Shown here one piece after another: positions 1-64,000 of a stretch of DNA of 64,000 nucleotides. The notes beneath the pieces are model-generated. The model saw only the letters and a program-made list of their open reading frames with translations, was not told the origin of the DNA and searched no databases. Both the position numbers and the translations under genes were made by a program. How positions within the stretch are numbered: position 1 is the stretch's first letter; every line of letters begins with the position of its first letter. The stretch comes from Chitinophagaceae bacterium (GTDB lineage: Bacteria; Bacteroidota; Bacteroidia; Chitinophagales; Chitinophagaceae): positions 5,778 through 69,777 of the forward strand of contig DAOLIV010000004.1 of the NCBI GenBank assembly GCA_035328345.1. The letters are read 5' to 3'.

Positions 1-2
1 TT

Positions 3-1901
3 AAGTTTTTGCACAAACTTTTTGGTTACAAGCGATGCAGTATGCTTTGCAGCAAAATTGGGTGTGATTGCAAATGGAAAATTTAAAAAATCTCTCTTTG
101 TATCCAGGTAAGAATAAGATATCCAGTAGTCAAAATTTTTAATTGTTTTCTTATCTCTCCAGAAAAATTCAATCCCTTTAGCATCTCCAAAGCCATTATT
201 GTTTATGGCAGATTCCGTATACCCTGTGTTTCCCGTTTTTACAAGATCATGATACTTTTTATAAAACACTTCTACCCGGAAAGATTGCTGGTTCAGCGAA
301 CGCTGGAATTGAGCTATATAGTGATCAGCTCTCATAAAAGTCAACGGGTTAACTGAAGGCAGATATCTTCTTTCCGGATTCTGATAAAAAATACCATAGG
401 CTAAAGAAGCCTGGGTGCCTTTGCCCAATTTATAGGCTACTGATAACCTGGGAGCCAGATTTACTTTTGACAAAATAGAAGAATGTTCAAATCGCAGACC
501 CGCTTTTAATGCAAGATCATTGGTAGCATACACATCTCCTTCAGCAAAAACGGATTTGATATGCTCTTTGAGGGATGAAGGGTACTCTGAATTACTATAA
601 TCAGTATAAGTAAGTTTATCATTACTGAAGTTGTATTCTGTTCCAAACCTAAATGCACTCAGGCCTTTTAATTTTTTTTCAAGCACCAGCTTTGCATTCA
701 AATAGTTTCCCTTTGTATTTACTTTAAAGGTCTTAAACTCAAGACCACTTAACAAGACATCCTGCTTGTTCATATCCTGCATTCCACTTTTTATATTATC
801 CTTGTTATTGGTATATGAAAAACCAATATTCAATTTCCATTTATTGGGGAAGCCTTCCCGCCATGCCAGATTATGATAGATATTAGAGTTGCTGATTGCA
901 AACTTATCAAGGTAGCCCAATGAGTCAATACTATTAGTAGTAAACCCAAGCTTATTACTACTATAATATCCATAATACTTAAGCATCCCGGTTTTTGAGG
1001 TCTTGACTCTGAAGTTTGCATCAAAATTGTGATAGGTTGGCACTTTTGAATAATCCTGTTTTTGTTTAATTACTGCAAATGCTAATGAAAGGTCCGTATA
1101 TGAATAATTGATTCCCCAGGAAGCGTTTTTCTTTTTTGATAATTTCTGAAATCCGGCGTTGCCACTCAAAACGGTAATACCAATATTTGCCGAACTCTGC
1201 TCAGGAAGATCAATTGATTCTAAAATCAGGGCCGAAGAAAGTGCCTGACCATACAATGCGGAGTAACCTCCCGTACTAAATACTGTTCCTTTAAAAATGA
1301 AAGGCGAAAAACGGCTGAACTGTGCAATATTCGGAACGCTGCTATAGAAAAAATTATTAACTAAGGTACCGTCAATAAAAGTTTTGGTTTCAGCAGCTGT
1401 TCCACCTCTTACATACAATCCCTCACTTTCGCCAACCTGCTGTGCACCTGGTAATGTTTTTAATGCTCCTGTTATATCACCGTTGGCGCTGGCTGTTGTC
1501 ACGATATCTATCGGATCTAAAACTGCAGCTGCTCTTTTACGATCACTGGCTTCAAATGAACCAGCCGAAAGAACAACTGCTGTTAATTCACTGATCTCTT
1601 CTTTTAGTGTCGCATTGACGGTAACAGGCTCGTTTGAAATTTTAATTGTCTGTTCAAATAACTTGTAGCCAATATTAGTTATCTCAAGAACCTGTTCCCC
1701 CTTTTCAGTAGTCTTAAAGGAATATTTTCCTGAAGAATCAGAAGTGCCCCCATCGTAGCTATCCCTGATCGCAATGCTTGCACCCACAATCGGGTTACCT
1801 TTATTATCCTTTACAGTGCCTTTTATTATAACCTGTGCTTGTAATAATTGAACACTAATAATAATTGTAAGCCCTGTTAAAAAATACCTGATACTTCTCA
1901 T
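3..1901 (-). CDS. TonB-dependent outer membrane receptor with N-terminal carboxypeptidase-regulatory-like domain; 3' end runs off the left edge
   Basis: Hand translation, absent from the ORF track because there is no stop in the window: MRSIRYFLTGLTIIISVQLLQAQVIIKGTVKDNKGNPIVGASIAI..., plug motifs (GDITGALKTLPG, LYVRGG, GGYSALYG) and barrel strands (GLRFEHS, PRLSVAY). Confidence 0.9.
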   Translation of the reverse strand, partial: MRSIRYFLTGLTIIISVQLLQAQVIIKGTVKDNKGNPIVGASIAIRDSYDGGTSDSSGKYSFKTTEKGEQVLEITNIGYKLFEQTIKISNEPVTVNATLKEEISELTAVVLSAGSFEASDRKRAAAVLDPIDIVTTASANGDITGALKTLPGAQQVGESEGLYVRGGTAAETKTFIDGTLVNNFFYSSVPNIAQFSRFSPFIFKGTVFSTGGYSALYGQALSSALILESIDLPEQSSANIGITVLSGNAGFQKLSKKKNASWGINYSYTDLSLAFAVIKQKQDYSKVPTYHNFDANFRVKTSKTGMLKYYGYYSSNKLGFTTNSIDSLGYLDKFAISNSNIYHNLAWREGFPNKWKLNIGFSYTNNKDNIKSGMQDMNKQDVLLSGLEFKTFKVNTKGNYLNAKLVLEKKLKGLSAFRFGTEYNFSNDKLTYTDYSNSEYPSSLKEHIKSVFAEGDVYATNDLALKAGLRFEHSSILSKVNLAPRLSVAYKLGKGTQASLAYGIFYQNPERRYLPSVNPLTFMRADHYIAQFQRSLNQQSFRVEVFYKKYHDLVKTGNTGYTESAINNNGFGDAKGIEFFWRDKKTIKNFDYWISYSYLDTKRDFLNFPFAITPNFAAKHTASLVTKKFVQKL

Positions 1902-1921
1902 AACAAACTATAATTTCTCAA

Positions 1922-1949
1922 CAAACATAAAGTAGTTTATAATATAAAC
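1922..1949 (-). promoter_or_regulatory. Housekeeping -7 box (TATGTTTG, 1922-1929) with adjacent perfect 7-1-7 palindrome GTTTATA-A-TATAAAC (1935-1949), candidate operator
   Basis: Read directly from the sequence; matches the Bacteroidota TAnnTTTG consensus; lies 21 nt upstream of the TBDR start. Confidence 0.55.
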
Positions 1950-1959
1950 CAAATTTATG

Positions 1960-1990
1960 AAAAAAAGCCGTCTTCATTGCGCAAGACGGC
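1960..1990 (-). terminator. Intrinsic terminator of the first T9SS cargo gene
   Basis: 8-bp stem GCCGTCTT/AAGACGGC followed by 7 U on the minus strand. Confidence 0.85.
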
Positions 1991-2013
1991 CGGAACCCTT
2001 ATGTGTGAACAAG

Positions 2014-3315
2014 TTAGTGTTTAATAATCTTTTGTATAGCGATTTCACCATTGCAGGTAACTCTCACAAAATAGAATCCTGAAGATAGTTGGCTAACATT
2101 CATGGTTTCTGTCTGGCTACTACTGGCACTTTCAATTCTTTTTGCAACCTGGCCATTTGCCTGAAAAATCTCATAAATAACTTTCTTATTCTGCCAGTTG
2201 GTTGGAATTGTTATTCTTAATTCTGATGAAACAGGATTAGGATAGGTAACAATATTTACAGTAGCTTCTGATTGCTTACTGATCCTTATAACCCTTGTTT
2301 CAGAGTACTGAGCTTTTTCATCAATATCTACTGAACGAAGTCTGTAGTAAACTATAGCTGTCTGAAAATTACTCACATTATCAGTGTAGGTATAGTTTTT
2401 TTGATCAGTTGAATTACCATATGCGAATACCATCCCTATATCACTGTAATTGCTTCCATCTGTACTTCTTTCAATTACAAAATGGCTAACGTTTATCTCA
2501 GATGCAGTACTCCACTTCAGATCAACCTTATTGTTGTTATTCAAGGTGGCTGTAAATGCAGTTAGTTTAACCGGCAAAGTTGAACCAGGATAAGCAAAGC
2601 CTTTCATATATAAGCTATGCTGCCTGCTCGAAGAAGAGGATACAATGGTTAACGTACCATAGCGTACTGTTAGTGAAGAAATATTATTATTTTTTGCAGT
2701 GAACATATTATTCAGGTAAGAGGTATCAATACCGTTTCTTTCTATACCAAGAACATTTTGCCCGATATAATCTCCGGGTAAAATTTGTAACACTGAAATA
2801 TCAGGATTTGTCATCAGGTAATTCATTATTGAACCCACTCCGGTATTAATGCGGCAAAATTCTTTAAGAGTAGCATTTCCATCAATATCAAGTGCCGTGG
2901 CATTAACTGTGGGCATGATATACGAGTTAGTTGTGTTATGCTCATAGAATTTAATGGTAAAAACCGCATAAGACAAGCCAATAACATTTCCACTTTGTAC
3001 TGCCGGCTGAAAAGCATCCTTGTAACCGGTACCATTTGAGTTGTCATCGATTTTGCTCACTTTGGCTCCGTTCACAAGACTATCGATACTAATTACAGCA
3101 TCAACATTATTATCGACATTTGAAAAAAGATACTTGGCTCCTGCCTTAAGATCGGTACCAGAGATTAACTGGTAATTATCAAATTTAAGACCGTATGTAT
3201 TACTGCTTCCTCCACCAGATCCGCTCTGTGCTTCGCAGAATATGCTTATGCTAAAACCCAAAATCAACATCAGGGGCTTTAGCATGTTCTTTTTAAAAAG
3301 TAAAACTGTTTTCAT
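2014..3315 (-). CDS. T9SS-secreted protein: signal peptide, uncharacterised ~200-aa domain, LPVKL Ig-like domain, type A C-terminal sorting domain
   Basis: C-terminus TYPNPVSSELRI...LSSGFYFVRV...QKIIKH is a typical T9SS CTD; signal peptide ending CEAQ. ATG at 3315 (the track uses GTG at 3318). Confidence 0.9.
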   Translation of the reverse strand: MKTVLLFKKNMLKPLMLILGFSISIFCEAQSGSGGGSSNTYGLKFDNYQLISGTDLKAGAKYLFSNVDNNVDAVISIDSLVNGAKVSKIDDNSNGTGYKDAFQPAVQSGNVIGLSYAVFTIKFYEHNTTNSYIMPTVNATALDIDGNATLKEFCRINTGVGSIMNYLMTNPDISVLQILPGDYIGQNVLGIERNGIDTSYLNNMFTAKNNNISSLTVRYGTLTIVSSSSSRQHSLYMKGFAYPGSTLPVKLTAFTATLNNNNKVDLKWSTASEINVSHFVIERSTDGSNYSDIGMVFAYGNSTDQKNYTYTDNVSNFQTAIVYYRLRSVDIDEKAQYSETRVIRISKQSEATVNIVTYPNPVSSELRITIPTNWQNKKVIYEIFQANGQVAKRIESASSSQTETMNVSQLSSGFYFVRVTCNGEIAIQKIIKH

Positions 3316-3366
3316 CACTTTGGGTTTAGGGTTCCGAATTTGTAAGCCTGGTTGTTGAACTAAACC

Positions 3367-3444
3367 TCAGATTGCAATGAAAGCCGACTTGTCTTTTTGA
3401 AACTCCGGAAAGTAAGTTTCCGTAGTAAAGAGAGTTTGTTTCAT
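3367..3444 (-). CDS. Putative leader peptide / uORF (MKQTLFTTETYFPEFQKDKSAFIAI, 25 aa)
   Basis: Hand translation; starts inside the conserved leader; similar to the uORF at 5846-5902. Translation is unproven. Confidence 0.4.
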   Translation of the reverse strand: MKQTLFTTETYFPEFQKDKSAFIAI

Positions 3445-3482
3445 GGTCGGATTACGTTGTTTTCTAAGGGATCGTTCGATTC
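3439..3482 (-). repeat. 44-nt conserved 5' leader element, copy 1
   Basis: 43/44 identical to 5897-5940; begins 5 nt downstream of a TATGTTTG -7 box. Confidence 0.9.
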
Positions 3483-3487
3483 TGACA

Positions 3488-3518
3488 CAAACATAATACG
3501 AGGGTTTTTTACTTGCAA
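3488..3518 (-). promoter_or_regulatory. Housekeeping sigma promoter (TTG-N20-TATGTTTG)
   Basis: Matches the Bacteroidota -33/-7 consensus and spacing. Confidence 0.7.
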
Positions 3519-3639
3519 GTTTTGCAAGCATTTTTTCGTAAAAAATACCGTAATTTCTGTAGTATATCTACGATTTAAGTGTATGGACTATAGGCCACAC
3601 CATGATACTCAAGAGTTTATCCGTTCAAAAGAAATAAGA

Positions 3640-5748
3640 CTATTGTTTTATTATTTTTCGGCTTGATGTTTCCAGTTCGCAACTTACTCTCAGGATATAA
3701 AACCCTGAAGCAAGTCCACTAACAGTTACTGTCTCTGTTTGACTACTGTTGGCCCTTTCAATTCTGCGAATACTTTGCCCGTCAGCACGGAACAGTTCAT
3801 AAATTACTTTTCTATTCTGCCAACTTGCGGGAATAGTGATCTGTAAATCGTTTCGAACCGGATTTGGATAAGTAATTATAGAAACAATATTTGGATTATT
3901 GTTAGACAGCTTAATCAGCCTGATCTGTGAGTACATATATTTTTCATCGATATCAACAGTACGCAGCCGGTAATATAATATTGCATCGGATGCATTAATC
4001 ACATTATCATCAAAACTATAAGCCTGCTGTTCCATGGAGTTTCCTGCTGCAAAAACAACCCCAATATCTTTATAATCTGTTCCATTAATGCTCCTTTCAA
4101 CCACAAAGTGACTGACATTAAGTTCGGAAAGGGTTTTCCAGTTCAGCATAACCTTATTGCCATCATTACTAAGAACGGCAGTAAATGACTCCATTTTTAC
4201 CGGTAGTGTTGAAATCTGGGGATACATAAATCCCTTCATATAGATGCTGTACAACCTGGTTTCTGATGATGGTTGTGTGGTTTGCATTCCTATTTTGATT
4301 GTAAATGCAGAAACGTTGGAATTGGTTACTGAAAACATATATTGTTTGGCAGATGTATCAATTCCACCAACACTTTTACCGTCTATGTTAATCCCCCTAA
4401 AAGTTCCTGGCGAAACTTCAGTTAAAAGGATCGAAGGGTTTGACATAATGTAGGAAGCTGTTGCGCCAGTACCTAAACCTATTTCATCAAATTCTTTTAA
4501 TGCGGAACTTCCGTCAATATCAAGTCCTGTAAGACTAAATGAATTGAGGGTATGTGGAGTAGCAGTCCCGGTAATTCTATATGAAACAGTAAATACTCCA
4601 TAGGATTGCCCAACAATAGATCCCGACTTAATCTGAGGCTGAAAACCTTCTCTGAAACCAGAACCACTGTTATCATCAATTGTTGCGATTGATGCGCCAC
4701 CCTTAAGACTATCGATTTTTACAATAGCATCAATTCCAGGCGCAACTCCTTCATATTTATATTGTGCACCCACCTGCTTATCATTTCCTGCTATCAATAC
4801 AGGATTTGTACTCAGGTTAAGGGATGTTTCAGTAGATGACCAGGTTAGCCCGGCAGGAAAATAATTAAGTGAGCAATCTTGTGTTTGAGGCCCAGTAAGT
4901 TTTCCATTGACTTGATAGTTAGAGGGATTTCCTATACAATAAGCGTTAAGTGACAACCCCCCTGTTACTATAACCCCATTTGAAACCTGAATCTTATCGT
5001 TGCTGTAAACATTTGTCACATGATTTTTCAGCATGATATAGTCAATGCTTCCATTTGCAATTCCACCATTTATATTAAATTTTCCGCCTGTACTTGCTAT
5101 CTCAATCCTGAATGACTTATAATATGTATTCAAACCATTAACAGTGTAATCTCCTGAACCATGCATACCAAGCGAAACAGAGCTTCTATCAAGTGTATCG
5201 ATAGCGCCTGTCTTCAAATCATAATTACGTCCGAGGACCAATGAACTATTACGCAAAACAACTGTTCCCAGTTGATTTTCCCAGTCCTGGGCTATTTCAA
5301 CAAAACTATTTTTTATTTCTACGTAACCTCCGGTATTTTTAAAGCTACCACTTTGGGTTGTGCCAGATTCTCCACCCCCTGCAAATCTGTACTGCCTTAA
5401 TTCCGCATTAGCTATATTAATCTTCCCGGTAAGATTATTGTTTATATTCACTCCAGAGGCCACAATTAACCTGGGAGTGACTGATCCCGGGTTGCTAATA
5501 TTTATAAAGCCATTGTTATTAATATTTCCACCGGAATAGGTCACAATATGTTTAATATTTACAATTGCAGTCAGTGGAATATTTGAAGCATTAGGGATAT
5601 TGCCCCCTTGCCAGGTTGAAGCACTGTTCCAACTACCATTGGAAATTGTGGTAAAAGTCTGGGCTGAAGTTGTGAGAAAAAGTAAAACAGAAACTATAGA
5701 AAATGAGAAATGTTTGAATAGTTTCAAAAAGGGTACATACGTTTTCAT
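3640..5748 (-). CDS. T9SS-secreted protein, paralog of 2014-3315 with an extra N-terminal repeat-rich region
   Basis: Signal peptide, NGSWNSASTW motif, shared domain (GIDAIVKIDSL/NVDAVISIDSL; LDIDGSSALKEF/LDIDGNATLKEF), CTD TYPNPVRNDLQI...SGFYILRV...RKIIKQ. Confidence 0.9.
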   Translation of the reverse strand: MKTYVPFLKLFKHFSFSIVSVLLFLTTSAQTFTTISNGSWNSASTWQGGNIPNASNIPLTAIVNIKHIVTYSGGNINNNGFINISNPGSVTPRLIVASGVNINNNLTGKINIANAELRQYRFAGGGESGTTQSGSFKNTGGYVEIKNSFVEIAQDWENQLGTVVLRNSSLVLGRNYDLKTGAIDTLDRSSVSLGMHGSGDYTVNGLNTYYKSFRIEIASTGGKFNINGGIANGSIDYIMLKNHVTNVYSNDKIQVSNGVIVTGGLSLNAYCIGNPSNYQVNGKLTGPQTQDCSLNYFPAGLTWSSTETSLNLSTNPVLIAGNDKQVGAQYKYEGVAPGIDAIVKIDSLKGGASIATIDDNSGSGFREGFQPQIKSGSIVGQSYGVFTVSYRITGTATPHTLNSFSLTGLDIDGSSALKEFDEIGLGTGATASYIMSNPSILLTEVSPGTFRGINIDGKSVGGIDTSAKQYMFSVTNSNVSAFTIKIGMQTTQPSSETRLYSIYMKGFMYPQISTLPVKMESFTAVLSNDGNKVMLNWKTLSELNVSHFVVERSINGTDYKDIGVVFAAGNSMEQQAYSFDDNVINASDAILYYRLRTVDIDEKYMYSQIRLIKLSNNNPNIVSIITYPNPVRNDLQITIPASWQNRKVIYELFRADGQSIRRIERANSSQTETVTVSGLASGFYILRVSCELETSSRKIIKQ

Positions 5749-5845
5749 TGTTAATCATTTAAGGTACTTGGCTGTTTCACGGATATAAGTGGTCTTCCTT
5801 AGATACCTTAAAAACTTACCCTTGGTGAACAATGAGAACCGACTT

Positions 5846-5902
5846 TTAAAATTGGAAACAAAGAGAAAAGTAATTTTCCTTTGTAAGGATTGTTTCTTTC
5901 AT
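5846..5902 (-). CDS. Putative leader peptide / uORF (MKETILTKENYFSLCFQF, 18 aa)
   Basis: Hand translation; same position in the leader as copy 1 and a similar N-terminus. Translation is unproven. Confidence 0.4.
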   Translation of the reverse strand: MKETILTKENYFSLCFQF

Positions 5903-5940
5903 GGTCGGATTACATTGTTTTCTAAGGGATCGTTCGATTC
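5897..5940 (-). repeat. 44-nt conserved 5' leader element, copy 2
   Basis: 43/44 identical to 3439-3482; 5 nt downstream of a TATTTTTA -7-like box. Confidence 0.9.
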
Positions 5941-5945
5941 GATCA

Positions 5946-5977
5946 TAAAAATAATAGCTAGTTATTTTACTTGCAAA
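5946..5977 (-). promoter_or_regulatory. Housekeeping-type promoter (TTTG-N20-TATTTTTA)
   Basis: Same spacing as 3488-3518. Confidence 0.55.
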
Positions 5978-6088
5978 CATTCAAAGGATTTTTTCTAAAA
6001 AATTACCGTATTTTATGCAGTAATTTTACGATTAATATTGAAAATCAATATCTATAAAAAAGGATATTTAATAAGATTACTGTGAAAT

Positions 6089-9000
6089 TTACCTGATCAA
6101 TACCCAAGCCGCCCATTTATAAGGATCATTCCGGTATTTATTTCTCATTGCTGATTGAGTACTATAAAATGCGTCCTGAATATTATGTTTATAGAAAAGA
6201 TTCCGATAAAATACCTGCATGAACTCTGATGTCTCTTGGTCGGGTACTTTCCAGAGGCTCATTACCAGATTCTCAACTCCGGCAATTTTAAAGGCCCGCT
6301 GTAACCCATATACCCCTTCGCTTCCTTGTATATCTCCCAATCCTGTTTCACAAGCTGACAATATTGCCAATTTTGTTTTTGGTAAATACATATTAGAGAT
6401 TTCATAAGAAGTTAAAATCCCATCTTCTACCCCATTAACCGGTTTTCCCTTCCATGCATTATTGGCTCCTGCTAACGCCAGTCCTGAACGGATCAAGGGA
6501 TTATCTGATTGCCTGAAAACTTCATAGCCACCTGCCCTATCATTCTTTTTAAATTTTTTTGGGTCAGGGAAAAAAATTCCGTGAGTAGCAATATGAATAA
6601 CTGCTGGAGAGTTCTTACCATTCATTGATTTGAAAGATTCTTCAGTAGCATACTGACCTTCATGAACAGAAATAGAAAATTTATTCTGTTCTGCCAGTTT
6701 GCTGATACCATTTACTTCTTTGCTGGTACCGGCAAGATACCGGAACTCCGGTACGCCATCTCTTGTAAGATCTTCGGGAAGTGAGCGACTTACAACATCA
6801 TTTTCTGATGACTGCCTGGCAACCAATTTCATGGCTGTCGAATCCATATCATATTGCACACCTCCATATAGTATGATCTTATCTGATGCTGTGATAGTAA
6901 CTGCAACCTGGTCTACCACTGACGCCGTTGTATTCAACTGTACCAGTTTGACTTTATCACTCAATGCTTGCTTTTCATTTATGGGCAAGGCTGCAAATGC
7001 TATTTTAAACAATGACCCAGATGGAGCAAAATAAACAGTGTTTATTCCTTCCAGCTTTTCTTCCAACGGCTTCCAGATAAGGTCGTAAAGAGTCTTATTG
7101 TTGTTATCTTTCTTTTTATAGAGATAATTTATTTGTGCCTGCTCACCACTTGTGCCTTTATATATCTTTAATAAATCATTCAGTTCTTTCTCATCAAAAA
7201 GTTTAATCATCTCTGGTTCTGGCTTATCCTTTCGAAGCACTAATGCAATGTAATAAGTGCTGTCAGTCCAGCGATGTCCATTATAATATTGAAAAGATTG
7301 AAACTCAATTGCAGCTTCATTAGATTTCAAATAATGATGTATTTGATTTCTGTTGATTTCTTTACTTTCCTGTTGTGTTTTAAATAATTGGCTTTTTTTA
7401 TTAAGTACTTTTTCCAAAGAATCGGCCTCTGTAGTTAGCTCTTTTACAAAGACTGGATTTTTTTGAATTGGCTCAGTCAGCCAAAAGGTAAGTTGTTCAC
7501 GTTTGCGGATCCATAAATCATACAGCTTTTTTGTAGTAGTATCCGTAGTATGATAAATAGTCTGTCGGAGTTGGCGGGACGATCCGAGGATGAGGTTACG
7601 ATTCAGCAAAAACTGGTCATAAAGAAATCCTTTGCTAGTAGTGGGTGTTTGATTGGCACTAAAAGAAAAGAAAAAATTCTGCAAATTTGTTGCAGTCGAA
7701 ATATAAGCCTGTTGTTCTGACTCGTTGGTGAACTTAAATATTTTTTCTGTTTGATATTTAAGAAGATCCGCTCCCTTTTCATAGAATTTCTTGGCTTTTT
7801 CATCTTCATTCCTGGCCCAGTATACGTTGGCTAAATAATAGCAATTCTTGACAAAATGAGGATGTTGTTCTCCAAATGCTATTTTATATATTGCCAGAGC
7901 CTCACTATAATACTTTTCCGCTTTTGTATAATTGCCAGATTGATAATACACTCCTGCTAGGTCACTTTTACACTGAGCATAATCCGGGTGTTGATTTCCA
8001 ATACCGGGAATTTGTTCACGCAGCTCCATCGCTTCTAATAAAAACGCTTCAGCTTTTTTATAATCGCCTTTTAGCGAATAAAGTATTCCGAGGTGATTTA
8101 AACTAGAAGCATAATCATTATGCAGTCTCCCTAGTTTTTTCTCCCTGATTTCTTTTGCCTCGATATAATATTCCTCAGCTTCCTCATACATGCCCTTATT
8201 TGTATAAATATCACCTAAGTTCTTACAGCTTTGTGCGTAGTCCCGGTCTTCCCTCCCAAACAGTTTCTCCCTCTTGGCTTTAGCTTTTAAATGATATTCC
8301 TTAGACTTATCATACAATCCCATACTATTATATAATGTACCGAGATTATTAAGAGCCATCATATGATTTCTCGTATCCTCTTTATGATTAATAATGTCAT
8401 TTGCAATTCCGGCAAGATACAGTTCTTCTGCTTTTTCAAATTCACCTTGCAGCATGTAAATTCTTGCCAAGTTATTGCTAGTATTTGAATGTTCGGGGTG
8501 GCCAGCAGGAAGCACTTTCTCCCTTATACGCTTCGCTTCTTTACAATAGGCTGCAGCTCTTTCAAAATCGCCCATGTCAGTATAAACAATACTTAAATTA
8601 TTACACGAAGACGCATAATCAGGATTCTCTATCCCTTCGCTTCCATTGATCTCTTTTGACTCTAGAAAAATTGATTCAGCTAATTTTAATCTGCCGCTTT
8701 GACCCATGATTCTCCCTAGGTTACTGTTACTTATTATGTAAATGGAATGTATCCTTGTATTTAGCTGCTTTACCATTCCGGCCGTGTCAATAAGCTCTAT
8801 ATCATGCAACACCTCTTTTAGTATTGACTCAGCTTTATCATCTTGTTCTGTTTCTACATATAGCATTGCCAGATTGAAATTTGATTGTACAAACCCTAAG
8901 TTTTTTTTACCTATTTCCCTTTGAATTTCCAAGGACTCTACAACAGTTGAAATAGCTTTATCATATTGATTCTTTTTTGCATAAATACTAACCAATACGT

Positions 9001-9457
9001 TATACATATTTAAGTGATCCGGGTGGGTTCTTCCAAGTATTACTTCTCGAATCTGCTTAGTTTCTAACGCCATTTGTTCGGCTTCTTCTATTTTTTTTTC
9101 CTTGAAATAAAGCAAGCACAGATTAAAACAGCTTTCAGCATAATCTGCAGATTGTTTACCGTTTATTTTTTCGACAATATCCTTAAACTCCTGATAAAAT
9201 ATTTCAGCGCTATCCAAAGTATTGGTTTGCTCAAATAGCCATCCAATATTACCAACAATGGCTGCATGTGTATTTGTTTGAAAAGAATCTATTGGAAGGT
9301 TTTTTTTTGCCAGTATGAAAAAATTGATTGCCTTGTCGATATTTTTTTCTTCTTTATAAAAAGAAGCACTATCCACATACTGTTTCCAAAGTTGTCCTTG
9401 TGCAGAAGCGGATAGTACCATCAATAACAGCAAAAAAGCTGATCTAACTTTTCTCAT
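6089..9457 (-). CDS. CHAT-domain (caspase-like) peptidase with N-terminal TPR array and signal peptide
   Basis: Repeated ~42-aa TPRs (HPDYA..NNL..Y...G.F..AE); CHAT dyad IHIATHG and LSACETG; C-terminal PYKWAAWVL. Confidence 0.92.
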   Translation of the reverse strand: MRKVRSAFLLLLMVLSASAQGQLWKQYVDSASFYKEEKNIDKAINFFILAKKNLPIDSFQTNTHAAIVGNIGWLFEQTNTLDSAEIFYQEFKDIVEKINGKQSADYAESCFNLCLLYFKEKKIEEAEQMALETKQIREVILGRTHPDHLNMYNVLVSIYAKKNQYDKAISTVVESLEIQREIGKKNLGFVQSNFNLAMLYVETEQDDKAESILKEVLHDIELIDTAGMVKQLNTRIHSIYIISNSNLGRIMGQSGRLKLAESIFLESKEINGSEGIENPDYASSCNNLSIVYTDMGDFERAAAYCKEAKRIREKVLPAGHPEHSNTSNNLARIYMLQGEFEKAEELYLAGIANDIINHKEDTRNHMMALNNLGTLYNSMGLYDKSKEYHLKAKAKREKLFGREDRDYAQSCKNLGDIYTNKGMYEEAEEYYIEAKEIREKKLGRLHNDYASSLNHLGILYSLKGDYKKAEAFLLEAMELREQIPGIGNQHPDYAQCKSDLAGVYYQSGNYTKAEKYYSEALAIYKIAFGEQHPHFVKNCYYLANVYWARNEDEKAKKFYEKGADLLKYQTEKIFKFTNESEQQAYISTATNLQNFFFSFSANQTPTTSKGFLYDQFLLNRNLILGSSRQLRQTIYHTTDTTTKKLYDLWIRKREQLTFWLTEPIQKNPVFVKELTTEADSLEKVLNKKSQLFKTQQESKEINRNQIHHYLKSNEAAIEFQSFQYYNGHRWTDSTYYIALVLRKDKPEPEMIKLFDEKELNDLLKIYKGTSGEQAQINYLYKKKDNNNKTLYDLIWKPLEEKLEGINTVYFAPSGSLFKIAFAALPINEKQALSDKVKLVQLNTTASVVDQVAVTITASDKIILYGGVQYDMDSTAMKLVARQSSENDVVSRSLPEDLTRDGVPEFRYLAGTSKEVNGISKLAEQNKFSISVHEGQYATEESFKSMNGKNSPAVIHIATHGIFFPDPKKFKKNDRAGGYEVFRQSDNPLIRSGLALAGANNAWKGKPVNGVEDGILTSYEISNMYLPKTKLAILSACETGLGDIQGSEGVYGLQRAFKIAGVENLVMSLWKVPDQETSEFMQVFYRNLFYKHNIQDAFYSTQSAMRNKYRNDPYKWAAWVLIR

Positions 9458-9608
9458 AAATGTATTTTAATGATTTACCCAGAAACCACTAATGAGAGAA
9501 ATAACCATAATAAAAACTAACAATTAGTTTAGGCACTGATTAAAGGCAACGGATGGGTAGGAATTTGAGTACTGTTAAGTTACATTTTTTTAATTGGTGT
9601 GATAACAA

Positions 9609-9633
9609 AAAGGCGACCTTATGGGTCGCCTTT
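9609..9633 (-). terminator. Intrinsic terminator closing the atp operon directly after atpA
   Basis: 10-bp stem AAAGGCGACC/GGTCGCCTTT with a U-rich tail on the minus strand. Confidence 0.85.
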
Positions 9634-9654
9634 GTATAAGCAATTTGTTTTGAT

Positions 9655-11235
9655 CTATCCTTTGTATTGAGGTATCAACCCGTTTGCAAGCTCTACCATT
9701 TTCTTGATTCCATCTTCAGGAAGGTTTCCTTTTTTAAACTCTGCCATCACATCCGGTAATTTATTCTCCATTTCCAAAAGGAAGTGATCTTCAAATTCCT
9801 TCACTCTCTTAACCGGGATGTCTTTGATCAAACCATTGGTTCCCAAATAAATAATAGCTACCTGTTTTTCAACCGGGAAAGGTGAGTATTGGGCCTGTTT
9901 CAGAATCTCCACGTTGCGGGCACCCTTATCAATTACATTCTTGGTAGCTGCATCCAGATCACCACCAAATTTGGAGAAAGCTTCTAACTCACGGTAAAGT
10001 GCCTGGTCCAGTTTCAGGGTACCGGCAACTTTTTTCATTGACTTGATCTGAGCATTTCCACCCACACGACTCACAGAAATACCTACGTTGATCGCAGGAC
10101 GAATACCTGAAAGAAACAGGTTTGTTTCCAGAAATATCTGTCCGTCTGTAATAGAAATTACGTTTGTTGGTATATAAGCCGATACGTCACCGGCCTGTGT
10201 TTCGATAATCGGTAATGCAGTTAAAGATCCTCCACCTTTGATCATGTGTTTGATAGAATCAGGAACATCATTCATGTTCTTTGCCACATTATCATCACTG
10301 ATTACTTTGGCAGCTCTTTCTAACAAGCGACTATGGAGATAGAATACATCACCGGGATATGCTTCACGACCCGGAGGACGACGAAGCAATAATGATACTT
10401 CACGATAAGCCACCGCCTGTTTTGACAGATCATCATAAATGATCAATGCCGGGCGACCAGTATCACGGAAAAACTCACCGATCGCAGCACCAGCAAAAGG
10501 CGCATAGAACTGTAATGGTGCAGGATCAGAAGCAGAAGCTGCAACGATAGTTGTATACTCCATCGCACCATTGTCCTGCAAGGTTTTCATCACATTGGCA
10601 ATAGTTGAAGCTTTCTGACCTATCGCCACATATATACAGTAAACCGGTTTACCGGCATTATAAAACTCTTTTTGATTGATAATTGTATCAATACAAATGG
10701 CAGTTTTGCCGGTTTGGCGGTCACCAATTACCAATTCCCTTTGACCACGACCGATCGGGATCATTGCATCAATGGCTTTGATACCTGTTTGCAAAGGTTC
10801 CTTTACCGGCTCACGGAATATCACTCCCGGTGCTTTTCTTTCCAGGGGCATTTCATATCGTTCACCAGTTATAGGTCCTTTACCGTCAATCGGGTCACCC
10901 AAAGTGTTTACCACACGGCCAACCATACCTTCACCTACTTTAATTGATGCGATCTGGCCTGTGCGGCGTACTTTGGAACCTTCTTCGATCTTTCCTGTTT
11001 CCCCCATCAATACCACACCCACATTATCTTCCTCCAGGTTTAATGCAATTGCACGAACACCATTTTCAAATTCCACAAGTTCACCGTAGCGAACATTACC
11101 AAGCCCATATACCCGGGCAATACCATCCCCTACCTGCAATACAGTTCCTACTTCTTCCAGGTCAGCAGAAGCATTGAAGTTGCTTAACTGCTGGCGGAGT
11201 ATCGCACTTATCTCATCAGGTTTAATGTCTGCCAT
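9655..11235 (-). CDS. atpA: F0F1 ATP synthase subunit alpha
   Basis: GDRQTGKT Walker A; [23 protein letters not shown]. Confidence 0.99.
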
Positions 11236-11266
11236 ATTTTTATGTTTATCTTTTTTTGAAAGTATA

Positions 11267-11830
11267 TTATCTTATCCTATATATGAAATCGTTATTCTCA
11301 AATTGCTTGGCAATTGCTTTCAGATCGTAAGCAACACTTGCATCAACTAATTTATCACCAACCTGCAATACAAATCCCCCTATTAAATCGGGATTAACTT
11401 TTTCTTCCACTTCCACTTTATCAAAACCAGCGGTTTTTTTCACTTGTTCTATTAAAGCATTTCGTGTAGCATCGCTTACCGGAGCAGCTGTAGTCAGTTT
11501 AATTATATGAATATTCTTATACTCTTTGTAACCGGCAATAAATGCAGGAATAATTTCAGGTAAATGGCTTTCCCTGTTTTTTGTAATCAATAATTGAATA
11601 AACCTTTGAGTAAGCTCACTGATATTGCCAGAAATTACCGTTTGAATTATCTTCCGTTTGGTATCAGATTTAATGATGGGACTACGTAAAAGATTGACAA
11701 ACTCACGGCTGCTTTTACATACATCCTGCAGCCAGTTCATATCAGCAAATACCTGCTCTAGCTGACCTTTCTCAATGGCCAGGTCAATTATTGATTTGGC
11801 ATATCTATGTGCTAAACGGGGATTGGGCAT
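11267..11830 (-). CDS. atpH: ATP synthase F1 subunit delta
   Basis: RYAKS N-terminus, [17 protein letters not shown]; operon position. Confidence 0.97.
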
Positions 11831-11866
11831 CTTCTATAAATAAATCAGGCTTGTCGCCTTTTTTTC

Positions 11867-12361
11867 TTAGTTTAATTTTACTTCGTTGACCAGCGATTGT
11901 ATGTGCTCTTCCTGCACCTGCTTATTACTGAATTCACGACGCAGTACTTTTTCTGTTGTTTCGAGCACCAACTTACCTACCTGGTTTTTCACATCTGTTA
12001 ATGCGGCCATTTTTTGTGCTTCGATAGCTGCCTGGGCTTCGGTTACAATCTTACCGGCTTCTACTTTTGCTTGCTCCTTTGCTTCATTAATAATTTTATC
12101 TTTTGTTTCTCTTGCTTCTTTTAGAAGCTGGGCTCTTTCTTCACGGGCTTTTGCAAGCAGAGCTTCATTTTCACTTTTCATCTGGGCCATTTCGGCCTTT
12201 ACCCTTTCTGCAGTCTCCAATGAGCTGGAAATAGTATTTTCTCTTTCACGAAGTCCCTTGATAATTGCAGGCCAGGCAAATTTCGCAAGGATGAAAAACA
12301 CTACCAGGAATGCCAGAAGTGTCCAGAGGAGTAAGCCAAATTCAGGAGTAAGCAATTTCAT
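11867..12361 (-). CDS. atpF: ATP synthase F0 subunit b
   Basis: N-terminal TM (KFAWPAI) followed by a coiled coil; operon position. Confidence 0.97.
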   Translation of the reverse strand: MKLLTPEFGLLLWTLLAFLVVFFILAKFAWPAIIKGLRERENTISSSLETAERVKAEMAQMKSENEALLAKAREERAQLLKEARETKDKIINEAKEQAKVEAGKIVTEAQAAIEAQKMAALTDVKNQVGKLVLETTEKVLRREFSNKQVQEEHIQSLVNEVKLN

Positions 12362-12395
12362 ATATCTAACTTTTCAAATTCTTTCTTGGTTGATT

Positions 12396-12415
12396 CCCTT
12401 CGACAAGCTCAGGGT
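12396..12415. repeat. Single REP-like palindromic element (CCCTTCGACAAGCTCAGGGT)
   Basis: CCCT..AGGG ends; resembles the CCCTTCGACAAGCTCAGGG-type repetitive extragenic palindromes as I recall them; only one copy seen in the window. Confidence 0.5.
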
Positions 12416-12421
12416 TTAAAA

Positions 12422-12456
12422 TACTGCATCCTCCGCCCTGTGCATTGGATGCAGTA
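12422..12456 (-). terminator. 10-bp hairpin between atpE and atpF (partial terminator or mRNA-stabilising stem)
   Basis: TACTGCATCC/GGATGCAGTA stem followed by TTTTAAA on the minus strand. Confidence 0.6.
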
Positions 12457-12473
12457 AATTTTGTTGCCTGGTA

Positions 12474-12740
<267 letters not shown>

Positions 12741-12749
12741 TTAAAAAAA

Positions 12750-13907
12750 CTAAACTATTACTGCCTCTGCATGATGATCCGTATCATCATGACCTCCTTC
12801 AAACGCCTGGCCGATAAATACGGCAGTTAACATGGCAAAAATGAATGCCTGTATAAATGCAACCAGCACTTCAATGAAATAAATAAAAATTGTGAACCCT
12901 ACAGCCAAGGGAGATGCTCCCCAGCCTGCGTAATGACTCAATTGCCCGAAAATAAAAATCAGTGAGATCAGACATATAATGATAATATGCCCCGCCACCA
13001 TGTTGGCAAAAAGACGAATGATCAACGCAAAAGGCTTAATAAACACACTCAAAAATTCCACCGGCACCAGGATTAATTTTACGCCAAATGGAACACCCGG
13101 CGGGTTAAAAATATGACCCCAGTAATGTTTGTTAGAGCTGAAAAGAATAACGACAAACGAAATCACTCCAAGTACCAGTGTAAATGCAATATTTCCCGTT
13201 ACGTTTGCTGATCCGGGTATTAATCCAAAAAGGTTATTGATCAGGATAAAAAAGAAAAGCGTCAGTAAGTAAGGCAGATACTTTTCATACTTAGCTCCAA
13301 GATTAGGCTTCGCCACTTCGTCTCTTACAAATGTAATTACCGGTTCCAGCAGGCTTTGAGAACCCTTGGGAGCCGTTTTAACACCAATGCCCTTTTTATA
13401 TCTTTTTGCTATGCGAAGCATGATCCATGTAAACACTAAAAGTGCAAGGATCATTTGCACCACATTGCGGGTAAGTGACAGATCGTAAACCTTTACCGAT
13501 GGATCATAATTTCCGTTTGTATCGATTGCAATAATATCTTCTGGAGAAAATTTTTTGGGGTCGAGTCCCATTTCATGAATACTATGCTCAGTAAGGATCC
13601 GGTAACCTTTATAATCTTCATGACCATGGTGGAATTTGGATGACATGAAAGAAACAAAGCCTTTTTGCGGAGAATATATGATAACAGGAAGCGGAATTGA
13701 TACCGGCTTTCCTCCAACCTCCATGAAATGGAATTCATGTCCATTTAAAACGTGGCCAAAAATAATCTCAGCTGCTTTAAACCCCTCTTTTTTACCTTCT
13801 TCGTCACCTTCGCCATCGCCAGCATGAACCGGAATAGAAAAAATCAACAAAAAAATGCTGAAAACCGCTACAGTAAAGGATTTGAAAGACTTTACAAACA
13901 TACCCAT
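12750..13907 (-). CDS. atpB: ATP synthase F0 subunit a (long Bacteroidota form)
   Basis: LIIRLFANMVAGH and IQAFIF motifs; TATCTTTG -7 box just upstream. Confidence 0.97.
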   Translation of the reverse strand: MGMFVKSFKSFTVAVFSIFLLIFSIPVHAGDGEGDEEGKKEGFKAAEIIFGHVLNGHEFHFMEVGGKPVSIPLPVIIYSPQKGFVSFMSSKFHHGHEDYKGYRILTEHSIHEMGLDPKKFSPEDIIAIDTNGNYDPSVKVYDLSLTRNVVQMILALLVFTWIMLRIAKRYKKGIGVKTAPKGSQSLLEPVITFVRDEVAKPNLGAKYEKYLPYLLTLFFFILINNLFGLIPGSANVTGNIAFTLVLGVISFVVILFSSNKHYWGHIFNPPGVPFGVKLILVPVEFLSVFIKPFALIIRLFANMVAGHIIIICLISLIFIFGQLSHYAGWGASPLAVGFTIFIYFIEVLVAFIQAFIFAMLTAVFIGQAFEGGHDDTDHHAEAVIV

Positions 13908-14058
13908 CCTGAAATTTGGCGCAAAGATAAGGGTGGAAGGACAAAAACGAACTGTAATTCAAAGGATTTTACTGAATAAAAATCGAAGCGTATCTGTTTG
14001 AAAAATCTCAAGAAAAACGGCATAAAAACAGTGGTTTTCAATGCTATATAATTCCCGT

Positions 14059-15828
14059 TCAGGAAGCCGCTCTCCTCTTATTTTCAAATTGCATTTCATA
14101 TAGCTGGGAATAATATCCTCCTTTTTGCAATAATTCTTCATGAGTGCCAATTTCTTTCAATTCACCTTTATCTAAAACGATGATTTTATCTGCCTTTCGT
14201 ATGGTAGATAGACGATGGGCTATGACTATTGAAGTTCTGCCTTTAATCAGGGTATCAATAGCATGCTGGATTAGCATTTCACTTTCTGTATCTACGGAAG
14301 ATGTGGCTTCATCTAATATAAGTATAGAAGGATCATATAGCATTGCCCTTATAAAAGAGAGTAGCTGACGTTGACCCAACGACAAAGTAGCCCCTCTTTC
14401 CATAACATTATAATCATATCCGCCGGGTAGTTGCATAATGAAATCATGCATATCGATCATTTTGGCGGCATCAATAACTTTTTGCCTTGAAATTGCGGGG
14501 TTTCTCAGTGTAATATTATCAATTACTGAACCTGAAAAAAGAAACACATCCTGCAATACAACCCCTATTTTTCCTCGTAAGCTATCCAACCTGAAATCTT
14601 CTATATTAATACCATCAACTTTGATAAACCCTTTTTGTATATGATATAATCGGTTCAGCAAACTAATAATTGTGGTTTTGCCACTTCCAGTATGACCCAC
14701 AATGGCCACTGTTTCTCCGGGTTTTACAGAAAAACTCAAATCCCTTAAAACAAACTGATTGCTGTTATATCCAAACCATACATTTTCAAATTCAACAGCT
14801 CCCTCAATTCTCCCAGGTGAGTAATTACCTTCCTTTTGAATGTAATCATCGTTATCCATCACTTTAAAAACCCTTTCGCTGGCAATAATTCCCATTTGCA
14901 GAACATTGAATTTATCAGCAATCACCCGAAGCGGACGAAATAAAAGATTCATACAAAGTATAAAGGAGATAATTGTTCCCTGCTGACTTTGCTGAAGTTG
15001 CAGTGCCTCTTTCGATGTCCACCAAACAATCAACCCGATTGACAATGCCAGTACAATCTCAACCAACGGGAAAAAAACTGAGTAAGCAAAAATGGCTTTG
15101 ATATTTGCATTCCTGTGTTCCCTGTTTATTTTTTTGAATTTGTTGAACTCCTTCTCTTCAACGGCAAAAGCCTGAACTATCTGCATTCCTGTTAAATGTT
15201 CCTGTACAAAGGCATTTAATGCAGCTACGGCATTTCTTACTTTTAAAAAAGAGCGGTTGATACTTTCCTTAAAATACCAGGTAGCTATCAGCATGATGGG
15301 GAAAGGTATCAATGCGATCAACGTTAGCTGCCAGTCTGTCCAGAACATATAAGTAAGTACACATATTATGGAAAGAAAATCAGCAATTATTGGAACCAGG
15401 CCGTCTGAAAAAATATCGTTGATCGACTCTATATCATTAATAGTTCGTGTTGTTAAGGTTCCAATAGGCGTTTTGTCAAATTGAGAAAGATTCAGTCCGA
15501 GAATTTTCTGGTATACCGCAACACGAATATCTCTTACAACCGACTGGCCCAGCCATGCTGTAATAAATGAGAAAAGAAATCGCATTAATGTTTCAATAAT
15601 TATAAGTCCAACCTGTATAATAGTGATGTTAATCACCATTTGCGCCATGGAGTTGGCGATATAATTATTCACAGTCTTTTGAATCAACAGCGGCCTGAGG
15701 GGTGTGATAAGGGCCAATAATATTGCCAGAACAACGGAGAAATAAAACTTCTTCTTGTACGGTGCTGCATAACTGAAAACCCTTCGCAGCATACTGACGT
15801 CAAAAAATCTTTTTCTGGCTACTTTCAA
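14059..15828 (-). CDS. ABC exporter, fused permease/ATP-binding (MdlB/MsbA-like)
   Basis: Six TM segments; GHTGSGKT, LSLGQRQ, ILILDEATSS, IAHRLST. Confidence 0.95.
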   Translation of the reverse strand: MKVARKRFFDVSMLRRVFSYAAPYKKKFYFSVVLAILLALITPLRPLLIQKTVNNYIANSMAQMVINITIIQVGLIIIETLMRFLFSFITAWLGQSVVRDIRVAVYQKILGLNLSQFDKTPIGTLTTRTINDIESINDIFSDGLVPIIADFLSIICVLTYMFWTDWQLTLIALIPFPIMLIATWYFKESINRSFLKVRNAVAALNAFVQEHLTGMQIVQAFAVEEKEFNKFKKINREHRNANIKAIFAYSVFFPLVEIVLALSIGLIVWWTSKEALQLQQSQQGTIISFILCMNLLFRPLRVIADKFNVLQMGIIASERVFKVMDNDDYIQKEGNYSPGRIEGAVEFENVWFGYNSNQFVLRDLSFSVKPGETVAIVGHTGSGKTTIISLLNRLYHIQKGFIKVDGINIEDFRLDSLRGKIGVVLQDVFLFSGSVIDNITLRNPAISRQKVIDAAKMIDMHDFIMQLPGGYDYNVMERGATLSLGQRQLLSFIRAMLYDPSILILDEATSSVDTESEMLIQHAIDTLIKGRTSIVIAHRLSTIRKADKIIVLDKGELKEIGTHEELLQKGGYYSQLYEMQFENKRRAAS

Positions 15829-15870
15829 AGTAAATTTTTATGAAAAGCAAATGTAGAAAGAAGGTAACGA

Positions 15871-18135
15871 TTAAAAACCTTTTAAATCATCTTCATCAGT
15901 ATCACCCATTGCTATTTTATAGGCTTTTATAAATAATGCACCCAGGTTTTTATATGGAGGAATATAATCTTCAAATTCTTTCGCAGTTACCATACCATCA
16001 AGCTCTTTCCAGAAAGGGATCCAGTCAATATTATTACCATTTCTTACTTTTTCAGTTAACAGCAAAAAGAAGGGTTTGTTTACTTCTGTAGCACCAATTT
16101 GTTTGGAAGCGATAATATGTGCATCTGGAGCTTTTTCCAACACATCATGTATAAGATGGTAACCCCCGCAAGAACCCAGGAATACAATTTTCGAAGAAGA
16201 AAACATTTGGGCTATTGTAGCATCAGCATAATAACTATGACCCCGATGAATAGTAATAGCCGGGAAAAGACTATTCTTTTCCATGTATGTACATAGTTCT
16301 TTCTGAGCAATTTCGTCTTCCCCGGTCTCTTCGGGTAATGGACGATTAGCAAAAATGGTGATTGGCTTTCCTTTGGCGGATGTAATACTTACCCAATATT
16401 TACTGCTCCCATCAATTTTCCAGTTTGAATTGCTAAACATACCTACAAATCCCCTGAAAATTCCCTGACCGTCTTTATCCCCGTAAAAGAAAACCTGCAT
16501 GATCACACGGCTACTGTCATTAAGCATAGATTTATACGGCACCTCGTATACCGGCGGAATTCCAAGCTCTTTTGTAAGATCAATTTTATTGGCAGTATCT
16601 GCAGACAAGAAGAGATCATTCAGAATTTTATAGATCGCCATTCCTCTTTTATTTCCCGTTGCCTCATTTCTTCGGTAATTATGTTGAATATTTCTCATCA
16701 TCTCATCTGCAAGAGGTTTGATGGTCTCAGCAATACTGGCATAAGAGTCTGCTACGTCTACGCCATCTTCAAGTCCATCGCCATTTTCGAGTCTTCCCAC
16801 AAATGCCCTCATCAGTTTAGCCGCATAAGTTTCGTCGCCTGTTTTAGCAGGTTGGGGGAAGCTGTTCAGAAAATCACTTAAAGTATTATAGCCTGCTGCC
16901 ATTTTGATAAACTTCCTGTATTTATCAAAACCAACTACTGTCAGCAAGGAATCACCTTTGTAGTTGATCTTTTTCATCATCAACGGATATACTCCTTTTA
17001 CAAAACTGGAAGTATAAATGGACCCGTCTGAAGAAACAGCCAGGTAATATAATTCCTCTGCATTTAAAGGTTGAATACTACGAAACCTGACTTCAGCGCT
17101 TTCAGTATGCAGACCATTGATAATATTTACAAAATTCTCTTTGGCTTTCTTTTCAAGTCTCCTTGTAAGACTTGAAAATTCATATGCGGTGTCCTTATTT
17201 AAGGCTCTATGTACATATTCAATTTGTGTTTTTACAAGAAGCTGATAATATTTAAGTGAATCATCCTTTGCAGCATCTATATCTTCATATTTCATTTTTC
17301 CTTTAACAATATTGTCCAGAAAGCAGAAGTATTGCTGTCCATCTTTGCTTCTTGCCATTTTAACCACTGCTTCAACAAAATTGTCATCTTTTATACCACG
17401 GATAATAACTCCGAGCCTGTTATTGGCTTGTGCATAATCATATAACTGGCGAGGATAAATACGGGCCATTTTTCTTATCAGACTATCCGCAAAAGGAACA
17501 TCAGGATTTTGCTGGAGCGTTGAAAAAGTTTTTTCCGGGTGGAGTGCACAATACTTTAATATCAGGCCATCCTTAATGGCTGCATAACCTGCATTTTTAT
17601 CAAAAATGGATGCGGCCAAAAGATTTGTTCCTACATCATAAGGTAAACCAAGAACTATTTTCTCAATTGTTTCATTCTTCCTGTTTTTAGCAATACACTG
17701 TTCATATACATCAAGAATGACAGCAAAGTGAAGCGGGTTAACTCTTTTATCTGATCTGATTTTCCAGTTCTGGCGGAAATATTTTAAAAGATTTTCAAGT
17801 CCTGATAAATAGATCACTTTAAGACGGTGATCAAACAGGCTGTCTGTTTCAATTTTGTATTGGAGAAGGTCTACCCCTTTTGTTACGGCTCTTGTGACAA
17901 GAAGATTTACCTCTTCTTTCTGAGACGGAGTAAAAGACTGATCAGCTTTACCGTCGGATTCAAGGATGCCTTTTTGTTCTGCATCTATCAATTCATGGTT
18001 TCGCAACCGTTTGAATTCAGGGTTATAATCTGCAGGAATTACCAGTGTATCTTTCACAAACAGACCCTGTGCACCAACCTCACTGAAAATGGACAGGAAA
18101 AGAATAAAAACCAGATATCTGTATATAGCTATCAT
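15871..18135 (-). CDS. Secreted hypothetical protein, 754 aa; C-terminal His/Cys motif pair suggests a possible clan CD-like peptidase domain
   Basis: Long ORF with signal peptide; ITIHRGHSY and IVFLGSCGG near the C-terminus. Function is inferred. Confidence 0.75.
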   Translation of the reverse strand: MIAIYRYLVFILFLSIFSEVGAQGLFVKDTLVIPADYNPEFKRLRNHELIDAEQKGILESDGKADQSFTPSQKEEVNLLVTRAVTKGVDLLQYKIETDSLFDHRLKVIYLSGLENLLKYFRQNWKIRSDKRVNPLHFAVILDVYEQCIAKNRKNETIEKIVLGLPYDVGTNLLAASIFDKNAGYAAIKDGLILKYCALHPEKTFSTLQQNPDVPFADSLIRKMARIYPRQLYDYAQANNRLGVIIRGIKDDNFVEAVVKMARSKDGQQYFCFLDNIVKGKMKYEDIDAAKDDSLKYYQLLVKTQIEYVHRALNKDTAYEFSSLTRRLEKKAKENFVNIINGLHTESAEVRFRSIQPLNAEELYYLAVSSDGSIYTSSFVKGVYPLMMKKINYKGDSLLTVVGFDKYRKFIKMAAGYNTLSDFLNSFPQPAKTGDETYAAKLMRAFVGRLENGDGLEDGVDVADSYASIAETIKPLADEMMRNIQHNYRRNEATGNKRGMAIYKILNDLFLSADTANKIDLTKELGIPPVYEVPYKSMLNDSSRVIMQVFFYGDKDGQGIFRGFVGMFSNSNWKIDGSSKYWVSITSAKGKPITIFANRPLPEETGEDEIAQKELCTYMEKNSLFPAITIHRGHSYYADATIAQMFSSSKIVFLGSCGGYHLIHDVLEKAPDAHIIASKQIGATEVNKPFFLLLTEKVRNGNNIDWIPFWKELDGMVTAKEFEDYIPPYKNLGALFIKAYKIAMGDTDEDDLKGF

Positions 18136-18264
18136 AAGGATCGAACATCAAAGTTAATAAGACCCGCCGAATAACTCCACAGGGGAGTTTTACATTGATT
18201 CAGACGGTTTTAGGCAATAAAAGGGTGCAGGAAAGAAATACGATACCGCACAGCTTCTCAACAG

Positions 18265-18292
18265 ATTAAGTTTTTATTAAGTCTGGGTAAAC
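18265..18292. promoter_or_regulatory. Three 11-bp-period direct repeats (ATTAAG, ATTAAG, GTAAAC) upstream of the response regulator; -7 box TAGGTTTG at 18329-18336
   Basis: Repeats start at 18265, 18276 and 18287. Confidence 0.5.
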
Positions 18293-18355
18293 AAATACAT
18301 GTAAATTTCACTACCGTTTATTTTCCTTTAGGTTTGCGCAAAATTTTTACCAGAA

Positions 18356-19033
18356 ATGGAAACAAAGCCCCGGAAAGTTCTGATAGCTGATGATGAGCCG
18401 GATATTCTTGAAATTCTTAAATATAATCTTGCAGCCGAGGGTTATGAAGTAATTACCGCAAAAGATGGTGATGAAGCTCTGGAAAAGGCACGCCGCACTC
18501 AACCTGACCTGATCGTTTTAGATATTATGATGCCCAAAAAAACAGGTGTGGAAGTTTGCCAGTTGTTGCGTTCCCAGGCAGGTTTTAAGGAAACGTTGAT
18601 TATTTTTTTAACTGCGGTAAATGATGAAGGAACGCAGATAAAAGGACTTGAAACAGGCGCTGACGATTATGTCAGCAAACCTATAAGCCCTAAGGTTTTT
18701 ATGAGCCGGGTGAATGCACTGTTCCGCAGGCTTAATAAAACAGAAGCCCGGATACTTAAAATAGAAAATATGACTATAGATCCGGAACGATTTATAGTTA
18801 TGGTTGGAGACACCGAAGTCATCCTTGCAAAAAAAGAATTTGAACTTTTATATTTATTGGCACTTAAACCAGGTCGGGTATTTCTCCGCAATGAAATTTT
18901 AAACCAGGTTTGGGGCAATGATGTAATTGTTGGTGACCGAACAATCGATGTACATATCCGGAAGATCCGTCAAAAACTCGGGGTTGACTGTATCACTACT
19001 GTAAAGGGTGTTGGTTACAAATTTGAGTTGTAA
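18356..19033 (+). CDS. phoB: OmpR/PhoB-family response regulator, probable phosphate regulon regulator
   Basis: Receiver domain (LDIMMP, GADDYVSKP) and winged helix (RTIDVHIRKIRQKL, TVKGVGYKF); the phosphate-gene context supports the symbol. Confidence 0.8.
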   Translation: METKPRKVLIADDEPDILEILKYNLAAEGYEVITAKDGDEALEKARRTQPDLIVLDIMMPKKTGVEVCQLLRSQAGFKETLIIFLTAVNDEGTQIKGLETGADDYVSKPISPKVFMSRVNALFRRLNKTEARILKIENMTIDPERFIVMVGDTEVILAKKEFELLYLLALKPGRVFLRNEILNQVWGNDVIVGDRTIDVHIRKIRQKLGVDCITTVKGVGYKFEL

Positions 19034-19075
19034 CAGATTGGTTTAATACCGGCAGCGTATCCCGTAAATTGCAGC

Positions 19076-20125
19076 ATGTTTTCCACAAAAAATATTTCAC
19101 CCAGGCAGTTGTCGGCTTTCACATCTCTGGTGCTGGCAATCCCTGTCAGTTTACTGGTTTATGCAGTGGAAAAAAGCTGGCTATGGATGATCGGATCGTT
19201 TATTGTCATTTTTGGTGGCGCCTACCTCCTAATTTCATTTGTGCTGGAGCGGTTTATTTACAGGAAAATAAAACTCATTTACAAATTCATACATCGAACT
19301 AAAGCAACCCCTAAAGAAGAGACCTATTATAAATACATTTTACCACAAAAAAGTATTGATGAAGTAAGAGAAGATGTTGAAGCATGGGCTGCAGAAAATC
19401 AAAAAGAAATTGCTGTTTTAAAAAGAAATGAACAATTCCGAAAAGAATTCCTTCAGAATCTTTCTCATGAATTTAAAACCCCTGTTTTTGCCATACAGGC
19501 ATACGTAGATACTTTATTACAGGGAGCTTTGAACAATGAAGAAGTAAACAAAAAATTCCTTGAAAAGGCAGCCAAGAATGTTATACGGCTTACCAATCTC
19601 TTAAATGATCTGGATGAAATATCAAGTCTCGAACGAGGTGAGATAATCTTATACAAACAGAATTTTGTTATACAGGATCTCATAAAAGAAGTTTATGAAG
19701 GTTTATCAGTAATAGCCGATGCTAACCAGGTTACCTGTAGCATTAAAAAGGGTTGTGAATCTCCACTAACTGTATTTGCAGATAAAGAAAAGATCAGGCA
19801 GGTGATAACGAACCTTGTGGAGAACTCAATCAAATACGGAAAGAAAAACGGGAATATTGTTGCGAGTATTTACAAAACCGATGGCAAAAGACTGCTGGTT
19901 GAAATTAGCGATGACGGTATTGGAATTGACGAAAAACATTTGCCCAGGATTTTTGAAAGATTTTACAGAACAGAAGAAGGAAGAACCATTGATGTAACAG
20001 GTAGCGGATTAGGGCTAGCAATTTGCAAACACATAATTGAAGCACACGGACAATCCATGCATGTAAGAAGCCGGGTAAATGTCGGTACCACGATTGGCTT
20101 TACGCTGGATGCCAAAAGAGATTAA
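19076..20125 (+). CDS. phoR: Sensor histidine kinase, PhoR-like
   Basis: SHEFKTP H-box, NLVENSIKY, DDGIGI, FERFYR, GSGLGLAI; two N-terminal TMs; symbol from context. Confidence 0.8.
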   Translation: MFSTKNISPRQLSAFTSLVLAIPVSLLVYAVEKSWLWMIGSFIVIFGGAYLLISFVLERFIYRKIKLIYKFIHRTKATPKEETYYKYILPQKSIDEVREDVEAWAAENQKEIAVLKRNEQFRKEFLQNLSHEFKTPVFAIQAYVDTLLQGALNNEEVNKKFLEKAAKNVIRLTNLLNDLDEISSLERGEIILYKQNFVIQDLIKEVYEGLSVIADANQVTCSIKKGCESPLTVFADKEKIRQVITNLVENSIKYGKKNGNIVASIYKTDGKRLLVEISDDGIGIDEKHLPRIFERFYRTEEGRTIDVTGSGLGLAICKHIIEAHGQSMHVRSRVNVGTTIGFTLDAKRD

Positions 20126-20128
20126 AAA

Positions 20129-21211
20129 CTAATTCCTCTTTACAGAACCAAAAGATTCTCCTGCCAGACCAGAAATAAGTTCTGCAAGCTGAAATTGATA
20201 AAACTGATTCGGGGATTTGAGTTCTCCATCCGGCGATATGCCCGGTCCCATTAAAGCAATCCAGGTTTGGGATGACCCTTTTATGAAACTTCCATGCGAC
20301 GTCCACTTCGAAAATTTTGCCCCCCTTCCATGATCTGTTGTAATTATTAAAGTGGTGTTGTTTTTATACTGTGGATCAGTTTGAATAATGTTCCATAATT
20401 CCGCAATCATCTGGTCTGCCTGGTGTGCTTTTTCGAGATAAAGATCATACCTACCATCATGGGCGGCCTCATCTGTTTCACCGAGTCCCAAATAAAATAT
20501 TTTAGGATGATTCTTTTTTATATACTCTTTCGCTGCTTCGAAAGTAAGCTGATCCAGACGTGTTGATTTTTTTTCTTCGATCAATTCATCCTGGACAAGA
20601 TTTATTGCCTGCTGTATGTCTGATGGTTCTTGTCCACCGGTAGTTTCATAACCACTGTTCATTTTGATATTGTTTCTGCTTGTATTTAAAATAAATGGAA
20701 ACAAATTCCAGGATGTAAAAGCAGCAACACTCCTCCTATACTTAGGTTTTGAGTTGAGATACTCCAGGACATTAATGTTCGGATTATTGATCTTATAATT
20801 TGATGAAAGTGCCGGATCAATTATTCCGGTGAATATTTCGCTATATCCCGGATACGACTTGACGTATCCATTGGCAACATTTACTTTATTATCATAAACC
20901 CTGTTTCCAAATATTTGTCCTCTTTTGGAAAGCACATTCCAGAAGAATGGCAAAAGCCTTTTTCTTCTTTCGTTAATCCCTGAGTCCCAATAATACAACT
21001 TCATAGTACTTGTGTCAGGAGTATATTTTATATCAGATAACAATACTGAATCTGCTCCTTTAAACACTTCCTGCCAGCGAAAACCATCAATTGTTATAAT
21101 GAAAATATTTTCTGACGGCGAAAATGAAGAGAATTCATCCCGGGTGTGTTGGATCTTTTCGGGGAATTGAATGAATGCCAATAGTACAATTGGGCTGATC
21201 AGTTTTTTCAT
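20129..21211 (-). CDS. Alkaline-phosphatase-superfamily metalloenzyme (exported)
   Basis: ITIDGFRW, KSYPGY nucleophile region, ETDEAAHDG, TTDHGRG, TSHG. ATG at 21211 preferred over the track's 21241, which overlaps the predicted promoter. Confidence 0.85.
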   Translation of the reverse strand: MKKLISPIVLLAFIQFPEKIQHTRDEFSSFSPSENIFIITIDGFRWQEVFKGADSVLLSDIKYTPDTSTMKLYYWDSGINERRKRLLPFFWNVLSKRGQIFGNRVYDNKVNVANGYVKSYPGYSEIFTGIIDPALSSNYKINNPNINVLEYLNSKPKYRRSVAAFTSWNLFPFILNTSRNNIKMNSGYETTGGQEPSDIQQAINLVQDELIEEKKSTRLDQLTFEAAKEYIKKNHPKIFYLGLGETDEAAHDGRYDLYLEKAHQADQMIAELWNIIQTDPQYKNNTTLIITTDHGRGAKFSKWTSHGSFIKGSSQTWIALMGPGISPDGELKSPNQFYQFQLAELISGLAGESFGSVKRN

Positions 21212-21254
21212 TGTTACGGGTTTTACAAAAGAAAAAACCAAAGATTTCCTTACT

Positions 21255-21369
21255 GTTAGATTGAGATTATTTTTTAATTAACCGGGCATATGTAATAATT
21301 TATTTACATAATGCTTACACTATAGTAATCCTGCTGTAACTGTTTGGTAATATGAATTGAAGATGTTTG
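21255..21369. promoter_or_regulatory. Divergent promoter region with two 11-bp-period arrays (21255/66/77 and 21292/303/314/325/336/347) and -7-like box GATGTTTG (21362-21369)
   Basis: Hexamers GTTAGA, ATTATT, ATTAAC and GTAATA, TTTACA, CTTACA, GTAATC, GTAACT, GTAATA at 11-bp spacing. Confidence 0.7.
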
Positions 21370-21382
21370 TAAAACCGAATTC

Positions 21383-22237
21383 ATGCAAAAAAGACAAGTA
21401 GATGTAGTAGTAATTTCGGATATTCACCTCGGAACCTATGGATGCCACGCAAAAGAGCTTCTTAATTATCTCCGTAGTATTTCTCCGCAGATCCTAATTC
21501 TTAATGGTGACATCATTGATGGCTGGCAATTCAGCAAAAGATACTTTCCGCCTACTCATATGCAGGTAATTAAAGAGATACTTGACCTGGTCGGTTCAGG
21601 AACAAGAACAATTTATATTACCGGTAACCACGATGAGATGCTGAGGCGGTACACAGATCTTCACCTGAATAATTTTCAACTTACCGATAAACTGGTTATG
21701 GAGATCAACGGCAAAATGGCCTGGATCTTTCACGGCGATGTATTTGATAACACCACAAAAGGCAGTGCAAAGATCATTGCCCGTTTGGGCGGTCATGGTT
21801 ATGACTGGTTAATATTAATGAACCGGTTTATTAACTGGTGTTTGAAAAGAATTGGTAGATCCAAAATGAGCTTTAGTAAGAAAATTAAGAATGGTGTAAA
21901 AAAGGCCGTCGCATGGATCGCTGATTTTGAACAAACGGCTGCAGAACTGGCGATAGAGAAAAAATATGACTATGTGATCTGTGGCCATATTCATCAGCCT
22001 CAGAAAAAATTATTTGAAACAAAAAACGGGAAAGTAATTTACATGAATAGTGGTGATTGGGTGGAAAACCTTACTGCTCTTGAATATAGTAATGGAGATT
22101 GGTCAATTTATCAATATAATGAAGCTGAATTTACCGGTGCCAGTGTTATAAAGATGACAAAGAAAGCAGCTACACCGAATGTGGTAACTGACCAGGTTGG
22201 TTTATTCATTAACTCACTTCGCCATATAAAGGAATGA
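21383..22237 (+). CDS. Calcineurin-like metallophosphoesterase of the LpxH/PlcP group (probable P-starvation phospholipase C)
   Basis: SDIHLG, NGDIIDGW, GNHD, FHGD, CGHIH, NSGDW. Confidence 0.85.
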   Translation: MQKRQVDVVVISDIHLGTYGCHAKELLNYLRSISPQILILNGDIIDGWQFSKRYFPPTHMQVIKEILDLVGSGTRTIYITGNHDEMLRRYTDLHLNNFQLTDKLVMEINGKMAWIFHGDVFDNTTKGSAKIIARLGGHGYDWLILMNRFINWCLKRIGRSKMSFSKKIKNGVKKAVAWIADFEQTAAELAIEKKYDYVICGHIHQPQKKLFETKNGKVIYMNSGDWVENLTALEYSNGDWSIYQYNEAEFTGASVIKMTKKAATPNVVTDQVGLFINSLRHIKE

Positions 22238-23244
22238 AAATTTTTTACGCAGTACAGGCTACCGGCAATGGCCATATCAGCAGGGCGATGGAACTATTAC
22301 CCCACCTTCAGAAATATGGTTCAGTTGATATTTTTTTAAGCGGCGACAACAGTAACCTGGCATTGGATGCACCGATAAAATTCAGAAGCAAGGGGATCAG
22401 TTTATTTTATAATTGTAATGGTGGTCTCGATTACTGGGAAATGCTGAAAAAATTCCAACCTCTGCGAGTCAAACAAGAAATCCGTGACCTCCCGGTTGAA
22501 AAATATGACCTTGTGCTGAATGATTTTGAATATATCACTTCAGCTGCATGTGTAAGAAAAAAAATTTCTTCGATACATTTTGGTCACCAGGCGAGCTTTC
22601 AGTCCTTACACACACCCCGGCCTTTAAAAAAGAATTCTACAGGTGAGTGGTTGCTGAAAAAATACATCAAAGCCGAACATCATGTGGGTTTACACTTTAA
22701 AAAATATGATGATTTTATATTTACAGCGATTGTAAAGGAAGAAATATTGAAAGCTGATCCCCGTGACCTTGGTTATTATACAGTATATCTCCCTTCATAT
22801 TGTGAAAAACAACTAATAGATATTTTCTCAAATTTTATCGATTTCAAATTTCAGATTTTCAGTAAAGAAACATCAGCGCTTAAAACAACCGGAAATATTA
22901 CATTTATTCCTGTCAATAAACAGTTATTTAATCAAAGCCTGATCAACTGTTCGGGCATCATTTCAGGCGGAGGGTTTGAAACTCCTGCAGAGGCCTTGCA
23001 TCTTGGCAAAAAAATCATGGTAATTCCGATAAGGGGTCAGTATGAGCAGCTGTGCAATACAGAAGCTTTATCCAGGTTAGGTATTACCTGTTTACCTTAT
23101 ATCGAAAGGAACTTCGCCGGCATTTTTAATGAATGGGTACAATCGTCAACTCCAATACAAATTGATTATTCTGATTCAATACCGGACTGTTTAAATCATA
23201 TCTTTTCAACAGTCGAGTCAGAAAACAAACTTCAAACTGTTTAA
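22234..23244 (+). CDS. GT-B glycosyltransferase (MJ1255/VC2487-like), translationally coupled to the phosphoesterase
   Basis: GNGHISRA, GGGFETPAEAL, GQYEQ; ATGA overlap at 22234-22237. Confidence 0.85.
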   Translation: MKIFYAVQATGNGHISRAMELLPHLQKYGSVDIFLSGDNSNLALDAPIKFRSKGISLFYNCNGGLDYWEMLKKFQPLRVKQEIRDLPVEKYDLVLNDFEYITSAACVRKKISSIHFGHQASFQSLHTPRPLKKNSTGEWLLKKYIKAEHHVGLHFKKYDDFIFTAIVKEEILKADPRDLGYYTVYLPSYCEKQLIDIFSNFIDFKFQIFSKETSALKTTGNITFIPVNKQLFNQSLINCSGIISGGGFETPAEALHLGKKIMVIPIRGQYEQLCNTEALSRLGITCLPYIERNFAGIFNEWVQSSTPIQIDYSDSIPDCLNHIFSTVESENKLQTV

Positions 23245-23253
23245 TTATCCCCC

Positions 23254-23293
23254 AAAAAAAACCACCCCGCTGCCTGTCCTGTGGCGGGGTGGT
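23254..23293 (-). terminator. Intrinsic terminator, minus-strand polarity
   Basis: 10-bp stem ACCACCCCGC/GCGGGGTGGT followed by 8 U on the minus strand only. Confidence 0.85.
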
Positions 23294-23368
23294 AACTGCA
23301 TGAGAAAATCTGCTCTCTGACGAAACTTACTAACGCCAGATTACTGCAACCGGGACGAAGAAAAGAAC
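23254..23368 (-). ncRNA. Putative phosphate-regulated small RNA (~115 nt)
   Basis: Minus-strand terminator with no minus-strand CDS to serve; upstream CATCTTTA -7-like box and four 11-bp repeats in the same geometry as two other promoters in the island. The 5' end is estimated. Confidence 0.6.
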
Positions 23369-23373
23369 TTAAG

Positions 23374-23430
23374 TAAAGATGCCCGCCTTTTGTTACCCTG
23401 CCGTTATCCAATAGTTAAGGAACAATTATT
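23374..23430 (-). promoter_or_regulatory. -7-like box (CATCTTTA) plus 11-bp-period repeats at 23392, 23403, 23414, 23425
   Basis: GTTACC, GTTATC, GTTAAG, ATTATT on the plus strand; 10-nt gap to the box. Confidence 0.65.
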
Positions 23431-23476
23431 AAAAGCTGCAGCAATTTTTCTATAAGGATTTCGTTAAAAACTTAAT

Positions 23477-23515
23477 ATTACTTAATTGTTAATTTTATGT
23501 AACTTTAGTGTTACC
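23477..23515. promoter_or_regulatory. Four 11-bp-period repeats (ATTACT, GTTAAT, GTAACT, GTTACC)
   Basis: Start positions 23477, 23488, 23499, 23510; they overlap the track's 23486 start, suggesting the real start is further downstream. Confidence 0.5.
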
Positions 23516-23527
23516 AATCGTACACAA

Positions 23528-24742
23528 TTGAAAATCAAGGTCTACATATTGATTTTTCTGCTACCCTTACTTTCTAAAGGCTGGTTTGCCGGAGCTCAGT
23601 CTGCAGATCAGAGGGTGAAATTTGATTTTTATGGCGATCCGGTTGAGCTTGTCATTAACCCTTCCTTACTTATCGACTTTGGGTCTACGATTTCTGAAGA
23701 AGCGATACATAACTTCTATGAAAATATTGATAACAGCCAATATGAGTCGCTCATAACTTCATTAAAAAACTGCAAGACAAAATACCAGCTTGATGATTGG
23801 CTCTATTATCAGCTTATAAGAAAAACAGTGCAGCAAATCAGTCCGAAAGAAAGTAACTACTATAGATATACACTGTACAAATGGTTCTTATTGAACAAAT
23901 CAGGTTATGACGCAACATTAAGTTTGTGCGACAATCAGTTGTTGTTATATGTTCAGAGTAACGAAGAAATATATAATATTCCTTTTCACACAAAAAATGG
24001 CAAACAATACGTTTGTCTGAATTATCATGATTACGGCGGGAATATAGATTTTACCAAAAAGAATTTTACAGAGCTTCCTTTTTATTTTTCAGAAGGCTAT
24101 AAAGCGTTTACTTATAAAATCACACAGCTTCCTGAATTTAAACCGGATAGCTATTTTGAAAAGGATATCAAATTCAATTACTATCAAACGGATTATCATT
24201 TCAAAGTTAAGCTAACCCCACAGGTGCAGACCATATTTGCCAATTACCCGGTGGTTGATTACAGCTACTACATGAATATACCTCTGAGTAAAGAAACTTA
24301 CTATTCACTCATTCCTGAACTCAAAAAAATCATGAAGGGAATGAATGAAAAAGAAGGAGTTGATTTTCTGATGCGTTTTACCAGGTATGCTTTTATATTT
24401 CAACCAGATATTAAGGTGTTTGGCGCTGAAAAGAGATTATCACCTGAAGAAACTCTCTTGTATAACAATAGTGATTGTGAGGACAGAGCCGCTTTGTTCT
24501 TTTACCTTGTAAAGGAAATATATAACCTTCCCATGCTGGTCCTAACTTATCCCAAACATGTCACAATTGCTGTAAATTTTCAAAAACCAATAGGAAATAC
24601 GATCACCTATAACGGAAAGAAATATTCAGTTTGCGAACCAACACCGCAAAAAAGAGATCTGAAATTAGGTGAGTTGCTTCCCCAGCTGCGCAAAACGCCT
24701 TATGAAATTGCGTATGAATATAACCCACTAAAAAATCAATAA
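23528..24742 (+). CDS. Exported protein with C-terminal transglutaminase-like / LapG-like cysteine motif
   Basis: Signal peptide; SDCEDRAALF followed by PKHVTIAV. TTG start at 23528 is my estimate (track: 23486). Confidence 0.7.
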   Translation: MKIKVYILIFLLPLLSKGWFAGAQSADQRVKFDFYGDPVELVINPSLLIDFGSTISEEAIHNFYENIDNSQYESLITSLKNCKTKYQLDDWLYYQLIRKTVQQISPKESNYYRYTLYKWFLLNKSGYDATLSLCDNQLLLYVQSNEEIYNIPFHTKNGKQYVCLNYHDYGGNIDFTKKNFTELPFYFSEGYKAFTYKITQLPEFKPDSYFEKDIKFNYYQTDYHFKVKLTPQVQTIFANYPVVDYSYYMNIPLSKETYYSLIPELKKIMKGMNEKEGVDFLMRFTRYAFIFQPDIKVFGAEKRLSPEETLLYNNSDCEDRAALFFYLVKEIYNLPMLVLTYPKHVTIAVNFQKPIGNTITYNGKKYSVCEPTPQKRDLKLGELLPQLRKTPYEIAYEYNPLKNQ

Positions 24743-24754
24743 CCTACGGCTTTA

Positions 24755-25282
24755 TCAGAAGTTATCTGTTTTAATACGCTGTCCATTTGAATCGTATTCT
24801 TCCTTTCTAATCAACCTGCCATTTTCATCATAGTACTCCCATACTCCGCTATATAATCCATCGTGATACTCCCCTTTGCTCTTTACCTTACCATTTAAAT
24901 AATAATTTACTGCATCTCCCTCAAACTTTCCATCCTCCTTTAAATGATTAATAAATACTGCCTGCCCATTCGGGTAATATTGGGAAAAGAAAGTCCGGAT
25001 ATCATTTTTTGTAATAATTACCTGTCTCACTTTTTCTGAAGAATCACGCATCACCTGGCACAGTGTTGAATCCTTCTTATTAATATAATATGAAGCTGTC
25101 ACAAATTCTCTTCTGAAGTAAGGCTTGGTATGCGTACTGTCGCTATTCCTGATAATCTTTTCAAGCCAGCTATTATTTAATTTATTATTTACAAATGGTT
25201 CATCCGGGTTTCCGGATTTTTTGCATCCAACCAAGAAAATAAATAATACAACCAGTAAGAACTTTAAAAATTTCATCTTCAA
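24755..25282 (-). CDS. Lipoprotein with MORN-variant (YwqK-like) repeats
   Basis: Lipobox LVGC; repeats YYPNGQ, YYLNGKVKSKGEY..G...GVWEYYDENG. Confidence 0.8.
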   Translation of the reverse strand: MKMKFLKFLLVVLFIFLVGCKKSGNPDEPFVNNKLNNSWLEKIIRNSDSTHTKPYFRREFVTASYYINKKDSTLCQVMRDSSEKVRQVIITKNDIRTFFSQYYPNGQAVFINHLKEDGKFEGDAVNYYLNGKVKSKGEYHDGLYSGVWEYYDENGRLIRKEEYDSNGQRIKTDNF

Positions 25283-25295
25283 ATATTATAATAAA

Positions 25296-25322
25296 ACAGC
25301 TTCCTCTTTCTGAGGAAGCTGT
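25296..25322 (-). terminator. Intrinsic terminator after the TBDR-lipoprotein operon
   Basis: 11-bp stem ACAGCTTCCTC/GAGGAAGCTGT with a U-rich tail on the minus strand. Confidence 0.8.
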
Positions 25323-25352
25323 CAAAGTTATTTAGTTACAACCTACTATTAC

Positions 25353-26804
25353 TTAAAACTTCCACTTAGTCCATCCCTTCCACCAGCTTGCCAACTCACC
25401 GGCAGGGGCTACTGCTCCGCGGAAAGTAATTGTTTTATCAAAAAAAGTATCTCCGGTGAACTTAGAGTCAGAAAAACCTGCTCCGGTAAGAATTTTCTGG
25501 TTTCCACTGCTTCCTGCAAACGGGGTGAAATCCGGTGTATCATAATTATATGGCTGGATCAATTTTGTATCAGAAGTATTTGTCAATATATCATTTCCGT
25601 AATACGGGTTTGTAAACCAGGAAGTCAAAGTAGCATCATTCATAATTGTTGCTCCAGCTGTTCCAGCGAATTTTAAATTTGTTGTATTTCCAGCCAATGT
25701 GATATTTCTTAAACGGAGTGTGCTGTCTTCGATATTCAATGCTGTAGAAGTCCCGGTAGTTGCATCAATATAGATACCTAAGGGCCATCCCATAATAATT
25801 GAATTAAAGATAGAGATACCTGAGTTTCTACGGATTTGAGCACCGCCCAAAAACAAACTGTTTCCGACATTACTTAAAGTTGCTCTTGGTCCGATAGCTG
25901 TAATATTGCTATAGATAGCCCTTGTTTTGGGAGAGGCGGTAGTTCCCTGTGAGTTATTATCACTTTCAAATGCTTCAGATTTGGAGATATCCGCAATTAG
26001 TGAATCACGAAGAATAATACCGAACTGAAATTTACCACTGTATCCGTTATCGGTATCAAAGTCATCATCCTGCGTTTTAAAGGCTATAAAGTATTTCACA
26101 TTTACTGAACCTCCGAAACATTCTATGGCGTCATCTTTTGCATAAACGATCTGTACATGTTCAACAGTGGTTCCGCTTCCAACTGCAGCCATTGTAAGAC
26201 TATTAATCTCCTTGTCAGGCTGATATGCGTATCCTGCAAATTCAATACGAACAAACTTTAATGAACCAGAGTTATCTGCATCATCAGGAGTAGCGCCACC
26301 GCCAGCAATACCATCACCTTGTGCATTATCAATACCACCCTCTACCTGTATAGTACCCTGAACACCATTAAAGCTTGAATTTACACTTGCCTTTCCGCAA
26401 ATAACGATACCACCCCAGTCACCAGATTGTGGATTAGGTGCAGCTGATGTAAATACAATTGGTTCAGTAGCTGTTCCGTTAGCAACAAGTTTTGATCCAC
26501 GGGTAATGATCAATGCGGCTACATCGCTTCCACTAAAAGAACCTTTCACTGTAGTACCTGCCTCAACTGTCATAGTATGATTTCCTACCATGTATACTAA
26601 TCCTTTCAGGATATAAGTATTTTGTTTTCTTAAGATCGTATCGGCATTGATACGGCCTTCCAAAGTAATGGTGGTACCGGTAGTACCTCCGCCTCCGCCA
26701 CCATTTACGATTATTACTTCTTTTTCGCCATCAGTTTCAATTTTGCGGCAGCCAGTGATAGCGACTGCAGCTATGGCGGTTAAGCAGAAAATGTACTTTT
26801 TCAT
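25353..26804 (-). CDS. Lipoprotein with predicted parallel beta-helix repeats, partner of the upstream TBDR
   Basis: Lipobox ITGC, Gly tract, GDWGGIVICG, DDAIECFGG, DDDFDTDNGY, FESDN; not RagB/SusD-like. Confidence 0.8.
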   Translation of the reverse strand: MKKYIFCLTAIAAVAITGCRKIETDGEKEVIIVNGGGGGGTTGTTITLEGRINADTILRKQNTYILKGLVYMVGNHTMTVEAGTTVKGSFSGSDVAALIITRGSKLVANGTATEPIVFTSAAPNPQSGDWGGIVICGKASVNSSFNGVQGTIQVEGGIDNAQGDGIAGGGATPDDADNSGSLKFVRIEFAGYAYQPDKEINSLTMAAVGSGTTVEHVQIVYAKDDAIECFGGSVNVKYFIAFKTQDDDFDTDNGYSGKFQFGIILRDSLIADISKSEAFESDNNSQGTTASPKTRAIYSNITAIGPRATLSNVGNSLFLGGAQIRRNSGISIFNSIIMGWPLGIYIDATTGTSTALNIEDSTLRLRNITLAGNTTNLKFAGTAGATIMNDATLTSWFTNPYYGNDILTNTSDTKLIQPYNYDTPDFTPFAGSSGNQKILTGAGFSDSKFTGDTFFDKTITFRGAVAPAGELASWWKGWTKWKF

Positions 26805-26829
26805 TTGGTTATTTTTTAAAAGATTTAAT

Positions 26830-29613
26830 TTATATAATTGAATAGTTAAATGTTAAGCTGAAAGTAGTTCCAAACTCTTTAGTGAAACGATACAGATCGC
26901 TTCCTTTCTGAAAACTCTCTTTACCTTGATTGTTCTGATAGAAATATCCTTTGCTGTTCAGGATATTTGAAATATTCAAGCGGATCTCACCTTTTTTCTG
27001 AAATAATTTCTTGGCCAATTGCAGATCTAATAAAGCCCTACCTTGCTCATAAATATCAGGATAGCCATCATCCGCATTTCCAACATAAGCAAGCCTGTAA
27101 CCTATCTGGTTAAATAATAGTGTAGCATTAAACCCTTTTTCTTCCTGGTCATATAACAAACCAACATTTATCACATACGGAGATTGACCTTGCAGTGGTC
27201 TGTCGATTTGCAGTGCAGGATCTGATACTTTACTATTTATATAAGATACATTACCCTGAACAGTGAAATTTTTTAGAGCATCGCTGAAATCAAGTCTTTT
27301 TCTAATTTCAAGTTCTGCTCCATACGCCTCTGCTTTCTGCGGATTTTGGAATGAAAAAGTACTGGCACCACCGCTACTTCCATTAAATAATTGTTCGATA
27401 GGTTTATTAAAATGTTTATAAAAAATACCTACTGAAAATGTTTCGCCTGCACGGGGATATAGTTCATATCTCAGATCCGCATTAGTAATCTTTGTTCTTT
27501 TAAGATTTGGATTCCCTTGTACCGATGCATTCAAATCAAAATCAAAAATATTCAGGAAAGAAAGCTCTCTCAACTCCGGACGAATGACGGTTTGAGAGCC
27601 TGAAAGACGAAGATTGGTTTTGTTGTTCAATTTAAAAGTAGCATTCATACCGGGCAAAAAATCGGTTACTTCTGTATGAGAGTGGCGGGGATCATACGCT
27701 TTTACACTTCCCACCAACTGATCATAGTCTTCTACCCGCACACCCCAAACTACTCTTATATCTTTTCCAATACGGTTGTCAAATTGAACATAACCTGCAT
27801 TCAATATGGTGTTTGCCAGATACCTGAACGTATTTCCTTTGATCGCATCAAATGCAAACATACTCCCGGTCCCGTCGCCAAAATTTGCAGGATCAAATAC
27901 CTGGTCAGCTGGTAACTGCTTTAGGGCATCATTATCCAGAGGCAGGTAAATGGCGAAAAGTTTTGCATCATACAACCTGTCTTTTACCTGGAACATATAA
28001 CCTCCCTTAACTGACTGATTTTTTCCAAAATCATATGTCAGGTCGCCCCCTGCAGTATATATATAGTCACTTAAACTTTGATAAATACGGCTACCGCTTT
28101 GTTGGGAAAGAGTATTTGATATAATCAGTCGATATGGATCAGCTGCACTTTCTCTTGAATATTGTATCCTGCGCTGATCAGGAATGTACCCGTCCAGGAT
28201 ATTGAAAGAACCATACCATTTACCTTTAAGTTTTGTGGTTAGCTTATGCTCTCCTGTAGCCTGAACTGTAAAGAAGGTATTTTGTTTAAAATTAAATTCC
28301 GAGCCCATAATAAATTTATCAATACGGCTATTGTCAACACCATTTCGTTGTGTTACACGATTGGTAGTATTTACGTTTATTAAGGACTTAAATGAAACTT
28401 TATTGTTGGAATTAATCTGATAGCTTAAACTACCTAGTGCCCCTGCACTGATTTCCTGCTGATATTGATCATCATTATAATCGAAATTCACTGATACATT
28501 CTGGTTCAGCGGGTCAACACTATTAAAGCGGTTTAAAGTTTTGAAATAATTATTTGTTTTATTATAAATGATACCAAAAGTGCCTCCCAATTTTCTATTG
28601 AATAAGTTTGTTACAAAGCCACCATTTGCCTGGAAAGAAGCATTTAAAGAACCCGATCCTTTTTCAGCAGTCCAACGGTTATCAAATTGTTTTCCGATAG
28701 CAGTTTTTTCTGCAGGGCTTAAAATATCAAATTCTGACTTGGTTGTATACGAAGAAGGTAAGGCCCTGGCACCATCATCAATTCCCAGCCAATCCAGATC
28801 TCCTCTTTTTTCCTTATAAAAATCTTTCCCTGTTGCAGCAGTATTAAATCCTGTTCCGATTTGAATGTTCAAGAAACCTTTTGTAGGTATATCTTTTGTA
28901 TTTACCTGTATCAAACCCCCTGCCCATTCTCCGGGATATTCAGGAACAAAAGCTTTATTGATAATTACATTATCAATCATTGCCGAAGGGATCAGGTCGA
29001 ACGAGAATGTCTTTCTGTCTGGTTCTGTACTTGTAAGCAAAATGCCATTGAGCATGGCCTGGTTATACCTGTCGGCAAGACCTCTTACAATAATAAATTT
29101 ACCTTCCTGCAAACTTGCACCCGGTGTACGTTTGATCACCTCACCGGTATTTTTATCCGGAGAACGACGAATACTTTCAGCAGAAATTACAGATGCTACT
29201 GTGTTTGTATTTTTTTGAAAAGCAATAATTGAATTAACGGACTCTAGTCTTGCTGATGAACGACGGGCAGATACAACAACATTTTCTCCTGTAGCTGCTT
29301 TAACCTGCAACACAATATTTAACTCATTTAACTGCCCGCTAAAAACTTCAGCATCAGTAATCACCTTTTTTTCATATCCTACTGCTGAGAACTCGAGTTC
29401 GTATTTTTTGCCCGGAGCCAGGTTTAATATAAATCTGCCTTCAACATCTGTTATTGCTCCGCCGGCGGCGCCGACAATATTCACTGAAACCCCAACCAGG
29501 GGTTCATTTTTTTCATTTAAAACCTTACCTGTCAATTTAATAGTCTGTGCCTGCGAAAAAGAAACCGAGGCAAGGAAGAATATCGAAAGAAGCAACCCAA
29601 TCCTTAAAAACAT
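26830..29613 (-). CDS. TonB-dependent receptor
   Basis: N-terminal carboxypeptidase-regulatory-like domain, IIVRGLADRYN plug, barrel motifs, C-terminal FSLTFNYSII. Confidence 0.93.
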   Translation of the reverse strand: MFLRIGLLLSIFFLASVSFSQAQTIKLTGKVLNEKNEPLVGVSVNIVGAAGGAITDVEGRFILNLAPGKKYELEFSAVGYEKKVITDAEVFSGQLNELNIVLQVKAATGENVVVSARRSSARLESVNSIIAFQKNTNTVASVISAESIRRSPDKNTGEVIKRTPGASLQEGKFIIVRGLADRYNQAMLNGILLTSTEPDRKTFSFDLIPSAMIDNVIINKAFVPEYPGEWAGGLIQVNTKDIPTKGFLNIQIGTGFNTAATGKDFYKEKRGDLDWLGIDDGARALPSSYTTKSEFDILSPAEKTAIGKQFDNRWTAEKGSGSLNASFQANGGFVTNLFNRKLGGTFGIIYNKTNNYFKTLNRFNSVDPLNQNVSVNFDYNDDQYQQEISAGALGSLSYQINSNNKVSFKSLINVNTTNRVTQRNGVDNSRIDKFIMGSEFNFKQNTFFTVQATGEHKLTTKLKGKWYGSFNILDGYIPDQRRIQYSRESAADPYRLIISNTLSQQSGSRIYQSLSDYIYTAGGDLTYDFGKNQSVKGGYMFQVKDRLYDAKLFAIYLPLDNDALKQLPADQVFDPANFGDGTGSMFAFDAIKGNTFRYLANTILNAGYVQFDNRIGKDIRVVWGVRVEDYDQLVGSVKAYDPRHSHTEVTDFLPGMNATFKLNNKTNLRLSGSQTVIRPELRELSFLNIFDFDLNASVQGNPNLKRTKITNADLRYELYPRAGETFSVGIFYKHFNKPIEQLFNGSSGGASTFSFQNPQKAEAYGAELEIRKRLDFSDALKNFTVQGNVSYINSKVSDPALQIDRPLQGQSPYVINVGLLYDQEEKGFNATLLFNQIGYRLAYVGNADDGYPDIYEQGRALLDLQLAKKLFQKKGEIRLNISNILNSKGYFYQNNQGKESFQKGSDLYRFTKEFGTTFSLTFNYSII

Positions 29614-29630
29614 AAGTGGAATATTTGCGG

Positions 29631-29709
29631 CAAAGGTGTGCTTGACACATTAACGGCATGTTACAGCCGTGTTAAGCAATTGTAACTTGAATGTTACCTC
29701 AATATTAAC
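29631..29709 (-). promoter_or_regulatory. -7-like box (CACCTTTG) plus six exact 11-bp-period repeats (Pho-box-like array)
   Basis: ATTAAC 29649, GTTACA 29660, GTTAAG 29671, GTAACT 29682, GTTACC 29693, ATTAAC 29704. Confidence 0.8.
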
Positions 29710-29714
29710 TCAGC

Positions 29715-31046
29715 TTAGAAGCGGAATTGTAAGCGGCATGTGAAGACATCATCCTTCAAATCGGACGAATATCCACTTAGACTTGTTGATTCATTTTTGA
29801 CCATTGCATAGTATAAGATAATTTTAGTCTGGTCATTGAAATGATAAACATACCCGGTTCCCAGGGTATTAAATCTTATATCGGCGGCTGTAAGATTTGT
29901 CCCCGTCTTTCCTATCTCATTTCTGCTTACTTTGATATTAGGGTCATACCAGTCATATTTCAGCAAAAACTGGTGCTTTTTGTTGAACAGGTTTTGAATA
30001 AAATATAAAAATGCCCCACTATAATGTCTCACATATGTTGGCAATGGTATTCCATTACTATTTGGCAAATTCCCTGGATTAGTAGTAGAATTAGCAGTGC
30101 CCGGCTGGGTTCCAAACCAATATTCAGCCCGAAATTCGGTCTCACCCCAGCCGTAAAATATTTTTGCCTGAATATCTCCTCCATAATAATGTCTCGGCGC
30201 AGACCTACCAAGATTCCTTTCTGACGAATCAACCTCAAATATTTTATCACCATTTGAAGAAGTAGCACTATGAAAAACGTACTTAGTAGCATTTTTCCAA
30301 CCTCCTCTTAAAAAAGAAAGTCCTGCACCAATTTCAAATCTGTTAAATGTATATGGCTTAATAATTAATCTGCCTATAAAATCTTTGTGGCTGTCAAAAT
30401 CTGTTACGCCAGAGGGGCCTTGTCCATTAAATAATCCTGCGTCAAGTTTAAAATGATTCATTTTTTGTTTCCGACCTTGCGGTTCAAAAGTTAGCATAAC
30501 ACCTAAATCTCTTTCTCCCGGCATTAAAATCTGCGACATCCTTCCTCTTTCAGGAGTTTCACGATGTGATGAACCAAGATTAACTTCAAATCCAAAAGGA
30601 CGGGCAAAGAAACCTGTAGTCAAAGAGAGATTGTTTTTAGAAGTTTCAAAAAGCCTGATGAACATATCTCTCACAATTACACCTCTCTCAGTCGCATCAA
30701 TCTGGAAAGTAAATAGGGCTTTGGGAGAATTTTGTTTAGTAGTCAAAAGATAATCCACTTTTATCCTGGCTCTTCGTAGCATAAACCTGCTTCGTGAATA
30801 TTGAGAAAAATTTCCGCCTTCGTATGATTGGGTACCATCAGATTGAGCAACTTGAAATTGTGGCTGCATGTAACCACTAATCCTCAGATTTTCAAACCTT
30901 TTTATTGTTGGCCTGACAGTATCTTTTATAAACAATGAACTATCGATGCCAGTCAGATATCGCTGGCCAAAAGTCTGAAGAAAGCTGATAATGACTGTAA
31001 TAAAGGCTAAAATGAGGTGTTTACCGAAAGAACTATGATTTATCAT
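29715..31046 (-). CDS. Outer membrane porin, phosphate-selective porin O/P-like
   Basis: ISGYMQPQFQ, FMLRRARIK, PFGFE..SS..RETPER, C-terminal RLQFRF. ATG at 31046 preferred (track: 31067). Confidence 0.75.
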   Translation of the reverse strand: MINHSSFGKHLILAFITVIISFLQTFGQRYLTGIDSSLFIKDTVRPTIKRFENLRISGYMQPQFQVAQSDGTQSYEGGNFSQYSRSRFMLRRARIKVDYLLTTKQNSPKALFTFQIDATERGVIVRDMFIRLFETSKNNLSLTTGFFARPFGFEVNLGSSHRETPERGRMSQILMPGERDLGVMLTFEPQGRKQKMNHFKLDAGLFNGQGPSGVTDFDSHKDFIGRLIIKPYTFNRFEIGAGLSFLRGGWKNATKYVFHSATSSNGDKIFEVDSSERNLGRSAPRHYYGGDIQAKIFYGWGETEFRAEYWFGTQPGTANSTTNPGNLPNSNGIPLPTYVRHYSGAFLYFIQNLFNKKHQFLLKYDWYDPNIKVSRNEIGKTGTNLTAADIRFNTLGTGYVYHFNDQTKIILYYAMVKNESTSLSGYSSDLKDDVFTCRLQFRF

Positions 31047-31079
31047 AACTCCCTTTCTTCTGTGCAATATAAATTCTTT

Positions 31080-31129
31080 GTTACAGAATAGTTACCCTAA
31101 TTTTATTTCTATATTAATTTATTATTAAT
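31080..31129. promoter_or_regulatory. 11-bp-period repeats between the porin and DUF47 genes
   Basis: GTTACA 31080, GTTACC 31091, ATTAAT 31113, ATTAAT 31124; the 31102 unit is degenerate. Confidence 0.6.
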
Positions 31130-31193
31130 TATACCTTCCTCTTAAATCCCCTTTAATCAACCCGGTATTTTCGCAAACGCTAAATAAACAATC

Positions 31194-31841
31194 ATGGGAC
31201 TTAATTCTTTTCTAAAGATTTTCATGCCTAAGAATAAAATCTTTTATGAACTCTTTGAAAGTGTGGCTGGCAATGTTGCTAAAATGGGATCTCTATTGCG
31301 GGACATAGTTGCAGAACCAGATTTTGATAAACGAGCTGCATTGATCGTTCAGCTTGAAGATCTGGAACATGCAAATGATGAATTAACCCATAGTCTTTTT
31401 ACCGAACTAGGCAGGAATTTTATCACTCCATTTGACAGAGAAGACATTCATTATTTGGCTACTTCATTAGATGATATTGCAGATTATATTTATGCAGCAG
31501 GCAAAAAAATAAACTTTTACCGGGTTAATCCAAATGATACCGGTATGCAAAAGTTTTCAGAATTAATTGAGCAAAGTGCAGAACAGGTAAGAGTTGCGGT
31601 TGGAGAATTAAGGGATATGAAAAATATGCGGAACATTACTGAAGCATTGGTAAAGATCAACAGCATTGAAAACCAGGCTGACGACACATTTGATTTCAGC
31701 ATTGAACGGTTATTCAATACAGAACCAGATGCAAAAGAGGTTATCAAGAAGAGAGATATTTACCAGGTAATGGAGATTGTTACTGATAAATGTGAAGATG
31801 CCAGCAATGTTATTGAGTCCATCATAATTAAATATGCATAA
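31194..31841 (+). CDS. DUF47 family phosphate transport regulator (PhoU-like)
   Basis: LEHANDE, FITPFDREDI, IENQAD, TDKCED; adjacent to PiT. Confidence 0.92.
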   Translation: MGLNSFLKIFMPKNKIFYELFESVAGNVAKMGSLLRDIVAEPDFDKRAALIVQLEDLEHANDELTHSLFTELGRNFITPFDREDIHYLATSLDDIADYIYAAGKKINFYRVNPNDTGMQKFSELIEQSAEQVRVAVGELRDMKNMRNITEALVKINSIENQADDTFDFSIERLFNTEPDAKEVIKKRDIYQVMEIVTDKCEDASNVIESIIIKYA

Positions 31842-31864
31842 GTTCTTTTGACCACAGACTGTTT

Positions 31865-33070
31865 ATGACAACATTTCTTATTACAATTATTGTTCTTGCA
31901 CTCATCTTTGACTATATCAATGGATTTCACGATGCTGCAAACTCAATAGCAACAATTGTATCTACAAAAGTACTTACACCTTTCCAGGCGGTTTTGTGGG
32001 CAGCCTTATTCAATTCAGTTGCCTTTTTTATTTTTAAAGATCACGGAGTAGCTGATACCGTAGCTAAAACTGTAAAACCAGACCACATAGCTGAAGGGAA
32101 AATGATGCTCGTAATATTCTCAGGTTTAATTGCAGCAATTACCTGGAACCTGTTAACATGGTGGTTGGGCATTCCATCTTCTTCTTCGCATACTTTAATT
32201 GGGGGCTTCGCCGGAGCAGCTATTGCCAGCGGAGGGTTTAGCGCTGTAAATTCTCCGATTATTATCAAGACGGCAAGTTTTATTCTTCTAGCGCCATTGG
32301 TAGGAATGATCATGGCATTTATAATGTCGTTATGGTTTTTGAGTTCTTTTAAAAAAGGCTGGAGGTCGAAAATATTTTCTATTGCAATTCTAGTATTAGT
32401 AGCTGTCTTTTTGTATTTCAATCTAGAAACTGATCCAGCTAAACTGACCTCTCACTATGAAACCTATTTTTTGAAAGTAATTTTTTACTCCAAAAACTTT
32501 AAGTGGATATTGATGGCATTCATCCTTGTCGTGATGGCTGTATTCTCACTTTACCTTAGTGGCTTAAATGCTCATAAATCAAATCAGTGGTTTAAACGAT
32601 TACAATTGGTCTCATCTGCAGCTTTCAGTATTGGACACGGCGGCAATGATGCACAAAAGGTAATGGGAATTATCACTGCTGCTCTAATTGCCGGTGGTAA
32701 TATCCCTGATTTCAGGCATATGCCAACATGGGTTCCTATTGCATGTTATACTGCTATTGGTCTTGGAACAATGAGCGGTGGTTGGAAGATCGTAAAAACA
32801 ATGGGCACCCGCATTACAAAAGTTACTCCGTTTGAAGGTGTAGCTGCAGAAACTGCAGGAGCTGTTACATTGTTTCTAACTGAATCGCTTAAGATACCCG
32901 TTAGTACGACTCACACTATTACTGGCGCCATTATGGGTGTCGGTGCAACAAAAAGATTATCTGCAGTAAGATGGGGAGTTACCATAAATCTTATCTGGGC
33001 ATGGGTTCTTACTATTCCTATCAGTGCATTATTAGCCGCTGGTATTTTTTCAATTGTCCGGCTTTTCTAA
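31865..33070 (+). CDS. pit: Inorganic phosphate transporter, PiT family
   Basis: NGFHDAANSIAT, GIPSSSSH, HGGNDAQK, PVSTTH. Confidence 0.95.
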   Translation: MTTFLITIIVLALIFDYINGFHDAANSIATIVSTKVLTPFQAVLWAALFNSVAFFIFKDHGVADTVAKTVKPDHIAEGKMMLVIFSGLIAAITWNLLTWWLGIPSSSSHTLIGGFAGAAIASGGFSAVNSPIIIKTASFILLAPLVGMIMAFIMSLWFLSSFKKGWRSKIFSIAILVLVAVFLYFNLETDPAKLTSHYETYFLKVIFYSKNFKWILMAFILVVMAVFSLYLSGLNAHKSNQWFKRLQLVSSAAFSIGHGGNDAQKVMGIITAALIAGGNIPDFRHMPTWVPIACYTAIGLGTMSGGWKIVKTMGTRITKVTPFEGVAAETAGAVTLFLTESLKIPVSTTHTITGAIMGVGATKRLSAVRWGVTINLIWAWVLTIPISALLAAGIFSIVRLF

Positions 33071-33120
33071 GCTTTAGCTATCCCCAATTAAAATAAAATC
33101 CTGACTTTTGCCGGAATTTT

Positions 33121-34176
33121 ATGAGTAAAATTCTTGTTACAGGAGGTTGCGGTTATATTGGATCACACACCATTATAGACCTTATTGAAAACGGATTCGA
33201 AGTTATCTCAGCAGATAACAATTCAAGATCTAACCCTGTTATCTTAAAAGGTGTTGAGCAGATAACAGGAAAAAAAATAAAAAATTATAAGGTCAATCTC
33301 TGCAATTTCGACGACATATTTGCGGTGTTCCAGGAAAACACAGACATCCGGGGAATTATCCATTTTGCCGCCTACAAATCTGTTGGCGAATCAGTTCGTT
33401 TTCCGTTAATGTATTTTGAAAATAACCTCACATCGCTTATCAATCTTCTGAAATGTGTTCAGGAATTTCAGATCCCATATTTTGTTTTTTCATCATCATG
33501 CACCGTTTACGGTAATGCCGATGAAATTCCTGTTACTGAAACAACACCACCCAAACCTGCAGAATCCCCTTATGGATATACCAAGCAAATGAGTGAGCAA
33601 ATTGTAAATGAGTTTGCAAAAAGCTCGGGTACACAATGCATTCTACTTCGTTATTTTAATCCGGCAGGAGCCCACCCTTCAGCGATTATTGGTGAAATGC
33701 CAATAGGTGCACCGCAAAATCTTGTGCCCGCAATTACCCAAACTGCCATTGGCAGAATTCCGAAAATGTATGTTCATGGAAATGACTATCCAACAAGAGA
33801 CGGTTCCTGCATCCGTGACTATGTTCATGTATGCGATCTTGCCAGTGCCCACACATTATCTTTAAAATACCTGGAAGAAGGAAAAAACGCTGGCCTTTGT
33901 GAGGTATTCAATTTAGGAACCGGGAATGGCGTATCTGTTCTGGAAGCAATTCATGCATTTGAAAAAACAAGTGGCGTAAAATTAAATTATGAAATTGGCC
34001 CGAGAAGGGAAGGTGATGTTATTGCAGTTTATGCCAATAACGATATGGCCAAAAATCTGCTTGGCTGGAAAATTAATTTTTCCCTTGAAGATATTATGGA
34101 AACTGCCTGGAAATGGGAATTGAGGCTAAAGGCGGATGAAACAGTTTTTCGCAGTCAACCCGGAGAGTTAAATTGA
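33121..34176 (+). CDS. galE: UDP-glucose 4-epimerase
   Basis: GGCGYIGSH, HFAAYKSVGES, PYGYTK, LRYFNPAGAH. Confidence 0.96.
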   Translation: MSKILVTGGCGYIGSHTIIDLIENGFEVISADNNSRSNPVILKGVEQITGKKIKNYKVNLCNFDDIFAVFQENTDIRGIIHFAAYKSVGESVRFPLMYFENNLTSLINLLKCVQEFQIPYFVFSSSCTVYGNADEIPVTETTPPKPAESPYGYTKQMSEQIVNEFAKSSGTQCILLRYFNPAGAHPSAIIGEMPIGAPQNLVPAITQTAIGRIPKMYVHGNDYPTRDGSCIRDYVHVCDLASAHTLSLKYLEEGKNAGLCEVFNLGTGNGVSVLEAIHAFEKTSGVKLNYEIGPRREGDVIAVYANNDMAKNLLGWKINFSLEDIMETAWKWELRLKADETVFRSQPGELN

Positions 34177-34233
34177 TTTGCTTTAACCTCATTAGTTACT
34201 ATCCCTTACTTTTGCGCAACAAATTTTCTTTAA

Positions 34234-35196
34234 ATGCTTAAAGACATTCAGTCATCAGGCAATAAGGACACTCGTAGCGGATTTGGGGATGGTATTGTCG
34301 AAGTTGCCCGGAAAAATAAAAATATTGTAGCACTTACGGCAGATCTGGCAGGATCATTAAAGCTCAACCAGTTTATAAAGGAATTCCCTGAACGCTTTTT
34401 TCAATGTGGCATTGCGGAAGCAAATATGATGGGTATTGCAGCCGGGTTAACAATTGGTGGTAAAATTCCTTACACAACTACTTTCGCCAATTTTTCTACC
34501 GGCAGGGTTTATGACCAGATACGTCAAAGTATTGCTTACAGCGGGAAGAATGTAAAAATTTGTGCTTCCCACGCAGGCCTCACTCTTGGTGAAGATGGTG
34601 CTACACACCAGATCCTTGAAGACATTGGCCTTATGAAAATGCTTCCGGGAATGACTGTAATTGTTCCTTGTGACTATACCCAGACAAAAGCTGCCACTAT
34701 TGCAATTGCAGAATATGAAGGACCAGTTTACCTTAGATTTGGAAGACCATCCTGGCCAATTTTCACGAAGGAAGAGGATTTTACAATCGGTAAAGCTCAA
34801 ATTTTCTCTGAAGGAACTGATGTCACCATTTTTGCATGCGGGCATATGGTTTGGAACGCCATACAGGCGGGAGCCATATTGCAGGAAAAAGGAATGAGCG
34901 TTGAAGTGATAAATATTCACACCATCAAGCCACTGGATTCTGAAGCAGTTTTGAAATCAATTAAAAAAACAAAATGTGCTGTTACGGCAGAAGAGCATAA
35001 TATTATTGGAGGATTGGGTGATGCAATTGCTCAATGCGCTTCAGTAAATTTTCCGGTTCCAATTGAATACGTAGGTACCAAAGATACATTTGGAGAAAGC
35101 GGAACGCCAAAGGAATTATTGAAAAAGTATGGACTGGATGTGCCGGATATTGTTGCTGCTGCAGAAAAAGTAGTGAAACGCAAGAATAGCCACTAG
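34234..35196 (+). CDS. Transketolase, C-terminal subunit (split transketolase)
   Basis: GIAEANM, EDGATHQ, PVYLRFGR, TIKPLD, AEEH; the N-terminal half is not in the window. Confidence 0.93.
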   Translation: MLKDIQSSGNKDTRSGFGDGIVEVARKNKNIVALTADLAGSLKLNQFIKEFPERFFQCGIAEANMMGIAAGLTIGGKIPYTTTFANFSTGRVYDQIRQSIAYSGKNVKICASHAGLTLGEDGATHQILEDIGLMKMLPGMTVIVPCDYTQTKAATIAIAEYEGPVYLRFGRPSWPIFTKEEDFTIGKAQIFSEGTDVTIFACGHMVWNAIQAGAILQEKGMSVEVINIHTIKPLDSEAVLKSIKKTKCAVTAEEHNIIGGLGDAIAQCASVNFPVPIEYVGTKDTFGESGTPKELLKKYGLDVPDIVAAAEKVVKRKNSH

Positions 35197-35310
35197 ATAT
35201 TTCCAGATAATATTATTCACAGCAGGTTCTTTCAAAATTAAACCTGCTTTTTTACTTTTATAAAACAAAATTCTAAAACAACTGGGTTTCCAATATTCTA
35301 AATTACCCAA

Positions 35311-35880
35311 ATGCCTCTGACACCTATGAGCCTTACAAGCATAAGCGATAGTGAATTGTTATTTCAGTTTCGTAATCCTGCTACGAAGGAAAAAGCATAT
35401 ACAGCTATCATTAAGAAATACCAGGAAAAACTATACTGGCATATAAGACGGATGGTGATAGATCATGAAGACACTAATGATGTCTTGCAGAATGTGTTAA
35501 TTCGGGTATGGAACGGACTTGAGAATTTCAGGGAAGACAGCCAACTTTATACATGGCTTTACCGCATTGCAACTAACGAATGTCTTACTTTCATTGAGCA
35601 GCAAAAGAAAAAGTCTGCAATTAGCCTTAGTGATGTGGAAAGCGGACTGAGCAACAAAATCAAAGCTGATAAGCACTTCGACGCTAATAAATTAGAATGG
35701 AAGCTACAACTGGCAATACAGCAATTACCTGAAAAACAAAGAGTTGTGTTTGCTTTGAGGTATTATGACGAAATGCCATACGAGGAAATGAGCCGGGTTT
35801 TAGAGACCAGCGAAGGGGCACTTAAAGCCAGTTATCATCATGCTGTTAAAAAAATTGAAGATTATATGCTAAATCATTAA
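35311..35880 (+). CDS. ECF RNA polymerase sigma-70 factor
   Basis: DVLQNVLIRVW, TWLYRIATN, LPEKQR, GALKASYHHA. The start may be 35326. Confidence 0.95.
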   Translation: MPLTPMSLTSISDSELLFQFRNPATKEKAYTAIIKKYQEKLYWHIRRMVIDHEDTNDVLQNVLIRVWNGLENFREDSQLYTWLYRIATNECLTFIEQQKKKSAISLSDVESGLSNKIKADKHFDANKLEWKLQLAIQQLPEKQRVVFALRYYDEMPYEEMSRVLETSEGALKASYHHAVKKIEDYMLNH

Positions 35881-35903
35881 ACTTTAGAGGGAGGAAATCG
35901 TCT
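35878..35903 (+). promoter_or_regulatory. ECF-type promoter TAAACTT-N14-CGTCT in front of the anti-sigma gene
   Basis: AAC-N16-CGTC is the canonical ECF layout; the same layout occurs at 56299-56324. Confidence 0.55.
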
Positions 35904-35917
35904 CACTTAACGTAAAA

Positions 35918-36676
35918 ATGGCACAGAATATCAACATACTGAACGAATTAAATGACCTAAACAGTAGTCTTGTAAACACAGGAACAGCAAACGTTTACTC
36001 AGTGCCTGAAGGTTATTTTGAAAATTTAGCCGCCGTTGTTCTGCAAAGAATAAAAGCTCTTGGGGCAAAAGATTCGCAAGATGAGCTTTCGTATCTGTCC
36101 CCATTGTTAAGTGGTATTCCAAAAGTAACGCCATACAAAGTTCCGGCTGAATATTTTGATCATATCAGTGATAGTATTGCTGCCTTTATCTCATCTGAAG
36201 AAATGAGTGTTAAAGATGAATTGAAAAAGCTTTCACCGGTGTTGAGTGGATTAAAGAAAGAGATGCCTTACTCAATTCCTGACGGATATTTTGAAAGCCT
36301 GGGTGTGACTACTCCAAAAGAAAAGGCAAAAGTTGTTTCGCTTACACATCGCAAATGGTTCCGATATGCTGCCGCTGCTGTAGTAACCGGGATTATTGTT
36401 TTAGCTGGTTTCATGATATTCGGAAACAAAACAAATGAACCGGGCACTAAGTCCCTGGCGAAATTTGAAAAAGATGTCAAGAAAATGGATGAAACAGAAA
36501 AGGAAAATCTTATTGATTTTATTGATGCCGGACTTAATGGCGACGAATCTGCATCAATTAAAGCAGACAATAAATCAGATGATATAAAAGAATTATTAAA
36601 AGGTATTTCAGATGAAGAGCTGAATGAGTTTAATAAGCAAACACAGGATATTGAAAATGTTCTATTGACTAATTAG
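35918..36676 (+). CDS. Probable anti-sigma factor (single TM)
   Basis: Repeated VPEGYFE/VPAEYFD/IPDGYFE motif, TM after WFRYAAAA; follows the ECF sigma. Confidence 0.8.
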   Translation: MAQNINILNELNDLNSSLVNTGTANVYSVPEGYFENLAAVVLQRIKALGAKDSQDELSYLSPLLSGIPKVTPYKVPAEYFDHISDSIAAFISSEEMSVKDELKKLSPVLSGLKKEMPYSIPDGYFESLGVTTPKEKAKVVSLTHRKWFRYAAAAVVTGIIVLAGFMIFGNKTNEPGTKSLAKFEKDVKKMDETEKENLIDFIDAGLNGDESASIKADNKSDDIKELLKGISDEELNEFNKQTQDIENVLLTN

Positions 36677-36680
36677 TGAA

Positions 36681-37103
36681 ATGAAAAAGTGGTTCATCAT
36701 ATTAACAATTTGCATTCTACCTGGCTTTTCCCTGTTGGCCCAGAATGATGATGATTCGGTAGGTGGCAAAATACAGGAGCGGATGCGAGAATATATTCAG
36801 CAAAAGTTGAATCTTTCAAAAAGTGAAGCTGAAAAATTCAATCCTCTTTTCCTCCGGTACTTCCGTGAATTTGCCCAAACTTACAGGGCAAACAAGGGCG
36901 ACAGGCTTGTGTTACAACAAAAAATTATTGAATTGCGCCTCCGGTATAGAAATGAATTCCGGCAAATAATGGATGAAAATAAAGCCAACAAGGTTTTTAG
37001 ACATGAGGATGAGTTTAGGACAGAAGCCGGGAAGATCATAAGGGAAAATCAAAGAACCCGGGCACCTGGCCGAAGATTCAGGATGATGCAATACAAAAAC
37101 TAA
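36681..37103 (+). CDS. Exported Spy/CpxP-like helical protein
   Basis: Signal peptide; LNLSKSEAEKF and helical charged body; third gene of the ECF operon. Confidence 0.65.
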   Translation: MKKWFIILTICILPGFSLLAQNDDDSVGGKIQERMREYIQQKLNLSKSEAEKFNPLFLRYFREFAQTYRANKGDRLVLQQKIIELRLRYRNEFRQIMDENKANKVFRHEDEFRTEAGKIIRENQRTRAPGRRFRMMQYKN

Positions 37104-37133
37104 CCTCATTTTGGTGTTTTTCATAGGTTAACA

Positions 37134-37157
37134 AAGCCGGCTGTTTGAAGCCGGCTT
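37134..37157. terminator. Bidirectional terminator between convergent genes
   Basis: 9-bp stem AAGCCGGCT/AGCCGGCTT. Confidence 0.75.
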
Positions 37158-37162
37158 ATTCT

Positions 37163-37885
37163 TTAAAATTTCCAGACAGGGTTTTTGACATCATGATAGA
37201 AAAGAAAGCTCCATTTTTCTTTCTCTCCTTTATTCCACCATTCTTGTCTTAACTCCATAGCTTTCCTTCCGTCAAAATCATACTTAGCAACAAAGCGATG
37301 ACGCATCTGCTGAAGTTGAGGAGCCTCATCACCTCCAAAGAAAACTGTTTCATTATCATCTTTGATCCAAAACACCTGGTGATATGGTGAATGTGCACCG
37401 GTTATTTCATATCCGATGTAATCATCTATATGCCCATTTCCATCTAATAATATAACTCTATCATTATTTTTTAAACCTTCCAGATCATCTGTTACGAACG
37501 AAGGAAATCCTTTTTTATATGCAAAATCCAGTTCATTTTTTTGAACATAATATTGAGCCGAAGGAAATAAAAGCTTTTGCCCCACTCCTATACCACCGGC
37601 ATGGTCTTTATGTAAATGTGAAAGAAGCACTTTTGTAATCTCAGATGGGTTGATCCCCGCATTTATAAGATTAGAATAAATCTGTGGAACACCTTCTCTG
37701 GCAAAGCCAAGCCCCGTATCCAATAACAAAATATCATTGGAAGTAATCACAACAAATGGTTGTATCTCGACAAGTAAGCTTCCTCTTGTTCTTTGCTGTA
37801 GATCATCGTCTTTTTCATCAAATGGAACAAAAAGCTTCGATTGATCAACTGTAAATTGTCCTTCAGAAAGCGGAATTATTTTCAT
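37163..37885 (-). CDS. MBL-fold metallo-hydrolase
   Basis: LLDTG, SHLHKDHAGG, GAHSPYH, FYHD. ATG at 37885 preferred (track: 37933). Confidence 0.92.
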   Translation of the reverse strand: MKIIPLSEGQFTVDQSKLFVPFDEKDDDLQQRTRGSLLVEIQPFVVITSNDILLLDTGLGFAREGVPQIYSNLINAGINPSEITKVLLSHLHKDHAGGIGVGQKLLFPSAQYYVQKNELDFAYKKGFPSFVTDDLEGLKNNDRVILLDGNGHIDDYIGYEITGAHSPYHQVFWIKDDNETVFFGGDEAPQLQQMRHRFVAKYDFDGRKAMELRQEWWNKGEKEKWSFLFYHDVKNPVWKF

Positions 37886-37940
37886 CTGCAGTTTATTAGT
37901 ATTGTAATTTGCGAAAATTGAACCTATTGCCAAATAAGCT

Positions 37941-39281
37941 CTATCTCAAAACCATTTGCCTGTCAGCATCTAATCGAATCAAAATAAAAAGAAGAATTGT
38001 GAAAGTTAGCAATGAGGTTCCCCCATAACTAACAAAAGGAAGAGGAATTCCGATGACTGGTGCTAATCCTACTGTCATAGCAACATTGATTGCAATGTGA
38101 AAGAAAAAAACTGATGCTACTCCGTATGCGTAACACCGACTGAAAACACTTCGTTGTCTTTCGGCAATAGCGACAATCCGAAACAAAAGAAATAAATATA
38201 ATCCTAACAATACAAGGCTTCCGACAAAACCAAACCCTTCACCAACTGTACAAAAAATAAAATCAGTTCTTTGCTCCGGCACAAAATCATACCTGGTTTG
38301 AGTAGCGTTCAACAAACCCTTACCGAATATCCTCCCGCTTCCAATTGCAATTTTAGACTGACGAACATTATAACTGCTTCCGCTTTCCTTCTTTTTCTTT
38401 GCTTCTCTTGAAGAAAGACTCTCTGCTGTCACCAGGTAAGGGTTATCTTCTCCAAACAGGTCATAAATACGTTCCACCTGGTGTGTCTGCAAAACATTTT
38501 TAAAAATAAATGGCACTGCAAATCGTTGAATACCCACACAAAGACCCCAGAGAAAAATAATCGATACTAATAGGCTTCGCTTTCGTTTTATTTGTCTTCG
38601 CAAAATATAAATTGCAATGGCTGCTATCCCGGTTAATATAAGAGCCAGCTTATTGGGTTCAATAACAATAGTGGCCACTATGAGAGCGGCAACGGAAAAT
38701 CCGATTATCAGAATAATAGAAGGTAGTCCCTCTCTGTACATTACAATAAAGAAAGCAAAATATACAAGGGCAAGACCGGTTTCGCTTTGCAGTATTGTGA
38801 GGCCGGCAGGCAATAACACAATTCCGGCTGCTATAAGTTGGGACCTTATTTTAGTAAAATCCGTCTCAGGTCTTGCCAAGTATTTTCCAAGAGCCAATGC
38901 AACAAATATTTTACAAAGCTCTGCCGGCTGAAAATTAAATGCCCCAAGTTTGATTATTGACTCAGTGCCTTTAATCCTTGAATGAAAAGGAAACACCAAA
39001 AGCAGCATAAAAATTCCAACCACGTAAAGCAGGTTAGCAGTCGCAGGAAAAAATTTACTATCAGTGAGCAGAATAAAAAAACCAATTACCGCACCAATTA
39101 TAAAAAAGTAAAACTGCTTACTATAGTCAGTCTTGAAACCAATAAAACTTTGTATGATGGGATCCCCTTCTTTAAATGTTGCTGCAAAAATGGCCGTGAG
39201 TCCAATTGCTACAAGCAGTAAATAAATTACGACCAGGCTACGATCAATTCCCTTTGATATACCTTGAGTCTGATGGGTCAT
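37941..39281 (-). CDS. rodA: Rod shape-determining protein RodA
   Basis: FQPAELCK, QSKIAIGSG, VPEQRTDFIF, GIPLPFVSYGGTS. Confidence 0.96.
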   Translation of the reverse strand: MTHQTQGISKGIDRSLVVIYLLLVAIGLTAIFAATFKEGDPIIQSFIGFKTDYSKQFYFFIIGAVIGFFILLTDSKFFPATANLLYVVGIFMLLLVFPFHSRIKGTESIIKLGAFNFQPAELCKIFVALALGKYLARPETDFTKIRSQLIAAGIVLLPAGLTILQSETGLALVYFAFFIVMYREGLPSIILIIGFSVAALIVATIVIEPNKLALILTGIAAIAIYILRRQIKRKRSLLVSIIFLWGLCVGIQRFAVPFIFKNVLQTHQVERIYDLFGEDNPYLVTAESLSSREAKKKKESGSSYNVRQSKIAIGSGRIFGKGLLNATQTRYDFVPEQRTDFIFCTVGEGFGFVGSLVLLGLYLFLLFRIVAIAERQRSVFSRCYAYGVASVFFFHIAINVAMTVGLAPVIGIPLPFVSYGGTSLLTFTILLFILIRLDADRQMVLR

Positions 39282-41371
39282 GATTTTAAGTAGGGATTAT
39301 TTTTTGACCCATCAATCTTCGACGGCAAAACCGCTAATACTTTTTCTTTTTCAGCGGGATCATTCTTCTTATTAGGGTTTGTTTTTTTCTTTACACCATT
39401 AATGGTAATATATTTTTTTATGTAGCCGCTATCTTTTGTCGTTTGAAACCACTTAAATGCCCTGACTGAATCCTCTTTATACTGAAGTCTCTTTAAGTAA
39501 GTCGGCATCAGGTTTGTGTTTGCTATTCTTTCAAGATCAGCCTTGCTTTTTGTCTGTAAAGTGTCATTCAGATATTTTTCGATCATAATTCTTGAGATCG
39601 GCCCGGCCCATGTGGCTCCATAGCCTGCATTCTGAACAAAACAGGCGATAGCAATTTTTGGATTTTCTTTAGGAGCAAAACAAACAAACATTGAGTTATT
39701 AGGAAGTTTTATTCTGTGTCCATCCAGTATGGTATAATTTTCTGCAGTACCTGTTTTGGCACAGACATCAATACCGGGTATTTGAGCAATTCTTGCTGTA
39801 CCAAATTTAACAACGTCATTCATGCCTTCAATAACTGCCCTGTAAGCAGTATCAGGTATATGCGTCAGTACATTATGTCTCATCCTGAACTTGTTCATGA
39901 ATGCTGTGTCTTCAGTTGTTTCATCTTCTATCTTCTCTACAAAATGGGGCGTATAATAATATCCTTTATTTGCAATAACACACATTGCATTTGCCATTTG
40001 CAAGGGAGTTATCTGCATCTTATCCTGTCCAATACCTAATGTCAGATTTGTACAGGATGTCCAGTGGCCATTGTTTTCTTTATTATATACAGATGTATCG
40101 GGAATGCTACCGCTACTTTCGTTAGGTATATCTACCCCCAATTTTACACCAAGCCCAAATTCATTCAGATATTCCCTCCATTTTAAATAACCCAGTTTCA
40201 CATTTCCATATTTTGGGTTGTCTACAGTAAGCCGGTAAACATGGGCATAATATGAATTGCATGAATTGGCAATCGATAACCGAAGATTAGCAGCATGTCC
40301 GGCTCCTGAGTGTGTACAAGCTGGTTTACCGTGGCCGCAAAGTGTATATCTTCCGGGGCAGGGAAATCCATAAGATGGAGTTATCACACCTTCATCTAAT
40401 GCCACTAATGCACCGATTGGCTTAAAAGTTGAGCCGGGTTCATATTTTCCTGCAATAGCCCGGTTTAGCATCGGTGCCGCAACATTTAAAACAAGACTGC
40501 TGTAATTTTTACTTCCGAAAGAACCAGTAAGATCATTCGGGTTGTAGTTAGGCCCGGAAACCATCGCAAGTATTCCACCAGTTTTAGGATCAATTGCAAC
40601 AAGACCTCCAACTTTGTTGGTCATAAGTTGCTCTGCCATTGCCTGGAGTTCAATATCAATATAAGTTTTAAGACCCCTTCCCGCTACAGATGCGGTATCA
40701 AACACCCCATCTTCGTAATGTCCCACAATCCTGTTTTTGTTATCCTTGATCATATACTGTACACCTCTTTCCCCCATCAACACTTTTTCATAGTAGGCCT
40801 CGAGCCCCGTTTTACCTATATAATCTCCTTGCCGATAAAAATTTCCGGAACGTTCTATATCCCTCGAATCAACCTCCCTGATATATCCCAGGATGTGAGC
40901 AGCCGCATCATAAGGGTAGGTTCTCAAAGGCCTTTCAACAAGTGTAAAACCCGGGTATTTCCAACTGTTCTCTTCAAATCTCGCCTGGATATCAGGAGTC
41001 AACAATCCCTGGAACACAGAAGGACGAACGGCGGAGTTTTTAAACCTGGCCTCTAATATCCTTTTTTTGAACTCAGCTGTATCTATTTTCATTAGCTCAC
41101 AAAAACTGGAAGTATCAATTCCTTTTACCTCAGCCGGAACCACCATCAGGTCATAAATAATGGTATTGTTAAGAATGGCCTTGCCCTTCCTATCATAAAT
41201 AATACCCCTTTCCGGATACACAATTTTGGCGTATACAGCATTATCCATAGCCAGTTGTTTGTATTTACCCTCAACAACCTGGAGATAAAACAACTGCCCG
41301 ATTATTGCCAGGAAAGCAACAAGGAAAATTAAACGGATAATACGGCTTCTTGATTGGTTAAACACAGACAT
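39278..41371 (-). CDS. mrdA: Penicillin-binding protein 2
   Basis: PGSTFK, SCN, KTGTA; mre cluster. Confidence 0.96.
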   Translation of the reverse strand: MSVFNQSRSRIIRLIFLVAFLAIIGQLFYLQVVEGKYKQLAMDNAVYAKIVYPERGIIYDRKGKAILNNTIIYDLMVVPAEVKGIDTSSFCELMKIDTAEFKKRILEARFKNSAVRPSVFQGLLTPDIQARFEENSWKYPGFTLVERPLRTYPYDAAAHILGYIREVDSRDIERSGNFYRQGDYIGKTGLEAYYEKVLMGERGVQYMIKDNKNRIVGHYEDGVFDTASVAGRGLKTYIDIELQAMAEQLMTNKVGGLVAIDPKTGGILAMVSGPNYNPNDLTGSFGSKNYSSLVLNVAAPMLNRAIAGKYEPGSTFKPIGALVALDEGVITPSYGFPCPGRYTLCGHGKPACTHSGAGHAANLRLSIANSCNSYYAHVYRLTVDNPKYGNVKLGYLKWREYLNEFGLGVKLGVDIPNESSGSIPDTSVYNKENNGHWTSCTNLTLGIGQDKMQITPLQMANAMCVIANKGYYYTPHFVEKIEDETTEDTAFMNKFRMRHNVLTHIPDTAYRAVIEGMNDVVKFGTARIAQIPGIDVCAKTGTAENYTILDGHRIKLPNNSMFVCFAPKENPKIAIACFVQNAGYGATWAGPISRIMIEKYLNDTLQTKSKADLERIANTNLMPTYLKRLQYKEDSVRAFKWFQTTKDSGYIKKYITINGVKKKTNPNKKNDPAEKEKVLAVLPSKIDGSKNNPYLKS

Positions 41372-41516
41372 CGAATAAAACTAACAGGGAAAAATCAGAA
41401 AATCAGGTCAATTCACTTTACAAAGTAAAACCGACATTGATCGCTTTCCAAATCTATTTCAGAATAAAAATTGATTTAAGAAAATTTTCGGTAAATGCTC
41501 TTACCGGATTTACTTC

Positions 41517-42050
41517 TCAGGCTGTGTTTGTCCTATACCGTAGCTTCCTTGGGAAGAGCATTTCAACAGTTATGATCAGCAGCATGCTGATAGCTGTGGT
41601 AGTTACGATTTTGATCAGGAAATCAAGAAAGTTTCCAAACTGCAGCCATTGCAAAAAAGTCATATAAGTATGATGGGCAAGAGTCAGGACAAAGACATAA
41701 ACTAAATATGGGGACCACCTCATAGATTTTGGCGAAGGTTCCCTGTAATTGAATTCAGAAGTATCTTTTGGTGTAAGAATATTAATAACAAATGGCCTTA
41801 AATAGGCTATCAGGGTACATGCTGCCGCATGAACACCAATCTGCATAGTGAAGAAATCAAGAATGAGACCGGTGATAAACCCTATTAATAACAACCATTG
41901 TCTTGAAACAGAAAAGGGGAGCCACAAAATGGGAAGAAAATACAGATAAGGTATTATGTACCGGTGAAGGGGCGGGATCTTATTTAATACATACACCTGT
42001 ATCAAAATAAAAATAACAATCCGCAACATATTTTTTATCGCATCACTCAC
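41517..42050 (-). CDS. mreD: Rod shape-determining protein MreD
   Basis: Hydrophobic, GLILDFF, GVHAAA; between mreC and mrdA. Confidence 0.9.
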   Translation of the reverse strand: MSDAIKNMLRIVIFILIQVYVLNKIPPLHRYIIPYLYFLPILWLPFSVSRQWLLLIGFITGLILDFFTMQIGVHAAACTLIAYLRPFVINILTPKDTSEFNYREPSPKSMRWSPYLVYVFVLTLAHHTYMTFLQWLQFGNFLDFLIKIVTTTAISMLLIITVEMLFPRKLRYRTNTA

Positions 42051-42922
42051 TTGTTCCTGTTTTTGGGATCATCAATTATTTTCTTTGTATCCTGAATCAG
42101 TTTCTTTTGCTCATCATAAAATATATTTTCAACCACATGAACATGCTGAAGGTTAAAAAAGTTAGCCGACGGTTTTAGTTTAATGACATAGAAATTAGTG
42201 CTTTTGTCAGTTAAGATCTGATCAATGGTACCCACCATACAACCGGGAGGAAAATTTGAGTTGACACTTGTCAGCACTGTATCTCCTTTAACGATTGAAT
42301 CCGATTTTGGTATATTTCGTAAAGTCAAGAACAGGGGATTTTTGCCATCCCACTCTATGGTTCCCATATTTCCGGATCGTTTCATGATCACACTCCTTTT
42401 GCTTTGCACATGAAGAAGACTCATTATAACGCTGTAATTGGAGCTCACATTTATAACAACACCAACTGCGCTGCCATCTGATCCTATAACTGCCATATTA
42501 TCTTTAATACCCTGGTTAGAGCCTCTGTCTATTTGTATGTAATTTTTATCGAATCTCACTGTATTATAGATCACCCTTGCATCTCTCCAGAAATATTGTC
42601 GTTTCATTCCTGTTGTGTCGTAGGAGACTGAATCTTTTACAAGTATTGCCGAAGTGTCCTGTTTAGCAAAATTTGAAGGAAGTAAATTTAAAAGAGAATC
42701 ATTCAGGTGGTGCAGCCGTTCATTTTCTTTTTTCATGGCAAAATAATCTTCCACCTTATTATATTGTGTGTTGATCTTACCTGTTACTTCATTTGCTATA
42801 CCCAGCAGTTTTGCCCTGTGAAATTTATTGTAGCTGTATAAAAACCAAATGGAAATTCCCTGCAAAAAGAGGAATGTAAAAAAAGTCCTGTAGCGACGTA
42901 TGAAGAGAAATATATTACGCAT
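42047..42922 (-). CDS. mreC: Rod shape-determining protein MreC
   Basis: IDRGSNQGIK, GDTVLTS, FPPG..VG. Confidence 0.93.
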   Translation of the reverse strand: MRNIFLFIRRYRTFFTFLFLQGISIWFLYSYNKFHRAKLLGIANEVTGKINTQYNKVEDYFAMKKENERLHHLNDSLLNLLPSNFAKQDTSAILVKDSVSYDTTGMKRQYFWRDARVIYNTVRFDKNYIQIDRGSNQGIKDNMAVIGSDGSAVGVVINVSSNYSVIMSLLHVQSKRSVIMKRSGNMGTIEWDGKNPLFLTLRNIPKSDSIVKGDTVLTSVNSNFPPGCMVGTIDQILTDKSTNFYVIKLKPSANFFNLQHVHVVENIFYDEQKKLIQDTKKIIDDPKNRNK

Positions 42923-42992
42923 TTATCAACGGCACTAGGTTAAATAGTATAAGACACAGTGGTTGTTAATGTTGTAACCCGGCCTTCTGTAT

Positions 42993-44018
42993 TTATCTCA
43001 TTACGAAGGGGTATCTATCGTAATTCTTAAGTGCGATACCAGTTCCTCTAACCACACTTTTCAGCGGGTCGTCTGCAACATGCACCGGTAATTTAATTTT
43101 ACTGCTAAGGCGTTTGTCAAGACCTCTTAGCAAAGCTCCTCCGCCTGTGATATATAAACCACGACGATAGATATCGGCTGCCAGTTCAGGTGGAGTTTGT
43201 TCCAGGGCTTTTAAAATAGCCTCTTCAATTTTAAAAATACTCTTATCCAACGCCTCGGCAATTTCCTGGTAGCTCACAAGAATTTGTTTAGGAATACCAG
43301 TAACGAGGTCTCTTCCATTTACAGGATAATCATCAGGCGGATTATCGATTTCTTTCATCGCAGCGCCTATCTGGATCTTAATCTGCTCAGCAGTTCTTTC
43401 ACCGATCAGTAAACTGTGGTATCTCCTCAGGGCCTCCATGATATCTGCCGTAAATTCATCACCAGCAATACGAATGGACTGGTCACATACAATTCCTGCA
43501 AGTGCTATCACAGTGATACCTGTTGTCCCCCCACCTATATCAATGATCATGTTACCCACCGGTTCTTCAACATCAATACCGATACCCAGCGCAGCCGCCA
43601 TGGGCTCATGGATCAGGTATACTTCTTTCGCCCCTGCCTGCTCAGCACTATCACGAACAGCTCTTTTTTCAACTTCAGTGATAGAGGATGGAATGCATAT
43701 CATCATCCTCCAGCTAGGCGGGAAAAGAGGTTTTTTGGGATAAACCAGTTTGATCAGCTCCCTGATCATCAATTCGGCCGCATTAAAATCTGCTATCACT
43801 CCGTCTTTTAGTGGTCTGACTGTCCTGATGCTTTCATGGGTTTTTTCATGCATCATCAACGCCTTTTTCCCAACCGCCAGTACTTCTTTGGGGTTATTGC
43901 GGTTGAGCGCCACGATACTTGGCTCGTTGACTACTACTTCGTCGTTATGTATGATGAGGGTATTTGCAGTGCCCAGGTCAATAGCGATTTCTTGAGTAAA
44001 CCAGTTAAAAAGTCCCAT
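42993..44018 (-). CDS. mreB: Rod shape-determining protein MreB
   Basis: IDLGTANT, DIGGGTT, TGGGALL. Confidence 0.98.
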   Translation of the reverse strand: MGLFNWFTQEIAIDLGTANTLIIHNDEVVVNEPSIVALNRNNPKEVLAVGKKALMMHEKTHESIRTVRPLKDGVIADFNAAELMIRELIKLVYPKKPLFPPSWRMMICIPSSITEVEKRAVRDSAEQAGAKEVYLIHEPMAAALGIGIDVEEPVGNMIIDIGGGTTGITVIALAGIVCDQSIRIAGDEFTADIMEALRRYHSLLIGERTAEQIKIQIGAAMKEIDNPPDDYPVNGRDLVTGIPKQILVSYQEIAEALDKSIFKIEEAILKALEQTPPELAADIYRRGLYITGGGALLRGLDKRLSSKIKLPVHVADDPLKSVVRGTGIALKNYDRYPFVMR

Positions 44019-44230
44019 TCTATATTATTGGATTTAATGTTTGCAAAGGTGTAGGAAATAATTTGAATTAGCAAAGCAACTCTTGTTGAAAACCTTATCC
44101 GGCAAAGGAAAGATGTCATCAGGCTGCGGGACTAACTGAAGTAAACGCATTAAAAATTCCAATATTGTCTATGCATCAAATAAAAATCAGTGACTACAAA
44201 GTCCAAAAATATTTACTCTATCTTCAATTT

Positions 44231-45439
44231 ATGCGGATCATAACCCGGGCCGTGCTGATTTTATCATTTGTCAGCCTTCTTGCTGATATTGCCAGCGAGA
44301 TGTTATACCCCGTTATCCCCGTTTATCTCCGGGAAATTGGTTTTTCGGTTTTCCTGATCGGGATACTCGAGGGCTTTGTAAATTTTACGGCGGGTATCAG
44401 TAAGGGATATTTTGGAAAACTCAGTGATGAAAGAGGACTGAGACTACCATTTGTAAAGACCGGGTATTTTCTAAGTGCAATTTCAAAACCCCTGATGGCA
44501 GTTTTTATTTACCCTTTATGGATCTTCCTGGTAAGGTCGGTCGATCGGCTGGGTAAAGGTGTGCGGACAGCAGCCAGAGATGCACTGTTATCGGCCGAGG
44601 CCACTAAAGAAACTAAAGGAAGGGTTTTTGGATTTCACAGGGGTATGGACACTGTGGGGGCGGCCATCGGCCCGGTAATAGCATTGGTTTACCTGTATTT
44701 TAATCCTGGTGATTACAAAACTTTTTTTTACCTGGCATTCATTCCAGGCATTTGTTCGGTTTTATTGCTTTTCCTGTTAAGTGAAAAGAAACGGCCCGTA
44801 TCAACAATAGGAAAAGGAAATTTCATTTCTTTCTTTAAATATTGGAGAGAGGCCCCACCACAATTTAAAAAAGTAGTTCCCGGATTATTATTTTTTGCTC
44901 TTTTCAACAGTTCAGACATTTTTCTTTTACTGATCACTAAAGAAACTCTCGGAACTGATTCTGTTTTAATTGCCGGAACTGCTTTCAATTCAGACACTAT
45001 TACAATAGCAGCATACATACTTTATAATTTAGTTTATGCGGCTACTTCATACCCGCTTGGAATTTTGGCAGATAAACTGGGATTCAGAAAAGTTATTATC
45101 ATTGGATTTATTCTTTTTGCAATTGTATACGGCGGTTTTGCATTCCAACCGTCCTTATCTTTTATTTTTTTACTTTTCTTTTTCTATGGGATTTATGCAG
45201 CGGCTACTGAAGGAGTTATAAAAGCCTGGATTACAAATCTTGCCCATGAGAAAAATACTGCGACCGCAATAGGTTTTTATACAAGTTGTGAAAGTATATG
45301 TACACTCTTTGCAAGCATTATTGCAGGGGGATTATGGACTTACTTCGGAAGCACCAGTACGTTTATTGTTACTTCACTGGTTGCTATTTTAAGCAGCTTT
45401 TATTTCTTATTGAGAATCAGATCAGAAAATTCAAATTAA
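44231..45439 (+). CDS. MFS transporter
   Basis: 12 TM pattern, FGKLSDERG, DRLGKGVRTAARDALL. ATG at 44231 preferred (track: 44165). Confidence 0.9.
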   Translation: MRIITRAVLILSFVSLLADIASEMLYPVIPVYLREIGFSVFLIGILEGFVNFTAGISKGYFGKLSDERGLRLPFVKTGYFLSAISKPLMAVFIYPLWIFLVRSVDRLGKGVRTAARDALLSAEATKETKGRVFGFHRGMDTVGAAIGPVIALVYLYFNPGDYKTFFYLAFIPGICSVLLLFLLSEKKRPVSTIGKGNFISFFKYWREAPPQFKKVVPGLLFFALFNSSDIFLLLITKETLGTDSVLIAGTAFNSDTITIAAYILYNLVYAATSYPLGILADKLGFRKVIIIGFILFAIVYGGFAFQPSLSFIFLLFFFYGIYAAATEGVIKAWITNLAHEKNTATAIGFYTSCESICTLFASIIAGGLWTYFGSTSTFIVTSLVAILSSFYFLLRIRSENSN

Positions 45440-45520
45440 TTTTTTATCAGTACACTTTATCTCTTTTGGCATAAAAATGGCAAGTATTGGTTATAATTTA
45501 TTAATTATAACCGATTTATT

Positions 45521-45988
45521 ATGAGAAAGATTTCATTGTGTATTGCAACATTGTTTATAGTAACCATAGCGGGGGCACAAAGTAAAAGTATTAATGGCAC
45601 CACTTACAGAACAGCTCTTGGAGTAAAAGTTTGGGATGGTGGAGGAATTTCTTTTAAACATTTTGTAAACGGCAATAATGCTCTTGAGCTTATCGGATAT
45701 TTCTGGAACAGAGGTTCAAGAATAACTGGCTTATATGAAATTCATGGTCCGATTAATGGTGCAGCAGGTTTGCAATGGTATATTGGCCCCGGCGCCCATA
45801 TTGGATTTTACAATTCAAAATATGGTGACGGTGCTTTTGCCGGACTCGATGGTGTGTTGGGTCTTGATTATAAATTCAACGGTGCCCCTATCAATATCTC
45901 ACTCGACTGGCAACCTTCAATAGAATTTGGTGATGGCCGTGGTTTTGTAGGAAGCTGGGGAGGCCTTGGCGTAAGGTATACATTCTAA
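45521..45988 (+). CDS. Small outer membrane beta-barrel protein, hypothetical
   Basis: Signal peptide, alternating strands, C-terminal GLGVRYTF. Confidence 0.8.
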   Translation: MRKISLCIATLFIVTIAGAQSKSINGTTYRTALGVKVWDGGGISFKHFVNGNNALELIGYFWNRGSRITGLYEIHGPINGAAGLQWYIGPGAHIGFYNSKYGDGAFAGLDGVLGLDYKFNGAPINISLDWQPSIEFGDGRGFVGSWGGLGVRYTF

Positions 45989-46014
45989 GTTCCGGGTTGC
46001 TTATTTCTGAAAAT

Positions 46015-47013
46015 TTATTCTGAGAAAAAACCTAATCTGTTTTCAGTAGATGCTGAAAGTGAAGGAAGCTTTCCCCTTTCAATCAGGAAACTATTAAGCT
46101 GTGCAATTTCTCTGAAAATATAATGTTTATCTGCGGCTGCTTTTAAATAATCTTTCCCGGTACTTCCGCCAGTACCAATACGGGTTCCAATCATCCGATG
46201 AACCATATTCATATGCCTGTAACGCCACGAACTAAGCTGCTCATCTATTTCCAATAAAGAATTTAAAAGCTGAAACGGCAATTGCAGGATTGGATATCCG
46301 CGGTAAAGCATAATAAATAAAGCCGATTTGCATGCTGAAGGTGATAAAGACCTGCCTTCATTATTTGAGTTTCCGGAGAAAATAGTATCAAACTCTTTCA
46401 AATTTTCTTTTTCTGCATCAGCAAGGCTGTCCCCATATATTTTTTTATAGCCTGTCCAAAAGGCAGCATCTGCGCCTTCTTTAAGAAATGGCATTCGCTC
46501 CAGCCAGTTATTCACCAATTGAAGAAGAGAGCTTTCATTCTCAGCTTTCTTAATAACATCAACATGTTCTTTTCTTAATTGTGAGGTATAGTATTCCTGC
46601 CCATGACGATGTTCATACTTCAAGCCAAGCTTTGCCTCCAGTTCTTTGAACTGCCAGCTCTGAAACCCTGATGCTGGCCGCAGCATATCCCTGAAATCCA
46701 GAAAATCCATTGGCGTCATAGTTTCCATGATATCTACCTGGTGTACCAGCACTCTTAAAATTGTAACTACTCTGCTAAGTCGGTGAACGACCGTTTGCAA
46801 CTCAGGTGAATTATCATTCAAAGAAGGTTGAGCCATAATAGCAGCTATTGAATCTACCTCGTAGTGAAGCTGTTTGAACCAAAGTTCATAGGCCTGGTGT
46901 ATGATGATAAAAAGCATTTCATCATGTGCCGGCAGATTTTTTTTATCACTCTCAGGAAACTGAGAGTTTAAAATTTTATCTAGCTGTAAATAATCATGGT
47001 AATGCACTTCCAT
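46015..47013 (-). CDS. kynA: Tryptophan 2,3-dioxygenase
   Basis: YHDYLQL, HDEMLFIIIHQAYELWFK, ASGFQS, GTGGSTG. Confidence 0.95.
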   Translation of the reverse strand: MEVHYHDYLQLDKILNSQFPESDKKNLPAHDEMLFIIIHQAYELWFKQLHYEVDSIAAIMAQPSLNDNSPELQTVVHRLSRVVTILRVLVHQVDIMETMTPMDFLDFRDMLRPASGFQSWQFKELEAKLGLKYEHRHGQEYYTSQLRKEHVDVIKKAENESSLLQLVNNWLERMPFLKEGADAAFWTGYKKIYGDSLADAEKENLKEFDTIFSGNSNNEGRSLSPSACKSALFIMLYRGYPILQLPFQLLNSLLEIDEQLSSWRYRHMNMVHRMIGTRIGTGGSTGKDYLKAAADKHYIFREIAQLNSFLIERGKLPSLSASTENRLGFFSE

Positions 47014-47080
47014 AACTAAAGTTCAGATACCCGGCGAAAGTACTGTAATATTTTTGGCAGAGATTTATCAAAGAAACAAA

Positions 47081-48361
47081 CTAAACAAACTCATAGCCTA
47101 TATCCCTACGATATTCCATACCGGTAAATGAGATTTTTTCCAATTCTTCTTTACTGATCTCCACAGCATCAAAAACGGATCTTCCAAAAGATGTCAGGCA
47201 AAACACCCTGCCTCCATTGGTTACAACTTTGCCATCTTTTATAGCAGTTCCCATATGAAACAGGTGACTGTCATCGGGGTTGACCTTATCAAGTCCTTTT
47301 ATTTCATATCCTTTTTTATAATCTCCGGGATAACCGCCACTAACTGCAACAACCGTACAGACAGTTCTGGGATCTGTTTCAATTTTTATTTTATCCAATT
47401 GTTGTTTTGTGACTGCATTCAGTAATTCAACAATGTCATTTTTCAAACGTGGGATTACAACTTCCGTTTCAGGGTCTCCCATCCTGCAATTATATTCTAT
47501 CATGTAAGGCTCATTCTCAACAATCATTAGCCCAAAGAAAATAAAGCCCCTGTATTCAAGTTTCTCTTCTTTTAATCCTTTTACTGTAGGTTTAATTACT
47601 TTTTCTTCGATTTTTTTCATCAACTCAGCGTTTACAAAAGGAACCGGGCTTACAGCACCCATCCCCCCGGTATTCGGTCCGGAATCATTCTCTCCGATTC
47701 TTTTGTAATCTTTTGCTTCAGGAAGCACTACGTAATGAACCCCATCAGTAAGTACAAAGACAGATATTTCAATTCCCTGTAAAAATTGTTCGACAACTAC
47801 TTTTTTACTGGCTTCTCCAAATTTTGCCCGTTGTATCATGAGGTCAAATTCTGCAATTGCCTCCAGGTGATTCTCACAAATCACAACACCCTTTCCGGCA
47901 GCGAGACCATCAGCTTTTAATACAACCGGCAACTCATGTTTATTGATGTAATCAACCCCTTCCTGAAAATTATCCAAAGTAAATTCCCTGTATGCAGCTG
48001 TAGGTATGCCATACTTCATCATGAAAGCTTTTGCAAAAGCTTTGCTGCCTTCAAGTCTTGCCCCACTTTTGGTTGGTCCGATGATGTCAAGATCTTTTAA
48101 TTCCGGAGTATCTATAAGAAAATCAGTCACTCCTTTTACCAGTGGTTCTTCGGGACCAACAATAACCAGGTCTATTTTCTCCTTAATACAGGCTTCCTTT
48201 ATATTATCGAAATTGGTAACTGGAAACTCGAGATTTGTTCCGCATAAAGAAGTCCCGGCATTTCCGGGTGCGATAAACAATTTTTCACAAAGAGGGCTTT
48301 GGGATATTTTAAAGGCAAGAGCATGTTCCCTGCCTCCAGAGCCTAATAAGAGGATACGCAT
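47081..48361 (-). CDS. purD: Phosphoribosylamine--glycine ligase
   Basis: GSGGREHA, KADGLAAGKGV, NTGGMG, EYNCRMGDPE. Confidence 0.98.
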   Translation of the reverse strand: MRILLLGSGGREHALAFKISQSPLCEKLFIAPGNAGTSLCGTNLEFPVTNFDNIKEACIKEKIDLVIVGPEEPLVKGVTDFLIDTPELKDLDIIGPTKSGARLEGSKAFAKAFMMKYGIPTAAYREFTLDNFQEGVDYINKHELPVVLKADGLAAGKGVVICENHLEAIAEFDLMIQRAKFGEASKKVVVEQFLQGIEISVFVLTDGVHYVVLPEAKDYKRIGENDSGPNTGGMGAVSPVPFVNAELMKKIEEKVIKPTVKGLKEEKLEYRGFIFFGLMIVENEPYMIEYNCRMGDPETEVVIPRLKNDIVELLNAVTKQQLDKIKIETDPRTVCTVVAVSGGYPGDYKKGYEIKGLDKVNPDDSHLFHMGTAIKDGKVVTNGGRVFCLTSFGRSVFDAVEISKEELEKISFTGMEYRRDIGYEFV

Positions 48362-48506
48362 AGTTGGTTTGATTGTTGGATCTTAATGACTTGCGAATAT
48401 CTGCTACATCCGTTAAAGATAACATGAAAAATTTTTGGGTGGGCAAATTTCTGTATTTTGTATGCTTTAAACTCACTTGACTCTGATTAATAATTAAAAC
48501 TGCTGT

Positions 48507-50288
48507 ATGAATCAACACGAAAAAGCCGGCAAACATCCAAAGGCACTTTTTGCACTTTTCTTTACAGAAATGTGGGAACGATTTGCTTACTATTTAATGG
48601 TTGGTATTCTTTTGCTCTATTTAATTGATAATAAAACCGGCGGAAAGGGGTTTGACGAAAAGATCGGCGCTGACATAGTTGGTAGTTTCATTGCATTGGT
48701 TTATCTCACTCCTTTTATCGGAGGGTTAATTGCAGACAGGTATCTTGGTTACATAAAATCAATATTTATTGGAGGGGCTTTAATGGCCGCCGGCTATATA
48801 GGTTTATCAGTACCCGGTGACACTGCTCTGTTTATCTCTTTAGGTTTAATAATAATAGGTAATGGTTTTTTCAAACCCAATATCTCCACACTATTGGGTA
48901 ATATTTACAACAGGGAAGATCTGAAGCCACTAAAAGATAATGCTTACAATATCTTTTACATGGGTATTAATATCGGTGCTTTTGTATGCAACTTCGTAGC
49001 AGCTTTCCTCCGGAATAAATATGGATGGGGTTGGGCATTTGCCGCTGCAGGAATAGGCCTGATCATAGGTTTAATAATTCTTTCTTTTTCCATAAAAGAT
49101 AAAAACATTAAAGAGGCTGATGTTAAAAAACCAATACAAGCCGAGGATATGCCTCTTTCCAAAATTTTTGCTACTGTTTTTTTGCCCGCAATCATTGCCG
49201 CTGTAATTGGCTGGATGTTACCAACAAAAATTTTTGGTTCTCCTATTATGGGAACACAGGCCAATGATGCTTTTATTTTTGCCTGTTTACCTGTTATTGC
49301 ATTTTACATATCTCTTTGGGTAAAAGCAAAAGGACAGGACAAAAAAAGTATCGGAGCGTTGCTTTTCATTTTTGCGATTGCCATTGCTTTCTGGACCATC
49401 TATAATCAAAATGCTACGGGCCTTACATTATGGGCCGAAAAACACACAGACAGGGTTGCTTCGCCGACCACAGCACAAATCACGGGAAAGATATTTCCGC
49501 TACAGCAGATAACAGACACACCTCGTTTGGTTACTAAAGTGAATGAGTATTTTGTTGATGTGAAAGACGATTCTCCCATTGAAAGATATGATACCCTTTA
49601 TGCATACAACAGGGAAGTACAGAAAAATGATACAATGGTTTTTGGGATAACAGCTCATGGCAACAGGGTGGACACAGGCAGTCATCTCGTTAAAGTGATG
49701 GGGCCTGACCCTTACTTTAATAACGTTCCAAAAGATCAATGGCCAAACGGAAAGCCTGTTAAACTTACTAACACAGAATTATTCCAGTCCATTAATCCAT
49801 TATTTATCGTTGTACTTACATTAATTTTTGTTCCTCTTTTCAGCTGGCTTCGTAAAAGAGGAAAAGAGCCTACAACAATGTCGAAATTCGGAATGGCATT
49901 ATTTATTTCAGGCTTATCTGCGCTGGTAATGGTATTTGCAATAATGTCTGTTCCTTCCATTTATACTCATAAAGCATCTCCGATATGGTTATGGCTAACT
50001 TATTTTGTATTTACAATTAGTGAAATATTCTTAAGTCCAATGGGTCTTTCATTAGTTTCGAAACTGGCACCAGCCAGGTTGACGGCACTATTAATGGGAG
50101 GATGGTTCCTTTCTACTTCTATCGGTGGAAAGGTAGCAGGGGTAATGACAAGCTTCTGGGATGATTTTACAGATAAGAAACTGTTCTTCTTAATACTTGT
50201 TGCCGCTGCTTTTGTTGGAGGCATTTTAATTTACTCGAGGATAAAATCTCTGAATCAAATTGTAAAAGACAAAACAGGCAGCGCCTAA
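48507..50288 (+). CDS. POT/PTR proton-dependent peptide transporter, copy 1 (long loop insertion)
   Basis: EMWERF, GNGFFKPNI, FYMGINIG, FQSINP. Confidence 0.95.
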   Translation: MNQHEKAGKHPKALFALFFTEMWERFAYYLMVGILLLYLIDNKTGGKGFDEKIGADIVGSFIALVYLTPFIGGLIADRYLGYIKSIFIGGALMAAGYIGLSVPGDTALFISLGLIIIGNGFFKPNISTLLGNIYNREDLKPLKDNAYNIFYMGINIGAFVCNFVAAFLRNKYGWGWAFAAAGIGLIIGLIILSFSIKDKNIKEADVKKPIQAEDMPLSKIFATVFLPAIIAAVIGWMLPTKIFGSPIMGTQANDAFIFACLPVIAFYISLWVKAKGQDKKSIGALLFIFAIAIAFWTIYNQNATGLTLWAEKHTDRVASPTTAQITGKIFPLQQITDTPRLVTKVNEYFVDVKDDSPIERYDTLYAYNREVQKNDTMVFGITAHGNRVDTGSHLVKVMGPDPYFNNVPKDQWPNGKPVKLTNTELFQSINPLFIVVLTLIFVPLFSWLRKRGKEPTTMSKFGMALFISGLSALVMVFAIMSVPSIYTHKASPIWLWLTYFVFTISEIFLSPMGLSLVSKLAPARLTALLMGGWFLSTSIGGKVAGVMTSFWDDFTDKKLFFLILVAAAFVGGILIYSRIKSLNQIVKDKTGSA

Positions 50289-50308
50289 AAGAAATTTCCA
50301 ATCATACT

Positions 50309-50334
50309 AAAGTGGCCTGTAAAGCCACTTTTTT
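50309..50334 (+). terminator. Intrinsic terminator after POT copy 1
   Basis: AAAGTGGC/GCCACTTT stem plus U tract. Confidence 0.75.
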
Positions 50335-50366
50335 GTTTATTTTCATTCATCATCAAACCAGCAATA

Positions 50367-51953
50367 ATGGAAAACAACCGTTCAGTGTCTCATCCTCGTG
50401 GTCTTTATGTTTTATTCTTTACTGAAATGTGGGAACGATTTGGCTATTACCTGATGCTTGGTATTTTTTCTCTTTACATGATTGATAGTACCCAAAACGG
50501 GGGAATGGGTTTTTCTGCAACACAAAAATCTGATATATATGGCACCTATCTGGGTTTAGTTTACCTAACTCCATTTATCGGCGGCTTGCTGGCCGACAGA
50601 CTTTTGGGGTACCGAAGAAGCATTATTATCGGCGCCATATTAATGGCAGCAGGTTACCTGGGTATGGCCCTGCCAGGCGAAACTGTATTTTATATTTCAC
50701 TGCTCCTGATCATTGTTGGAAATGGCTTCTTTAAACCTAATATTTCAACACTTGTAGGCAATCTTTATAACAAACCTGAATACAAAGACAAAAAAGATGC
50801 GGGCTATAACATCTTTTACATGGGTATCAACATTGGAGCATTCGTTTGCAATTTTGTTGCTGCTTATATGCGCAACAATTATGGCTGGGGTTATGCTTTC
50901 GCTGCTGCCGGTGTTGGCATGATCATAGGTTTGTTATGGTTCCTCAAGGGAATGAAGCATGTAAAAGAGGTAGACATTCTGAAGCCAGTTCAGAAAGAAG
51001 ATCTGCCATTGAAAAAGATATTCGGGTTGGTATTGCTTCCTGTTTTCGGATTTGCAATTTTAGGCTGGTTTATCCCGGGAAATATATTCGGCAGTGATGG
51101 AACCGATGCATTTCTGATCGGTAGTATCCCTGTTGTTGTCTTTTATGCATCATTATGGTTTAGGGCCAGCGCAGAAGATAAAAGACCGGTCGGTGCATTG
51201 CTGGCCGTATTTGCAGCTGTTGTGGTATTCTGGGCCATTTTTCATCAGAACGGTGATGCACTTACAATCTGGGCCAAAGATTATACTGACAGGAACATTG
51301 ACAGCAAGCTGATGGAAAAGACTTTTGATGCAGTCAATCTTACTCAGAATCTTGCCTATGATTCTGCATCACCTAATAGTTATTTCTCAAATCTTCCGGC
51401 TGATAAAGTCCCTGCACAGGGTTCAAATCTCAAACTATATTCAACGGAACTCTATCAATCCATTAATCCATTTTGGGTAATTGTACTTACACCAATACTT
51501 GTTGGGTTCTGGGGATTTTTAAGACGACGGGGAAAAGAACCAAGTACCCCGGCCAAAATTGTTCTTGGTTTATTGATTACAGGCTTGTCTGCATTGGTAA
51601 TGGTAGCAGCCGTTAAATCAGTAAATGTTGATTCTGAAAAAGCGTCAAACTGGTGGCTGTTCGGCACCTATGGAGTGATCACCATTGGTGAATTATGTCT
51701 CTCTCCAATGGGATTATCATTAGTATCTAAACTTAGTCCGCCACGATTAACATCATTGTTGATGGGCGGATGGTTTCTCTCTACTTCTATCGGCAATAAG
51801 TTATCAGGAATACTTTCAGGAATGTGGGAAGGCTATGAAGATAAATCCAAATTCTTCCTTGTTAACTTTGTATTGGCCTTTGCAGCATTCTTACTGCTCT
51901 TTGCTATGCTTCGCTGGTTAAATAAAGTAATGAAAGAAAAAGGAGTTAAATAG
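50367..51953 (+). CDS. POT/PTR peptide transporter, copy 2
   Basis: EMWERF, GNGFFKPNI, YQSINP. Confidence 0.95.
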   Translation: MENNRSVSHPRGLYVLFFTEMWERFGYYLMLGIFSLYMIDSTQNGGMGFSATQKSDIYGTYLGLVYLTPFIGGLLADRLLGYRRSIIIGAILMAAGYLGMALPGETVFYISLLLIIVGNGFFKPNISTLVGNLYNKPEYKDKKDAGYNIFYMGINIGAFVCNFVAAYMRNNYGWGYAFAAAGVGMIIGLLWFLKGMKHVKEVDILKPVQKEDLPLKKIFGLVLLPVFGFAILGWFIPGNIFGSDGTDAFLIGSIPVVVFYASLWFRASAEDKRPVGALLAVFAAVVVFWAIFHQNGDALTIWAKDYTDRNIDSKLMEKTFDAVNLTQNLAYDSASPNSYFSNLPADKVPAQGSNLKLYSTELYQSINPFWVIVLTPILVGFWGFLRRRGKEPSTPAKIVLGLLITGLSALVMVAAVKSVNVDSEKASNWWLFGTYGVITIGELCLSPMGLSLVSKLSPPRLTSLLMGGWFLSTSIGNKLSGILSGMWEGYEDKSKFFLVNFVLAFAAFLLLFAMLRWLNKVMKEKGVK

Positions 51954-51972
51954 CTCAACTATCACATAAATG

Positions 51973-52005
51973 AAAAGGTGATGAATCAGATTCATCACCT
52001 TTTTT
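51973..52005 (+). terminator. Strong intrinsic terminator after POT copy 2
   Basis: 14-bp stem AAAAGGTGATGAAT/ATTCATCACCTTTT with a 3-nt loop. Confidence 0.85.
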
Positions 52006-52032
52006 ATTTATTTTCATAAGAAATTAAATCGT

Positions 52033-53556
52033 ATGCCCGACAAAGAACTCTCATTAGAAGAGATACAATCATTTAAAGGAAAATATCCGAAACAGATATG
52101 GCCCCTGTTCTTTTCCGAAATGTGGGAACGTTTTTGTTTTTATGGGATGAGAGGGATGCTGACATTTTTCATGATCAATGAATTATTTTTTGATGCCACA
52201 AAAGCAAACCTGCAGTACGGAGCTACTCAGGCATGGGTCTATGCATTTACTTTCATAGGAGGAATGTTTGCAGATAAGATACTTGGCTTCCGCCGTTCTC
52301 TGTTCTGGGGAGGGTTATTAATGATCACAGGAAGTATTTTGTTAGCTATTGACCCACACCAGTTTTTCTTTCTGGGCATATCCTTCAATATTATCGGTAC
52401 TGGTTTTTTTAAGCCCAATATATCTACAATGGTTGGCATGTTATATAAGGACGGCGACTACAGAAGAGATGCCGGTTTTTCACTTTTTTATTCCGGGATC
52501 AACATTGGCGCATTACTGGGCGGATACATTTGCATCGCAATAGGTAAAGGAACATTAGCTGCAAATATTGTTCCGTCACACCTACGTTGGAATTTTGCAT
52601 TCGGGTTTGCAGCAGTTGTTATGACGATCAGTCTATTGACTTTTTTAAAGACCCGGAAATCATTAGGCCCGATAGGTTTATCACCTTTCACTGAAACTGA
52701 AGAAAAAACAGGCATTAAAAAATGGTATAAAGTTTTTGTATTTATTGGCTCCTTAGCTGTTATTCCTGTTATCATGAAAATGGTAGCCAATACAGAATAT
52801 ACAGATTGGTTTATGTACTGTATAGGGCCATTCAGCCTGATCTTTTTATTTTATGAAATGACAAGGTTAAAAAGAGAGCAGGTGCACAAACTTTTTGCAG
52901 CCTTACTGTTTATTATATTTTCCGTGTTATTCTGGGCAATTTTTGAACAAGCTGGCGGGTCTTTAAACATTTTTGCGGCAAACAATGTCAGCAGCAAATT
53001 ACTGGGAGTGATAACCCTCGATCCCAATGGAGTTAATAATTCTGCCAATTCACTTTTCGTAATAATTTTTGCACCGATTTTAGGCATCATTTGGATAGCA
53101 ATGGCAAAAAAGAAAATTGAGCCAAACACCATTATAAAATTTGGCATTGCCTTTATATTTCTTGGATTAGCATTTTATGTTTTGTTTTCCATGAGATTTT
53201 TCTCTAATGCACAAGGTGTTTCCTCCCTTGACATTTTTACATTGTCCTATTTTGTAGTTACGCTGGGAGAATTATGCCTGTCTCCAATAGGCCTGTCAAT
53301 AATGACCAAGCTTTCGCCTGCAAAATTGCAGGGCTTTATGATGGGCATGTGGTTTTTAGCAAGTGCATACGGACAATATGTAGCGGGTATATTCGGCGCA
53401 GGGATTGCGGCTGACCTGGAGCATGCAAATAACTACGAAAAATTATTGGGTTATACCAGTGGCTATAAACAATTTGGCCTTTATGCAATCATTGCAGGAG
53501 TAATTATTCTTGCAATATCACCGCTGATGAAGAAGTTAATGCACGGGGTGAAATAG
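52033..53556 (+). CDS. POT/PTR peptide transporter, copy 3
   Basis: EMWERF, GTGFFKPNI, FYSGINIG. Confidence 0.95.
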   Translation: MPDKELSLEEIQSFKGKYPKQIWPLFFSEMWERFCFYGMRGMLTFFMINELFFDATKANLQYGATQAWVYAFTFIGGMFADKILGFRRSLFWGGLLMITGSILLAIDPHQFFFLGISFNIIGTGFFKPNISTMVGMLYKDGDYRRDAGFSLFYSGINIGALLGGYICIAIGKGTLAANIVPSHLRWNFAFGFAAVVMTISLLTFLKTRKSLGPIGLSPFTETEEKTGIKKWYKVFVFIGSLAVIPVIMKMVANTEYTDWFMYCIGPFSLIFLFYEMTRLKREQVHKLFAALLFIIFSVLFWAIFEQAGGSLNIFAANNVSSKLLGVITLDPNGVNNSANSLFVIIFAPILGIIWIAMAKKKIEPNTIIKFGIAFIFLGLAFYVLFSMRFFSNAQGVSSLDIFTLSYFVVTLGELCLSPIGLSIMTKLSPAKLQGFMMGMWFLASAYGQYVAGIFGAGIAADLEHANNYEKLLGYTSGYKQFGLYAIIAGVIILAISPLMKKLMHGVK

Positions 53557-53559
53557 AGG

Positions 53560-54759
53560 TCAAATAAAATTCAGGTAATCATATTGCTTTGTCAATATAG
53601 ATTTATCATCAGCTTTCAACCACTTATTCAGAACAGTGGCATAAACATTTTTGAAATCAACTTTATATTTAAGATCACCTTCGTTTAGATCTGCCAGGTC
53701 CGGCATAGCATTCAATACACCTTTTTGTTTCAACCCGCCACTGATGAAAAACATATTATTGGCTGTACCATGGTCAGTTCCAATGCTGGCATTTTGCTGA
53801 ACCCGTCTTCCGAATTCAGAGAATGTAAACAACAACACATCTTCAAAACGGTTTTGCTGCTTCAGGTCTTTTACAAAAGCCTTTACCGCATCATTCATTT
53901 CGGTAAACAACCGTTGTTGCTGAGGCTGCTGGTTAATATGTGTATCAAAGCTTCCCAATGAAACATAATAAACTTTAGTGTTAATATCTGAAAAGATCAG
54001 GGAGGCAATTGTTTTCAGGCTATTTCCAAGATCTGTTTTAGGATATTCAGCATTGGTAGGATGCATCCTGCTTTTCTGAAAAATATAGTCTGCAGAAGAT
54101 AATGTTTCTGCCATTGTTTTGTAGAGATAGTCAACCGGCTGTTCGCCTGCCTCATCTTTATGGTTCTTTAAAACATCACGGAAAAATTTTTCATTGGCAG
54201 TTCCAAATAAACGCTTCGGATCCTTCATGGCAATACCCTTGATATGCTCACCTTTTAAAGCAAGGCTTAGCACATCATCAATCTCAAGTGCCTGGGTTGG
54301 CTTATCACAACCACTGCACTGGGCATCAAGATATCTGCCTACCCAGCCTGTTGTCCAATAGTCGGAACTCTGGCTTGCCGAGTGCCAGATATCCATACTT
54401 CTGAAGTGTGAACGATCGGGATTTGGATAACCAACACTATTTAAAATTCCGAGACTGCCGTCATCATAAAGATCCTTCAAACCAGTCAGTGCTGGGTTAA
54501 GGCCAACTTCATCTGTTAAGGAAAGCACTTTCCCTTTTTCTATTCCAAGTTTAGGTCTTGCCTTATAGTAAAGATCATTCCTGTAAGGTATCACAGTATT
54601 CAAACCATCGTTTCCACCACTCAATTGTAATACAACCACAACCTTGTTACCGGGTGGCACCATATTCTTTGCCTCAAATGCTTTTAAGAATTTGGGAACA
54701 AGTACTGACGCAGTTGCCAGCGAACCAACCTGTATAAATTCTTTACGTTTTATCAGCAT
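53560..54759 (-). CDS. DUF1501 domain protein with Tat-like leader
   Basis: KRKEFI leader, LSGGNDGLNT, RSHFRS, FDTH, SEFGRR, GTDHG. Confidence 0.93.
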   Translation of the reverse strand: MLIKRKEFIQVGSLATASVLVPKFLKAFEAKNMVPPGNKVVVVLQLSGGNDGLNTVIPYRNDLYYKARPKLGIEKGKVLSLTDEVGLNPALTGLKDLYDDGSLGILNSVGYPNPDRSHFRSMDIWHSASQSSDYWTTGWVGRYLDAQCSGCDKPTQALEIDDVLSLALKGEHIKGIAMKDPKRLFGTANEKFFRDVLKNHKDEAGEQPVDYLYKTMAETLSSADYIFQKSRMHPTNAEYPKTDLGNSLKTIASLIFSDINTKVYYVSLGSFDTHINQQPQQQRLFTEMNDAVKAFVKDLKQQNRFEDVLLFTFSEFGRRVQQNASIGTDHGTANNMFFISGGLKQKGVLNAMPDLADLNEGDLKYKVDFKNVYATVLNKWLKADDKSILTKQYDYLNFI

Positions 54760-54784
54760 AAAAACTTTCTTTAAAAATTAATTT

Positions 54785-56278
54785 TTAGCACAACTGGTAT
54801 TCAGGTGTACTCATTAACTGCAATGTTGCTGTTTTAATGAAGCTCTCTCTTCCTGTTTCATCGGCATATTGCTTAATAAGATCATTATTGATAACATTTC
54901 TGCTTTGTAGCAGGATCTCAGCAATTGTATTTACTAATTTTTCCCTGGGCGTACTTTCATAATATTTGACATACATGCTCCAGTCTACATTGGCATTTAT
55001 TACCTGGCGACGCATACCTGCATATGCACCTCCAACTCCCTGCCCAGTTCGCTTATTGTTTCCTTTTTGTTGCGTATTCCCATCCTTCATACCCATCATA
55101 GTATCGTCATCATCTTTAGGTTTCATATTCATCTCGTCAGCATCGTTGATCAGTTTTGGTATCCTCATCCGCATCATCAGGGAAGAGCTGTCAATCCATG
55201 CTTTACCTCCGGGCCAGCCGGCAACATTTGGCGGATAGAATAATAACTGGCCAAGTACTCGTTGTAACAGCATCAGCGCCTCTTCATTTTCAAGCTTCAT
55301 AGGAAGCATTCGTTGTATTCCCACCAGCAACTCTACCGGAGATTTTATTTTAGTACCAATATTTTTTTCATCATAAAACCATTCGCTGGTAAAAATATCT
55401 TCAAGCAATTTTGAGATATCATAATTGTTCTGATAAAACCGGTCGGATAACCAGTTTACTTTTTCCTCATCTGTATCTTCATTTACCAGAAATTTGTATA
55501 GCTTACCAGTAATATGTTTTGCAGTTTGTTTTTCTTCGAGTAAAATATTCAGCACATCCTCCCCGTCAAAATTTCCTGACCGGCCTAATACCGTTTTACC
55601 TCCAAAGTCATGCTGAAACCGGCGAAATACAAACTCTCCTTTTACATTGGCGCCCCAGCCGGTAAATGCCCTTGCAGCCTCCTTAATATCTTTCTCCGTA
55701 TAATTTCCCCTGCCCATTGTAAAAAGCTCCATCACTTCCCGGGCAAAATTTTCATTGGGCTGACCTTTGCGGTTCTGCTGGTTATTCAGGAAAAATAACA
55801 TGGCAGCCGACTTAGAAACTTCTTTCAGCAGATCACCAAAATTTCCTAAAGCATTCCGGCGTATTACATCAAGCAGGCCTTGCTGGTAAAAAACATTCAG
55901 GTTGCGGCATGCAAAATGACCATGCCAGAAAAAAGCCATTTTCTCACGAAGCTGGGAAGCTGTATTCACCATTTCATGCATCCAGTACATGTTCAGATTG
56001 CGTACCCCTTCCCTGCTTTTTTGCTGCACCATTTTACGTTGCTCCTGGTCCATTTCTTTCTTTTGCTGGCGACCCACCTCCTCTATGCCCATCATAAGAC
56101 CTTTCAGATAATCATCCGCCACATCAATAAAAGATGGTTTTTTGTCGGAAGCTTTTACAAGTGCCTTATAAAATTGCCTGGGGGTATATTTAGAGAGATC
56201 TCCCAGCTGCTCAACAGCGGGACCAAAACCTGCACGCCACATGAGGTGCTGGTTTTTCAACTGATTAGTCAATGACAT
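54785..56278 (-). CDS. DUF1800 domain protein
   Basis: HLMWRAGFG, FFWHGHFA, PNENFAREVMELFTMG, PPNVAGW. Confidence 0.93.
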   Translation of the reverse strand: MSLTNQLKNQHLMWRAGFGPAVEQLGDLSKYTPRQFYKALVKASDKKPSFIDVADDYLKGLMMGIEEVGRQQKKEMDQEQRKMVQQKSREGVRNLNMYWMHEMVNTASQLREKMAFFWHGHFACRNLNVFYQQGLLDVIRRNALGNFGDLLKEVSKSAAMLFFLNNQQNRKGQPNENFAREVMELFTMGRGNYTEKDIKEAARAFTGWGANVKGEFVFRRFQHDFGGKTVLGRSGNFDGEDVLNILLEEKQTAKHITGKLYKFLVNEDTDEEKVNWLSDRFYQNNYDISKLLEDIFTSEWFYDEKNIGTKIKSPVELLVGIQRMLPMKLENEEALMLLQRVLGQLLFYPPNVAGWPGGKAWIDSSSLMMRMRIPKLINDADEMNMKPKDDDDTMMGMKDGNTQQKGNNKRTGQGVGGAYAGMRRQVINANVDWSMYVKYYESTPREKLVNTIAEILLQSRNVINNDLIKQYADETGRESFIKTATLQLMSTPEYQLC

Positions 56279-56298
56279 GTCGCTGGAATTTTGTTTTC

Positions 56299-56324
56299 AG
56301 ACTTATAGGAAGATTTTAAGTTTA
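56299..56324 (-). promoter_or_regulatory. ECF-type promoter TAAACTT-N14-AGTCT upstream of DUF1800
   Basis: Same -35 heptamer and spacing as 35878-35903; lies 20 nt from the start codon. Confidence 0.55.
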
Positions 56325-56451
56325 AAAAGGATGCCGCCTTTCCCCAAAGAAACGTCAAAAGAAGGCTGGATATTTTCGAACCTCCTCCCATATTCAAAAA
56401 TATCGCCATGTAAGTATCTTGATTAATTGTTAGGACGTACAAACTTCATAA

Positions 56452-56772
56452 TTACTTGCTGGCATTTTTCAGAACATATTCTCTCACATGTATTTCCTGC
56501 TCTTTAGTCAACCTGGCCCTTGGCACCATTACCGAAAGAATCGTTTCCCATCTTTTTTCAGAGTATTGCGAAGGTTCAGGCAAACCATGACACCTGCTGC
56601 ATCTGTTTGAGAAAATGATTTTACCTGTTTCAATATTAGGAACAACATCAACTTTTGCAGACACTGGTTGCTGTGGTTCCAAAGTTCGGGCTGTAATTTC
56701 AGGTAAAGATTTTTTAGAACATGCTATTGATACAATCATCAACAAAATGCATCCGGTTACAGCTTTCTTCAT
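56452..56772 (-). CDS. Small c-type cytochrome lipoprotein
   Basis: Lipobox SIAC; single CSRCH heme motif; a downstream Met (SVMVP) could be the axial ligand. Confidence 0.85.
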   Translation of the reverse strand: MKKAVTGCILLMIVSIACSKKSLPEITARTLEPQQPVSAKVDVVPNIETGKIIFSNRCSRCHGLPEPSQYSEKRWETILSVMVPRARLTKEQEIHVREYVLKNASK

Positions 56773-56784
56773 TTTAAATCCAGA

Positions 56785-58056
56785 TCAGTTTAGCAGATCT
56801 GCTCCGAAATAAGAATGAAGAACAGCCGGTAAGTTTATTCCCTTTTCAGTTTGATTATTTTCCAGCAGGCAGGCAACAATTCTTGGTAATGCCAAAGAAC
56901 TGCCATTTAAGGAGTGAACAAGTTTGGTTTTACCATCAGCATCTTTGAAACGAATTTTCATCCTGTTTGTCTGAAAAGTTTCGAAGTTGGAAACTGAACT
57001 TACTTCAAGCCATTTTTTCTGCGCCGCACTGTATACCTCAAAATCATAAGTAAGAGCAGATGCAAAACTCATATCACCCCCACATAATTTTAAAATCCGG
57101 TATGGAAGTTCCAGTGTATTTAAAAGCTTTTCAACATGATTGACCATTTCGTCTAAAACATCATAGCTTTTTTCGGGATGAACAATCTGAACTACTTCAA
57201 CTTTATCAAATTGGTGAACCCTGTTAAGCCCACGGACATCTTTTCCAAAACTTCCGGCCTCTCTCCTGAAGCAGGGTGAAAAGGCGGTCATCTTAACAGG
57301 TAAATCGTTTTCCTTAAGAATCTGATCCCTGTAAATATTAGTAACAGGAACCTCGGACGTCGGGATCATATAAAACTTATCCTCAGGCATATAATACATC
57401 TGTCCTTCTTTATCCGGTAGCTGCCCGGTACCAAATGCAGTTGTTTCATTCACCATTAATGGAGGTAAGTATTCTGTATAACCTGCTGCCGTATTAAAAT
57501 CGAGAAAATACTGGATAAGTGCCCGTTGCAACTTTGCTCCTTTGCCTTTGTATAATGGAAACCCACTTCCGGTAATTTTTGCCCCGGTTTCAAAATCAAC
57601 GATATCATATTTTTTTATAAGATCCCAATGAGGAACGGCATCTTTTGATAATTGCCGTTTACTACCTCCTTCTCTTACGACGATATTATCGGCAGGAGTT
57701 TTTCCCGGTGGTACTTTTTCAGATGGAAGGTTCGGAAGTAAAACAAGTTTATCAGTAAGCAGTTTTTCTGTTTCAGCCATTTTATCCGCCAAAGGCTGAA
57801 TCAAATTTTTAATAGAAGCCACTTCCGCTTTCTTTTTTTCGGCTTCTTCTTTCTGCCCTTTTCCCATCAGCATCCCGATCTCTTTAGATGCTGCATTCAC
57901 TTTTGCCAGCAATGCATCTGACTCTGCCTGTATTTTTTTTCTTTCATCATCAAGAGAAATGATCTCATCTACAAGACCTGTTTCTGAAAAATTTTTAATA
58001 GCCAATTTATCTTTTACAGCTTTTATATCCTGTCTTAATACCTGTAACTGCAACAT
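56785..58056 (-). CDS. serS: Serine--tRNA ligase
   Basis: LPNLP, IPTSEVP, FRREAGS, GLNRVHQFDKVE, EVSSVSN, NGSSLALPR. Confidence 0.98.
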   Translation of the reverse strand: MLQLQVLRQDIKAVKDKLAIKNFSETGLVDEIISLDDERKKIQAESDALLAKVNAASKEIGMLMGKGQKEEAEKKKAEVASIKNLIQPLADKMAETEKLLTDKLVLLPNLPSEKVPPGKTPADNIVVREGGSKRQLSKDAVPHWDLIKKYDIVDFETGAKITGSGFPLYKGKGAKLQRALIQYFLDFNTAAGYTEYLPPLMVNETTAFGTGQLPDKEGQMYYMPEDKFYMIPTSEVPVTNIYRDQILKENDLPVKMTAFSPCFRREAGSFGKDVRGLNRVHQFDKVEVVQIVHPEKSYDVLDEMVNHVEKLLNTLELPYRILKLCGGDMSFASALTYDFEVYSAAQKKWLEVSSVSNFETFQTNRMKIRFKDADGKTKLVHSLNGSSLALPRIVACLLENNQTEKGINLPAVLHSYFGADLLN

Positions 58057-58088
58057 CTTTTTTCAATTTGCGGCAAAGATAGCTGATG

Positions 58089-58526
58089 CTACTTTACTTT
58101 ATTTTTATAAACATCGGGATTGTGAATATGCATCCACCTTTCAGTATTAGTTAATGGAACAAACCCATATTGGTCGTACAAACCATGAGCATCTTTTGTT
58201 GCCAGCATAAACCGGCGTAAACCCTGTACAGACTCATGTTTCATGATCTCTTCTATCAGCCACTTCCCTAATCCTTTTCCCTGGTAAGCTGCATCAATAA
58301 ACACATCGGCCAGGTAAGCAAACGTAGCTGCATCCGTTATCAGCCTGGCAAAACCAATTTGCTTATTCTTATCATAAATGCCAAAACATATTGATCCATT
58401 TACAGCTTTTTCAACTGTTTCAATTGGAATTCCTTCTGCCCAATATGTTTTTGATAAAACTGATTGTACATAGTTCAAATCCAGTTTTGATTTGTCTGTG
58501 CTGACCAGGAAATTTTCTCTGTTCAT
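58089..58526 (-). CDS. GNAT family N-acetyltransferase
   Basis: YLADVFI..YQGKGLGK, AHGLYDQYGF. Confidence 0.93.
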   Translation of the reverse strand: MNRENFLVSTDKSKLDLNYVQSVLSKTYWAEGIPIETVEKAVNGSICFGIYDKNKQIGFARLITDAATFAYLADVFIDAAYQGKGLGKWLIEEIMKHESVQGLRRFMLATKDAHGLYDQYGFVPLTNTERWMHIHNPDVYKNKVK

Positions 58527-58577
58527 GTTGCGGGAATAAAAGGAGGGTCAAATGTAGTCTCATTTTATCTTTGCCAA

Positions 58578-58931
58578 ATGACGCTAAGAAATGATGATCT
58601 GCAGCAACGCTGGTGGAAGCTTGAAGCAAAACTGATGGAACGCTTTGGTAAGAAGCCGGACATGGAGACTATTCTGTTCCTTATAGGTATACAGGAATTC
58701 GGGCAGATAAGGGAAAAATTTACCAAAGAACAAAAACAGGACCTGATGCATGTAGCTATTTGCAGCCTCCTTGCTCCCTGCGGCTACTACGAATTAGAAA
58801 AAGTGGATAGTGAGGGCTGGCCACATTTTAAACAATTGAAACCAATGCCGGATATGAGCATGCCGGAGCAGGAGAATTTTTTGAAGGATCATATATTGCT
58901 CTATTTTGAAAACAATGAATATGATAGTTAA
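58578..58931 (+). CDS. Hypothetical protein
   Basis: ORF with its own TATCTTTG -7 box; LFLIGIQE, KQDLMHVA, GWPHF. Confidence 0.8.
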   Translation: MTLRNDDLQQRWWKLEAKLMERFGKKPDMETILFLIGIQEFGQIREKFTKEQKQDLMHVAICSLLAPCGYYELEKVDSEGWPHFKQLKPMPDMSMPEQENFLKDHILLYFENNEYDS

Positions 58932-58940
58932 TCAAACTTT

Positions 58941-59654
58941 ATGAAAAAATTACTTCAAACACTTTTATTGTTAGTGCTCTCTCTTAGTCTTCTTGCCCAG
59001 AAAGATTCTACATTGAAGAAAAAAGACAGGAAGAGTGATGTATTGCTGCAAACCTCTTTGGGAGATATAGTGATCCGACTTTCTGATTCAACTCCATTGC
59101 ACCGGGATAATTTTCTGAAACTGGTAAAAATGGGCTTTTACGACAGCATCTTATTCCATAGAGTGATCAATCATTTTATGATTCAGGCCGGTGATCCGGA
59201 AAGTAAAAAAGCTATGTCTGGAAAACCATTAGGTAATGGCGGTCCTGGTTATACCGTTCCGGCAGAATTCCGGGCAACTTTATTTCATAAAAAAGGAGTG
59301 ATTGCTGCCGCAAGAATGGGTGATAATGTGAACCCGGAGAAAGCCAGCAGCGGCAGCCAGTTCTATCTCACACAGGGAAAAATTTTCACCGATGCCGGCC
59401 TTGATTCAGTGGAAACGTATCGTTTAAAAAGAAAAATTCCCGCTGAGCAACGGAAGGTTTACAAAATAATCGGCGGCACCCCGCATTTGGATCAGAATTA
59501 TACTGTTTTTGGTGAAGTTGTAAAAGGGTTAGAAGTTATAGATGCCATTGCAGCTGTTGAAACAAGTAAAGGCGCTGACCGTGACCGGCCTTTAAAAGAT
59601 GTAAGAATTATTAAAGCCAAACTGATTAAACGGAAAAAATATAAAAACAAATAA
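58941..59654 (+). CDS. Cyclophilin-type peptidyl-prolyl isomerase (exported)
   Basis: FHRVINHFMIQAGD, SSGSQFY, PHLDQNYTVFGEV. Confidence 0.96.
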   Translation: MKKLLQTLLLLVLSLSLLAQKDSTLKKKDRKSDVLLQTSLGDIVIRLSDSTPLHRDNFLKLVKMGFYDSILFHRVINHFMIQAGDPESKKAMSGKPLGNGGPGYTVPAEFRATLFHKKGVIAAARMGDNVNPEKASSGSQFYLTQGKIFTDAGLDSVETYRLKRKIPAEQRKVYKIIGGTPHLDQNYTVFGEVVKGLEVIDAIAAVETSKGADRDRPLKDVRIIKAKLIKRKKYKNK

Positions 59655-59677
59655 GCCCGGAATCCCGGGCTTATTTT
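59650..59677. terminator. Bidirectional terminator
   Basis: 11-bp stem AATAAGCCCGG/CCGGGCTTATT between convergent genes. Confidence 0.85.
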
Positions 59678-59695
59678 ATTATCAGATGCGTTAAC

Positions 59696-62149
59696 TTATT
59701 GTCCAATTCCCTGGCCACCTCCTTGTGTACGTTTGCTCTCATCTTCCAGGCTTGTCTTACGCTGGCGAGCAGCTTTTACCTGTGAATTACCAAATCTCCA
59801 GGATAGGCTCAGCTTCAGTTGCCTGCTTTCCCAATTACCTCTTGCAATGGTAGTTTGGCCGGCAAAATTGCTTTCTCCTTTCCACTTCATGGTATAGAAG
59901 ATGTCCGAAACAGAAACTTTAAAATTTCCCTGGCCTTTAAATATTACTTTTTGCAGACCAGCATCCAGTGTCCATAATGCCTTACTCTTAAATGTTCCAC
60001 CCCAGATTGACGGAGAGTTGTACCATCCGCTTGTCTCAGCTGTCCATTCTTTTTTCTTTCCAAATTTTACACTATGCTGCATGTAAATATTATAAGTAAA
60101 TACATCGAGGTTGATAACTCTGCTACCACCTCCAAAGTCTGCTTTATAGTGTGAATAGTTACCACTAAGGTTTACAAAGGCTGTGTATGATTTGTACATA
60201 AAAGGATAGCTAACATTTAACGAGACAACATTTTGTGTGGCCAGGTTCTTTTTACTCATGAAGGCTTTTGATTTTTCAGTTGTATCTACAAGCTGGGTAA
60301 ATACATCATCCACATGGCTATATGTTAAAGTAGTATTCAGTTTATACTTATACGTATTGGTCAGACTAATACTATTAGTGTACTGAGGTCTGAGGTTGAT
60401 ATTACCCTTTTGGAATGTATACTCATCCAGCTTGAACTCAAAAGGATTCAGATCCTGGTATGCCGGCCTGTCAATACGACGGCTATACGACAGACTCCAT
60501 TGTTTCATCGGGTTCTTGTTGAAGGTAATAGCTGCACTCGGAAAGAGGTTAGTGTAGTTTCTTTTGAATCCATCCTCAACATTTTTGTTTACTGTTCCGT
60601 CAGGATTCAGTGGGTAAGATTTACCGGTAAGATTTGTATTTTCCATTCTTACTCCAACTTGTATCATGGCGCCTTTTAATGGTCTGATGTAGTTAACATA
60701 TAATGCATTGATGTTCTCTTCATAATCAAACTGATTACTACGATCCAGATCAAGTGATTGCGTATTTCCCATTACATCATACCGGCCGAAATTATTTGAT
60801 GTGTTAACCAATGATGATTTAAATCCTAATCCAAGCTTTCCTTTCTTGAAATTTTGCTCATAATCTGCCTTTATTGAATAAATATCAATGTCTGTCGGAG
60901 ATATGAAGCGGTAAATAAATTCGTTGGTTTTTGTCTGACCATCAGGGGTATAATAAAAATTGGGTTGCAATTGATCCGATTTTGTACGATACAGGCCGTA
61001 ATCAGCATCAACATTTAATTCTCTTCCGCTTGTATCAGTGTAACGGTAGTTAATATTGAAGTTTACATTATTCCTTTCTGCAACTGTTTTATTGTTAGCA
61101 ATAAGCAATCGATCCACTACCCCTGTAGGCATATATTCAATAGAAGTTTTGCTATCATTAGTAAAATTATTATCAGAGAAATTTCCATTGATCAATACAC
61201 CTAAGGTATGTCTCTTATTAATGAAATAATCAAGCCCTGTTTTAAAACCATGACTTTCGTTATCCATTTTCATAACAGAGGCTTGATCAAAAAGCGTATC
61301 GGCTAATTCACGGGTAAGAAAAAACCGGTTACGGTTCATGTTGTTGTTATAATTATAGTTACCAAAAACATTAATCCTTTTATTGCGATGATTTAATGAG
61401 AGCCCTGCATTGTACTTGCTATAGTAACCAACATTATATCCTGCATTAAAAGAACCGTTTGTACCAAAGGTTTTATTCTTTTTCAAACGAATATTGATAA
61501 TACCGGCATTCCCTGCCGCATCATACTTGGCCGATGGGTTTGTAATGATCTCAATGGCTTCGACTTCGGAAGACTGAATATTTTTTAAGTAGGCAGCCAG
61601 ATCAGCGCCGGAAAGCGGTGTGGGTTTACCATCAATATAAACCTGGACACCATTTTTACCAGCAAGACTCAGATTATCATCTTTATCCACTAAAACTCCG
61701 GGGGATTTTCTAAGCAATGTCATTAAATCATTGCCAATGGCATTGATGGTCCCTTCCACATTCATTATCGTCTTGTCTGCTTTAACTTCTATAAGTGGCT
61801 TTTTAGAAGAAACAGTGACTCCCTGCAGGTTTTCAGCAACTTTTTGAAGCTTGATTCCTGGAATTGCCATATCCCCCGTAACCTCAAAAACAGCTGAATA
61901 ATATTTCTGATAACCAACATGGGAAATTGTTACAAGATATTTACCGGTAGCGGTTTGAAAACTATAATTCCCTTCCTTGTTCGTAACCTCAAGTTTGAGT
62001 ACAGATGAATCTTTTGCTGATAGCAATGAAACAGTACATTGCGAGACAGCAGCTCCTTGCTCATCTTTTACATTTCCGGAAATTTTCTGAGCATTTGCCA
62101 CAGAAAATAACAAGCTAAACACTCCTAAAAACACAGATAACTTTCTCAT
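59696..62149 (-). CDS. TonB-dependent receptor-like outer membrane beta-barrel protein
   Basis: Signal peptide, N-terminal regulatory-like domain, LRKSPGV, IEIITNPSAKYDAAG, RIDRPAYQDLNPF, LSLSWRFG. Confidence 0.93.
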   Translation of the reverse strand: MRKLSVFLGVFSLLFSVANAQKISGNVKDEQGAAVSQCTVSLLSAKDSSVLKLEVTNKEGNYSFQTATGKYLVTISHVGYQKYYSAVFEVTGDMAIPGIKLQKVAENLQGVTVSSKKPLIEVKADKTIMNVEGTINAIGNDLMTLLRKSPGVLVDKDDNLSLAGKNGVQVYIDGKPTPLSGADLAAYLKNIQSSEVEAIEIITNPSAKYDAAGNAGIINIRLKKNKTFGTNGSFNAGYNVGYYSKYNAGLSLNHRNKRINVFGNYNYNNNMNRNRFFLTRELADTLFDQASVMKMDNESHGFKTGLDYFINKRHTLGVLINGNFSDNNFTNDSKTSIEYMPTGVVDRLLIANNKTVAERNNVNFNINYRYTDTSGRELNVDADYGLYRTKSDQLQPNFYYTPDGQTKTNEFIYRFISPTDIDIYSIKADYEQNFKKGKLGLGFKSSLVNTSNNFGRYDVMGNTQSLDLDRSNQFDYEENINALYVNYIRPLKGAMIQVGVRMENTNLTGKSYPLNPDGTVNKNVEDGFKRNYTNLFPSAAITFNKNPMKQWSLSYSRRIDRPAYQDLNPFEFKLDEYTFQKGNINLRPQYTNSISLTNTYKYKLNTTLTYSHVDDVFTQLVDTTEKSKAFMSKKNLATQNVVSLNVSYPFMYKSYTAFVNLSGNYSHYKADFGGGSRVINLDVFTYNIYMQHSVKFGKKKEWTAETSGWYNSPSIWGGTFKSKALWTLDAGLQKVIFKGQGNFKVSVSDIFYTMKWKGESNFAGQTTIARGNWESRQLKLSLSWRFGNSQVKAARQRKTSLEDESKRTQGGGQGIGQ

Positions 62150-62177
62150 TATTAATCTATTTTGATGAATTGAGGGT

Positions 62178-62270
62178 CAAAGATACTTCTGTGTCATGGT
62201 ATTGTAAAAGCGATTACCGACCAATGGTGTAATTCCTGCTATGAACGGCCTGATTTTTTCGGCGAACTGC
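62178..62270 (-). promoter_or_regulatory. LytTR-type direct repeat (GCAGTTCGC-N12-GCCGTTCAT, 62241-62270) upstream of -7 box TATCTTTG (62178-62185)
   Basis: Two 9-mers with a GTT core and a 12-nt spacer resemble the LytTR consensus [TA][AC][CA]GTTN[AG][TG]. Confidence 0.55.
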
Positions 62271-62337
62271 GAAAATTTGTTTTTGTATTGTTCATTTTCA
62301 ATTGGTTTACTCATATTTGTGCCTCAAATAATTAAGT

Positions 62338-62715
62338 ATGAATTTTCCATCAAATCTTCGTTACACTAAGGATCATGAATGGGTTAAGCTGGAAGGCAAC
62401 ATTGCTACAATCGGTATAACTGATTTTGCCCAGAGGGAGCTTGGCGATATCGTTTATATTGACGTTGACACAATCGGTAAAGAACTGGAAGCCGGTGAAG
62501 TATTTGGGACCGTTGAAGCGGTTAAAACCGTTTCTGATCTCTTTTTACCTGTAAGCGGCACTATTACTGAGCTTAATCCTGCTTTGGCAGATGCTCCTGA
62601 GTCAGTAAATAACGATCCTTATGGCGCCGGATGGATGGTAAGAATGACTGTAAAAAACCCGGCAGACGTAGATAGCCTTTTAGACGCCTCTGCATATGAA
62701 CAGGTAGCAGGTTGA
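62338..62715 (+). CDS. gcvH: Glycine cleavage system H protein
   Basis: [22 protein letters not shown], lipoyl site [15 protein letters not shown]. Confidence 0.98.
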
Positions 62716-62791
62716 ATCTAAAAATTTTCTTTGCCCGTATATGAACCAGGCATAAGTTTAAACTGTTAACAACTGTGTCTGAACCAACTAT

Positions 62792-63331
62792 TTGAACTCC
62801 GAAACCACATACAGCGAACAGGAGCTGGTGTTATTATTGCAGCAGCGAAATAATAAAGCATTTGGTTATTTATATGACCACTATTCGGCTGCGCTTTACG
62901 GAATCATAAATTCTATTGTAACAAACCGGGAAATAGCAAATGATGTATTGCAAAATGTTTTTGTCAATATCTGGAGAAAGATAGACTCTTATGATTCAGA
63001 AAAAGGCAGATTGTTCACCTGGATGTTAAATATTGCAAGAAATGCTTCTATTGATGAAATAAGGTCAAAAGGATTCAGAGATTCACAAAAAAACCAGTCA
63101 CTTGATGATAACGTAAATGTGACAGCGGGAGCGGCAATGTCGGTAACAGAGGATGTAGGATTAAGAAAGATATTATCAAAATTAAAAGAAGAATGGAGGG
63201 TTCTGATAGACCTCTCCTATTTCCAGGGGTTTACTCATGAGGAAATTGCAAAAGTGCTCAATATGCCTTTAGGAACGGTTAAGACAAGAATCAGAAGCGC
63301 TTTAAACCATTTAAGAACTGTGATAAAATAA
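62792..63331 (+). CDS. ECF RNA polymerase sigma-70 factor
   Basis: LYDHYSAALYG, FTWMLNIARN, GTVKTRIR; TTG start. Confidence 0.95.
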   Translation: MNSETTYSEQELVLLLQQRNNKAFGYLYDHYSAALYGIINSIVTNREIANDVLQNVFVNIWRKIDSYDSEKGRLFTWMLNIARNASIDEIRSKGFRDSQKNQSLDDNVNVTAGAAMSVTEDVGLRKILSKLKEEWRVLIDLSYFQGFTHEEIAKVLNMPLGTVKTRIRSALNHLRTVIK

Positions 63332-63333
63332 AT

Positions 63334-63999
63334 TTGAATATAAAAGAATACATATCAAGCGGTATTGTTGAGAGTTACGTTCTCGGGCTTGCTTCTGAAG
63401 AGGAAAGAAGTGAATTTGAACAGCTTTGTAAACAATATCCTGAATTAATTAAGGCCAGAACTGAATTTGAAATGGAACTGGAAGGTCTGGCTTTTAAAAA
63501 TGCTATATCTCCATCGGAAGATTTAAAAAGTAAAGTATTTAATGAAATAAATACTCAGACGAAGGTTATCTCCATGTCTATGGATTCTCTTGGAAGAACA
63601 AACTGGTGGAGGTATGTTGCTGCGGCTTGCATACTATTGCTTGCCGGAAGTATCTATTTGAATATTATTTTATCCAACAAGAACAACAAACTGAAGAACG
63701 ATTATAATAATACTTCGGCTGAGCTGGCTGTCATGAAAAAAGATATTGAAAAGCTCCGCGGAAATCCCGACGTTAAAATGGCGTCTATGAAAGGGACAGA
63801 AATATCACCTCAATCGTTCGCAACTGTTTATTGGGATACTACAACACACGATGTGTATCTTATGCTAAATAATCTTCCTAAACCTGCTTCTGATAAGCAA
63901 TATCAGCTTTGGGCTTTGTTAGATGGACAACCGATTGATATTGGCCTTATTGATAATAAATATTTTGTTGAGCAGGATAAGTTACTAGTCAGGGCAAAA
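63334..63999 (+). CDS. Anti-sigma factor, RskA-like; runs off the right edge
   Basis: Hand translation, not in the track: MNIKEYISSGIVESYVLGLASEEE..., TM WWRYVAAACILLLAG, DKQYQLWAL. Confidence 0.9.
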   Translation, partial: MNIKEYISSGIVESYVLGLASEEERSEFEQLCKQYPELIKARTEFEMELEGLAFKNAISPSEDLKSKVFNEINTQTKVISMSMDSLGRTNWWRYVAAACILLLAGSIYLNIILSNKNNKLKNDYNNTSAELAVMKKDIEKLRGNPDVKMASMKGTEISPQSFATVYWDTTTHDVYLMLNNLPKPASDKQYQLWALLDGQPIDIGLIDNKYFVEQDKLLVRAK

Positions 64000-64000
64000 A

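Follow-up and report, generated by a model that had tools for sequence, protein, structure and literature searches.

A possible start-masking RNA leader on one subfamily of type IX secretion cargo genes in Chitinophagaceae

Self-inhibitory or anti-antisense leaders, of which the 5' UTR of Escherichia coli rpoS mRNA is an example, and translational riboswitch platforms of three-part design (anti-sequestor, sequestor, ribosome-binding site) have a long 5' UTR with one segment that pairs either with an upstream arm or with the start region. In leader-peptide attenuation of the ermC and cat/cmlA type, a short ORF shares sequence with a hairpin in front of the regulated gene. In E. coli ompA, a hairpin close to the 5' terminus of the mRNA guards it against 5'-end-dependent decay, and in Staphylococcus aureus icaR mRNA the 5' and 3' UTRs pair with each other. 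Bacteroidota ribosomes ignore Shine-Dalgarno sequences, and post-transcriptional control in these bacteria is poorly understood; Hfq, ProQ and CsrA are not known from them.

The leader described here occurs twice in the window, a stretch of 64,000 nucleotides from a Chitinophagaceae bacterium. It shares with rpoS and the riboswitch platforms a 5' UTR segment that can pair with an upstream arm or with the start region at similar predicted energies, but has no sequence or structural homology to them (Rfam negative). Unlike these systems, the leader would mask the start codon and its A-rich surroundings rather than a Shine-Dalgarno site, its default fold leaves the start open, and its upstream arm resembles the start region. 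It is also comparable to the orphan cis-regulatory motifs of Weinberg/Breaker-type surveys and to the structured 5' regions reported in the Flavobacterium psychrophilum transcriptome (PMC9723704), in that a lineage-restricted, covarying 5' UTR structure is tied to one gene family; it differs in being absent from Rfam 15, restricted to Chitinophagaceae and located on T9SS cargo paralogues rather than metabolic genes. We tentatively propose that it is a new cis-acting structured 5' UTR of one Chitinophagaceae T9SS cargo subfamily, with a start-masking switch that its pairing pattern would allow.

Cargo genes, promoters and the leader hairpin

Both downstream genes lie on the minus strand. Gene 1 (CDS 3315-2014) encodes 433 aa, counted from the conserved AUG, arranged as a signal peptide, a head domain, an Fn3-like module and a T9SS type A C-terminal domain. 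Gene 2 (CDS 5748-3640, 702 aa) has a longer, different N-terminal head, with the Fn3-like module and T9SS C-terminal domain as in gene 1. The proteins are paralogues (51% identity over 386 aa), and both begin with MKT followed by a hydrophobic stretch ending in AQ (signal peptide). Por_Secre_tail (PF18962) is found in the two proteins with E-values of 4e-14 and 2e-10, and the T9SS sorting domain TIGR04183 with E-values of 1e-12 and 3e-10. Judged from sequence, both are T9SS type A cargo, with an N-terminal signal peptide and a C-terminal Por_Secre_tail. Other genes nearby with Pfam matches encode ATP synthase subunits, a CHAT-TPR protein and a TonB-type receptor.

The promoter of gene 1 (3488..3519, minus strand) has a -33 box CTTGCAAG at 3519-3512, an 8-bp palindrome that is almost invariant within the leader family, and a -7 box TATGTTTG at 3495-3488. 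In the promoter of gene 2 (5946..5976, minus strand), the corresponding boxes are TTGCAAG (5976-5970) and TATTTTTA (5953-5946). The -33/-7 boxes are kept across 66 relatives and fit the established Bacteroidota consensus, TTG...TAnnTTTG, from which the TSS of gene 1 is predicted at about 3483-3482. In both copies, a 44-nt block, GAAUCGAACGAUCCCUUAGAAAACAA[C/U]GUAAUCCGACCAUGAAA, begins 5 nt past the TAnnTTTG-type -7 box, at 3482-3439 and 5940-5897 on the minus strand. The blocks are identical at 43/44 positions, in agreement with the earlier note that had pointed out this shared architecture. Two matches are found in the window against none expected from shuffles, and BLAST and fuzzy searches of the 3.85-Mb genome returned no further copy of the block. 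The flanks had been described as diverged; the block is indeed more identical than its surroundings, but the promoter and upstream region are still ~80% identical between the window copies over 167 nt, and the region immediately 5' of the main AUG is conserved family-wide. The difference between promoter (~80%) and block (98%) argues against one recent conversion tract.

The second conserved block of the earlier note was likewise recovered, as AAGUCGGCUUUCAUU at 3390-3376 and AAGUCGGUUCUCAUU at 5845-5831, together with the complementarities CCGAC/GUCGG and UUUCAU/AUGAAA. Together, the two blocks form the arms of a conserved hairpin with covariation, in which CCGAC/GUCGG makes up helix P1 and the 44-nt block is the 5' arm; they are not a duplication relic. 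Copy 1 of this leader hairpin spans 3353..3482 on the minus strand and scores 123 bits with R1, a covariance model with about 70 members so far. Its 5' arm is the 44-nt block (3482-3439); P0 joins GAAC (3477-3474) to GUUC (3360-3357), P1 joins CCGA (3450-3447) to UCGG (3387-3384), and P2 and P3 are enclosed. Copy 2 spans 5808..5940 on the minus strand (107 bits with R1; block at 5940-5897), and carries AACAAUG within its 5' arm and CAUUGUU (5834-5828) within its 3' arm. The MFE is -28.3 kcal/mol (z -2.6) for copy 1 and -32.2 kcal/mol (z -3.7) for copy 2.

Counted from the conserved -33/-7 promoter, the transcript leader would be about 170-195 nt long, and its first ~130 nt would fold as a rod of nested helices: P0 (GAAC/GUUC), Pa (CCCUUAGA/UCUGAGG), Pb (CGA/UUG), P1 (GAAA.CCGA/UCGG.UUUC), P2 (UGAAACA.AC/GU.UGUUUCA) and P3 (GGGAA/UUCCC, with the loop nnUAC). 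The rod is AU-rich and interrupted, with conserved helices and two large internal loops of variable sequence, and contains no multi-helix junction or pseudoknot. AAUC(C/G) motifs recur in the 5' arm.

Conservation of the leader across Chitinophagaceae

The element is present in 24/36 genomes of the genus of the source bacterium and in 15/151 Chitinophagaceae genera, whereas about 290 genomes from other Bacteroidia families yielded no copy. A degenerate DNA pattern used to scan genome contigs was too loose and gave many chance matches in other phyla; a screen with R1 of the 80 loci that it returned retained 30 matches in 24 loci, all of them in records titled Chitinophagaceae, Chitinophaga, Sphingobacteriales or Bacteroidota/Bacteroidetes. 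In every case the next gene, 8-59 nt downstream, encodes a signal peptide and the LPVKL...SHFxVERS...YYRL module, and in most cases Por_Secre_tail too. The leader is missing from about 22 distant paralogues of this module in the source genome. An integron attC-like cassette site was rejected: the element sits between promoter and ORF and is conserved in sequence, and its neighbours with Pfam matches include no integrase. R1 offers a new RNA family for the annotation of Chitinophagaceae genomes.

When about 30 copies were folded singly, their MFE structures showed the same rod. In a MAFFT alignment of 28 copies, 85.6% of the cells are paired, and 12 pairs show double changes, compared with 6.5 in shuffles and 5-7 in slid controls. 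In the 68 copies aligned to the model, an alignment biased towards the model's own structure, compensatory changes are found in 22/36 pairs against 12±2 when shuffled (a figure matched by 0/500 shuffles), and the covariation score, at 0.132, exceeds the 0.017-0.051 of slid controls. RNAalifold returned just three P3 pairs from the 68-sequence alignment (consensus energy -0.4 kcal/mol) and only P3 from the MAFFT alignment; support for the rod is therefore taken from the single-sequence folds, the explicit pair counts and the controls. The presence of the element in 15 genera and the compensatory changes do not fit a relic limited to two copies without covariation.

The same data bear on the strand and the molecule under constraint. 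Where the 5' side of a non-Watson-Crick cell is G, G.U occurs 37 times against 15 for G.A plus G.G; among such cells with A, A.C is not favoured (55, against 67 A.A and 66 A.G). This pattern fits a sense-strand RNA. On the other side, A.C cells overall (102) exceed G.U cells (70), and the predicted fold of the antisense strand is the more stable one (-40.6 vs -28.3 kcal/mol for copy 1 and -38.6 vs -32.2 kcal/mol for copy 2), so that folding energy gives the sense RNA no preference. The conservation might instead act on DNA, as a transcription-factor operator at +1 to +45 or through gene conversion between tandem paralogues, with the inverted repeat irrelevant to RNA. DNA-binding regulators clearly act at the locus, since ~110 bp 5' of the TSS are also conserved in relatives, including a TTGATnATCAA palindrome and the palindromic -33 box; 5' arms are also somewhat more alike within a genome (0.86) than between genomes (0.79). 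Compensatory changes across genera are, however, unexpected for a protein operator, and the G.U vs A.C pattern favours the sense RNA, which makes this explanation very unlikely.

The 5' arm is better conserved between genomes (79% identity) than its pairing partner (56%) or the inner part (51%), which implies a function of the 5' arm beyond pairing. The leader could also be imagined as a sensor, that is, a protein-binding operator or small-ligand riboswitch, which would act mainly through an invariant inner hairpin (AUCCGA...UCGG, UGAAAC...GUUUCA, GGGAA-nnUAC-UUCCC) on transcription elongation or mRNA fate rather than on start masking. Strong sequence conservation inside the helices and in the P3 loop UAC, the repeated AAUC(C/G) motifs and the strict tie to one gene subfamily are compatible with such a sensor. 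Likewise, no known RNA family matches: Rfam 15 gave no match at the gathering score in the window or in 7 relatives, and only three chance matches, all to eukaryotic RNA families, at E<=10. Literature searches turned up no description of the leader, which the earlier note had not recognised as a described element either. The absence of a multi-helix junction or pseudoknot and the variable sequence of the two large internal loops argue against a sensor, as do the downstream genes, which all encode T9SS cargo or Fn3-like surface proteins and include no metabolic or transport pathway pointing to a ligand. The sense strand also has no intrinsic terminator between the rod and the AUG, for which reason a terminator/attenuator was discarded as well. 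Taken together, we regard a sensor of this kind as unlikely.

The upstream ORFs

The ATG at the end of the 44-nt block opens a short ORF in each window copy. uORF 1 (MKQTLFTTETYFPEFQKDKSAFIAI; 3367..3444, minus strand) has 25 codons and lies within P2, P3 and the 3' arm; uORF 2 (MKETILTKENYFSLCFQF; 5846..5902, minus strand) has 18 codons and is not conserved. Both read exactly as quoted in the earlier note, which had suggested a leader peptide or a cis-RNA switch. The second half of this suggestion is supported by the covarying arms and by the complementarity of UUUCAU to the main start in most of 65 relatives, but the leader-peptide half finds no support. The start triplet in 68 copies is ATG in 26, CTG in 31, GTG in 3, TTG in 3 and another triplet in 5, and varies even within the genus. 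ORF lengths at this position range from 0 to >50 codons in at least three frames, and column entropies at codon positions 1, 2 and 3 are 0.85, 1.03 and 0.95, with no third-position excess. uORF 1 is therefore judged, from these alignments, non-functional as a conserved peptide; the apparent peptide similarity between the copies is a by-product of RNA-level constraint, as had been half suspected.

The resemblance to ermC and cat/cmlA is thus confined to a short ORF overlapping a hairpin in the two window copies; the start, frame and length of that ORF are unconserved, and it has no coding signature. In an attenuation mechanism, a ribosome translating the 18-25-codon uORF, or stalled on it, would refold the hairpin and thereby open or cover the main start; an alternative pairing that could do so exists, but no observation ties it to uORF translation. 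An AUG occupies the position in both window copies and in 26/68 relatives, the modal ORF among AUG-bearing copies has 26 codons and ends in the 3' arm, and a ribosome on it would unwind P2, P3 and the anti-start segment. The CUG start in 31/68 copies, the scattered lengths and frames and the missing codon-position pattern are at odds with this mechanism. Moreover, the putative start lies at the foot of P2, flanked by P1, a poor context for Shine-Dalgarno-independent initiation of the structure-sensitive kind (PMC6847099). Attenuation by a leader peptide is accordingly highly improbable, and small upstream ORFs of this kind should not be annotated as genes.

Complementarity to the start region

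The translation-initiation region of gene 1 (3304..3335, minus strand) consists of a box GGAACCCUAAA (3335-3325) followed by AAAGUG AUG AAAACA, with the AUG at 3315-3313. That of gene 2 (5737..5765, minus strand) has a box UACCUUAAA (5765-5758) and AACAAUGAAAAC, with the AUG at 5748-5746; its AACAAUG is identical to the heptamer of the 5' arm of copy 2 itself. The family consensus in the alignments is AACCCUAAAnnGAAAACGAUGAAAAC. In most copies the 3' arm (GGUUUUCAUUGC) is complementary not only to the 5' arm but also to the main start region (CGAUGAAAAC). In copy 1 this anti-start segment, CUUUCAUUGC (3374..3383, minus strand), has the 5' arm as its partner in the rod and is complementary to the main-start sequence GUGAUGAAA as well. 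Across relatives, GGUUUUCAUUG keeps its complementarity to both the 5' arm and the start region, partners that exclude each other.

Arm:start pairing is possible in 83-95% of 65 copies at 10/11 positions -2 to +8, and is weakest at +7 (51%) and -3 (59%). The mean duplex energy is -9.0 kcal/mol, compared with -4.9 for shuffled start regions. At -3, an arm U faces A in 19 copies, and an arm C faces G in 18 or A in 16; only this position covaries, and weakly (46/1000 shuffles reach the observed value), the other arm:start positions being almost all invariant. Because AUGAAAAC may be kept for coding (Met-Lys-Thr) and UUUUCAU for pairing in the rod, the complementarity could be a by-product. The 5' arm in turn resembles the start region, sharing a mean of 10.1/18 positions with it, compared with 5.4 for control offsets. 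Between the closed rod and the anti-start state the median energy difference is +3.4 kcal/mol, and it is <=0 in 12/43 copies; in copy 1 the rod reaches -32.3 and the anti-start state -27.8 kcal/mol, and in copy 2 the rod is favoured by 10.7 kcal/mol.

A 3' arm complementary to the start and a 5' arm resembling it together suggest a three-part translational switch. In this model the conserved A-rich start region AACCCUAAAnnGAAAACG-AUG-AAAAC would follow the rod, and the 3'-arm segment GGUUUUCAUUG(C/U) would have two alternative partners. In the closed rod, it would be taken up by the 5' arm, in which GAAAACGACGAAAUCC is similar to the GAAAACGAUGAAAACA of the start region; the start codon would stay single-stranded, with translation on. 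If, for instance, a protein, a trans RNA or 5' processing occupied or removed the 5' arm, the segment would be freed to pair with the region from -3 to +8 of the start codon, with translation off. Such masking should work in the Shine-Dalgarno-independent Bacteroidia. The inner hairpin (P1b-P2-P3) would stay in both states and may serve as a recognition platform for the trigger, and the upstream ORF would be incidental. Elsewhere in the genome, sequences complementary to the 5' arm or the start region, sought as a possible trans partner, were limited to 11-13-mers at chance level. The leader probably controls translation of the two T9SS cargo genes; its architecture provides a directly testable model for regulated start-codon accessibility in Bacteroidota and a way into the question of how these cells coordinate expression of their type IX secretion cargo.

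Two other forms of start-codon control were discarded. An RNA thermometer (ROSE, fourU or prfA type) does not fit an AUG that is unpaired and located 8-59 nt downstream of the hairpin in the MFE rod. In a few MFE folds the extreme 5' end reaches the start codon through a long-range AUCG/CGAU pairing, which was rejected because the start-side bases vary (CGAUG, CAAUG, GUGAUG), whereas the 5' end is invariant.

The rod might also be a passive 5' stabiliser or processing element that does not switch, with the anti-start complementarity coincidental. As in ompA, a stem-loop lies a few nucleotides from the predicted 5' end of the mRNA of an envelope or secreted protein; P0 opens the rod at about +6 from the predicted TSS, most copies have the rod as their MFE structure, with the start region left unpaired, and arm:start pairing is almost without covariation. 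The rod differs from the ompA hairpin in its far greater length, its strong primary-sequence conservation and its alternative pairing partner. A stabiliser needs pairing and not sequence, yet from genus to genus the helices and the 5' arm hardly vary in sequence, the 5' arm being conserved well above its partner; the likeness of 5' arm and start and the near-isoenergetic alternative fold would also be left unexplained. We consider a purely passive role improbable. The start-masking switch could, in turn, be part of a dedicated RNA circuit for this T9SS cargo family, in which the start is masked by complementary segments (the 3' arm and, in some of the genes, a 3' UTR box), the look-alike in the 5' arm holds the mask off and a trans factor on the invariant 5' arm sets the balance, perhaps as a readout of secretion capacity or surface state. 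This wider proposal is speculative and rather doubtful; if true, the circuit would be a start-codon-centred counterpart of Shine-Dalgarno-sequestering switches in bacteria that ignore that sequence, and the first post-transcriptional control specific to T9SS cargo.

The 3' UTR module of gene 1 (1957..2000, minus strand) comprises a box AAGGGUUCCG (2000-1991), a terminator hairpin (1991-1966) and U7-CAU. As in the 5'-3' UTR pairing of icaR, the box is complementary to the start-region box CGGAACCCU of its own gene, with a duplex energy of -20.8 kcal/mol (z -2.6). Unlike icaR, the complementarity is modest across relatives (mean z -1.6), and gene 2 has no such box. The GGGTTCC box is present in 21/52 relatives, mostly at the last gene of an array.

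Structure of the leader RNA

Gene 1 (3315-2014, minus strand; 433 aa) and its neighbour gene 2 (5748-3640, minus strand; 702 aa) each encode a protein that has a signal peptide and, for T9SS sorting, a Por_Secre_tail/TIGR04183 domain. The products are paralogues with 51% identity across 386 aa, and that of gene 2 carries an additional N-terminal head of ~300 aa. As the earlier note described, both genes are preceded by a -33/-7 promoter; it is of the Bacteroidota type, with a -33 box (CTTGCAAG at 3519-3512 for gene 1 and TTGCAAG at 5976-5970 for gene 2, both minus strand) and a -7 box (TATGTTTG at 3495-3488 and TATTTTTA at 5953-5946, likewise minus). A 44-nt block (3482-3439 and 5940-5897, minus strand) follows 5 nt downstream and is identical at 43 of 44 positions in the leaders of gene 1 (copy 1) and gene 2 (copy 2). 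The second block reported there, AAGUCGGCUUUCAUU in copy 1 and AAGUCGGUUCUCAUU in copy 2, is also present in exactly that form.

Minimum free energy folds of ~30 single leaders repeatedly gave the same architecture, one long interrupted hairpin of ~130 nt (the rod; 3482-3353 in copy 1 and 5940-5808 in copy 2) that begins at about +6 of the predicted transcript and has the two blocks as its two arms. Its helices are P0 (GAAC/GUUC), Pa (CCCUUAGA/UCUGAGG), Pb (CGA/UUG), P1 (GAAA.CCGA/UCGG.UUUC), P2 (UGAAACA.AC/GU.UGUUUCA) and P3 (GGGAA/UUCCC, with an nnUAC loop); P1 is the CCGAC/GUCGG pairing that had been proposed. Folding z-scores are -2.6 for copy 1 and -3.7 for copy 2. When 28 copies are aligned with MAFFT, which is blind to structure, 85.6% of the cells pair; sliding the 3' partners by 1-3 columns lowers this to 24-50%. 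In this alignment, 12 pairs are changed on both sides, vs 6.5±1.5 after shuffling (1 of 500 shuffles). The alignment of 68 copies from at least 15 genera to R1, the covariance model of the rod, is biased towards the structure of R1 itself; it gives compensatory changes in 22 of 36 pairs (12.0±2.0 shuffled, 0 of 500), 92 double-change cells vs 30 in shuffles, and a covariation score of 0.132 vs 0.017-0.051 in the slid controls. One pair of P2 switches from A-U (38 copies) to U-A (12), another from A-U (35 copies) to G-C (8), and a pair of P3 from G-C (46 copies) to A-U (15). RNAalifold recovered P3 and no other part of the rod from either alignment. The rod is rich in AU, and two large internal loops, both variable, break it up, so that its consensus energy is weak.

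Folding in silico gives the antisense strand the greater stability (-40.6 and -38.6 kcal/mol for copies 1 and 2, vs -28.3 and -32.2 kcal/mol for the sense strand), and A.C cells (102) exceed G.U cells (70) overall. G.U is enriched among the non-Watson-Crick cells with a 5'-side G (37 vs 15), and the cells with A show no such excess of A.C (55, vs 67 A.A and 66 A.G); one poorly aligned column supplies a quarter of the A.C cells. Because of this pattern and the position between a conserved promoter and an ORF, we read the element as a putative sense-strand RNA.

Distribution, cargo and upstream DNA

The genome of the window holds two copies of the element only. With 231 nt of leader 1 as query, BLAST detected the element in 24 of the 36 genomes of its genus, at 1-4 copies each that often stand in tandem, with 76-85% identity across ~200 nt. 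R1 located it in 15 of the 151 Chitinophagaceae genera and in none of ~290 genomes from other families of the class. The element-bearing genomes are almost all uncultured MAGs. This recurrence and the covarying pairs speak against a duplication relic, the case that the earlier note had set against its own reading. Rfam 15 gave no match for the leader in the window or seven relatives, and full-text literature searches returned no description of it. Its structure and its specificity for one gene family are well supported, and we conclude that it is an undescribed, family-restricted, cis-acting leader RNA.

An ORF, usually starting MKT, lies 8-59 nt past the element in 67 of 68 copies; the 68th ends at a contig edge. 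The encoded proteins combine a signal peptide and heads of several unrelated kinds with a common Fn3-like module (LPVKL...SHFxVERS...YYRL), and most also carry the T9SS C-terminal domain. A few, of 122-137 aa (L042, L034/L111, L022 and L059), consist of the signal peptide and the Fn3-like module and have no T9SS C-terminal domain. The leader is missing from ~22 distant paralogues of the Fn3-like/C-terminal-domain module. The region before the main AUG is conserved between genera (AACCCUAAAnnGAAAACG-AUG-AAAAC), and the genome of the window does not use this start box generally.

The DNA flanking the 44-nt block had been thought to have diverged between the copies; the promoter and upstream region are in fact ~80% identical, and the stretch just before the main AUG is conserved too. 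Conserved DNA reaches ~110 bp upstream of the predicted TSS; a TTGATnATCAA palindrome and ATACTACAGAAAATACGGTATTTTTTACGAAA lie within it, and control at the level of transcription is therefore likely in addition to the leader. A palindrome, TTGATnATCAATA, precedes the leader promoter of copy 2 (6036-6048, minus strand) and is absent from copy 1. It is conserved in most relatives, in many of them ~105 nt ahead of the TSS, and probably serves as a transcription-factor site. An 8-bp palindrome also makes up the nearly invariant -33 box CTTGCAAG, and in copy 1 a second partial copy of the box gives GCTTGCAAAACTTGCAAG (3512-3528); on the plus strand this has the score of a terminator-like hairpin, with CATTTTTTCG after it. 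In related loci (e.g. L023, L041, L011 and L017), the stretch at about -58 to -42 relative to the TSS, adjoining the -33 box on its upstream side, contains a short inverted repeat that changes in sequence between genomes and keeps its self-complementarity (GGGAAATTTCCC, AGATAATTATCT, CGAAAAAATTCG, GAGAAAAAATCCTC).

Upstream ORFs in the leader

Two short upstream ORFs (uORF 1, 3444-3367; uORF 2, 5902-5846; both minus strand) are present and read exactly as the earlier note had them. Its proposal of a leader peptide finds no support among the relatives. Of 68 copies, 26 have ATG as the start triplet, 31 have CTG, 3 each have GTG or TTG and 5 have another triplet, with differences even inside the genus. 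The triplet's T and G form the first two pairs of P2, and the preceding base occupies an unpaired loop position that is free to vary. Upstream ORF lengths range from 0 to more than 50 codons, and in many lineages the frame is displaced by single-nucleotide indels within the P3 loop. No third-position excess is seen in column variability, either in all copies or in the ATG-bearing copies alone. Judged from these alignments, the apparent peptide conservation (MKQT...Y.P.CF...SVFIAI) is that of conserved helices in translation, as the suggested RNA-level constraint would have it, and selection in the element's family does not maintain uORF translation. The two uORFs of the window could themselves be translated. 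The single C/U difference between the 44-nt blocks creates an AUGUAA start-stop pair in copy 2 (5911-5916, minus strand), and the same change makes the 5' arm of copy 2 match its own start region across AACAAUG.

A possible translational switch

The 3'-arm segment GGUUUUCAUUG(C/U) has the 5' arm as its partner within the rod, and it is complementary to the main start region, (A/G)C(G/A)AUGAAAAC, as well. The pairing of its UUUCAU with the main start, first suggested for copy 1, extends across most positions in 65 copies: it is possible in 83-95% of them at 10 of 11 positions between -2 and +8, and is lower at +7 (51%) and -3 (59%). The arm:start duplex has a mean energy of -9.0 kcal/mol vs -4.9 for shuffled start regions. 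The complementarity could be a by-product of the Met-Lys-Thr coding constraint together with the pairing constraint in the rod. Ahead of the AUG, the G or A at -1 and the C or U at -2 can mostly pair with the near-invariant U and G of the arm (83-85% of copies), and -3 is A alongside an arm U and mostly G alongside an arm C.

The 5' arm in turn resembles the start region (GAAAACGACGAAAUCC vs GAAAACGAUGAAAACA), with a mean of 10.1 identities in 18 vs 5.4 at control offsets; copy 2 has the heptamer AACAAUG at the start as well as in its 5' arm, with CAUUGUU in its 3' arm. By constrained folding, in which the anti-start state retains the inner hairpin and replaces the outer rod with arm:start pairing, the median difference from the closed rod is +3.4 kcal/mol; 12 of 43 copies favour the anti-start state or fold equally well in both. 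The differences in the window are +4.5 (copy 1) and +10.7 kcal/mol (copy 2). Dual complementarity, mimicry by the 5' arm and near-equal energies together point to a switch.

The putative arm:start helix rests mainly on conserved complementarity between invariant segments, and we infer the following steps. In the closed rod, the anti-start segment would be held by the 5' arm; in the alternative state, GUUUUCAUUG would pair with CGAUGAAAAC and the 3' arm would lie on the main start region. Since Bacteroidia initiate without SD pairing and tune initiation by structure and upstream adenines (PMC6847099, PMC7797042), an effective off state should result if -3 to +8 are masked. The 5' arm is better conserved between genomes than its partner (79% vs 56% identity), which suggests that it is also read by a protein, RNA or nuclease; such a reader would be the natural trigger. 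The earlier proposal of a cis-RNA switch is supported in part: structure and specificity stand, and the proposed switching mechanism is plausible.

Gene 1, but not gene 2, also has a 3' UTR module (1957-2000, minus strand), in which the box AAGGGUUCCG (2000-1991) leads into a terminator hairpin (1991-1966) and then U7-CAU. The box is complementary over 9 bp to the start-region box of the same gene, CGGAACCCU, with a duplex energy of -20.8 kcal/mol (z -2.6). Of 52 relatives, 21 have a GGGTTCC box with a terminator after it, and the gene that carries it is usually the final one of an array; the mean z against that gene's own start region is -1.6. We regard 5'-3' pairing through this box as a lead.

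Directly upstream of the cargo pair lies the gene for a 1122-aa protein with TPR repeats and a caspase-like (CHAT) domain (6089-9457, minus strand), preceded by ATP synthase genes (atpA, 9655-11235, and those for the delta and b subunits). On the other side, a near-invariant promoter, AATTTGGTTTATATTATAAACTACTTTATGTTTGT (TTTG, a 20-nt spacer and TATGTTTG; 1915-1955, minus strand), stands ahead of the next gene (1901-3, minus strand), whose product is TonB-dependent-receptor-like with CarboxypepD_reg and Plug domains. Most related loci have this promoter too, placed after the 3' end of their final cargo gene, and the order from cargo gene(s) to CarboxypepD_reg/Plug gene is preserved across genera.

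What the first reader, a model, noticed from the sequence alone, without database searches (positions are those of the whole stretch)
18265..31129. A readable Pho-box grammar: 11-bp-period arrays with fixed geometry to degenerate -7 boxes
Arrays of a (G/A)T(T/A)A(A/C)-type hexamer at 11-bp period occur at 18265 (x3), 21255 (x3), 21292 (x6), 23392 (x4), 23477 (x4), 29649 (x6) and 31080 (4 of 5). In three promoters the last repeat is 10 nt from a -7 box whose first base departs from consensus: GGTAAT-N10-GATGTTTG (phosphoesterase), GGTAAC-N10-CATCTTTA (sRNA), GTTAAT-N10-CACCTTTG (TBDR). The repeats replace the -33 element, as expected for activation by an OmpR/PhoB-family dimer. The unit differs from the E. 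coli CTGTCAT Pho box, so this is a candidate lineage-specific Pho box that could define the regulon genome-wide.
Basis: partly seen in the sequence, partly recalled or inferred. Interest (0 to 1): 0.7.

Follow-up and report, generated by a model that had tools for sequence, protein, structure and literature searches.

The report
Bacteroidota Pho-box promoter arrays
Rows of TTAACA-like words, spaced one DNA turn apart and locked in phase to the promoter core, sit in front of the phosphate-scavenging genes of this Chitinophagaceae bacterium; they are very probably docking sites of its PhoB-type phosphate-starvation regulator, a familiar kind of switch that is barely described for this phylum.

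Summary
All seven arrays are at the stated places. A regex for four units at an 11-bp period finds 7 hits in the 3.85-Mb genome, and all 7 lie in this 13-kb island. A matrix trained only on relatives' promoters ranks two island arrays first and second genome-wide.

The arrays are conserved cis-elements:
- 73 orthologous PlcP promoters share four units in fixed register, then N10 and GAnnTTTG.
- 12 of 12 neighbouring receptor (TBDR) orthologues carry 5-6 units.
- About 130 control upstream regions carry no array of four or more units.
- The same array-to-box spacing recurs before TBDR homologues in other orders and classes of Bacteroidota, with every measured distance to TTTG equal to 9 mod 11.

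The island regulator is the genome's best PhoB match, though below NCBIfam cut-offs. The homologous Flavobacterium johnsoniae phoBR cluster is induced by phosphate depletion.

- The unit, (C/G)TTAACA, is not lineage-specific. It matches the Bacillus PhoP, cyanobacterial SphR and Riemerella PhoP (DAP-seq) motifs.
- Three arrays (regulator, unk404, PhoU_div) are in reverse orientation or distal.
- The non-T first base of the -7 box is local, not universal.
- By this grammar the regulon is confined to the island, and the genome has no Pst transporter.

This is a new member of a known kind, of moderate interest.

The parts
18264..18292 (-). Distal box upstream of the regulator gene. Units GTTTACC, CTTAATA and CTTAATC are in reverse orientation, about 45 nt upstream of the canonical -7 box TAGGTTTG (18329-18336).
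   Evidence: the pair CTTAATn-N4-CTTAATA is conserved at the same distance in 9 of 9 RR orthologues with at least 70% identity. Only 2 of 1000 shuffles reach the observed score.
18356..19033 (+). OmpR/PhoB-family response regulator; candidate reader of the arrays.
   Evidence: Pfam Response_reg + Trans_reg_C. Its best NCBIfam hits are PhoB models: TIGR02154 at 225.8 bits (cut-off 296) and NF053854 at 217 bits (cut-off 270). It is the best PhoB match in the genome by about 55 bits.
19076..20125 (+). PhoR/PnpS-like histidine kinase.
   Evidence: HisKA + HATPase_c. Best NCBIfam hits are PnpS and PhoR, both below cut-off.
20129..21211 (-). Alkaline-phosphatase-superfamily enzyme (AP370). The likely start is the ATG at 21211.
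   Evidence: Pfam Metalloenzyme/Phosphodiest. Start read from the sequence.
21254..21282 (-). Weak 3-unit array (GTTAATT / AAATAAT / TCTAACA) before the AP370 gene, followed by AATCTTTG at N8.
   Evidence: Forward arrays scoring at least 17 are present in 6 of 13 orthologous promoters.
21291..21352 (+). Six-unit array of the PlcP-GT promoter.
   Evidence: 73 orthologous promoters share the register TTCACA/TTAAt/TTAACA/gGTAAcA-N10-GAnnTTTG.
21362..21369 (+). -7 box GATGTTTG of the PlcP-GT promoter.
   Evidence: In this genome the first base of nAnnTTTG boxes is T in 63% and G in 10%.
21383..23244 (+). PlcP-like metallophosphoesterase plus glycosyltransferase (lipid-remodelling pair).
   Evidence: Pfam Metallophos and Glyco_trans_1_3. 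PlcP and a glycosyltransferase are Pi-induced in F. johnsoniae (PMC8115612).
23254..23367 (-). Candidate small RNA, from the inferred start after CATCTTTA to an intrinsic terminator with a U-run.
   Evidence: Sequence conserved in L001, L013 and L037, with compensatory changes in the terminator stem. No Rfam match.
23374..23430 (-). Four-unit array (23430-23392), then N10, then box CATCTTTA (23381-23374); the small-RNA promoter.
   Evidence: It ranks 5th genome-wide with the independent matrix. Arrays with no downstream ORF sit at the same place after GT in relatives.
23476..23515 (-). Four-unit array (GGTAACA/AGTTACA/ATTAACA/AGTAATA) abutting the start of unk404 (TTG 23528) in reverse orientation.
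   Evidence: Second-best array in the genome. The reverse orientation next to unk404 orthologues is conserved in the family (3 of 3) and in other orders (L120, L126).
25353..29613 (-). TonB-dependent receptor (26830-29613) plus lipoprotein unk483 (25353-26804).
   Evidence: Pfam PF14905/PF13715/PF07715, the same domain set as the Pi-induced Fjoh_0545 (PMC8115612). The pair is conserved across the phylum.
29631..29709 (-). Six-unit array (29709-29649), then N10, then box CACCTTTG (29638-29631); the TBDR promoter.
   Evidence: 12 of 12 orthologues carry arrays scoring at least 17, and most have the CACCTTTG box.
29715..31046 (-). unk450, a putative outer-membrane beta-barrel (signal peptide, C-terminal ...LQFRF). 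It occupies the position held by an OprP-type porin in relative L001.
   Evidence: The L001 protein matches Porin_O_P at 4e-11; unk450 itself has no Pfam hit.
31079..31129 (-). Five-unit array in the unk450 | PhoU_div divergent region. It reads best toward unk450. The two palindromic ATTAAT units lie about 36 nt upstream of the PhoU_div box TATTTTCG (31166-31173).
   Evidence: Relatives have reverse-oriented arrays here in 69% of cases, and the motif ATTAATAATTnnTTAATA is conserved.
31194..33070 (+). PhoU_div (DUF47) plus a PHO4/PiT-type phosphate transporter.
   Evidence: Pfam. No PstB above cut-off anywhere in the 99.5%-complete genome.

Best explanation
The arrays are Pho boxes, that is, operator sites for the island's PhoB/PhoP-type response regulator (18356-19033).

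Proposed mechanism:
- Under phosphate limitation the adjacent PhoR-like kinase phosphorylates the regulator.
- The regulator then binds head-to-tail, one protomer per (C/G)TTAACA-like heptamer, one heptamer per 11-bp turn, as 2-3 dimers per array.
- At the PlcP-GT, TBDR-lipoprotein and small-RNA promoters the last unit ends exactly 10 nt before the -7 box. The array therefore occupies the place of the missing -33 element and recruits sigma-A RNA polymerase to a -7 box that is weakened at its first base.
- Reverse-oriented or distal boxes at the regulator's own promoter, at unk404 and at PhoU_div-PHO4 are also conserved. They probably mediate autoregulation or repression.

Shown here: the repeats, their period, their phase-lock to the -7 box, their conservation, their restriction to phosphate genes, and their linkage to the RR-HK pair.

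Inferred: which protein binds, the phosphate signal, the contact with sigma, and the sign of regulation.
For: - Statistics: period-11 arrays of at least 4 units occur only in the island. With an independent matrix, island arrays rank 1, 2, 5, 8 and 15 in the genome. They beat dinucleotide shuffles.
- Conservation: 73 PlcP promoters give a four-unit 11-bp profile, with a Fourier peak at 11.
- Forward arrays scoring at least 17: TBDR 12/12, PlcP 67%, AP370 46%.
- No array of four or more units (score at least 15) at any of six control gene sets: RR 0/11, HK 0/10, GT 0/78, PHO4 0/13, unk754 0/10, epimerase 0/8.
- Enrichment: 94 arrays in 1.28 Mb of related loci, against 4 in the 3.84 Mb outside the island.
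- Geometry: the distance from the last heptamer to TTTG is 20, or 9, 31 or 42; all 21 values equal 9 mod 11. The N10 spacing is kept in other orders and classes.
- Gene content: phosphatase, PlcP+GT, PhoU_div+PHO4, and an OprP-type porin in relatives.
- Regulator: best PhoB match in the genome. RR-HK is linked to TBDR-lipoprotein across the phylum.
- Literature: the F. johnsoniae phoBR cluster (TBDT, FII lipoprotein, GT; PlcP elsewhere) is induced 5-10 log2 by Pi depletion (PMC8115612). Riemerella PhoP binds a TTTAACA motif by DAP-seq and EMSA, including at a TBDR promoter (PMC9603813).
Against: - No binding or expression data exist for this organism.
- The regulator scores below both PhoB equivalog cut-offs.
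- Five other OmpR-family regulators are encoded in the genome.
- Three of the seven arrays do not have the activating geometry.
- The same-genus TBDR homologues (L090-L092) show no array in the 260 nt upstream.
- Sites of only two units cannot be told from background, so the regulon size is a lower bound.
Confidence: 0.8

Rival explanations
1. The arrays are real operators, but they are read by a different OmpR-family regulator or respond to a signal other than phosphate, for example an ArcA-like redox signal or envelope stress.
For: Six OmpR-family regulators are encoded. The island RR is below the PhoB cut-offs. The Riemerella 'PhoP' motif resembles ArcA's, and that paper links it to aerotolerance and virulence rather than to phosphate (PMC9603813).
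Against: The target genes are phosphate-specific. The RR-HK pair travels with the TBDR-lipoprotein pair across the phylum. The homologous F. johnsoniae cluster is Pi-responsive (PMC8115612). The other regulators score at least 55 bits lower against the PhoB models.
Confidence: 0.12
2. The arrays are phased bendable or curved DNA, or sites for a nucleoid protein, and not sequence-specific operators.
For: 11-bp periodic patterns are common in bacterial genomes (PMC1242344, listed). The regions are AT-rich.
Against: What is conserved is specific bases (T, A, A, C at fixed columns, 1.2-1.7 bits each), while the spacers drift. The arrays are strand-oriented. They are phase-locked to the -7 box. They are absent from control promoters.
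Confidence: 0.04
3. The arrays are chance periodicity in AT-rich spacers.
For: Single units carry only about 5.7 bits. Two- and three-unit matches are as frequent at other periods.
Against: Arrays of four or more units are unique to the island. Shuffles do not reach them. They are conserved in dozens of genomes down to phylum level.
Confidence: 0.01

Closest known systems
Bacillus subtilis PhoP core binding site (Liu & Hulett 1998; Eder et al. 1999; recalled from my own knowledge, the first listed as ref. 35 of PMC2275107)
   Same: The unit TT(A/T/C)ACA is essentially identical to the TTAACA/TTTACA/TTCACA units seen here. Both are direct repeats with about an 11-bp period. Both typically use four or more units (two dimers) at activated promoters that lack a good upstream element.
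   Different: The promoter context differs: sigma-A -35/-10 in Bacillus, -33/-7 (TAnnTTTG) here. Arrays here are longer, up to six units, and strictly locked at N10 to the -7 box. No binding data exist here.
Cyanobacterial Pho box of SphR (PyTTAAPyPy(T/A), 8 bp + 3-nt linker; PMC4195498)
   Same: The TTAA core, the 11-bp period, tandem arrays of 3-4 units, and control of a phosphate-stress small RNA (PsiR1) alongside pst and phoA genes.
   Different: In Synechocystis the arrays lie 61-182 nt upstream of the TSS. Here the activating arrays abut the promoter core.
Riemerella anatipestifer PhoP motif from DAP-seq and EMSA (PMC9603813)
   Same: Same phylum. [quoted passage not shown] Binding was shown at a TonB-dependent receptor promoter and upstream of phoPR.
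   Different: That paper does not describe an 11-bp array grammar, a fixed spacing to the -7 box or a phosphate regulon. It reports 583 peaks and a virulence and aerotolerance focus. Orthology of that PhoP to the island regulator was not tested here.
Escherichia coli Pho box (CTGTCAT-N4-CTGTCAT, 10 bp upstream of the -10 element; established knowledge; PMC9306846)
   Same: Two or more 11-bp direct-repeat units replace the upstream promoter element, 10 bp from the downstream element, and are read by PhoB contacting sigma.
   Different: The unit sequence is unrelated. The E. coli pattern is not enriched in the window: 5 matches against 7.4 expected, none in the island's promoters.
Flavobacterium johnsoniae phoBR gene cluster (Fjoh_0541-0549; PMC8115612)
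   Same: The same gene set: PhoB, PhoR, a TBDT with PF07715/PF13715/PF14905, a hypothetical lipoprotein, a glycosyltransferase and an OprP-type porin. It is strongly Pi-depletion-induced.
   Different: That work reports expression only. It contains no promoter or Pho-box analysis (0 occurrences of 'promoter' or 'Pho box'). F. johnsoniae also has Pst; this genome does not.

Membership tests
Pho box (operator of PhoB/PhoP/SphR-type OmpR-family phosphate regulators) | Tandem direct repeats, one unit per helical turn (10-11 bp) | tested here: met
   Period 11 only. The Fourier peak of the conservation profile is at 11.
Pho box (operator of PhoB/PhoP/SphR-type OmpR-family phosphate regulators) | Array at a fixed short distance from the downstream promoter element, in place of the upstream element | tested here: met
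   Unit-N10-nAnnTTT(G/A) at the PlcP, TBDR and small-RNA promoters. There is no conserved -33 TTTG. All 21 distances are in one register. This feature is not met at the RR, unk404 and PhoU_div promoters.
Pho box (operator of PhoB/PhoP/SphR-type OmpR-family phosphate regulators) | Located at phosphate-acquisition or phosphate-sparing genes | tested here: met
   Phosphatase, PlcP+GT, PhoU_div+PHO4 and a TBDR operon; an OprP-type porin in relatives. Control genes have no array of four or more units.
Pho box (operator of PhoB/PhoP/SphR-type OmpR-family phosphate regulators) | A cognate PhoB-PhoR pair is encoded | tested here: inconclusive
   The island RR and HK are the best PhoB and PhoR/PnpS hits but fall below the equivalog cut-offs (225.8 against 296 bits; 201 against 334 bits). 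Synteny with the target operon is conserved across the phylum.
Pho box (operator of PhoB/PhoP/SphR-type OmpR-family phosphate regulators) | Bound by the phosphorylated regulator | not testable with these tools
   Needs EMSA, footprinting or DAP-seq. The only in-phylum data are for Riemerella PhoP (PMC9603813).
Pho box (operator of PhoB/PhoP/SphR-type OmpR-family phosphate regulators) | Transcription induced by phosphate limitation | not testable with these tools
The homologous F. johnsoniae cluster is induced (PMC8115612).
E. coli-type Pho box | Unit consensus CTGTCAT-N4-CTGTCA(C/T) | tested here: not met
   5 matches with up to 3 mismatches in the window against 7.4 expected; none in an island promoter.
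Bacillus/cyanobacterial-type Pho box (TTAAC core) | Unit consensus TT(A/T/C)ACA or PyTTAAPyPy | tested here: met
   The matrices from the window and from relatives both give (C/G)(T/G)T(A/c)A(C/t)A. The Bacillus consensus is quoted from memory; the cyanobacterial one from PMC4195498.
Bacteroidota sigma-A promoter (-33 TTTG / -7 TAnnTTTG) | A TAnnTTTG box 10-40 nt upstream of start codons | tested here: met
   nAnnTTTG is enriched about 3-fold at -40 to -12 genome-wide, with first base T in 63%. The three island promoters with N10 geometry have G or C at that base.

The most novel reading that the evidence does not exclude
A phylum-wide Bacteroidota Pho-box grammar that has not been written down. 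It would have these features:
- Two to six (C/G)TTAACA heptamers in 11-bp register.
- Phase-locking to the phylum-specific -7 element, with the last unit followed by N10.
- Orientation and distance encode the output: forward and proximal means activation; reverse or distal means autoregulation or repression.
- In this organism it governs a minimal, self-contained, Pst-less Pho regulon on one 13-kb island that includes a Pho-controlled small RNA.

The shared TTAAC code of Bacteroidota, Firmicutes and Cyanobacteria would then be the ancestral PhoB specificity, and the proteobacterial CTGTCAT the derived one.
Probability: 0.45. Interest if true: 0.6.

Novelty: new member of a known kind. Interest (0 to 1): 0.45.

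Why it matters
Bacteroidota are major recyclers of organic phosphorus in soil, water and the gut. Their Pho regulons have been defined only by expression studies. No promoter rule for them turned up in the papers I could search.

A validated box plus spacing rule (heptamers at 11 bp, N10 to the -7 box) would let Pho regulons be read from genomes and MAGs across the phylum. It would also show how an OmpR-family activator docks onto the unusual -33/-7 promoter of this phylum.

In this genome the rule points to an unusually compact regulon without a Pst transporter. It also marks several proteins of unknown function (unk404, unk450, unk483) and a small RNA as probably phosphate-controlled.

Tried and rejected
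- An 11-column matrix trained on six units overfitted and picked up coding periodicity at periods 9, 12 and 15. I replaced it with a 7-column core.
- Two- and three-unit scans do not separate period 11 from other periods. Only arrays of four or more units, or the composite with the -7 box, are informative.
- The E. coli Pho-box pattern is not enriched.
- Rfam finds nothing in the window, so the small RNA belongs to no curated family.
- Off-island array candidates were examined. Those at C4:156779, C5:94003, C1:185134, C18:68052, C21:1486 and C10:12436 lie inside long ORFs and are taken as chance.
- C2:9826 lies upstream of a 240-aa outer-membrane protein. It has two good units and is left open.
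- The composite scan (3 units + N10 + nAnnTTTG) finds only the TBDR and PlcP promoters, at 18.6 and 17.4; the next best is 11.3.
- The k=4 test wrongly suggested that the regulator's array was not conserved. Reading the sequences showed a conserved two-unit reverse box.
- RNAalifold on four small-RNA homologues gave no convincing fold beyond the terminator.
- Literature searches for a described Bacteroidota Pho box found only the Riemerella DAP-seq motif.


Full report
**Setting.** The window is C4:5778-69777 of a 3.85-Mb, 39% GC, 99.5%-complete genome. It belongs to Chitinophagaceae: PlcP orthologues of 70-80% identity come from Chitinophagaceae MAGs, Foetidibacter, Deminuibacter, Sediminibacterium and Filimonas.

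The stretch 18-33 kb encodes the following:
- An OmpR/PhoB-type regulator (18356-19033) and a PhoR/PnpS-like kinase (19076-20125).
- An alkaline-phosphatase-superfamily enzyme (20129-21211, minus strand).
- A PlcP-like metallophosphoesterase overlapping a glycosyltransferase (21383-23244).
- A secreted protein of unknown function, unk404 (23528-24742).
- A TonB-dependent receptor (TBDR) with a lipoprotein, unk483 (25353-29613, minus strand).
- A probable outer-membrane barrel, unk450 (29715-31046, minus strand).
- PhoU_div plus a PHO4-type phosphate transporter (31194-33070).

No PstB reaches the family cut-off anywhere in the genome; the best hit is 146 bits against 343. The cell therefore seems to lack the Pst transporter.

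**The observation.** Printed in 11-nt register, the repeats are plain.
- The PlcP promoter has six units (TGTAATA, ATTTACA, GCTTACA, AGTAATC, TGTAACT, GGTAATA), then 10 nt, then GATGTTTG.
- The TBDR promoter has six (GTTAAT, GGTAAC, AGTTAC, CTTAAC, TGTAAC, GTTAAT), then 10 nt, then CACCTTTG.
- A minus-strand promoter with no downstream ORF has four, ending GGTAAC, then 10 nt, then CATCTTTA.

The unit consensus is (C/G)(T/G)TAACA, at about 5.7 bits per unit.

**Is it more than chance?**
- A loose regex for four units at period 11 hits seven times in the genome, and all seven hits are in the island. Periods 6-23 give 0-3 hits each.
- A matrix trained on the TBDR array alone recovers the other island arrays as the next best in the genome.
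- A matrix trained only on relatives' PlcP promoters, which contains no window sequence, ranks the TBDR array (28.8) and the array at 23515 (26.0) first and second. The best score at any other period is 20.7.
- With that independent matrix, five of the top 15 arrays lie in the island, which is 0.3% of the genome.
- All five island intergenic regions exceed 1000 dinucleotide-preserving shuffles: 0/1000 reach the observed value for four regions, 2/1000 for the regulator region.
- Off-island hits of similar score lie inside long ORFs.

**Conservation within the family.**
- I anchored 73 distinct orthologous PlcP promoters on their TTTG.
- They show four information peaks in strict 11-bp register: TTCACA at -51, TTAAt at -40, TTAACA at -29 and gGTAAcA at -18.
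- These peaks are followed by 10 poorly conserved bases and then GAaTTTTG. The spacers have drifted, and there is no conserved -33 TTTG.
- Forward arrays scoring at least 17 occur upstream of 12/12 TBDR orthologues, 67% of PlcP orthologues and 46% of phosphatase orthologues.
- No array of four or more units (score at least 15) occurs upstream of 0/11 RR, 0/10 HK, 0/78 GT, 0/13 PHO4, 0/10 unk754 and 0/8 epimerase genes.
- The 1.28 Mb of related loci hold 94 such arrays. The 3.84 Mb outside the island in this genome hold 4.

**Conservation beyond the family.**
- TBDR homologues occur in 174 of 301 sampled Bacteroidota genomes.
- Arrays of CTTAACA/GTTAACA units precede them in other families, orders and classes. 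The TBDR-lipoprotein pair is often next to an RR-HK pair 46-53% identical to the island's.
- In 21 promoters where a TTTG follows the array, the distance from the last called heptamer to TTTG is 20 (11 cases), 9, 31 or 42. All 21 values equal 9 mod 11.
- The phase-lock to the -7 element therefore holds at phylum level.

- *The unit is not lineage-specific.*
  - It is essentially the B. subtilis PhoP box TT(A/T/C)ACA (my own knowledge; Liu & Hulett 1998 is listed as ref. 35 in PMC2275107).
  - It is close to the cyanobacterial SphR box PyTTAAPyPy(T/A) (PMC4195498).
  - It matches the DAP-seq motif of Riemerella anatipestifer PhoP, 'most conserved nucleotides TTTAACA', which was validated by EMSA at a TBDR promoter (PMC9603813).
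- *The -7 box departure is local.* This genome's promoters use nAnnTTTG with T first in 63% of cases and G or C in about 10% each. The G or C is therefore a real departure, and it is conserved in family orthologues. Distant lineages use canonical TAnnTTTG behind the same arrays.
- *Three arrays lack the activating geometry.*
  - The regulator's box is a pair CTTAATn-N4-CTTAATA in reverse orientation, about 45 nt upstream of a canonical TAGGTTTG. It is conserved in 9/9 close orthologues.
  - The array at 23476-23515 abuts the unk404 start in reverse orientation. This is conserved in the family and in other orders.
  - The array at 31079-31129 reads toward unk450. In relative L001 the gene at that position is an OprP-type porin. 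The two palindromic ATTAAT units lie a conserved distance of about 36 nt from the PhoU_div box TAtTTTCG.
  - The sign of regulation at these three promoters is unknown.
- *The regulon is confined to the island.* The full grammar (three units, N10, nAnnTTTG) occurs only at the TBDR and PlcP promoters, at 18.6 and 17.4; the next best site scores 11.3. By this test the regulon is the island itself. Two-unit sites cannot be detected, so this is a lower bound.

**Who binds, and in response to what?** This step is inferred.
- The island regulator is the best PhoB match in the genome by about 55 bits, but it is below both PhoB equivalog cut-offs. Five other OmpR-family regulators exist.
- The closest solved relatives are MtrA, RegX3, RpaA and BaeR.
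- The link to phosphate rests on three things:
  - the gene content of the island;
  - the conserved synteny of the RR-HK pair with the target operon;
  - F. johnsoniae, where the homologous phoBR cluster is induced 5-10 log2 by Pi depletion. That cluster holds a TBDT with the same three Pfam domains, the FII lipoprotein, a glycosyltransferase and OprP; PlcP is induced elsewhere in that genome (PMC8115612).
- The F. johnsoniae paper contains no promoter analysis. The B. fragilis PhoB paper gives no box sequence.
- Public RNA-seq could not be consulted.

**The small RNA.**
- The sequence downstream of CATCTTTA is conserved in L001, L013 and L037: GGTTGCA..TAATC.GGCGTTAGTAAG and GCAGATTTTCTCATGCAG.
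- It ends in a hairpin plus U-run whose stem shows compensatory changes.
- Arrays with no downstream ORF sit at the same place in further relatives.
- Together these support a phosphate-controlled transcript of about 110 nt. Rfam has no match.

**Verdict.** This is a Pho box of the TTAAC type, adapted to the Bacteroidota -33/-7 promoter. It works like the B. subtilis and E. coli systems. As a sequence motif it has been seen once in the phylum (Riemerella), but no description of it as a promoter grammar turned up in the papers I could search.

Earlier notes of this scan describe the same grammar in several other Bacteroidota genomes. They agree with this reading but are not independent evidence.

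It is a new member of a known kind, of moderate interest.

Noticed in passing
window 23254-23367 (-): Candidate small RNA of about 110 nt under an array promoter. Its sequence and terminator are conserved in L001, L013 and L037, with compensatory changes in the terminator stem. There is no Rfam match.
   Followed up: partly
whole genome (G000): No PstB above the family cut-off in a 99.5%-complete genome (best 146 bits against 343). Phosphate uptake seems to rest on the PhoU_div + PHO4 pair at window 31194-33070.
   Followed up: partly
window 21366-21376 (+) and about 21219-21233 (-): The motif TTTGTAAAACC directly follows the -7 position in both the PlcP and the divergent phosphatase promoters. 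In 73 PlcP orthologues 'TTTGnAAAAC' is the most conserved stretch of the promoter, up to 2.2 bits per column. Its function is unknown; it may be a start-site or leader element, or a second operator.
   Followed up: no
genome C28:19195-20070 (-) and C28:20079-20125 (+): A 295-aa protein with only a Trans_reg_C winged-helix domain and no receiver domain lies next to four TTTAC(A/G) units at an 11-bp period in its divergent spacer.
   Followed up: no
window 29715-31046 (-); L001 minus strand: unk450 has a signal peptide and a C-terminal ...LQFRF typical of outer-membrane barrels, but no Pfam hit. The gene at the same position in L001 is a Porin_O_P family member (4e-11). The two are only marginally similar (BLASTP E 0.019).
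   Followed up: partly
L090, L091, L092 (same-genus genomes G139, G255, G059): The closest TBDR homologues (59-66% identity) have no intergenic spacer with an array. A divergent gene starts about 30 nt upstream, so the promoter arrangement differs even within the genus.
   Followed up: no
genome C2:9826-9865 (+): An intergenic CTTAACA-N4-AATAACA pair plus weaker units lies upstream of a 240-aa outer-membrane-like protein. It is the only off-island, non-coding candidate with a score near 15.
   Followed up: partly
L123 (G225, another class of the phylum) 5744, 8752, 9856: Three consecutive promoters each carry four CTTAACA-type units, then N10, then CATCTTTG or TATGTTTG. This is a multi-promoter Pho cluster like the one in the window.
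   Followed up: partly

Follow-up and report, generated by a model that had tools for sequence, protein, structure and literature searches.

A predicted small RNA gene of an undescribed RNA family of Chitinophagaceae in a putative phosphate island

Comparative sequence analysis identifies the minus strand of positions 23370-23254 of the window (the whole stretch of 64,000 nucleotides analysed here) as a real non-coding small RNA (sRNA) gene, predicted to be transcribed independently, of an undescribed family restricted to Chitinophagaceae. A promoter of the response-regulator type and a terminator belong to the predicted gene alone, its structure covaries, and it is kept without its neighbours; the proposal of an independent minus-strand sRNA gene, made in a reading of the sequence alone, was borne out in this respect. 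Our overall explanation, which we hold to be moderately probable, is an independent Chitinophagaceae sRNA of about 117 nt which a regulator activates under phosphate scarcity and which acts by pairing at start codons. The features of the gene are listed below.

23392-23428, minus strand: four direct TAAY boxes with an exact period of 11 bp (TAAT at 23428-25, TAAC at 23417-14, 23406-03 and 23395-92)
23374-23381, minus strand: -7-like promoter box CATCTTTA, a degenerate form of the Bacteroidota TAnnTTTG
23254-23370, minus strand: predicted sRNA transcript of ~117 nt, from full-length matches of covariance models R1 and R2 in relatives
23363-23370, minus strand: 5'-terminal octamer AAGUUCUU, nearly invariant in alignments A4, A5 and A7
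23312-23347, minus strand: central imperfect hairpin, from single-sequence folds and covariation
23295-23307, minus strand: invariant single-stranded core UUUCUCAUGCAGU, the candidate seed, between the central hairpin and the terminator
23254-23292, minus strand: intrinsic terminator with a 9-bp stem (23292-23284 with 23270-23262), a 13-nt loop and U8 at 23261-23254

The gene lies in a spacer of 240 nt between two plus-strand genes, a glycosyltransferase gene (GT; 22234-23244, Pfam Glyco_trans_1_3) and an ORF of 418 aa (23486-24742), which is described as a secreted protein and has no Pfam match. The terminator is found 10 nt past the GT stop, and its hairpin proper starts 17 nt past this stop. 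On the minus strand the arms of the stem read CCACCCCGC (23292-23284) and GCGGGGUGG (23270-23262). On the plus strand, A8 stands before the hairpin and UAACUGCAUGAG, without any U-run, after it; the hairpin is thus a terminator in one direction only, that of the minus strand. The closest upstream minus-strand ORF (24755-25282) is located beyond the 418-aa ORF. A GC-rich minus-strand terminator with an 8-U tail where no minus-strand coding sequence ends, as well as a nearest minus-strand coding sequence at 24755 behind a plus-strand gene, had been noted in the sequence-only reading, and both are directly readable from the DNA. A simple terminator scan missed the element only because its loop limit was 8 nt. 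In alignments of homologs 94-97% of the terminator cells are paired, as compared to ~40-50% in controls with slid partners. Changes on both sides of the stem occur at 9/9 pairs in alignment A4 and at 7/8 pairs in A7, and none of 500 shuffled controls reached this covariation. The U-tract is on the sRNA strand in every homolog, including those in which the sRNA gene is inverted.

A BLAST-type search of relatives matched the stretch at full length in nine further genomes of the same genus, and the same-genus homologs were used to build the covariance model R1; a second covariance model, R2, carries a central hairpin annotated by hand. With R1, matches were obtained in 34 of 301 genomes and 20 of 151 genera of the family, with E values from 1e-20 to 4e-3; the conservation in relatives that had been suggested as a check was thus found. 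Seven non-carrier Chitinophagaceae genomes still revealed no sRNA under laxer filters. Outside the family, no true match was present in 301 order-level and 401 class-level genomes, and two weak order- and class-level matches were rejected as homologs, both being devoid of the invariant blocks. The sRNA is single-copy in its carriers except for one genome (G280), where two copies (C197:7643-7767 and 2940-3040, E 6e-9 and 7e-4) lie on the same strand ~4.7 kb apart. Rfam 15 searched at gathering score with the whole window matched no family, at E <= 10 the region 23100-23600 gave chance-level matches only and no relevant family, and full-text literature searches found no paper describing this sRNA, in line with the earlier remark that it was not recognised as a described RNA.

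The genomic surroundings of the sRNA are conserved, even though no single neighbour is. In 29 of 30 family loci a gene of what we call the island (GT, plcP, 418-aa, 483-aa, phosphatase, histidine kinase HK or response regulator RR) is found within 1.5 kb of the sRNA. The island comprises a PhoB-like regulator, a PhoR-like kinase, an enzyme of the alkaline-phosphatase superfamily, a plcP-like gene with the GT, the 418-aa secreted protein, a 483-aa lipoprotein and a TonB receptor. Thirty-nine of 80 GT loci carry the sRNA just downstream of the GT stop, at a distance of no more than ~115 nt in most loci, 160-290 nt in several and ~1 kb in one. The carriers that have a name are all metagenome-assembled genomes; GT loci of named Terrimonas and Niabella isolates gave no sRNA match within 1.5 kb. 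The sRNA is convergent with GT in most genomes, and with the HK gene where it is adjacent to HK (L044, L047). Moreover, it is kept without plcP-GT at loci L014, L023, L026, L030, L033, L036, L044 and L047, and at L017, where the 418-aa neighbour is missing. At loci L042 and L043 of genus g143 (1501-1618) the unit including promoter and terminator is co-directional with plcP-GT, inverted locally as a whole. Retention upon loss of either neighbour and inversion in one genus argue for an independent gene rather than for a part of a neighbour's UTR.

The 5' end of the predicted RNA was placed according to the -7 box and the point where conservation starts, the 3' end in the U-tract. The 5' octamer reads CAGUUCUU in nearly all other genomes and is predicted to be single-stranded; no such octamer follows the -7 box at the other island promoters, so that it is a feature of the RNA and not of the promoter. 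The central hairpin consists of a basal helix (UUGC/GCAG) and an apical helix (CUGGCG/CGUCAG), closed by the loop GUUAGUAAGU in the genus of the window and GUUAGCAGUU in most genera. In the R2 alignment ~79% of its cells are paired versus 37-48% with slid partners, and compensatory changes are seen at 10/10 pairs, which we regard as moderate support since this alignment was fitted to the model and is biased towards structure. The core UUUCUCAUGCAGU, 13 nt long and invariant or almost so in ~60 distinct homologs, includes the anti-AUG triplet CAU; its complement is ACUGCAUGAGAAA. Invariance within the sRNA is confined to two blocks, 8 nt at the 5' end and the 13 nt of the core, both predicted unpaired. 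Concerning the seed proposed from the sequence alone, it is present as stated, but the conserved stretch, UUUCUCAUGCAGU, is longer than described: AUUUUCUCAUG occupies 23309-23299 on the minus strand, and the longer stretch AUUUUCUCAUGCAGUUA extends over 23309-23293.

No ORF is conserved: the frame opened by the single AUG of the sRNA stays open across the terminator, and the lengths of the indels between homologs are not divisible by three; a transcript of ~115 nt without credible ORF had indeed been anticipated. As a candidate for a small protein, a 56-aa TTG ORF (23241-23411) was rejected: it lacks a Pfam match, begins ahead of the promoter and overlaps with the terminator. With a free 5' tail, a hairpin, an unpaired core and a Rho-independent terminator, the predicted anatomy is that typical of trans-acting, base-pairing sRNAs.

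The promoter is conserved as well. The -7 element resembles TAnnTTTG, the -7 motif of Bacteroidota, and several homologs carry a fuller box, ...CTTTG. Across ~20 genera the upstream regions of homologs, aligned in register, give the consensus TTAAT-N6-nTAAY-N7-TAAY-N7-TAAYA-N10-(C)ATCTTT(A/G)C-N2-4-CAGTTCTT. Out of 56 distinct upstream regions of homologs, 46 fit a strict pattern that demands three boxes and the -7 box, and 43 have the full set of four boxes and the -7 box; of 200,000 windows drawn at random from the genome, only one fits the three-box pattern. Between the last TAAY box and TTT(A/G) the spacing is always 18 nt, as it is at the plcP promoter, GTAAT-N-GATGTTTG. The same boxes with the same spacing are found at the promoter of the island TonB receptor (TBDR) and at that of plcP, and when the 3.85-Mb genome was scanned with a promoter matrix, the best non-self matches included the island TBDR (in two overlapping registers) and plcP. 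The four 11-bp repeats and the box upstream, seen in the sequence-only reading, are read directly and kept in register across ~20 genera; likewise, the geometry it had ascribed to two further island promoters recurs there, in box period as well as in the spacing between boxes and -7 element.

Regulators of the OmpR/PhoB family bind direct repeats one helical turn apart. The four TAAY boxes probably serve the PhoB-like regulator of the island, a member of the OmpR family, as binding sites in tandem. The weakness of the -7 box and the lack of a -33 element fit dependence on an activator bound to the boxes. In the mechanism that we propose, the weak -7 box would require an activator on the four 11-bp-spaced TAAY boxes, the best candidate being the PhoB-like response regulator whose gene lies at a distance of 4 kb, and transcription would start ~4 nt after the -7 box.

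The link to phosphate comes from the island. The best NCBIfam matches of the island RR are PhoB models, under their cut-offs (TIGR02154, 226 bits versus 296; NF053854, 217 versus 270), and those of the HK are PnpS/PhoR, likewise under the curated cut-offs. In this 99.5%-complete genome PstB (TIGR00972) has no match above the cut-off, the best one reaching 146 bits versus 343. The genome thus has a PhoBR-like system but apparently no high-affinity Pst phosphate transporter; phosphate sensing would then be non-canonical, and a pst promoter could not be used as a Pho-box control. In F. johnsoniae a 'PhoBR operon' cluster is strongly induced by Pi depletion; it comprises a GT, PhoR, PhoB, a TBDT with PF07715/PF13715/PF14905 and lipoproteins (PMC8115612). 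The island of the window is homologous to this cluster, and its receptor has the same trio of domains, PF07715/PF13715/PF14905. Judged from homology and shared promoter geometry, it is likely that the island regulator places the sRNA under phosphate-starvation control, together with the phosphatase, plcP-GT and the TonB receptor. Upon phosphate scarcity the sRNA would be made along with the island phosphatase, the plcP-GT lipid-remodelling operon and the TonB receptor, and it probably regulates other genes during phosphate starvation.

How the sRNA might do so is suggested by its core. UUUCUCAUGCAGU would pair across start codons of the type (CUGY)AUGAGAAA, mainly those of exported proteins and especially of SusC-like receptors, and pairing of core and start would block the initiation of translation, while the phosphate-island receptor, with the start AUGUUUUUA, would escape masking. 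Based on computed pairing, we consider this start-codon mechanism possible but tentative. The sequence-only reading had already seen the seed as complementary to the starts of exported proteins. ATGAGAAA starts are real: 46 genes of the genome begin in this way, 36 of which encode a signal peptide (OR 9.2, p 4e-12). However, the three window genes named at the time, 45521 (+), 62149 (-) and 9457 (-), which start ATGAGAAA(G/A), offer the seed only 8-9 A/U-rich pairs. Genes with signal peptides as a class pair with the seed no better than other genes (p 0.33).

Receptor genes do stand out. Mean seed pairing is -9.45 kcal/mol for the 30 Plug-domain receptor genes versus -7.54 kcal/mol for other genes (p 2e-5), and about 9 of the 30 start AUGAGAA; the island TonB receptor, starting AUGUUUUUA, is with -4.9 kcal/mol among the worst-pairing receptors. 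When tried on the SusC-like starts of four other Chitinophagaceae genomes, 53 in total, the seed has a mean of -9.48 kcal/mol versus -5.44 +/- 0.72 for 300 shuffles, none of which, including the 98 with CAU, matched the real seed. For generic genes mean pairing is -6.81 kcal/mol and the excess over shuffles is smaller (z = -2.6). The best-pairing SusC-like sites read CUGUAUGAGAAA and reach -19.6 kcal/mol, and at codon 2 the invariant C of UUUCUCAU favours AGA (Arg) over AAA, which is commoner; pairing with most AUGAGAAA starts is limited to 9-12 A/U-rich base pairs. Just upstream of the AUG, SusC-like leaders are enriched in A[CT]TG[CT] and TGC-N2-3-ATG, which could explain the invariant GCAGU next to CAU. 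Sites at or below -12 kcal/mol on SusC-like starts number 8/40 in two non-carrier versus 11/40 in two carrier genomes; receptor starts of non-carriers being equally complementary, there is no signal of co-evolution, and a U-rich seed that contains CAU might match such starts incidentally.

The SusC-like leader motif deserves mention in its own right. In four Chitinophagaceae genomes (L161-L240) it reads …ACGAUUGCUUU-AUG or …CAACUGCURU-AUG, and TGC-N2-3-ATG precedes 28% of SusC-like genes as compared to 3% of all genes. It looks like a family-wide translational control element.

Genome-wide scans and ortholog comparisons gave no individual conserved target of the sRNA. Allowing one mismatch at most, the 15-nt seed complement does not occur elsewhere in the genome, and scanning the window for seed sites yielded none at gene starts, only the antisense strand of the sRNA itself. 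The complement of the 5' octamer, AAGAACTG, is found at 11 gene starts versus 15.7 expected, hence without enrichment. The island genes (RR, HK, phosphatase, plcP, GT, 418-aa, 483-aa, TBDR) were rejected as targets, with background energies in up to 104 orthologs. The genome's best site, at -21.5 kcal/mol, is a continuous 15-bp complement (with G:U) to the core on contig C40 (5709-5725), in the 5' UTR of a gene with tandem Usp domains, 13-29 nt upstream of it; it is species-specific or due to chance. As a conserved target this UspA-like gene was rejected, 11 homologs (9 likely orthologs) scoring only -9 to -13. An identical 17-mer within a CoA-transferase ORF indicates that sites of the UspA type arise by chance.

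These results have to be weighed against other explanations of the locus. The most serious one retains a real regulator-dependent RNA which does not act at envelope or SusC-like start codons and instead reaches one or a few specific targets elsewhere by means of its 5' end CAGUUCUU, its hairpin loop or its core, or else binds or titrates a protein, for example an RbpB-like RRM protein. The RNA has three conserved single-stranded elements, of which the 5' octamer and the loop are left unexplained by anti-AUG pairing, and the motif CAGUU stands at the 5' end, again in the core and, in most genera, in the loop, as would be expected of repeats bound by a protein. RbpB binds FopS and GibS in Bacteroides (PMC11697453). 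The same explanation gains from the finding that no conserved individual target was detected and that receptor starts of non-carrier genomes are equally complementary. It is weakened by the 13-nt core, which occupies a position classic for a seed and matches SusC-like starts far better than shuffles do, by the loop of the window's own genus, GUUAGUAAGU, where CAGUU is missing, and by genome-wide scans that gave no alternative target. All in all we consider it unlikely.

Action in cis on the convergent plcP-GT operon, whether as antisense RNA, as a collision or processing signal, or as a hairpin terminating or stabilising the plus-strand operon, is highly improbable. Transcripts reading through from plcP-GT would be perfectly complementary to the sRNA, and read-through into the sRNA gene is plausible, as no plus-strand U-tract follows the hairpin, which starts so close behind the GT stop; the convergent arrangement in most genomes points the same way. 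Yet the sRNA persists at the loci without plcP-GT listed above, is co-directional with GT in L042 and L043, and is invariant in blocks of 8 and 13 nt, not evenly as perfect antisense would allow. Two findings also speak against a hairpin that merely terminates the plus-strand operon, named beforehand as a refutation: the U-tract is on the sRNA strand in all cases, and the unit has its own conserved promoter of the activator-dependent type. Least probable, and in our view barely credible, is a DNA-level regulatory region without functional RNA, in which regulator sites and a spurious promoter are combined with a terminator for the neighbours. The intergenic region does contain a putative divergent promoter for the 418-aa gene as well. 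Nevertheless, conservation extends 117 nt past the promoter, with covarying helices, invariant unpaired blocks and a strand-specific U-tract, and the unit moves and inverts as a whole.

An sRNA pairing at start codons, the reading that we prefer, would have relatives in function within its own phylum. In Bacteroides, FopS and GibS prevent translation of susC by pairing close to the start codon; its authors state that they submitted FopS to Rfam (PMC11697453). FopS and GibS of Bacteroides thetaiotaomicron share with the window sRNA a phylum without Hfq and ProQ, a single-stranded conserved seed and a Rho-independent terminator (PMC11697453). They repress SusC-type mRNAs at the start codon, whereas the seed of the window sRNA fits SusC-like starts statistically and its targets are predicted. 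In Rfam there is no match in sequence or structure between them. FopS has 14 copies and the window sRNA one; the seed of FopS is at the extreme 5' end, that of the window sRNA between hairpin and terminator; and FopS has canonical sigma-ABfr promoters, as compared to the activator-dependent four-box type located in a phosphate island. Among known sRNAs the window sRNA would, by analogy, work most like FopS and GibS, being a member of neither family.

A similar regulatory logic is known from enterobacteria, where OmrA and OmrB, studied by Guillier and Gottesman in 2006, are reportedly activated by EnvZ-OmpR and repress the mRNAs of TonB-dependent receptors and other outer-membrane proteins. The proposed logic in common is an OmpR-family regulator that drives an sRNA acting at translation starts of TonB receptors and thereby remodels the outer membrane. 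OmrA and OmrB differ by their unrelated sequence (no Rfam match) and their phylum; no Hfq is involved in the case of the window sRNA, and its presumed signal is phosphate in place of osmolarity or envelope state.

Across all bacteria, only a handful of RNAs are known to regulate phosphate metabolism (PMC11522486), and our full-text literature searches found no phosphate RNA regulator described for Bacteroidota. PhoS of Bacillus velezensis and B. subtilis, a starvation-induced RNA of 66 nt from the 3' UTR of phoR, activates phoP translation and is stimulated by PhoP (PMC11522486); sRNA132 of Haloferax is starvation-induced as well (PMC6560208), and EsrL of E. coli is referred to as a phosphate-induced sRNA through a citation in PMC11522486. 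With PhoS, EsrL and sRNA132 the window sRNA has only the phosphate-regulatory theme in common. As compared to PhoS it has its own promoter, no common sequence and a different phylum, and its pairing with the RR start region is at background energy, whereas PhoS pairs with the phoP mRNA.

Soil, rhizosphere, freshwater and wastewater, habitats in which growth is limited by phosphate, harbour Chitinophagaceae in large numbers. If the masking prediction were true, SusC control of the FopS type would extend beyond gut Bacteroides and would be tied to nutrient stress rather than to the carbon source, the set of outer-membrane transporters would be shifted towards the island receptor, which is without a site, and a phosphate counterpart of the OmrA/B or RyhB logic would exist in a phylum without Hfq. 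The full chain, in which a PhoB-type regulator drives an sRNA that masks many SusC-like and exported-protein starts and would be the first phosphate-starvation riboregulator of Bacteroidota, we judge somewhat unlikely. The locus nevertheless offers a clean testable unit, with a four-box promoter grammar for the Pho-type regulator of the family, an RNA present in one copy, whose core of 13 nt is invariant, and a defined prediction as to which mRNAs are masked.

Two further sites resemble the promoter of the sRNA. On contig C2 (~209887-209947) a box-array-like promoter with a score of 21.1, ending ATCTTTGC, precedes a TonB receptor of 711 aa, which is followed by two small exported proteins; this receptor may be a further member of the regulon, and we left it unused as support for the phosphate link, as its neighbours have no obvious phosphate function. 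Within the window a second conserved block, 23470-23500, is located upstream of the 418-aa gene. It reads TTAACAATAAAGTAATATTAA on the minus strand, and on the plus strand TTAAT repeats followed by TAATTTTA, resembling a divergent promoter of the same box type. Judged from this block, which is kept in genomes of the same genus and at locus L033, the Pfam-less secreted-protein gene is probably co-regulated with the sRNA.
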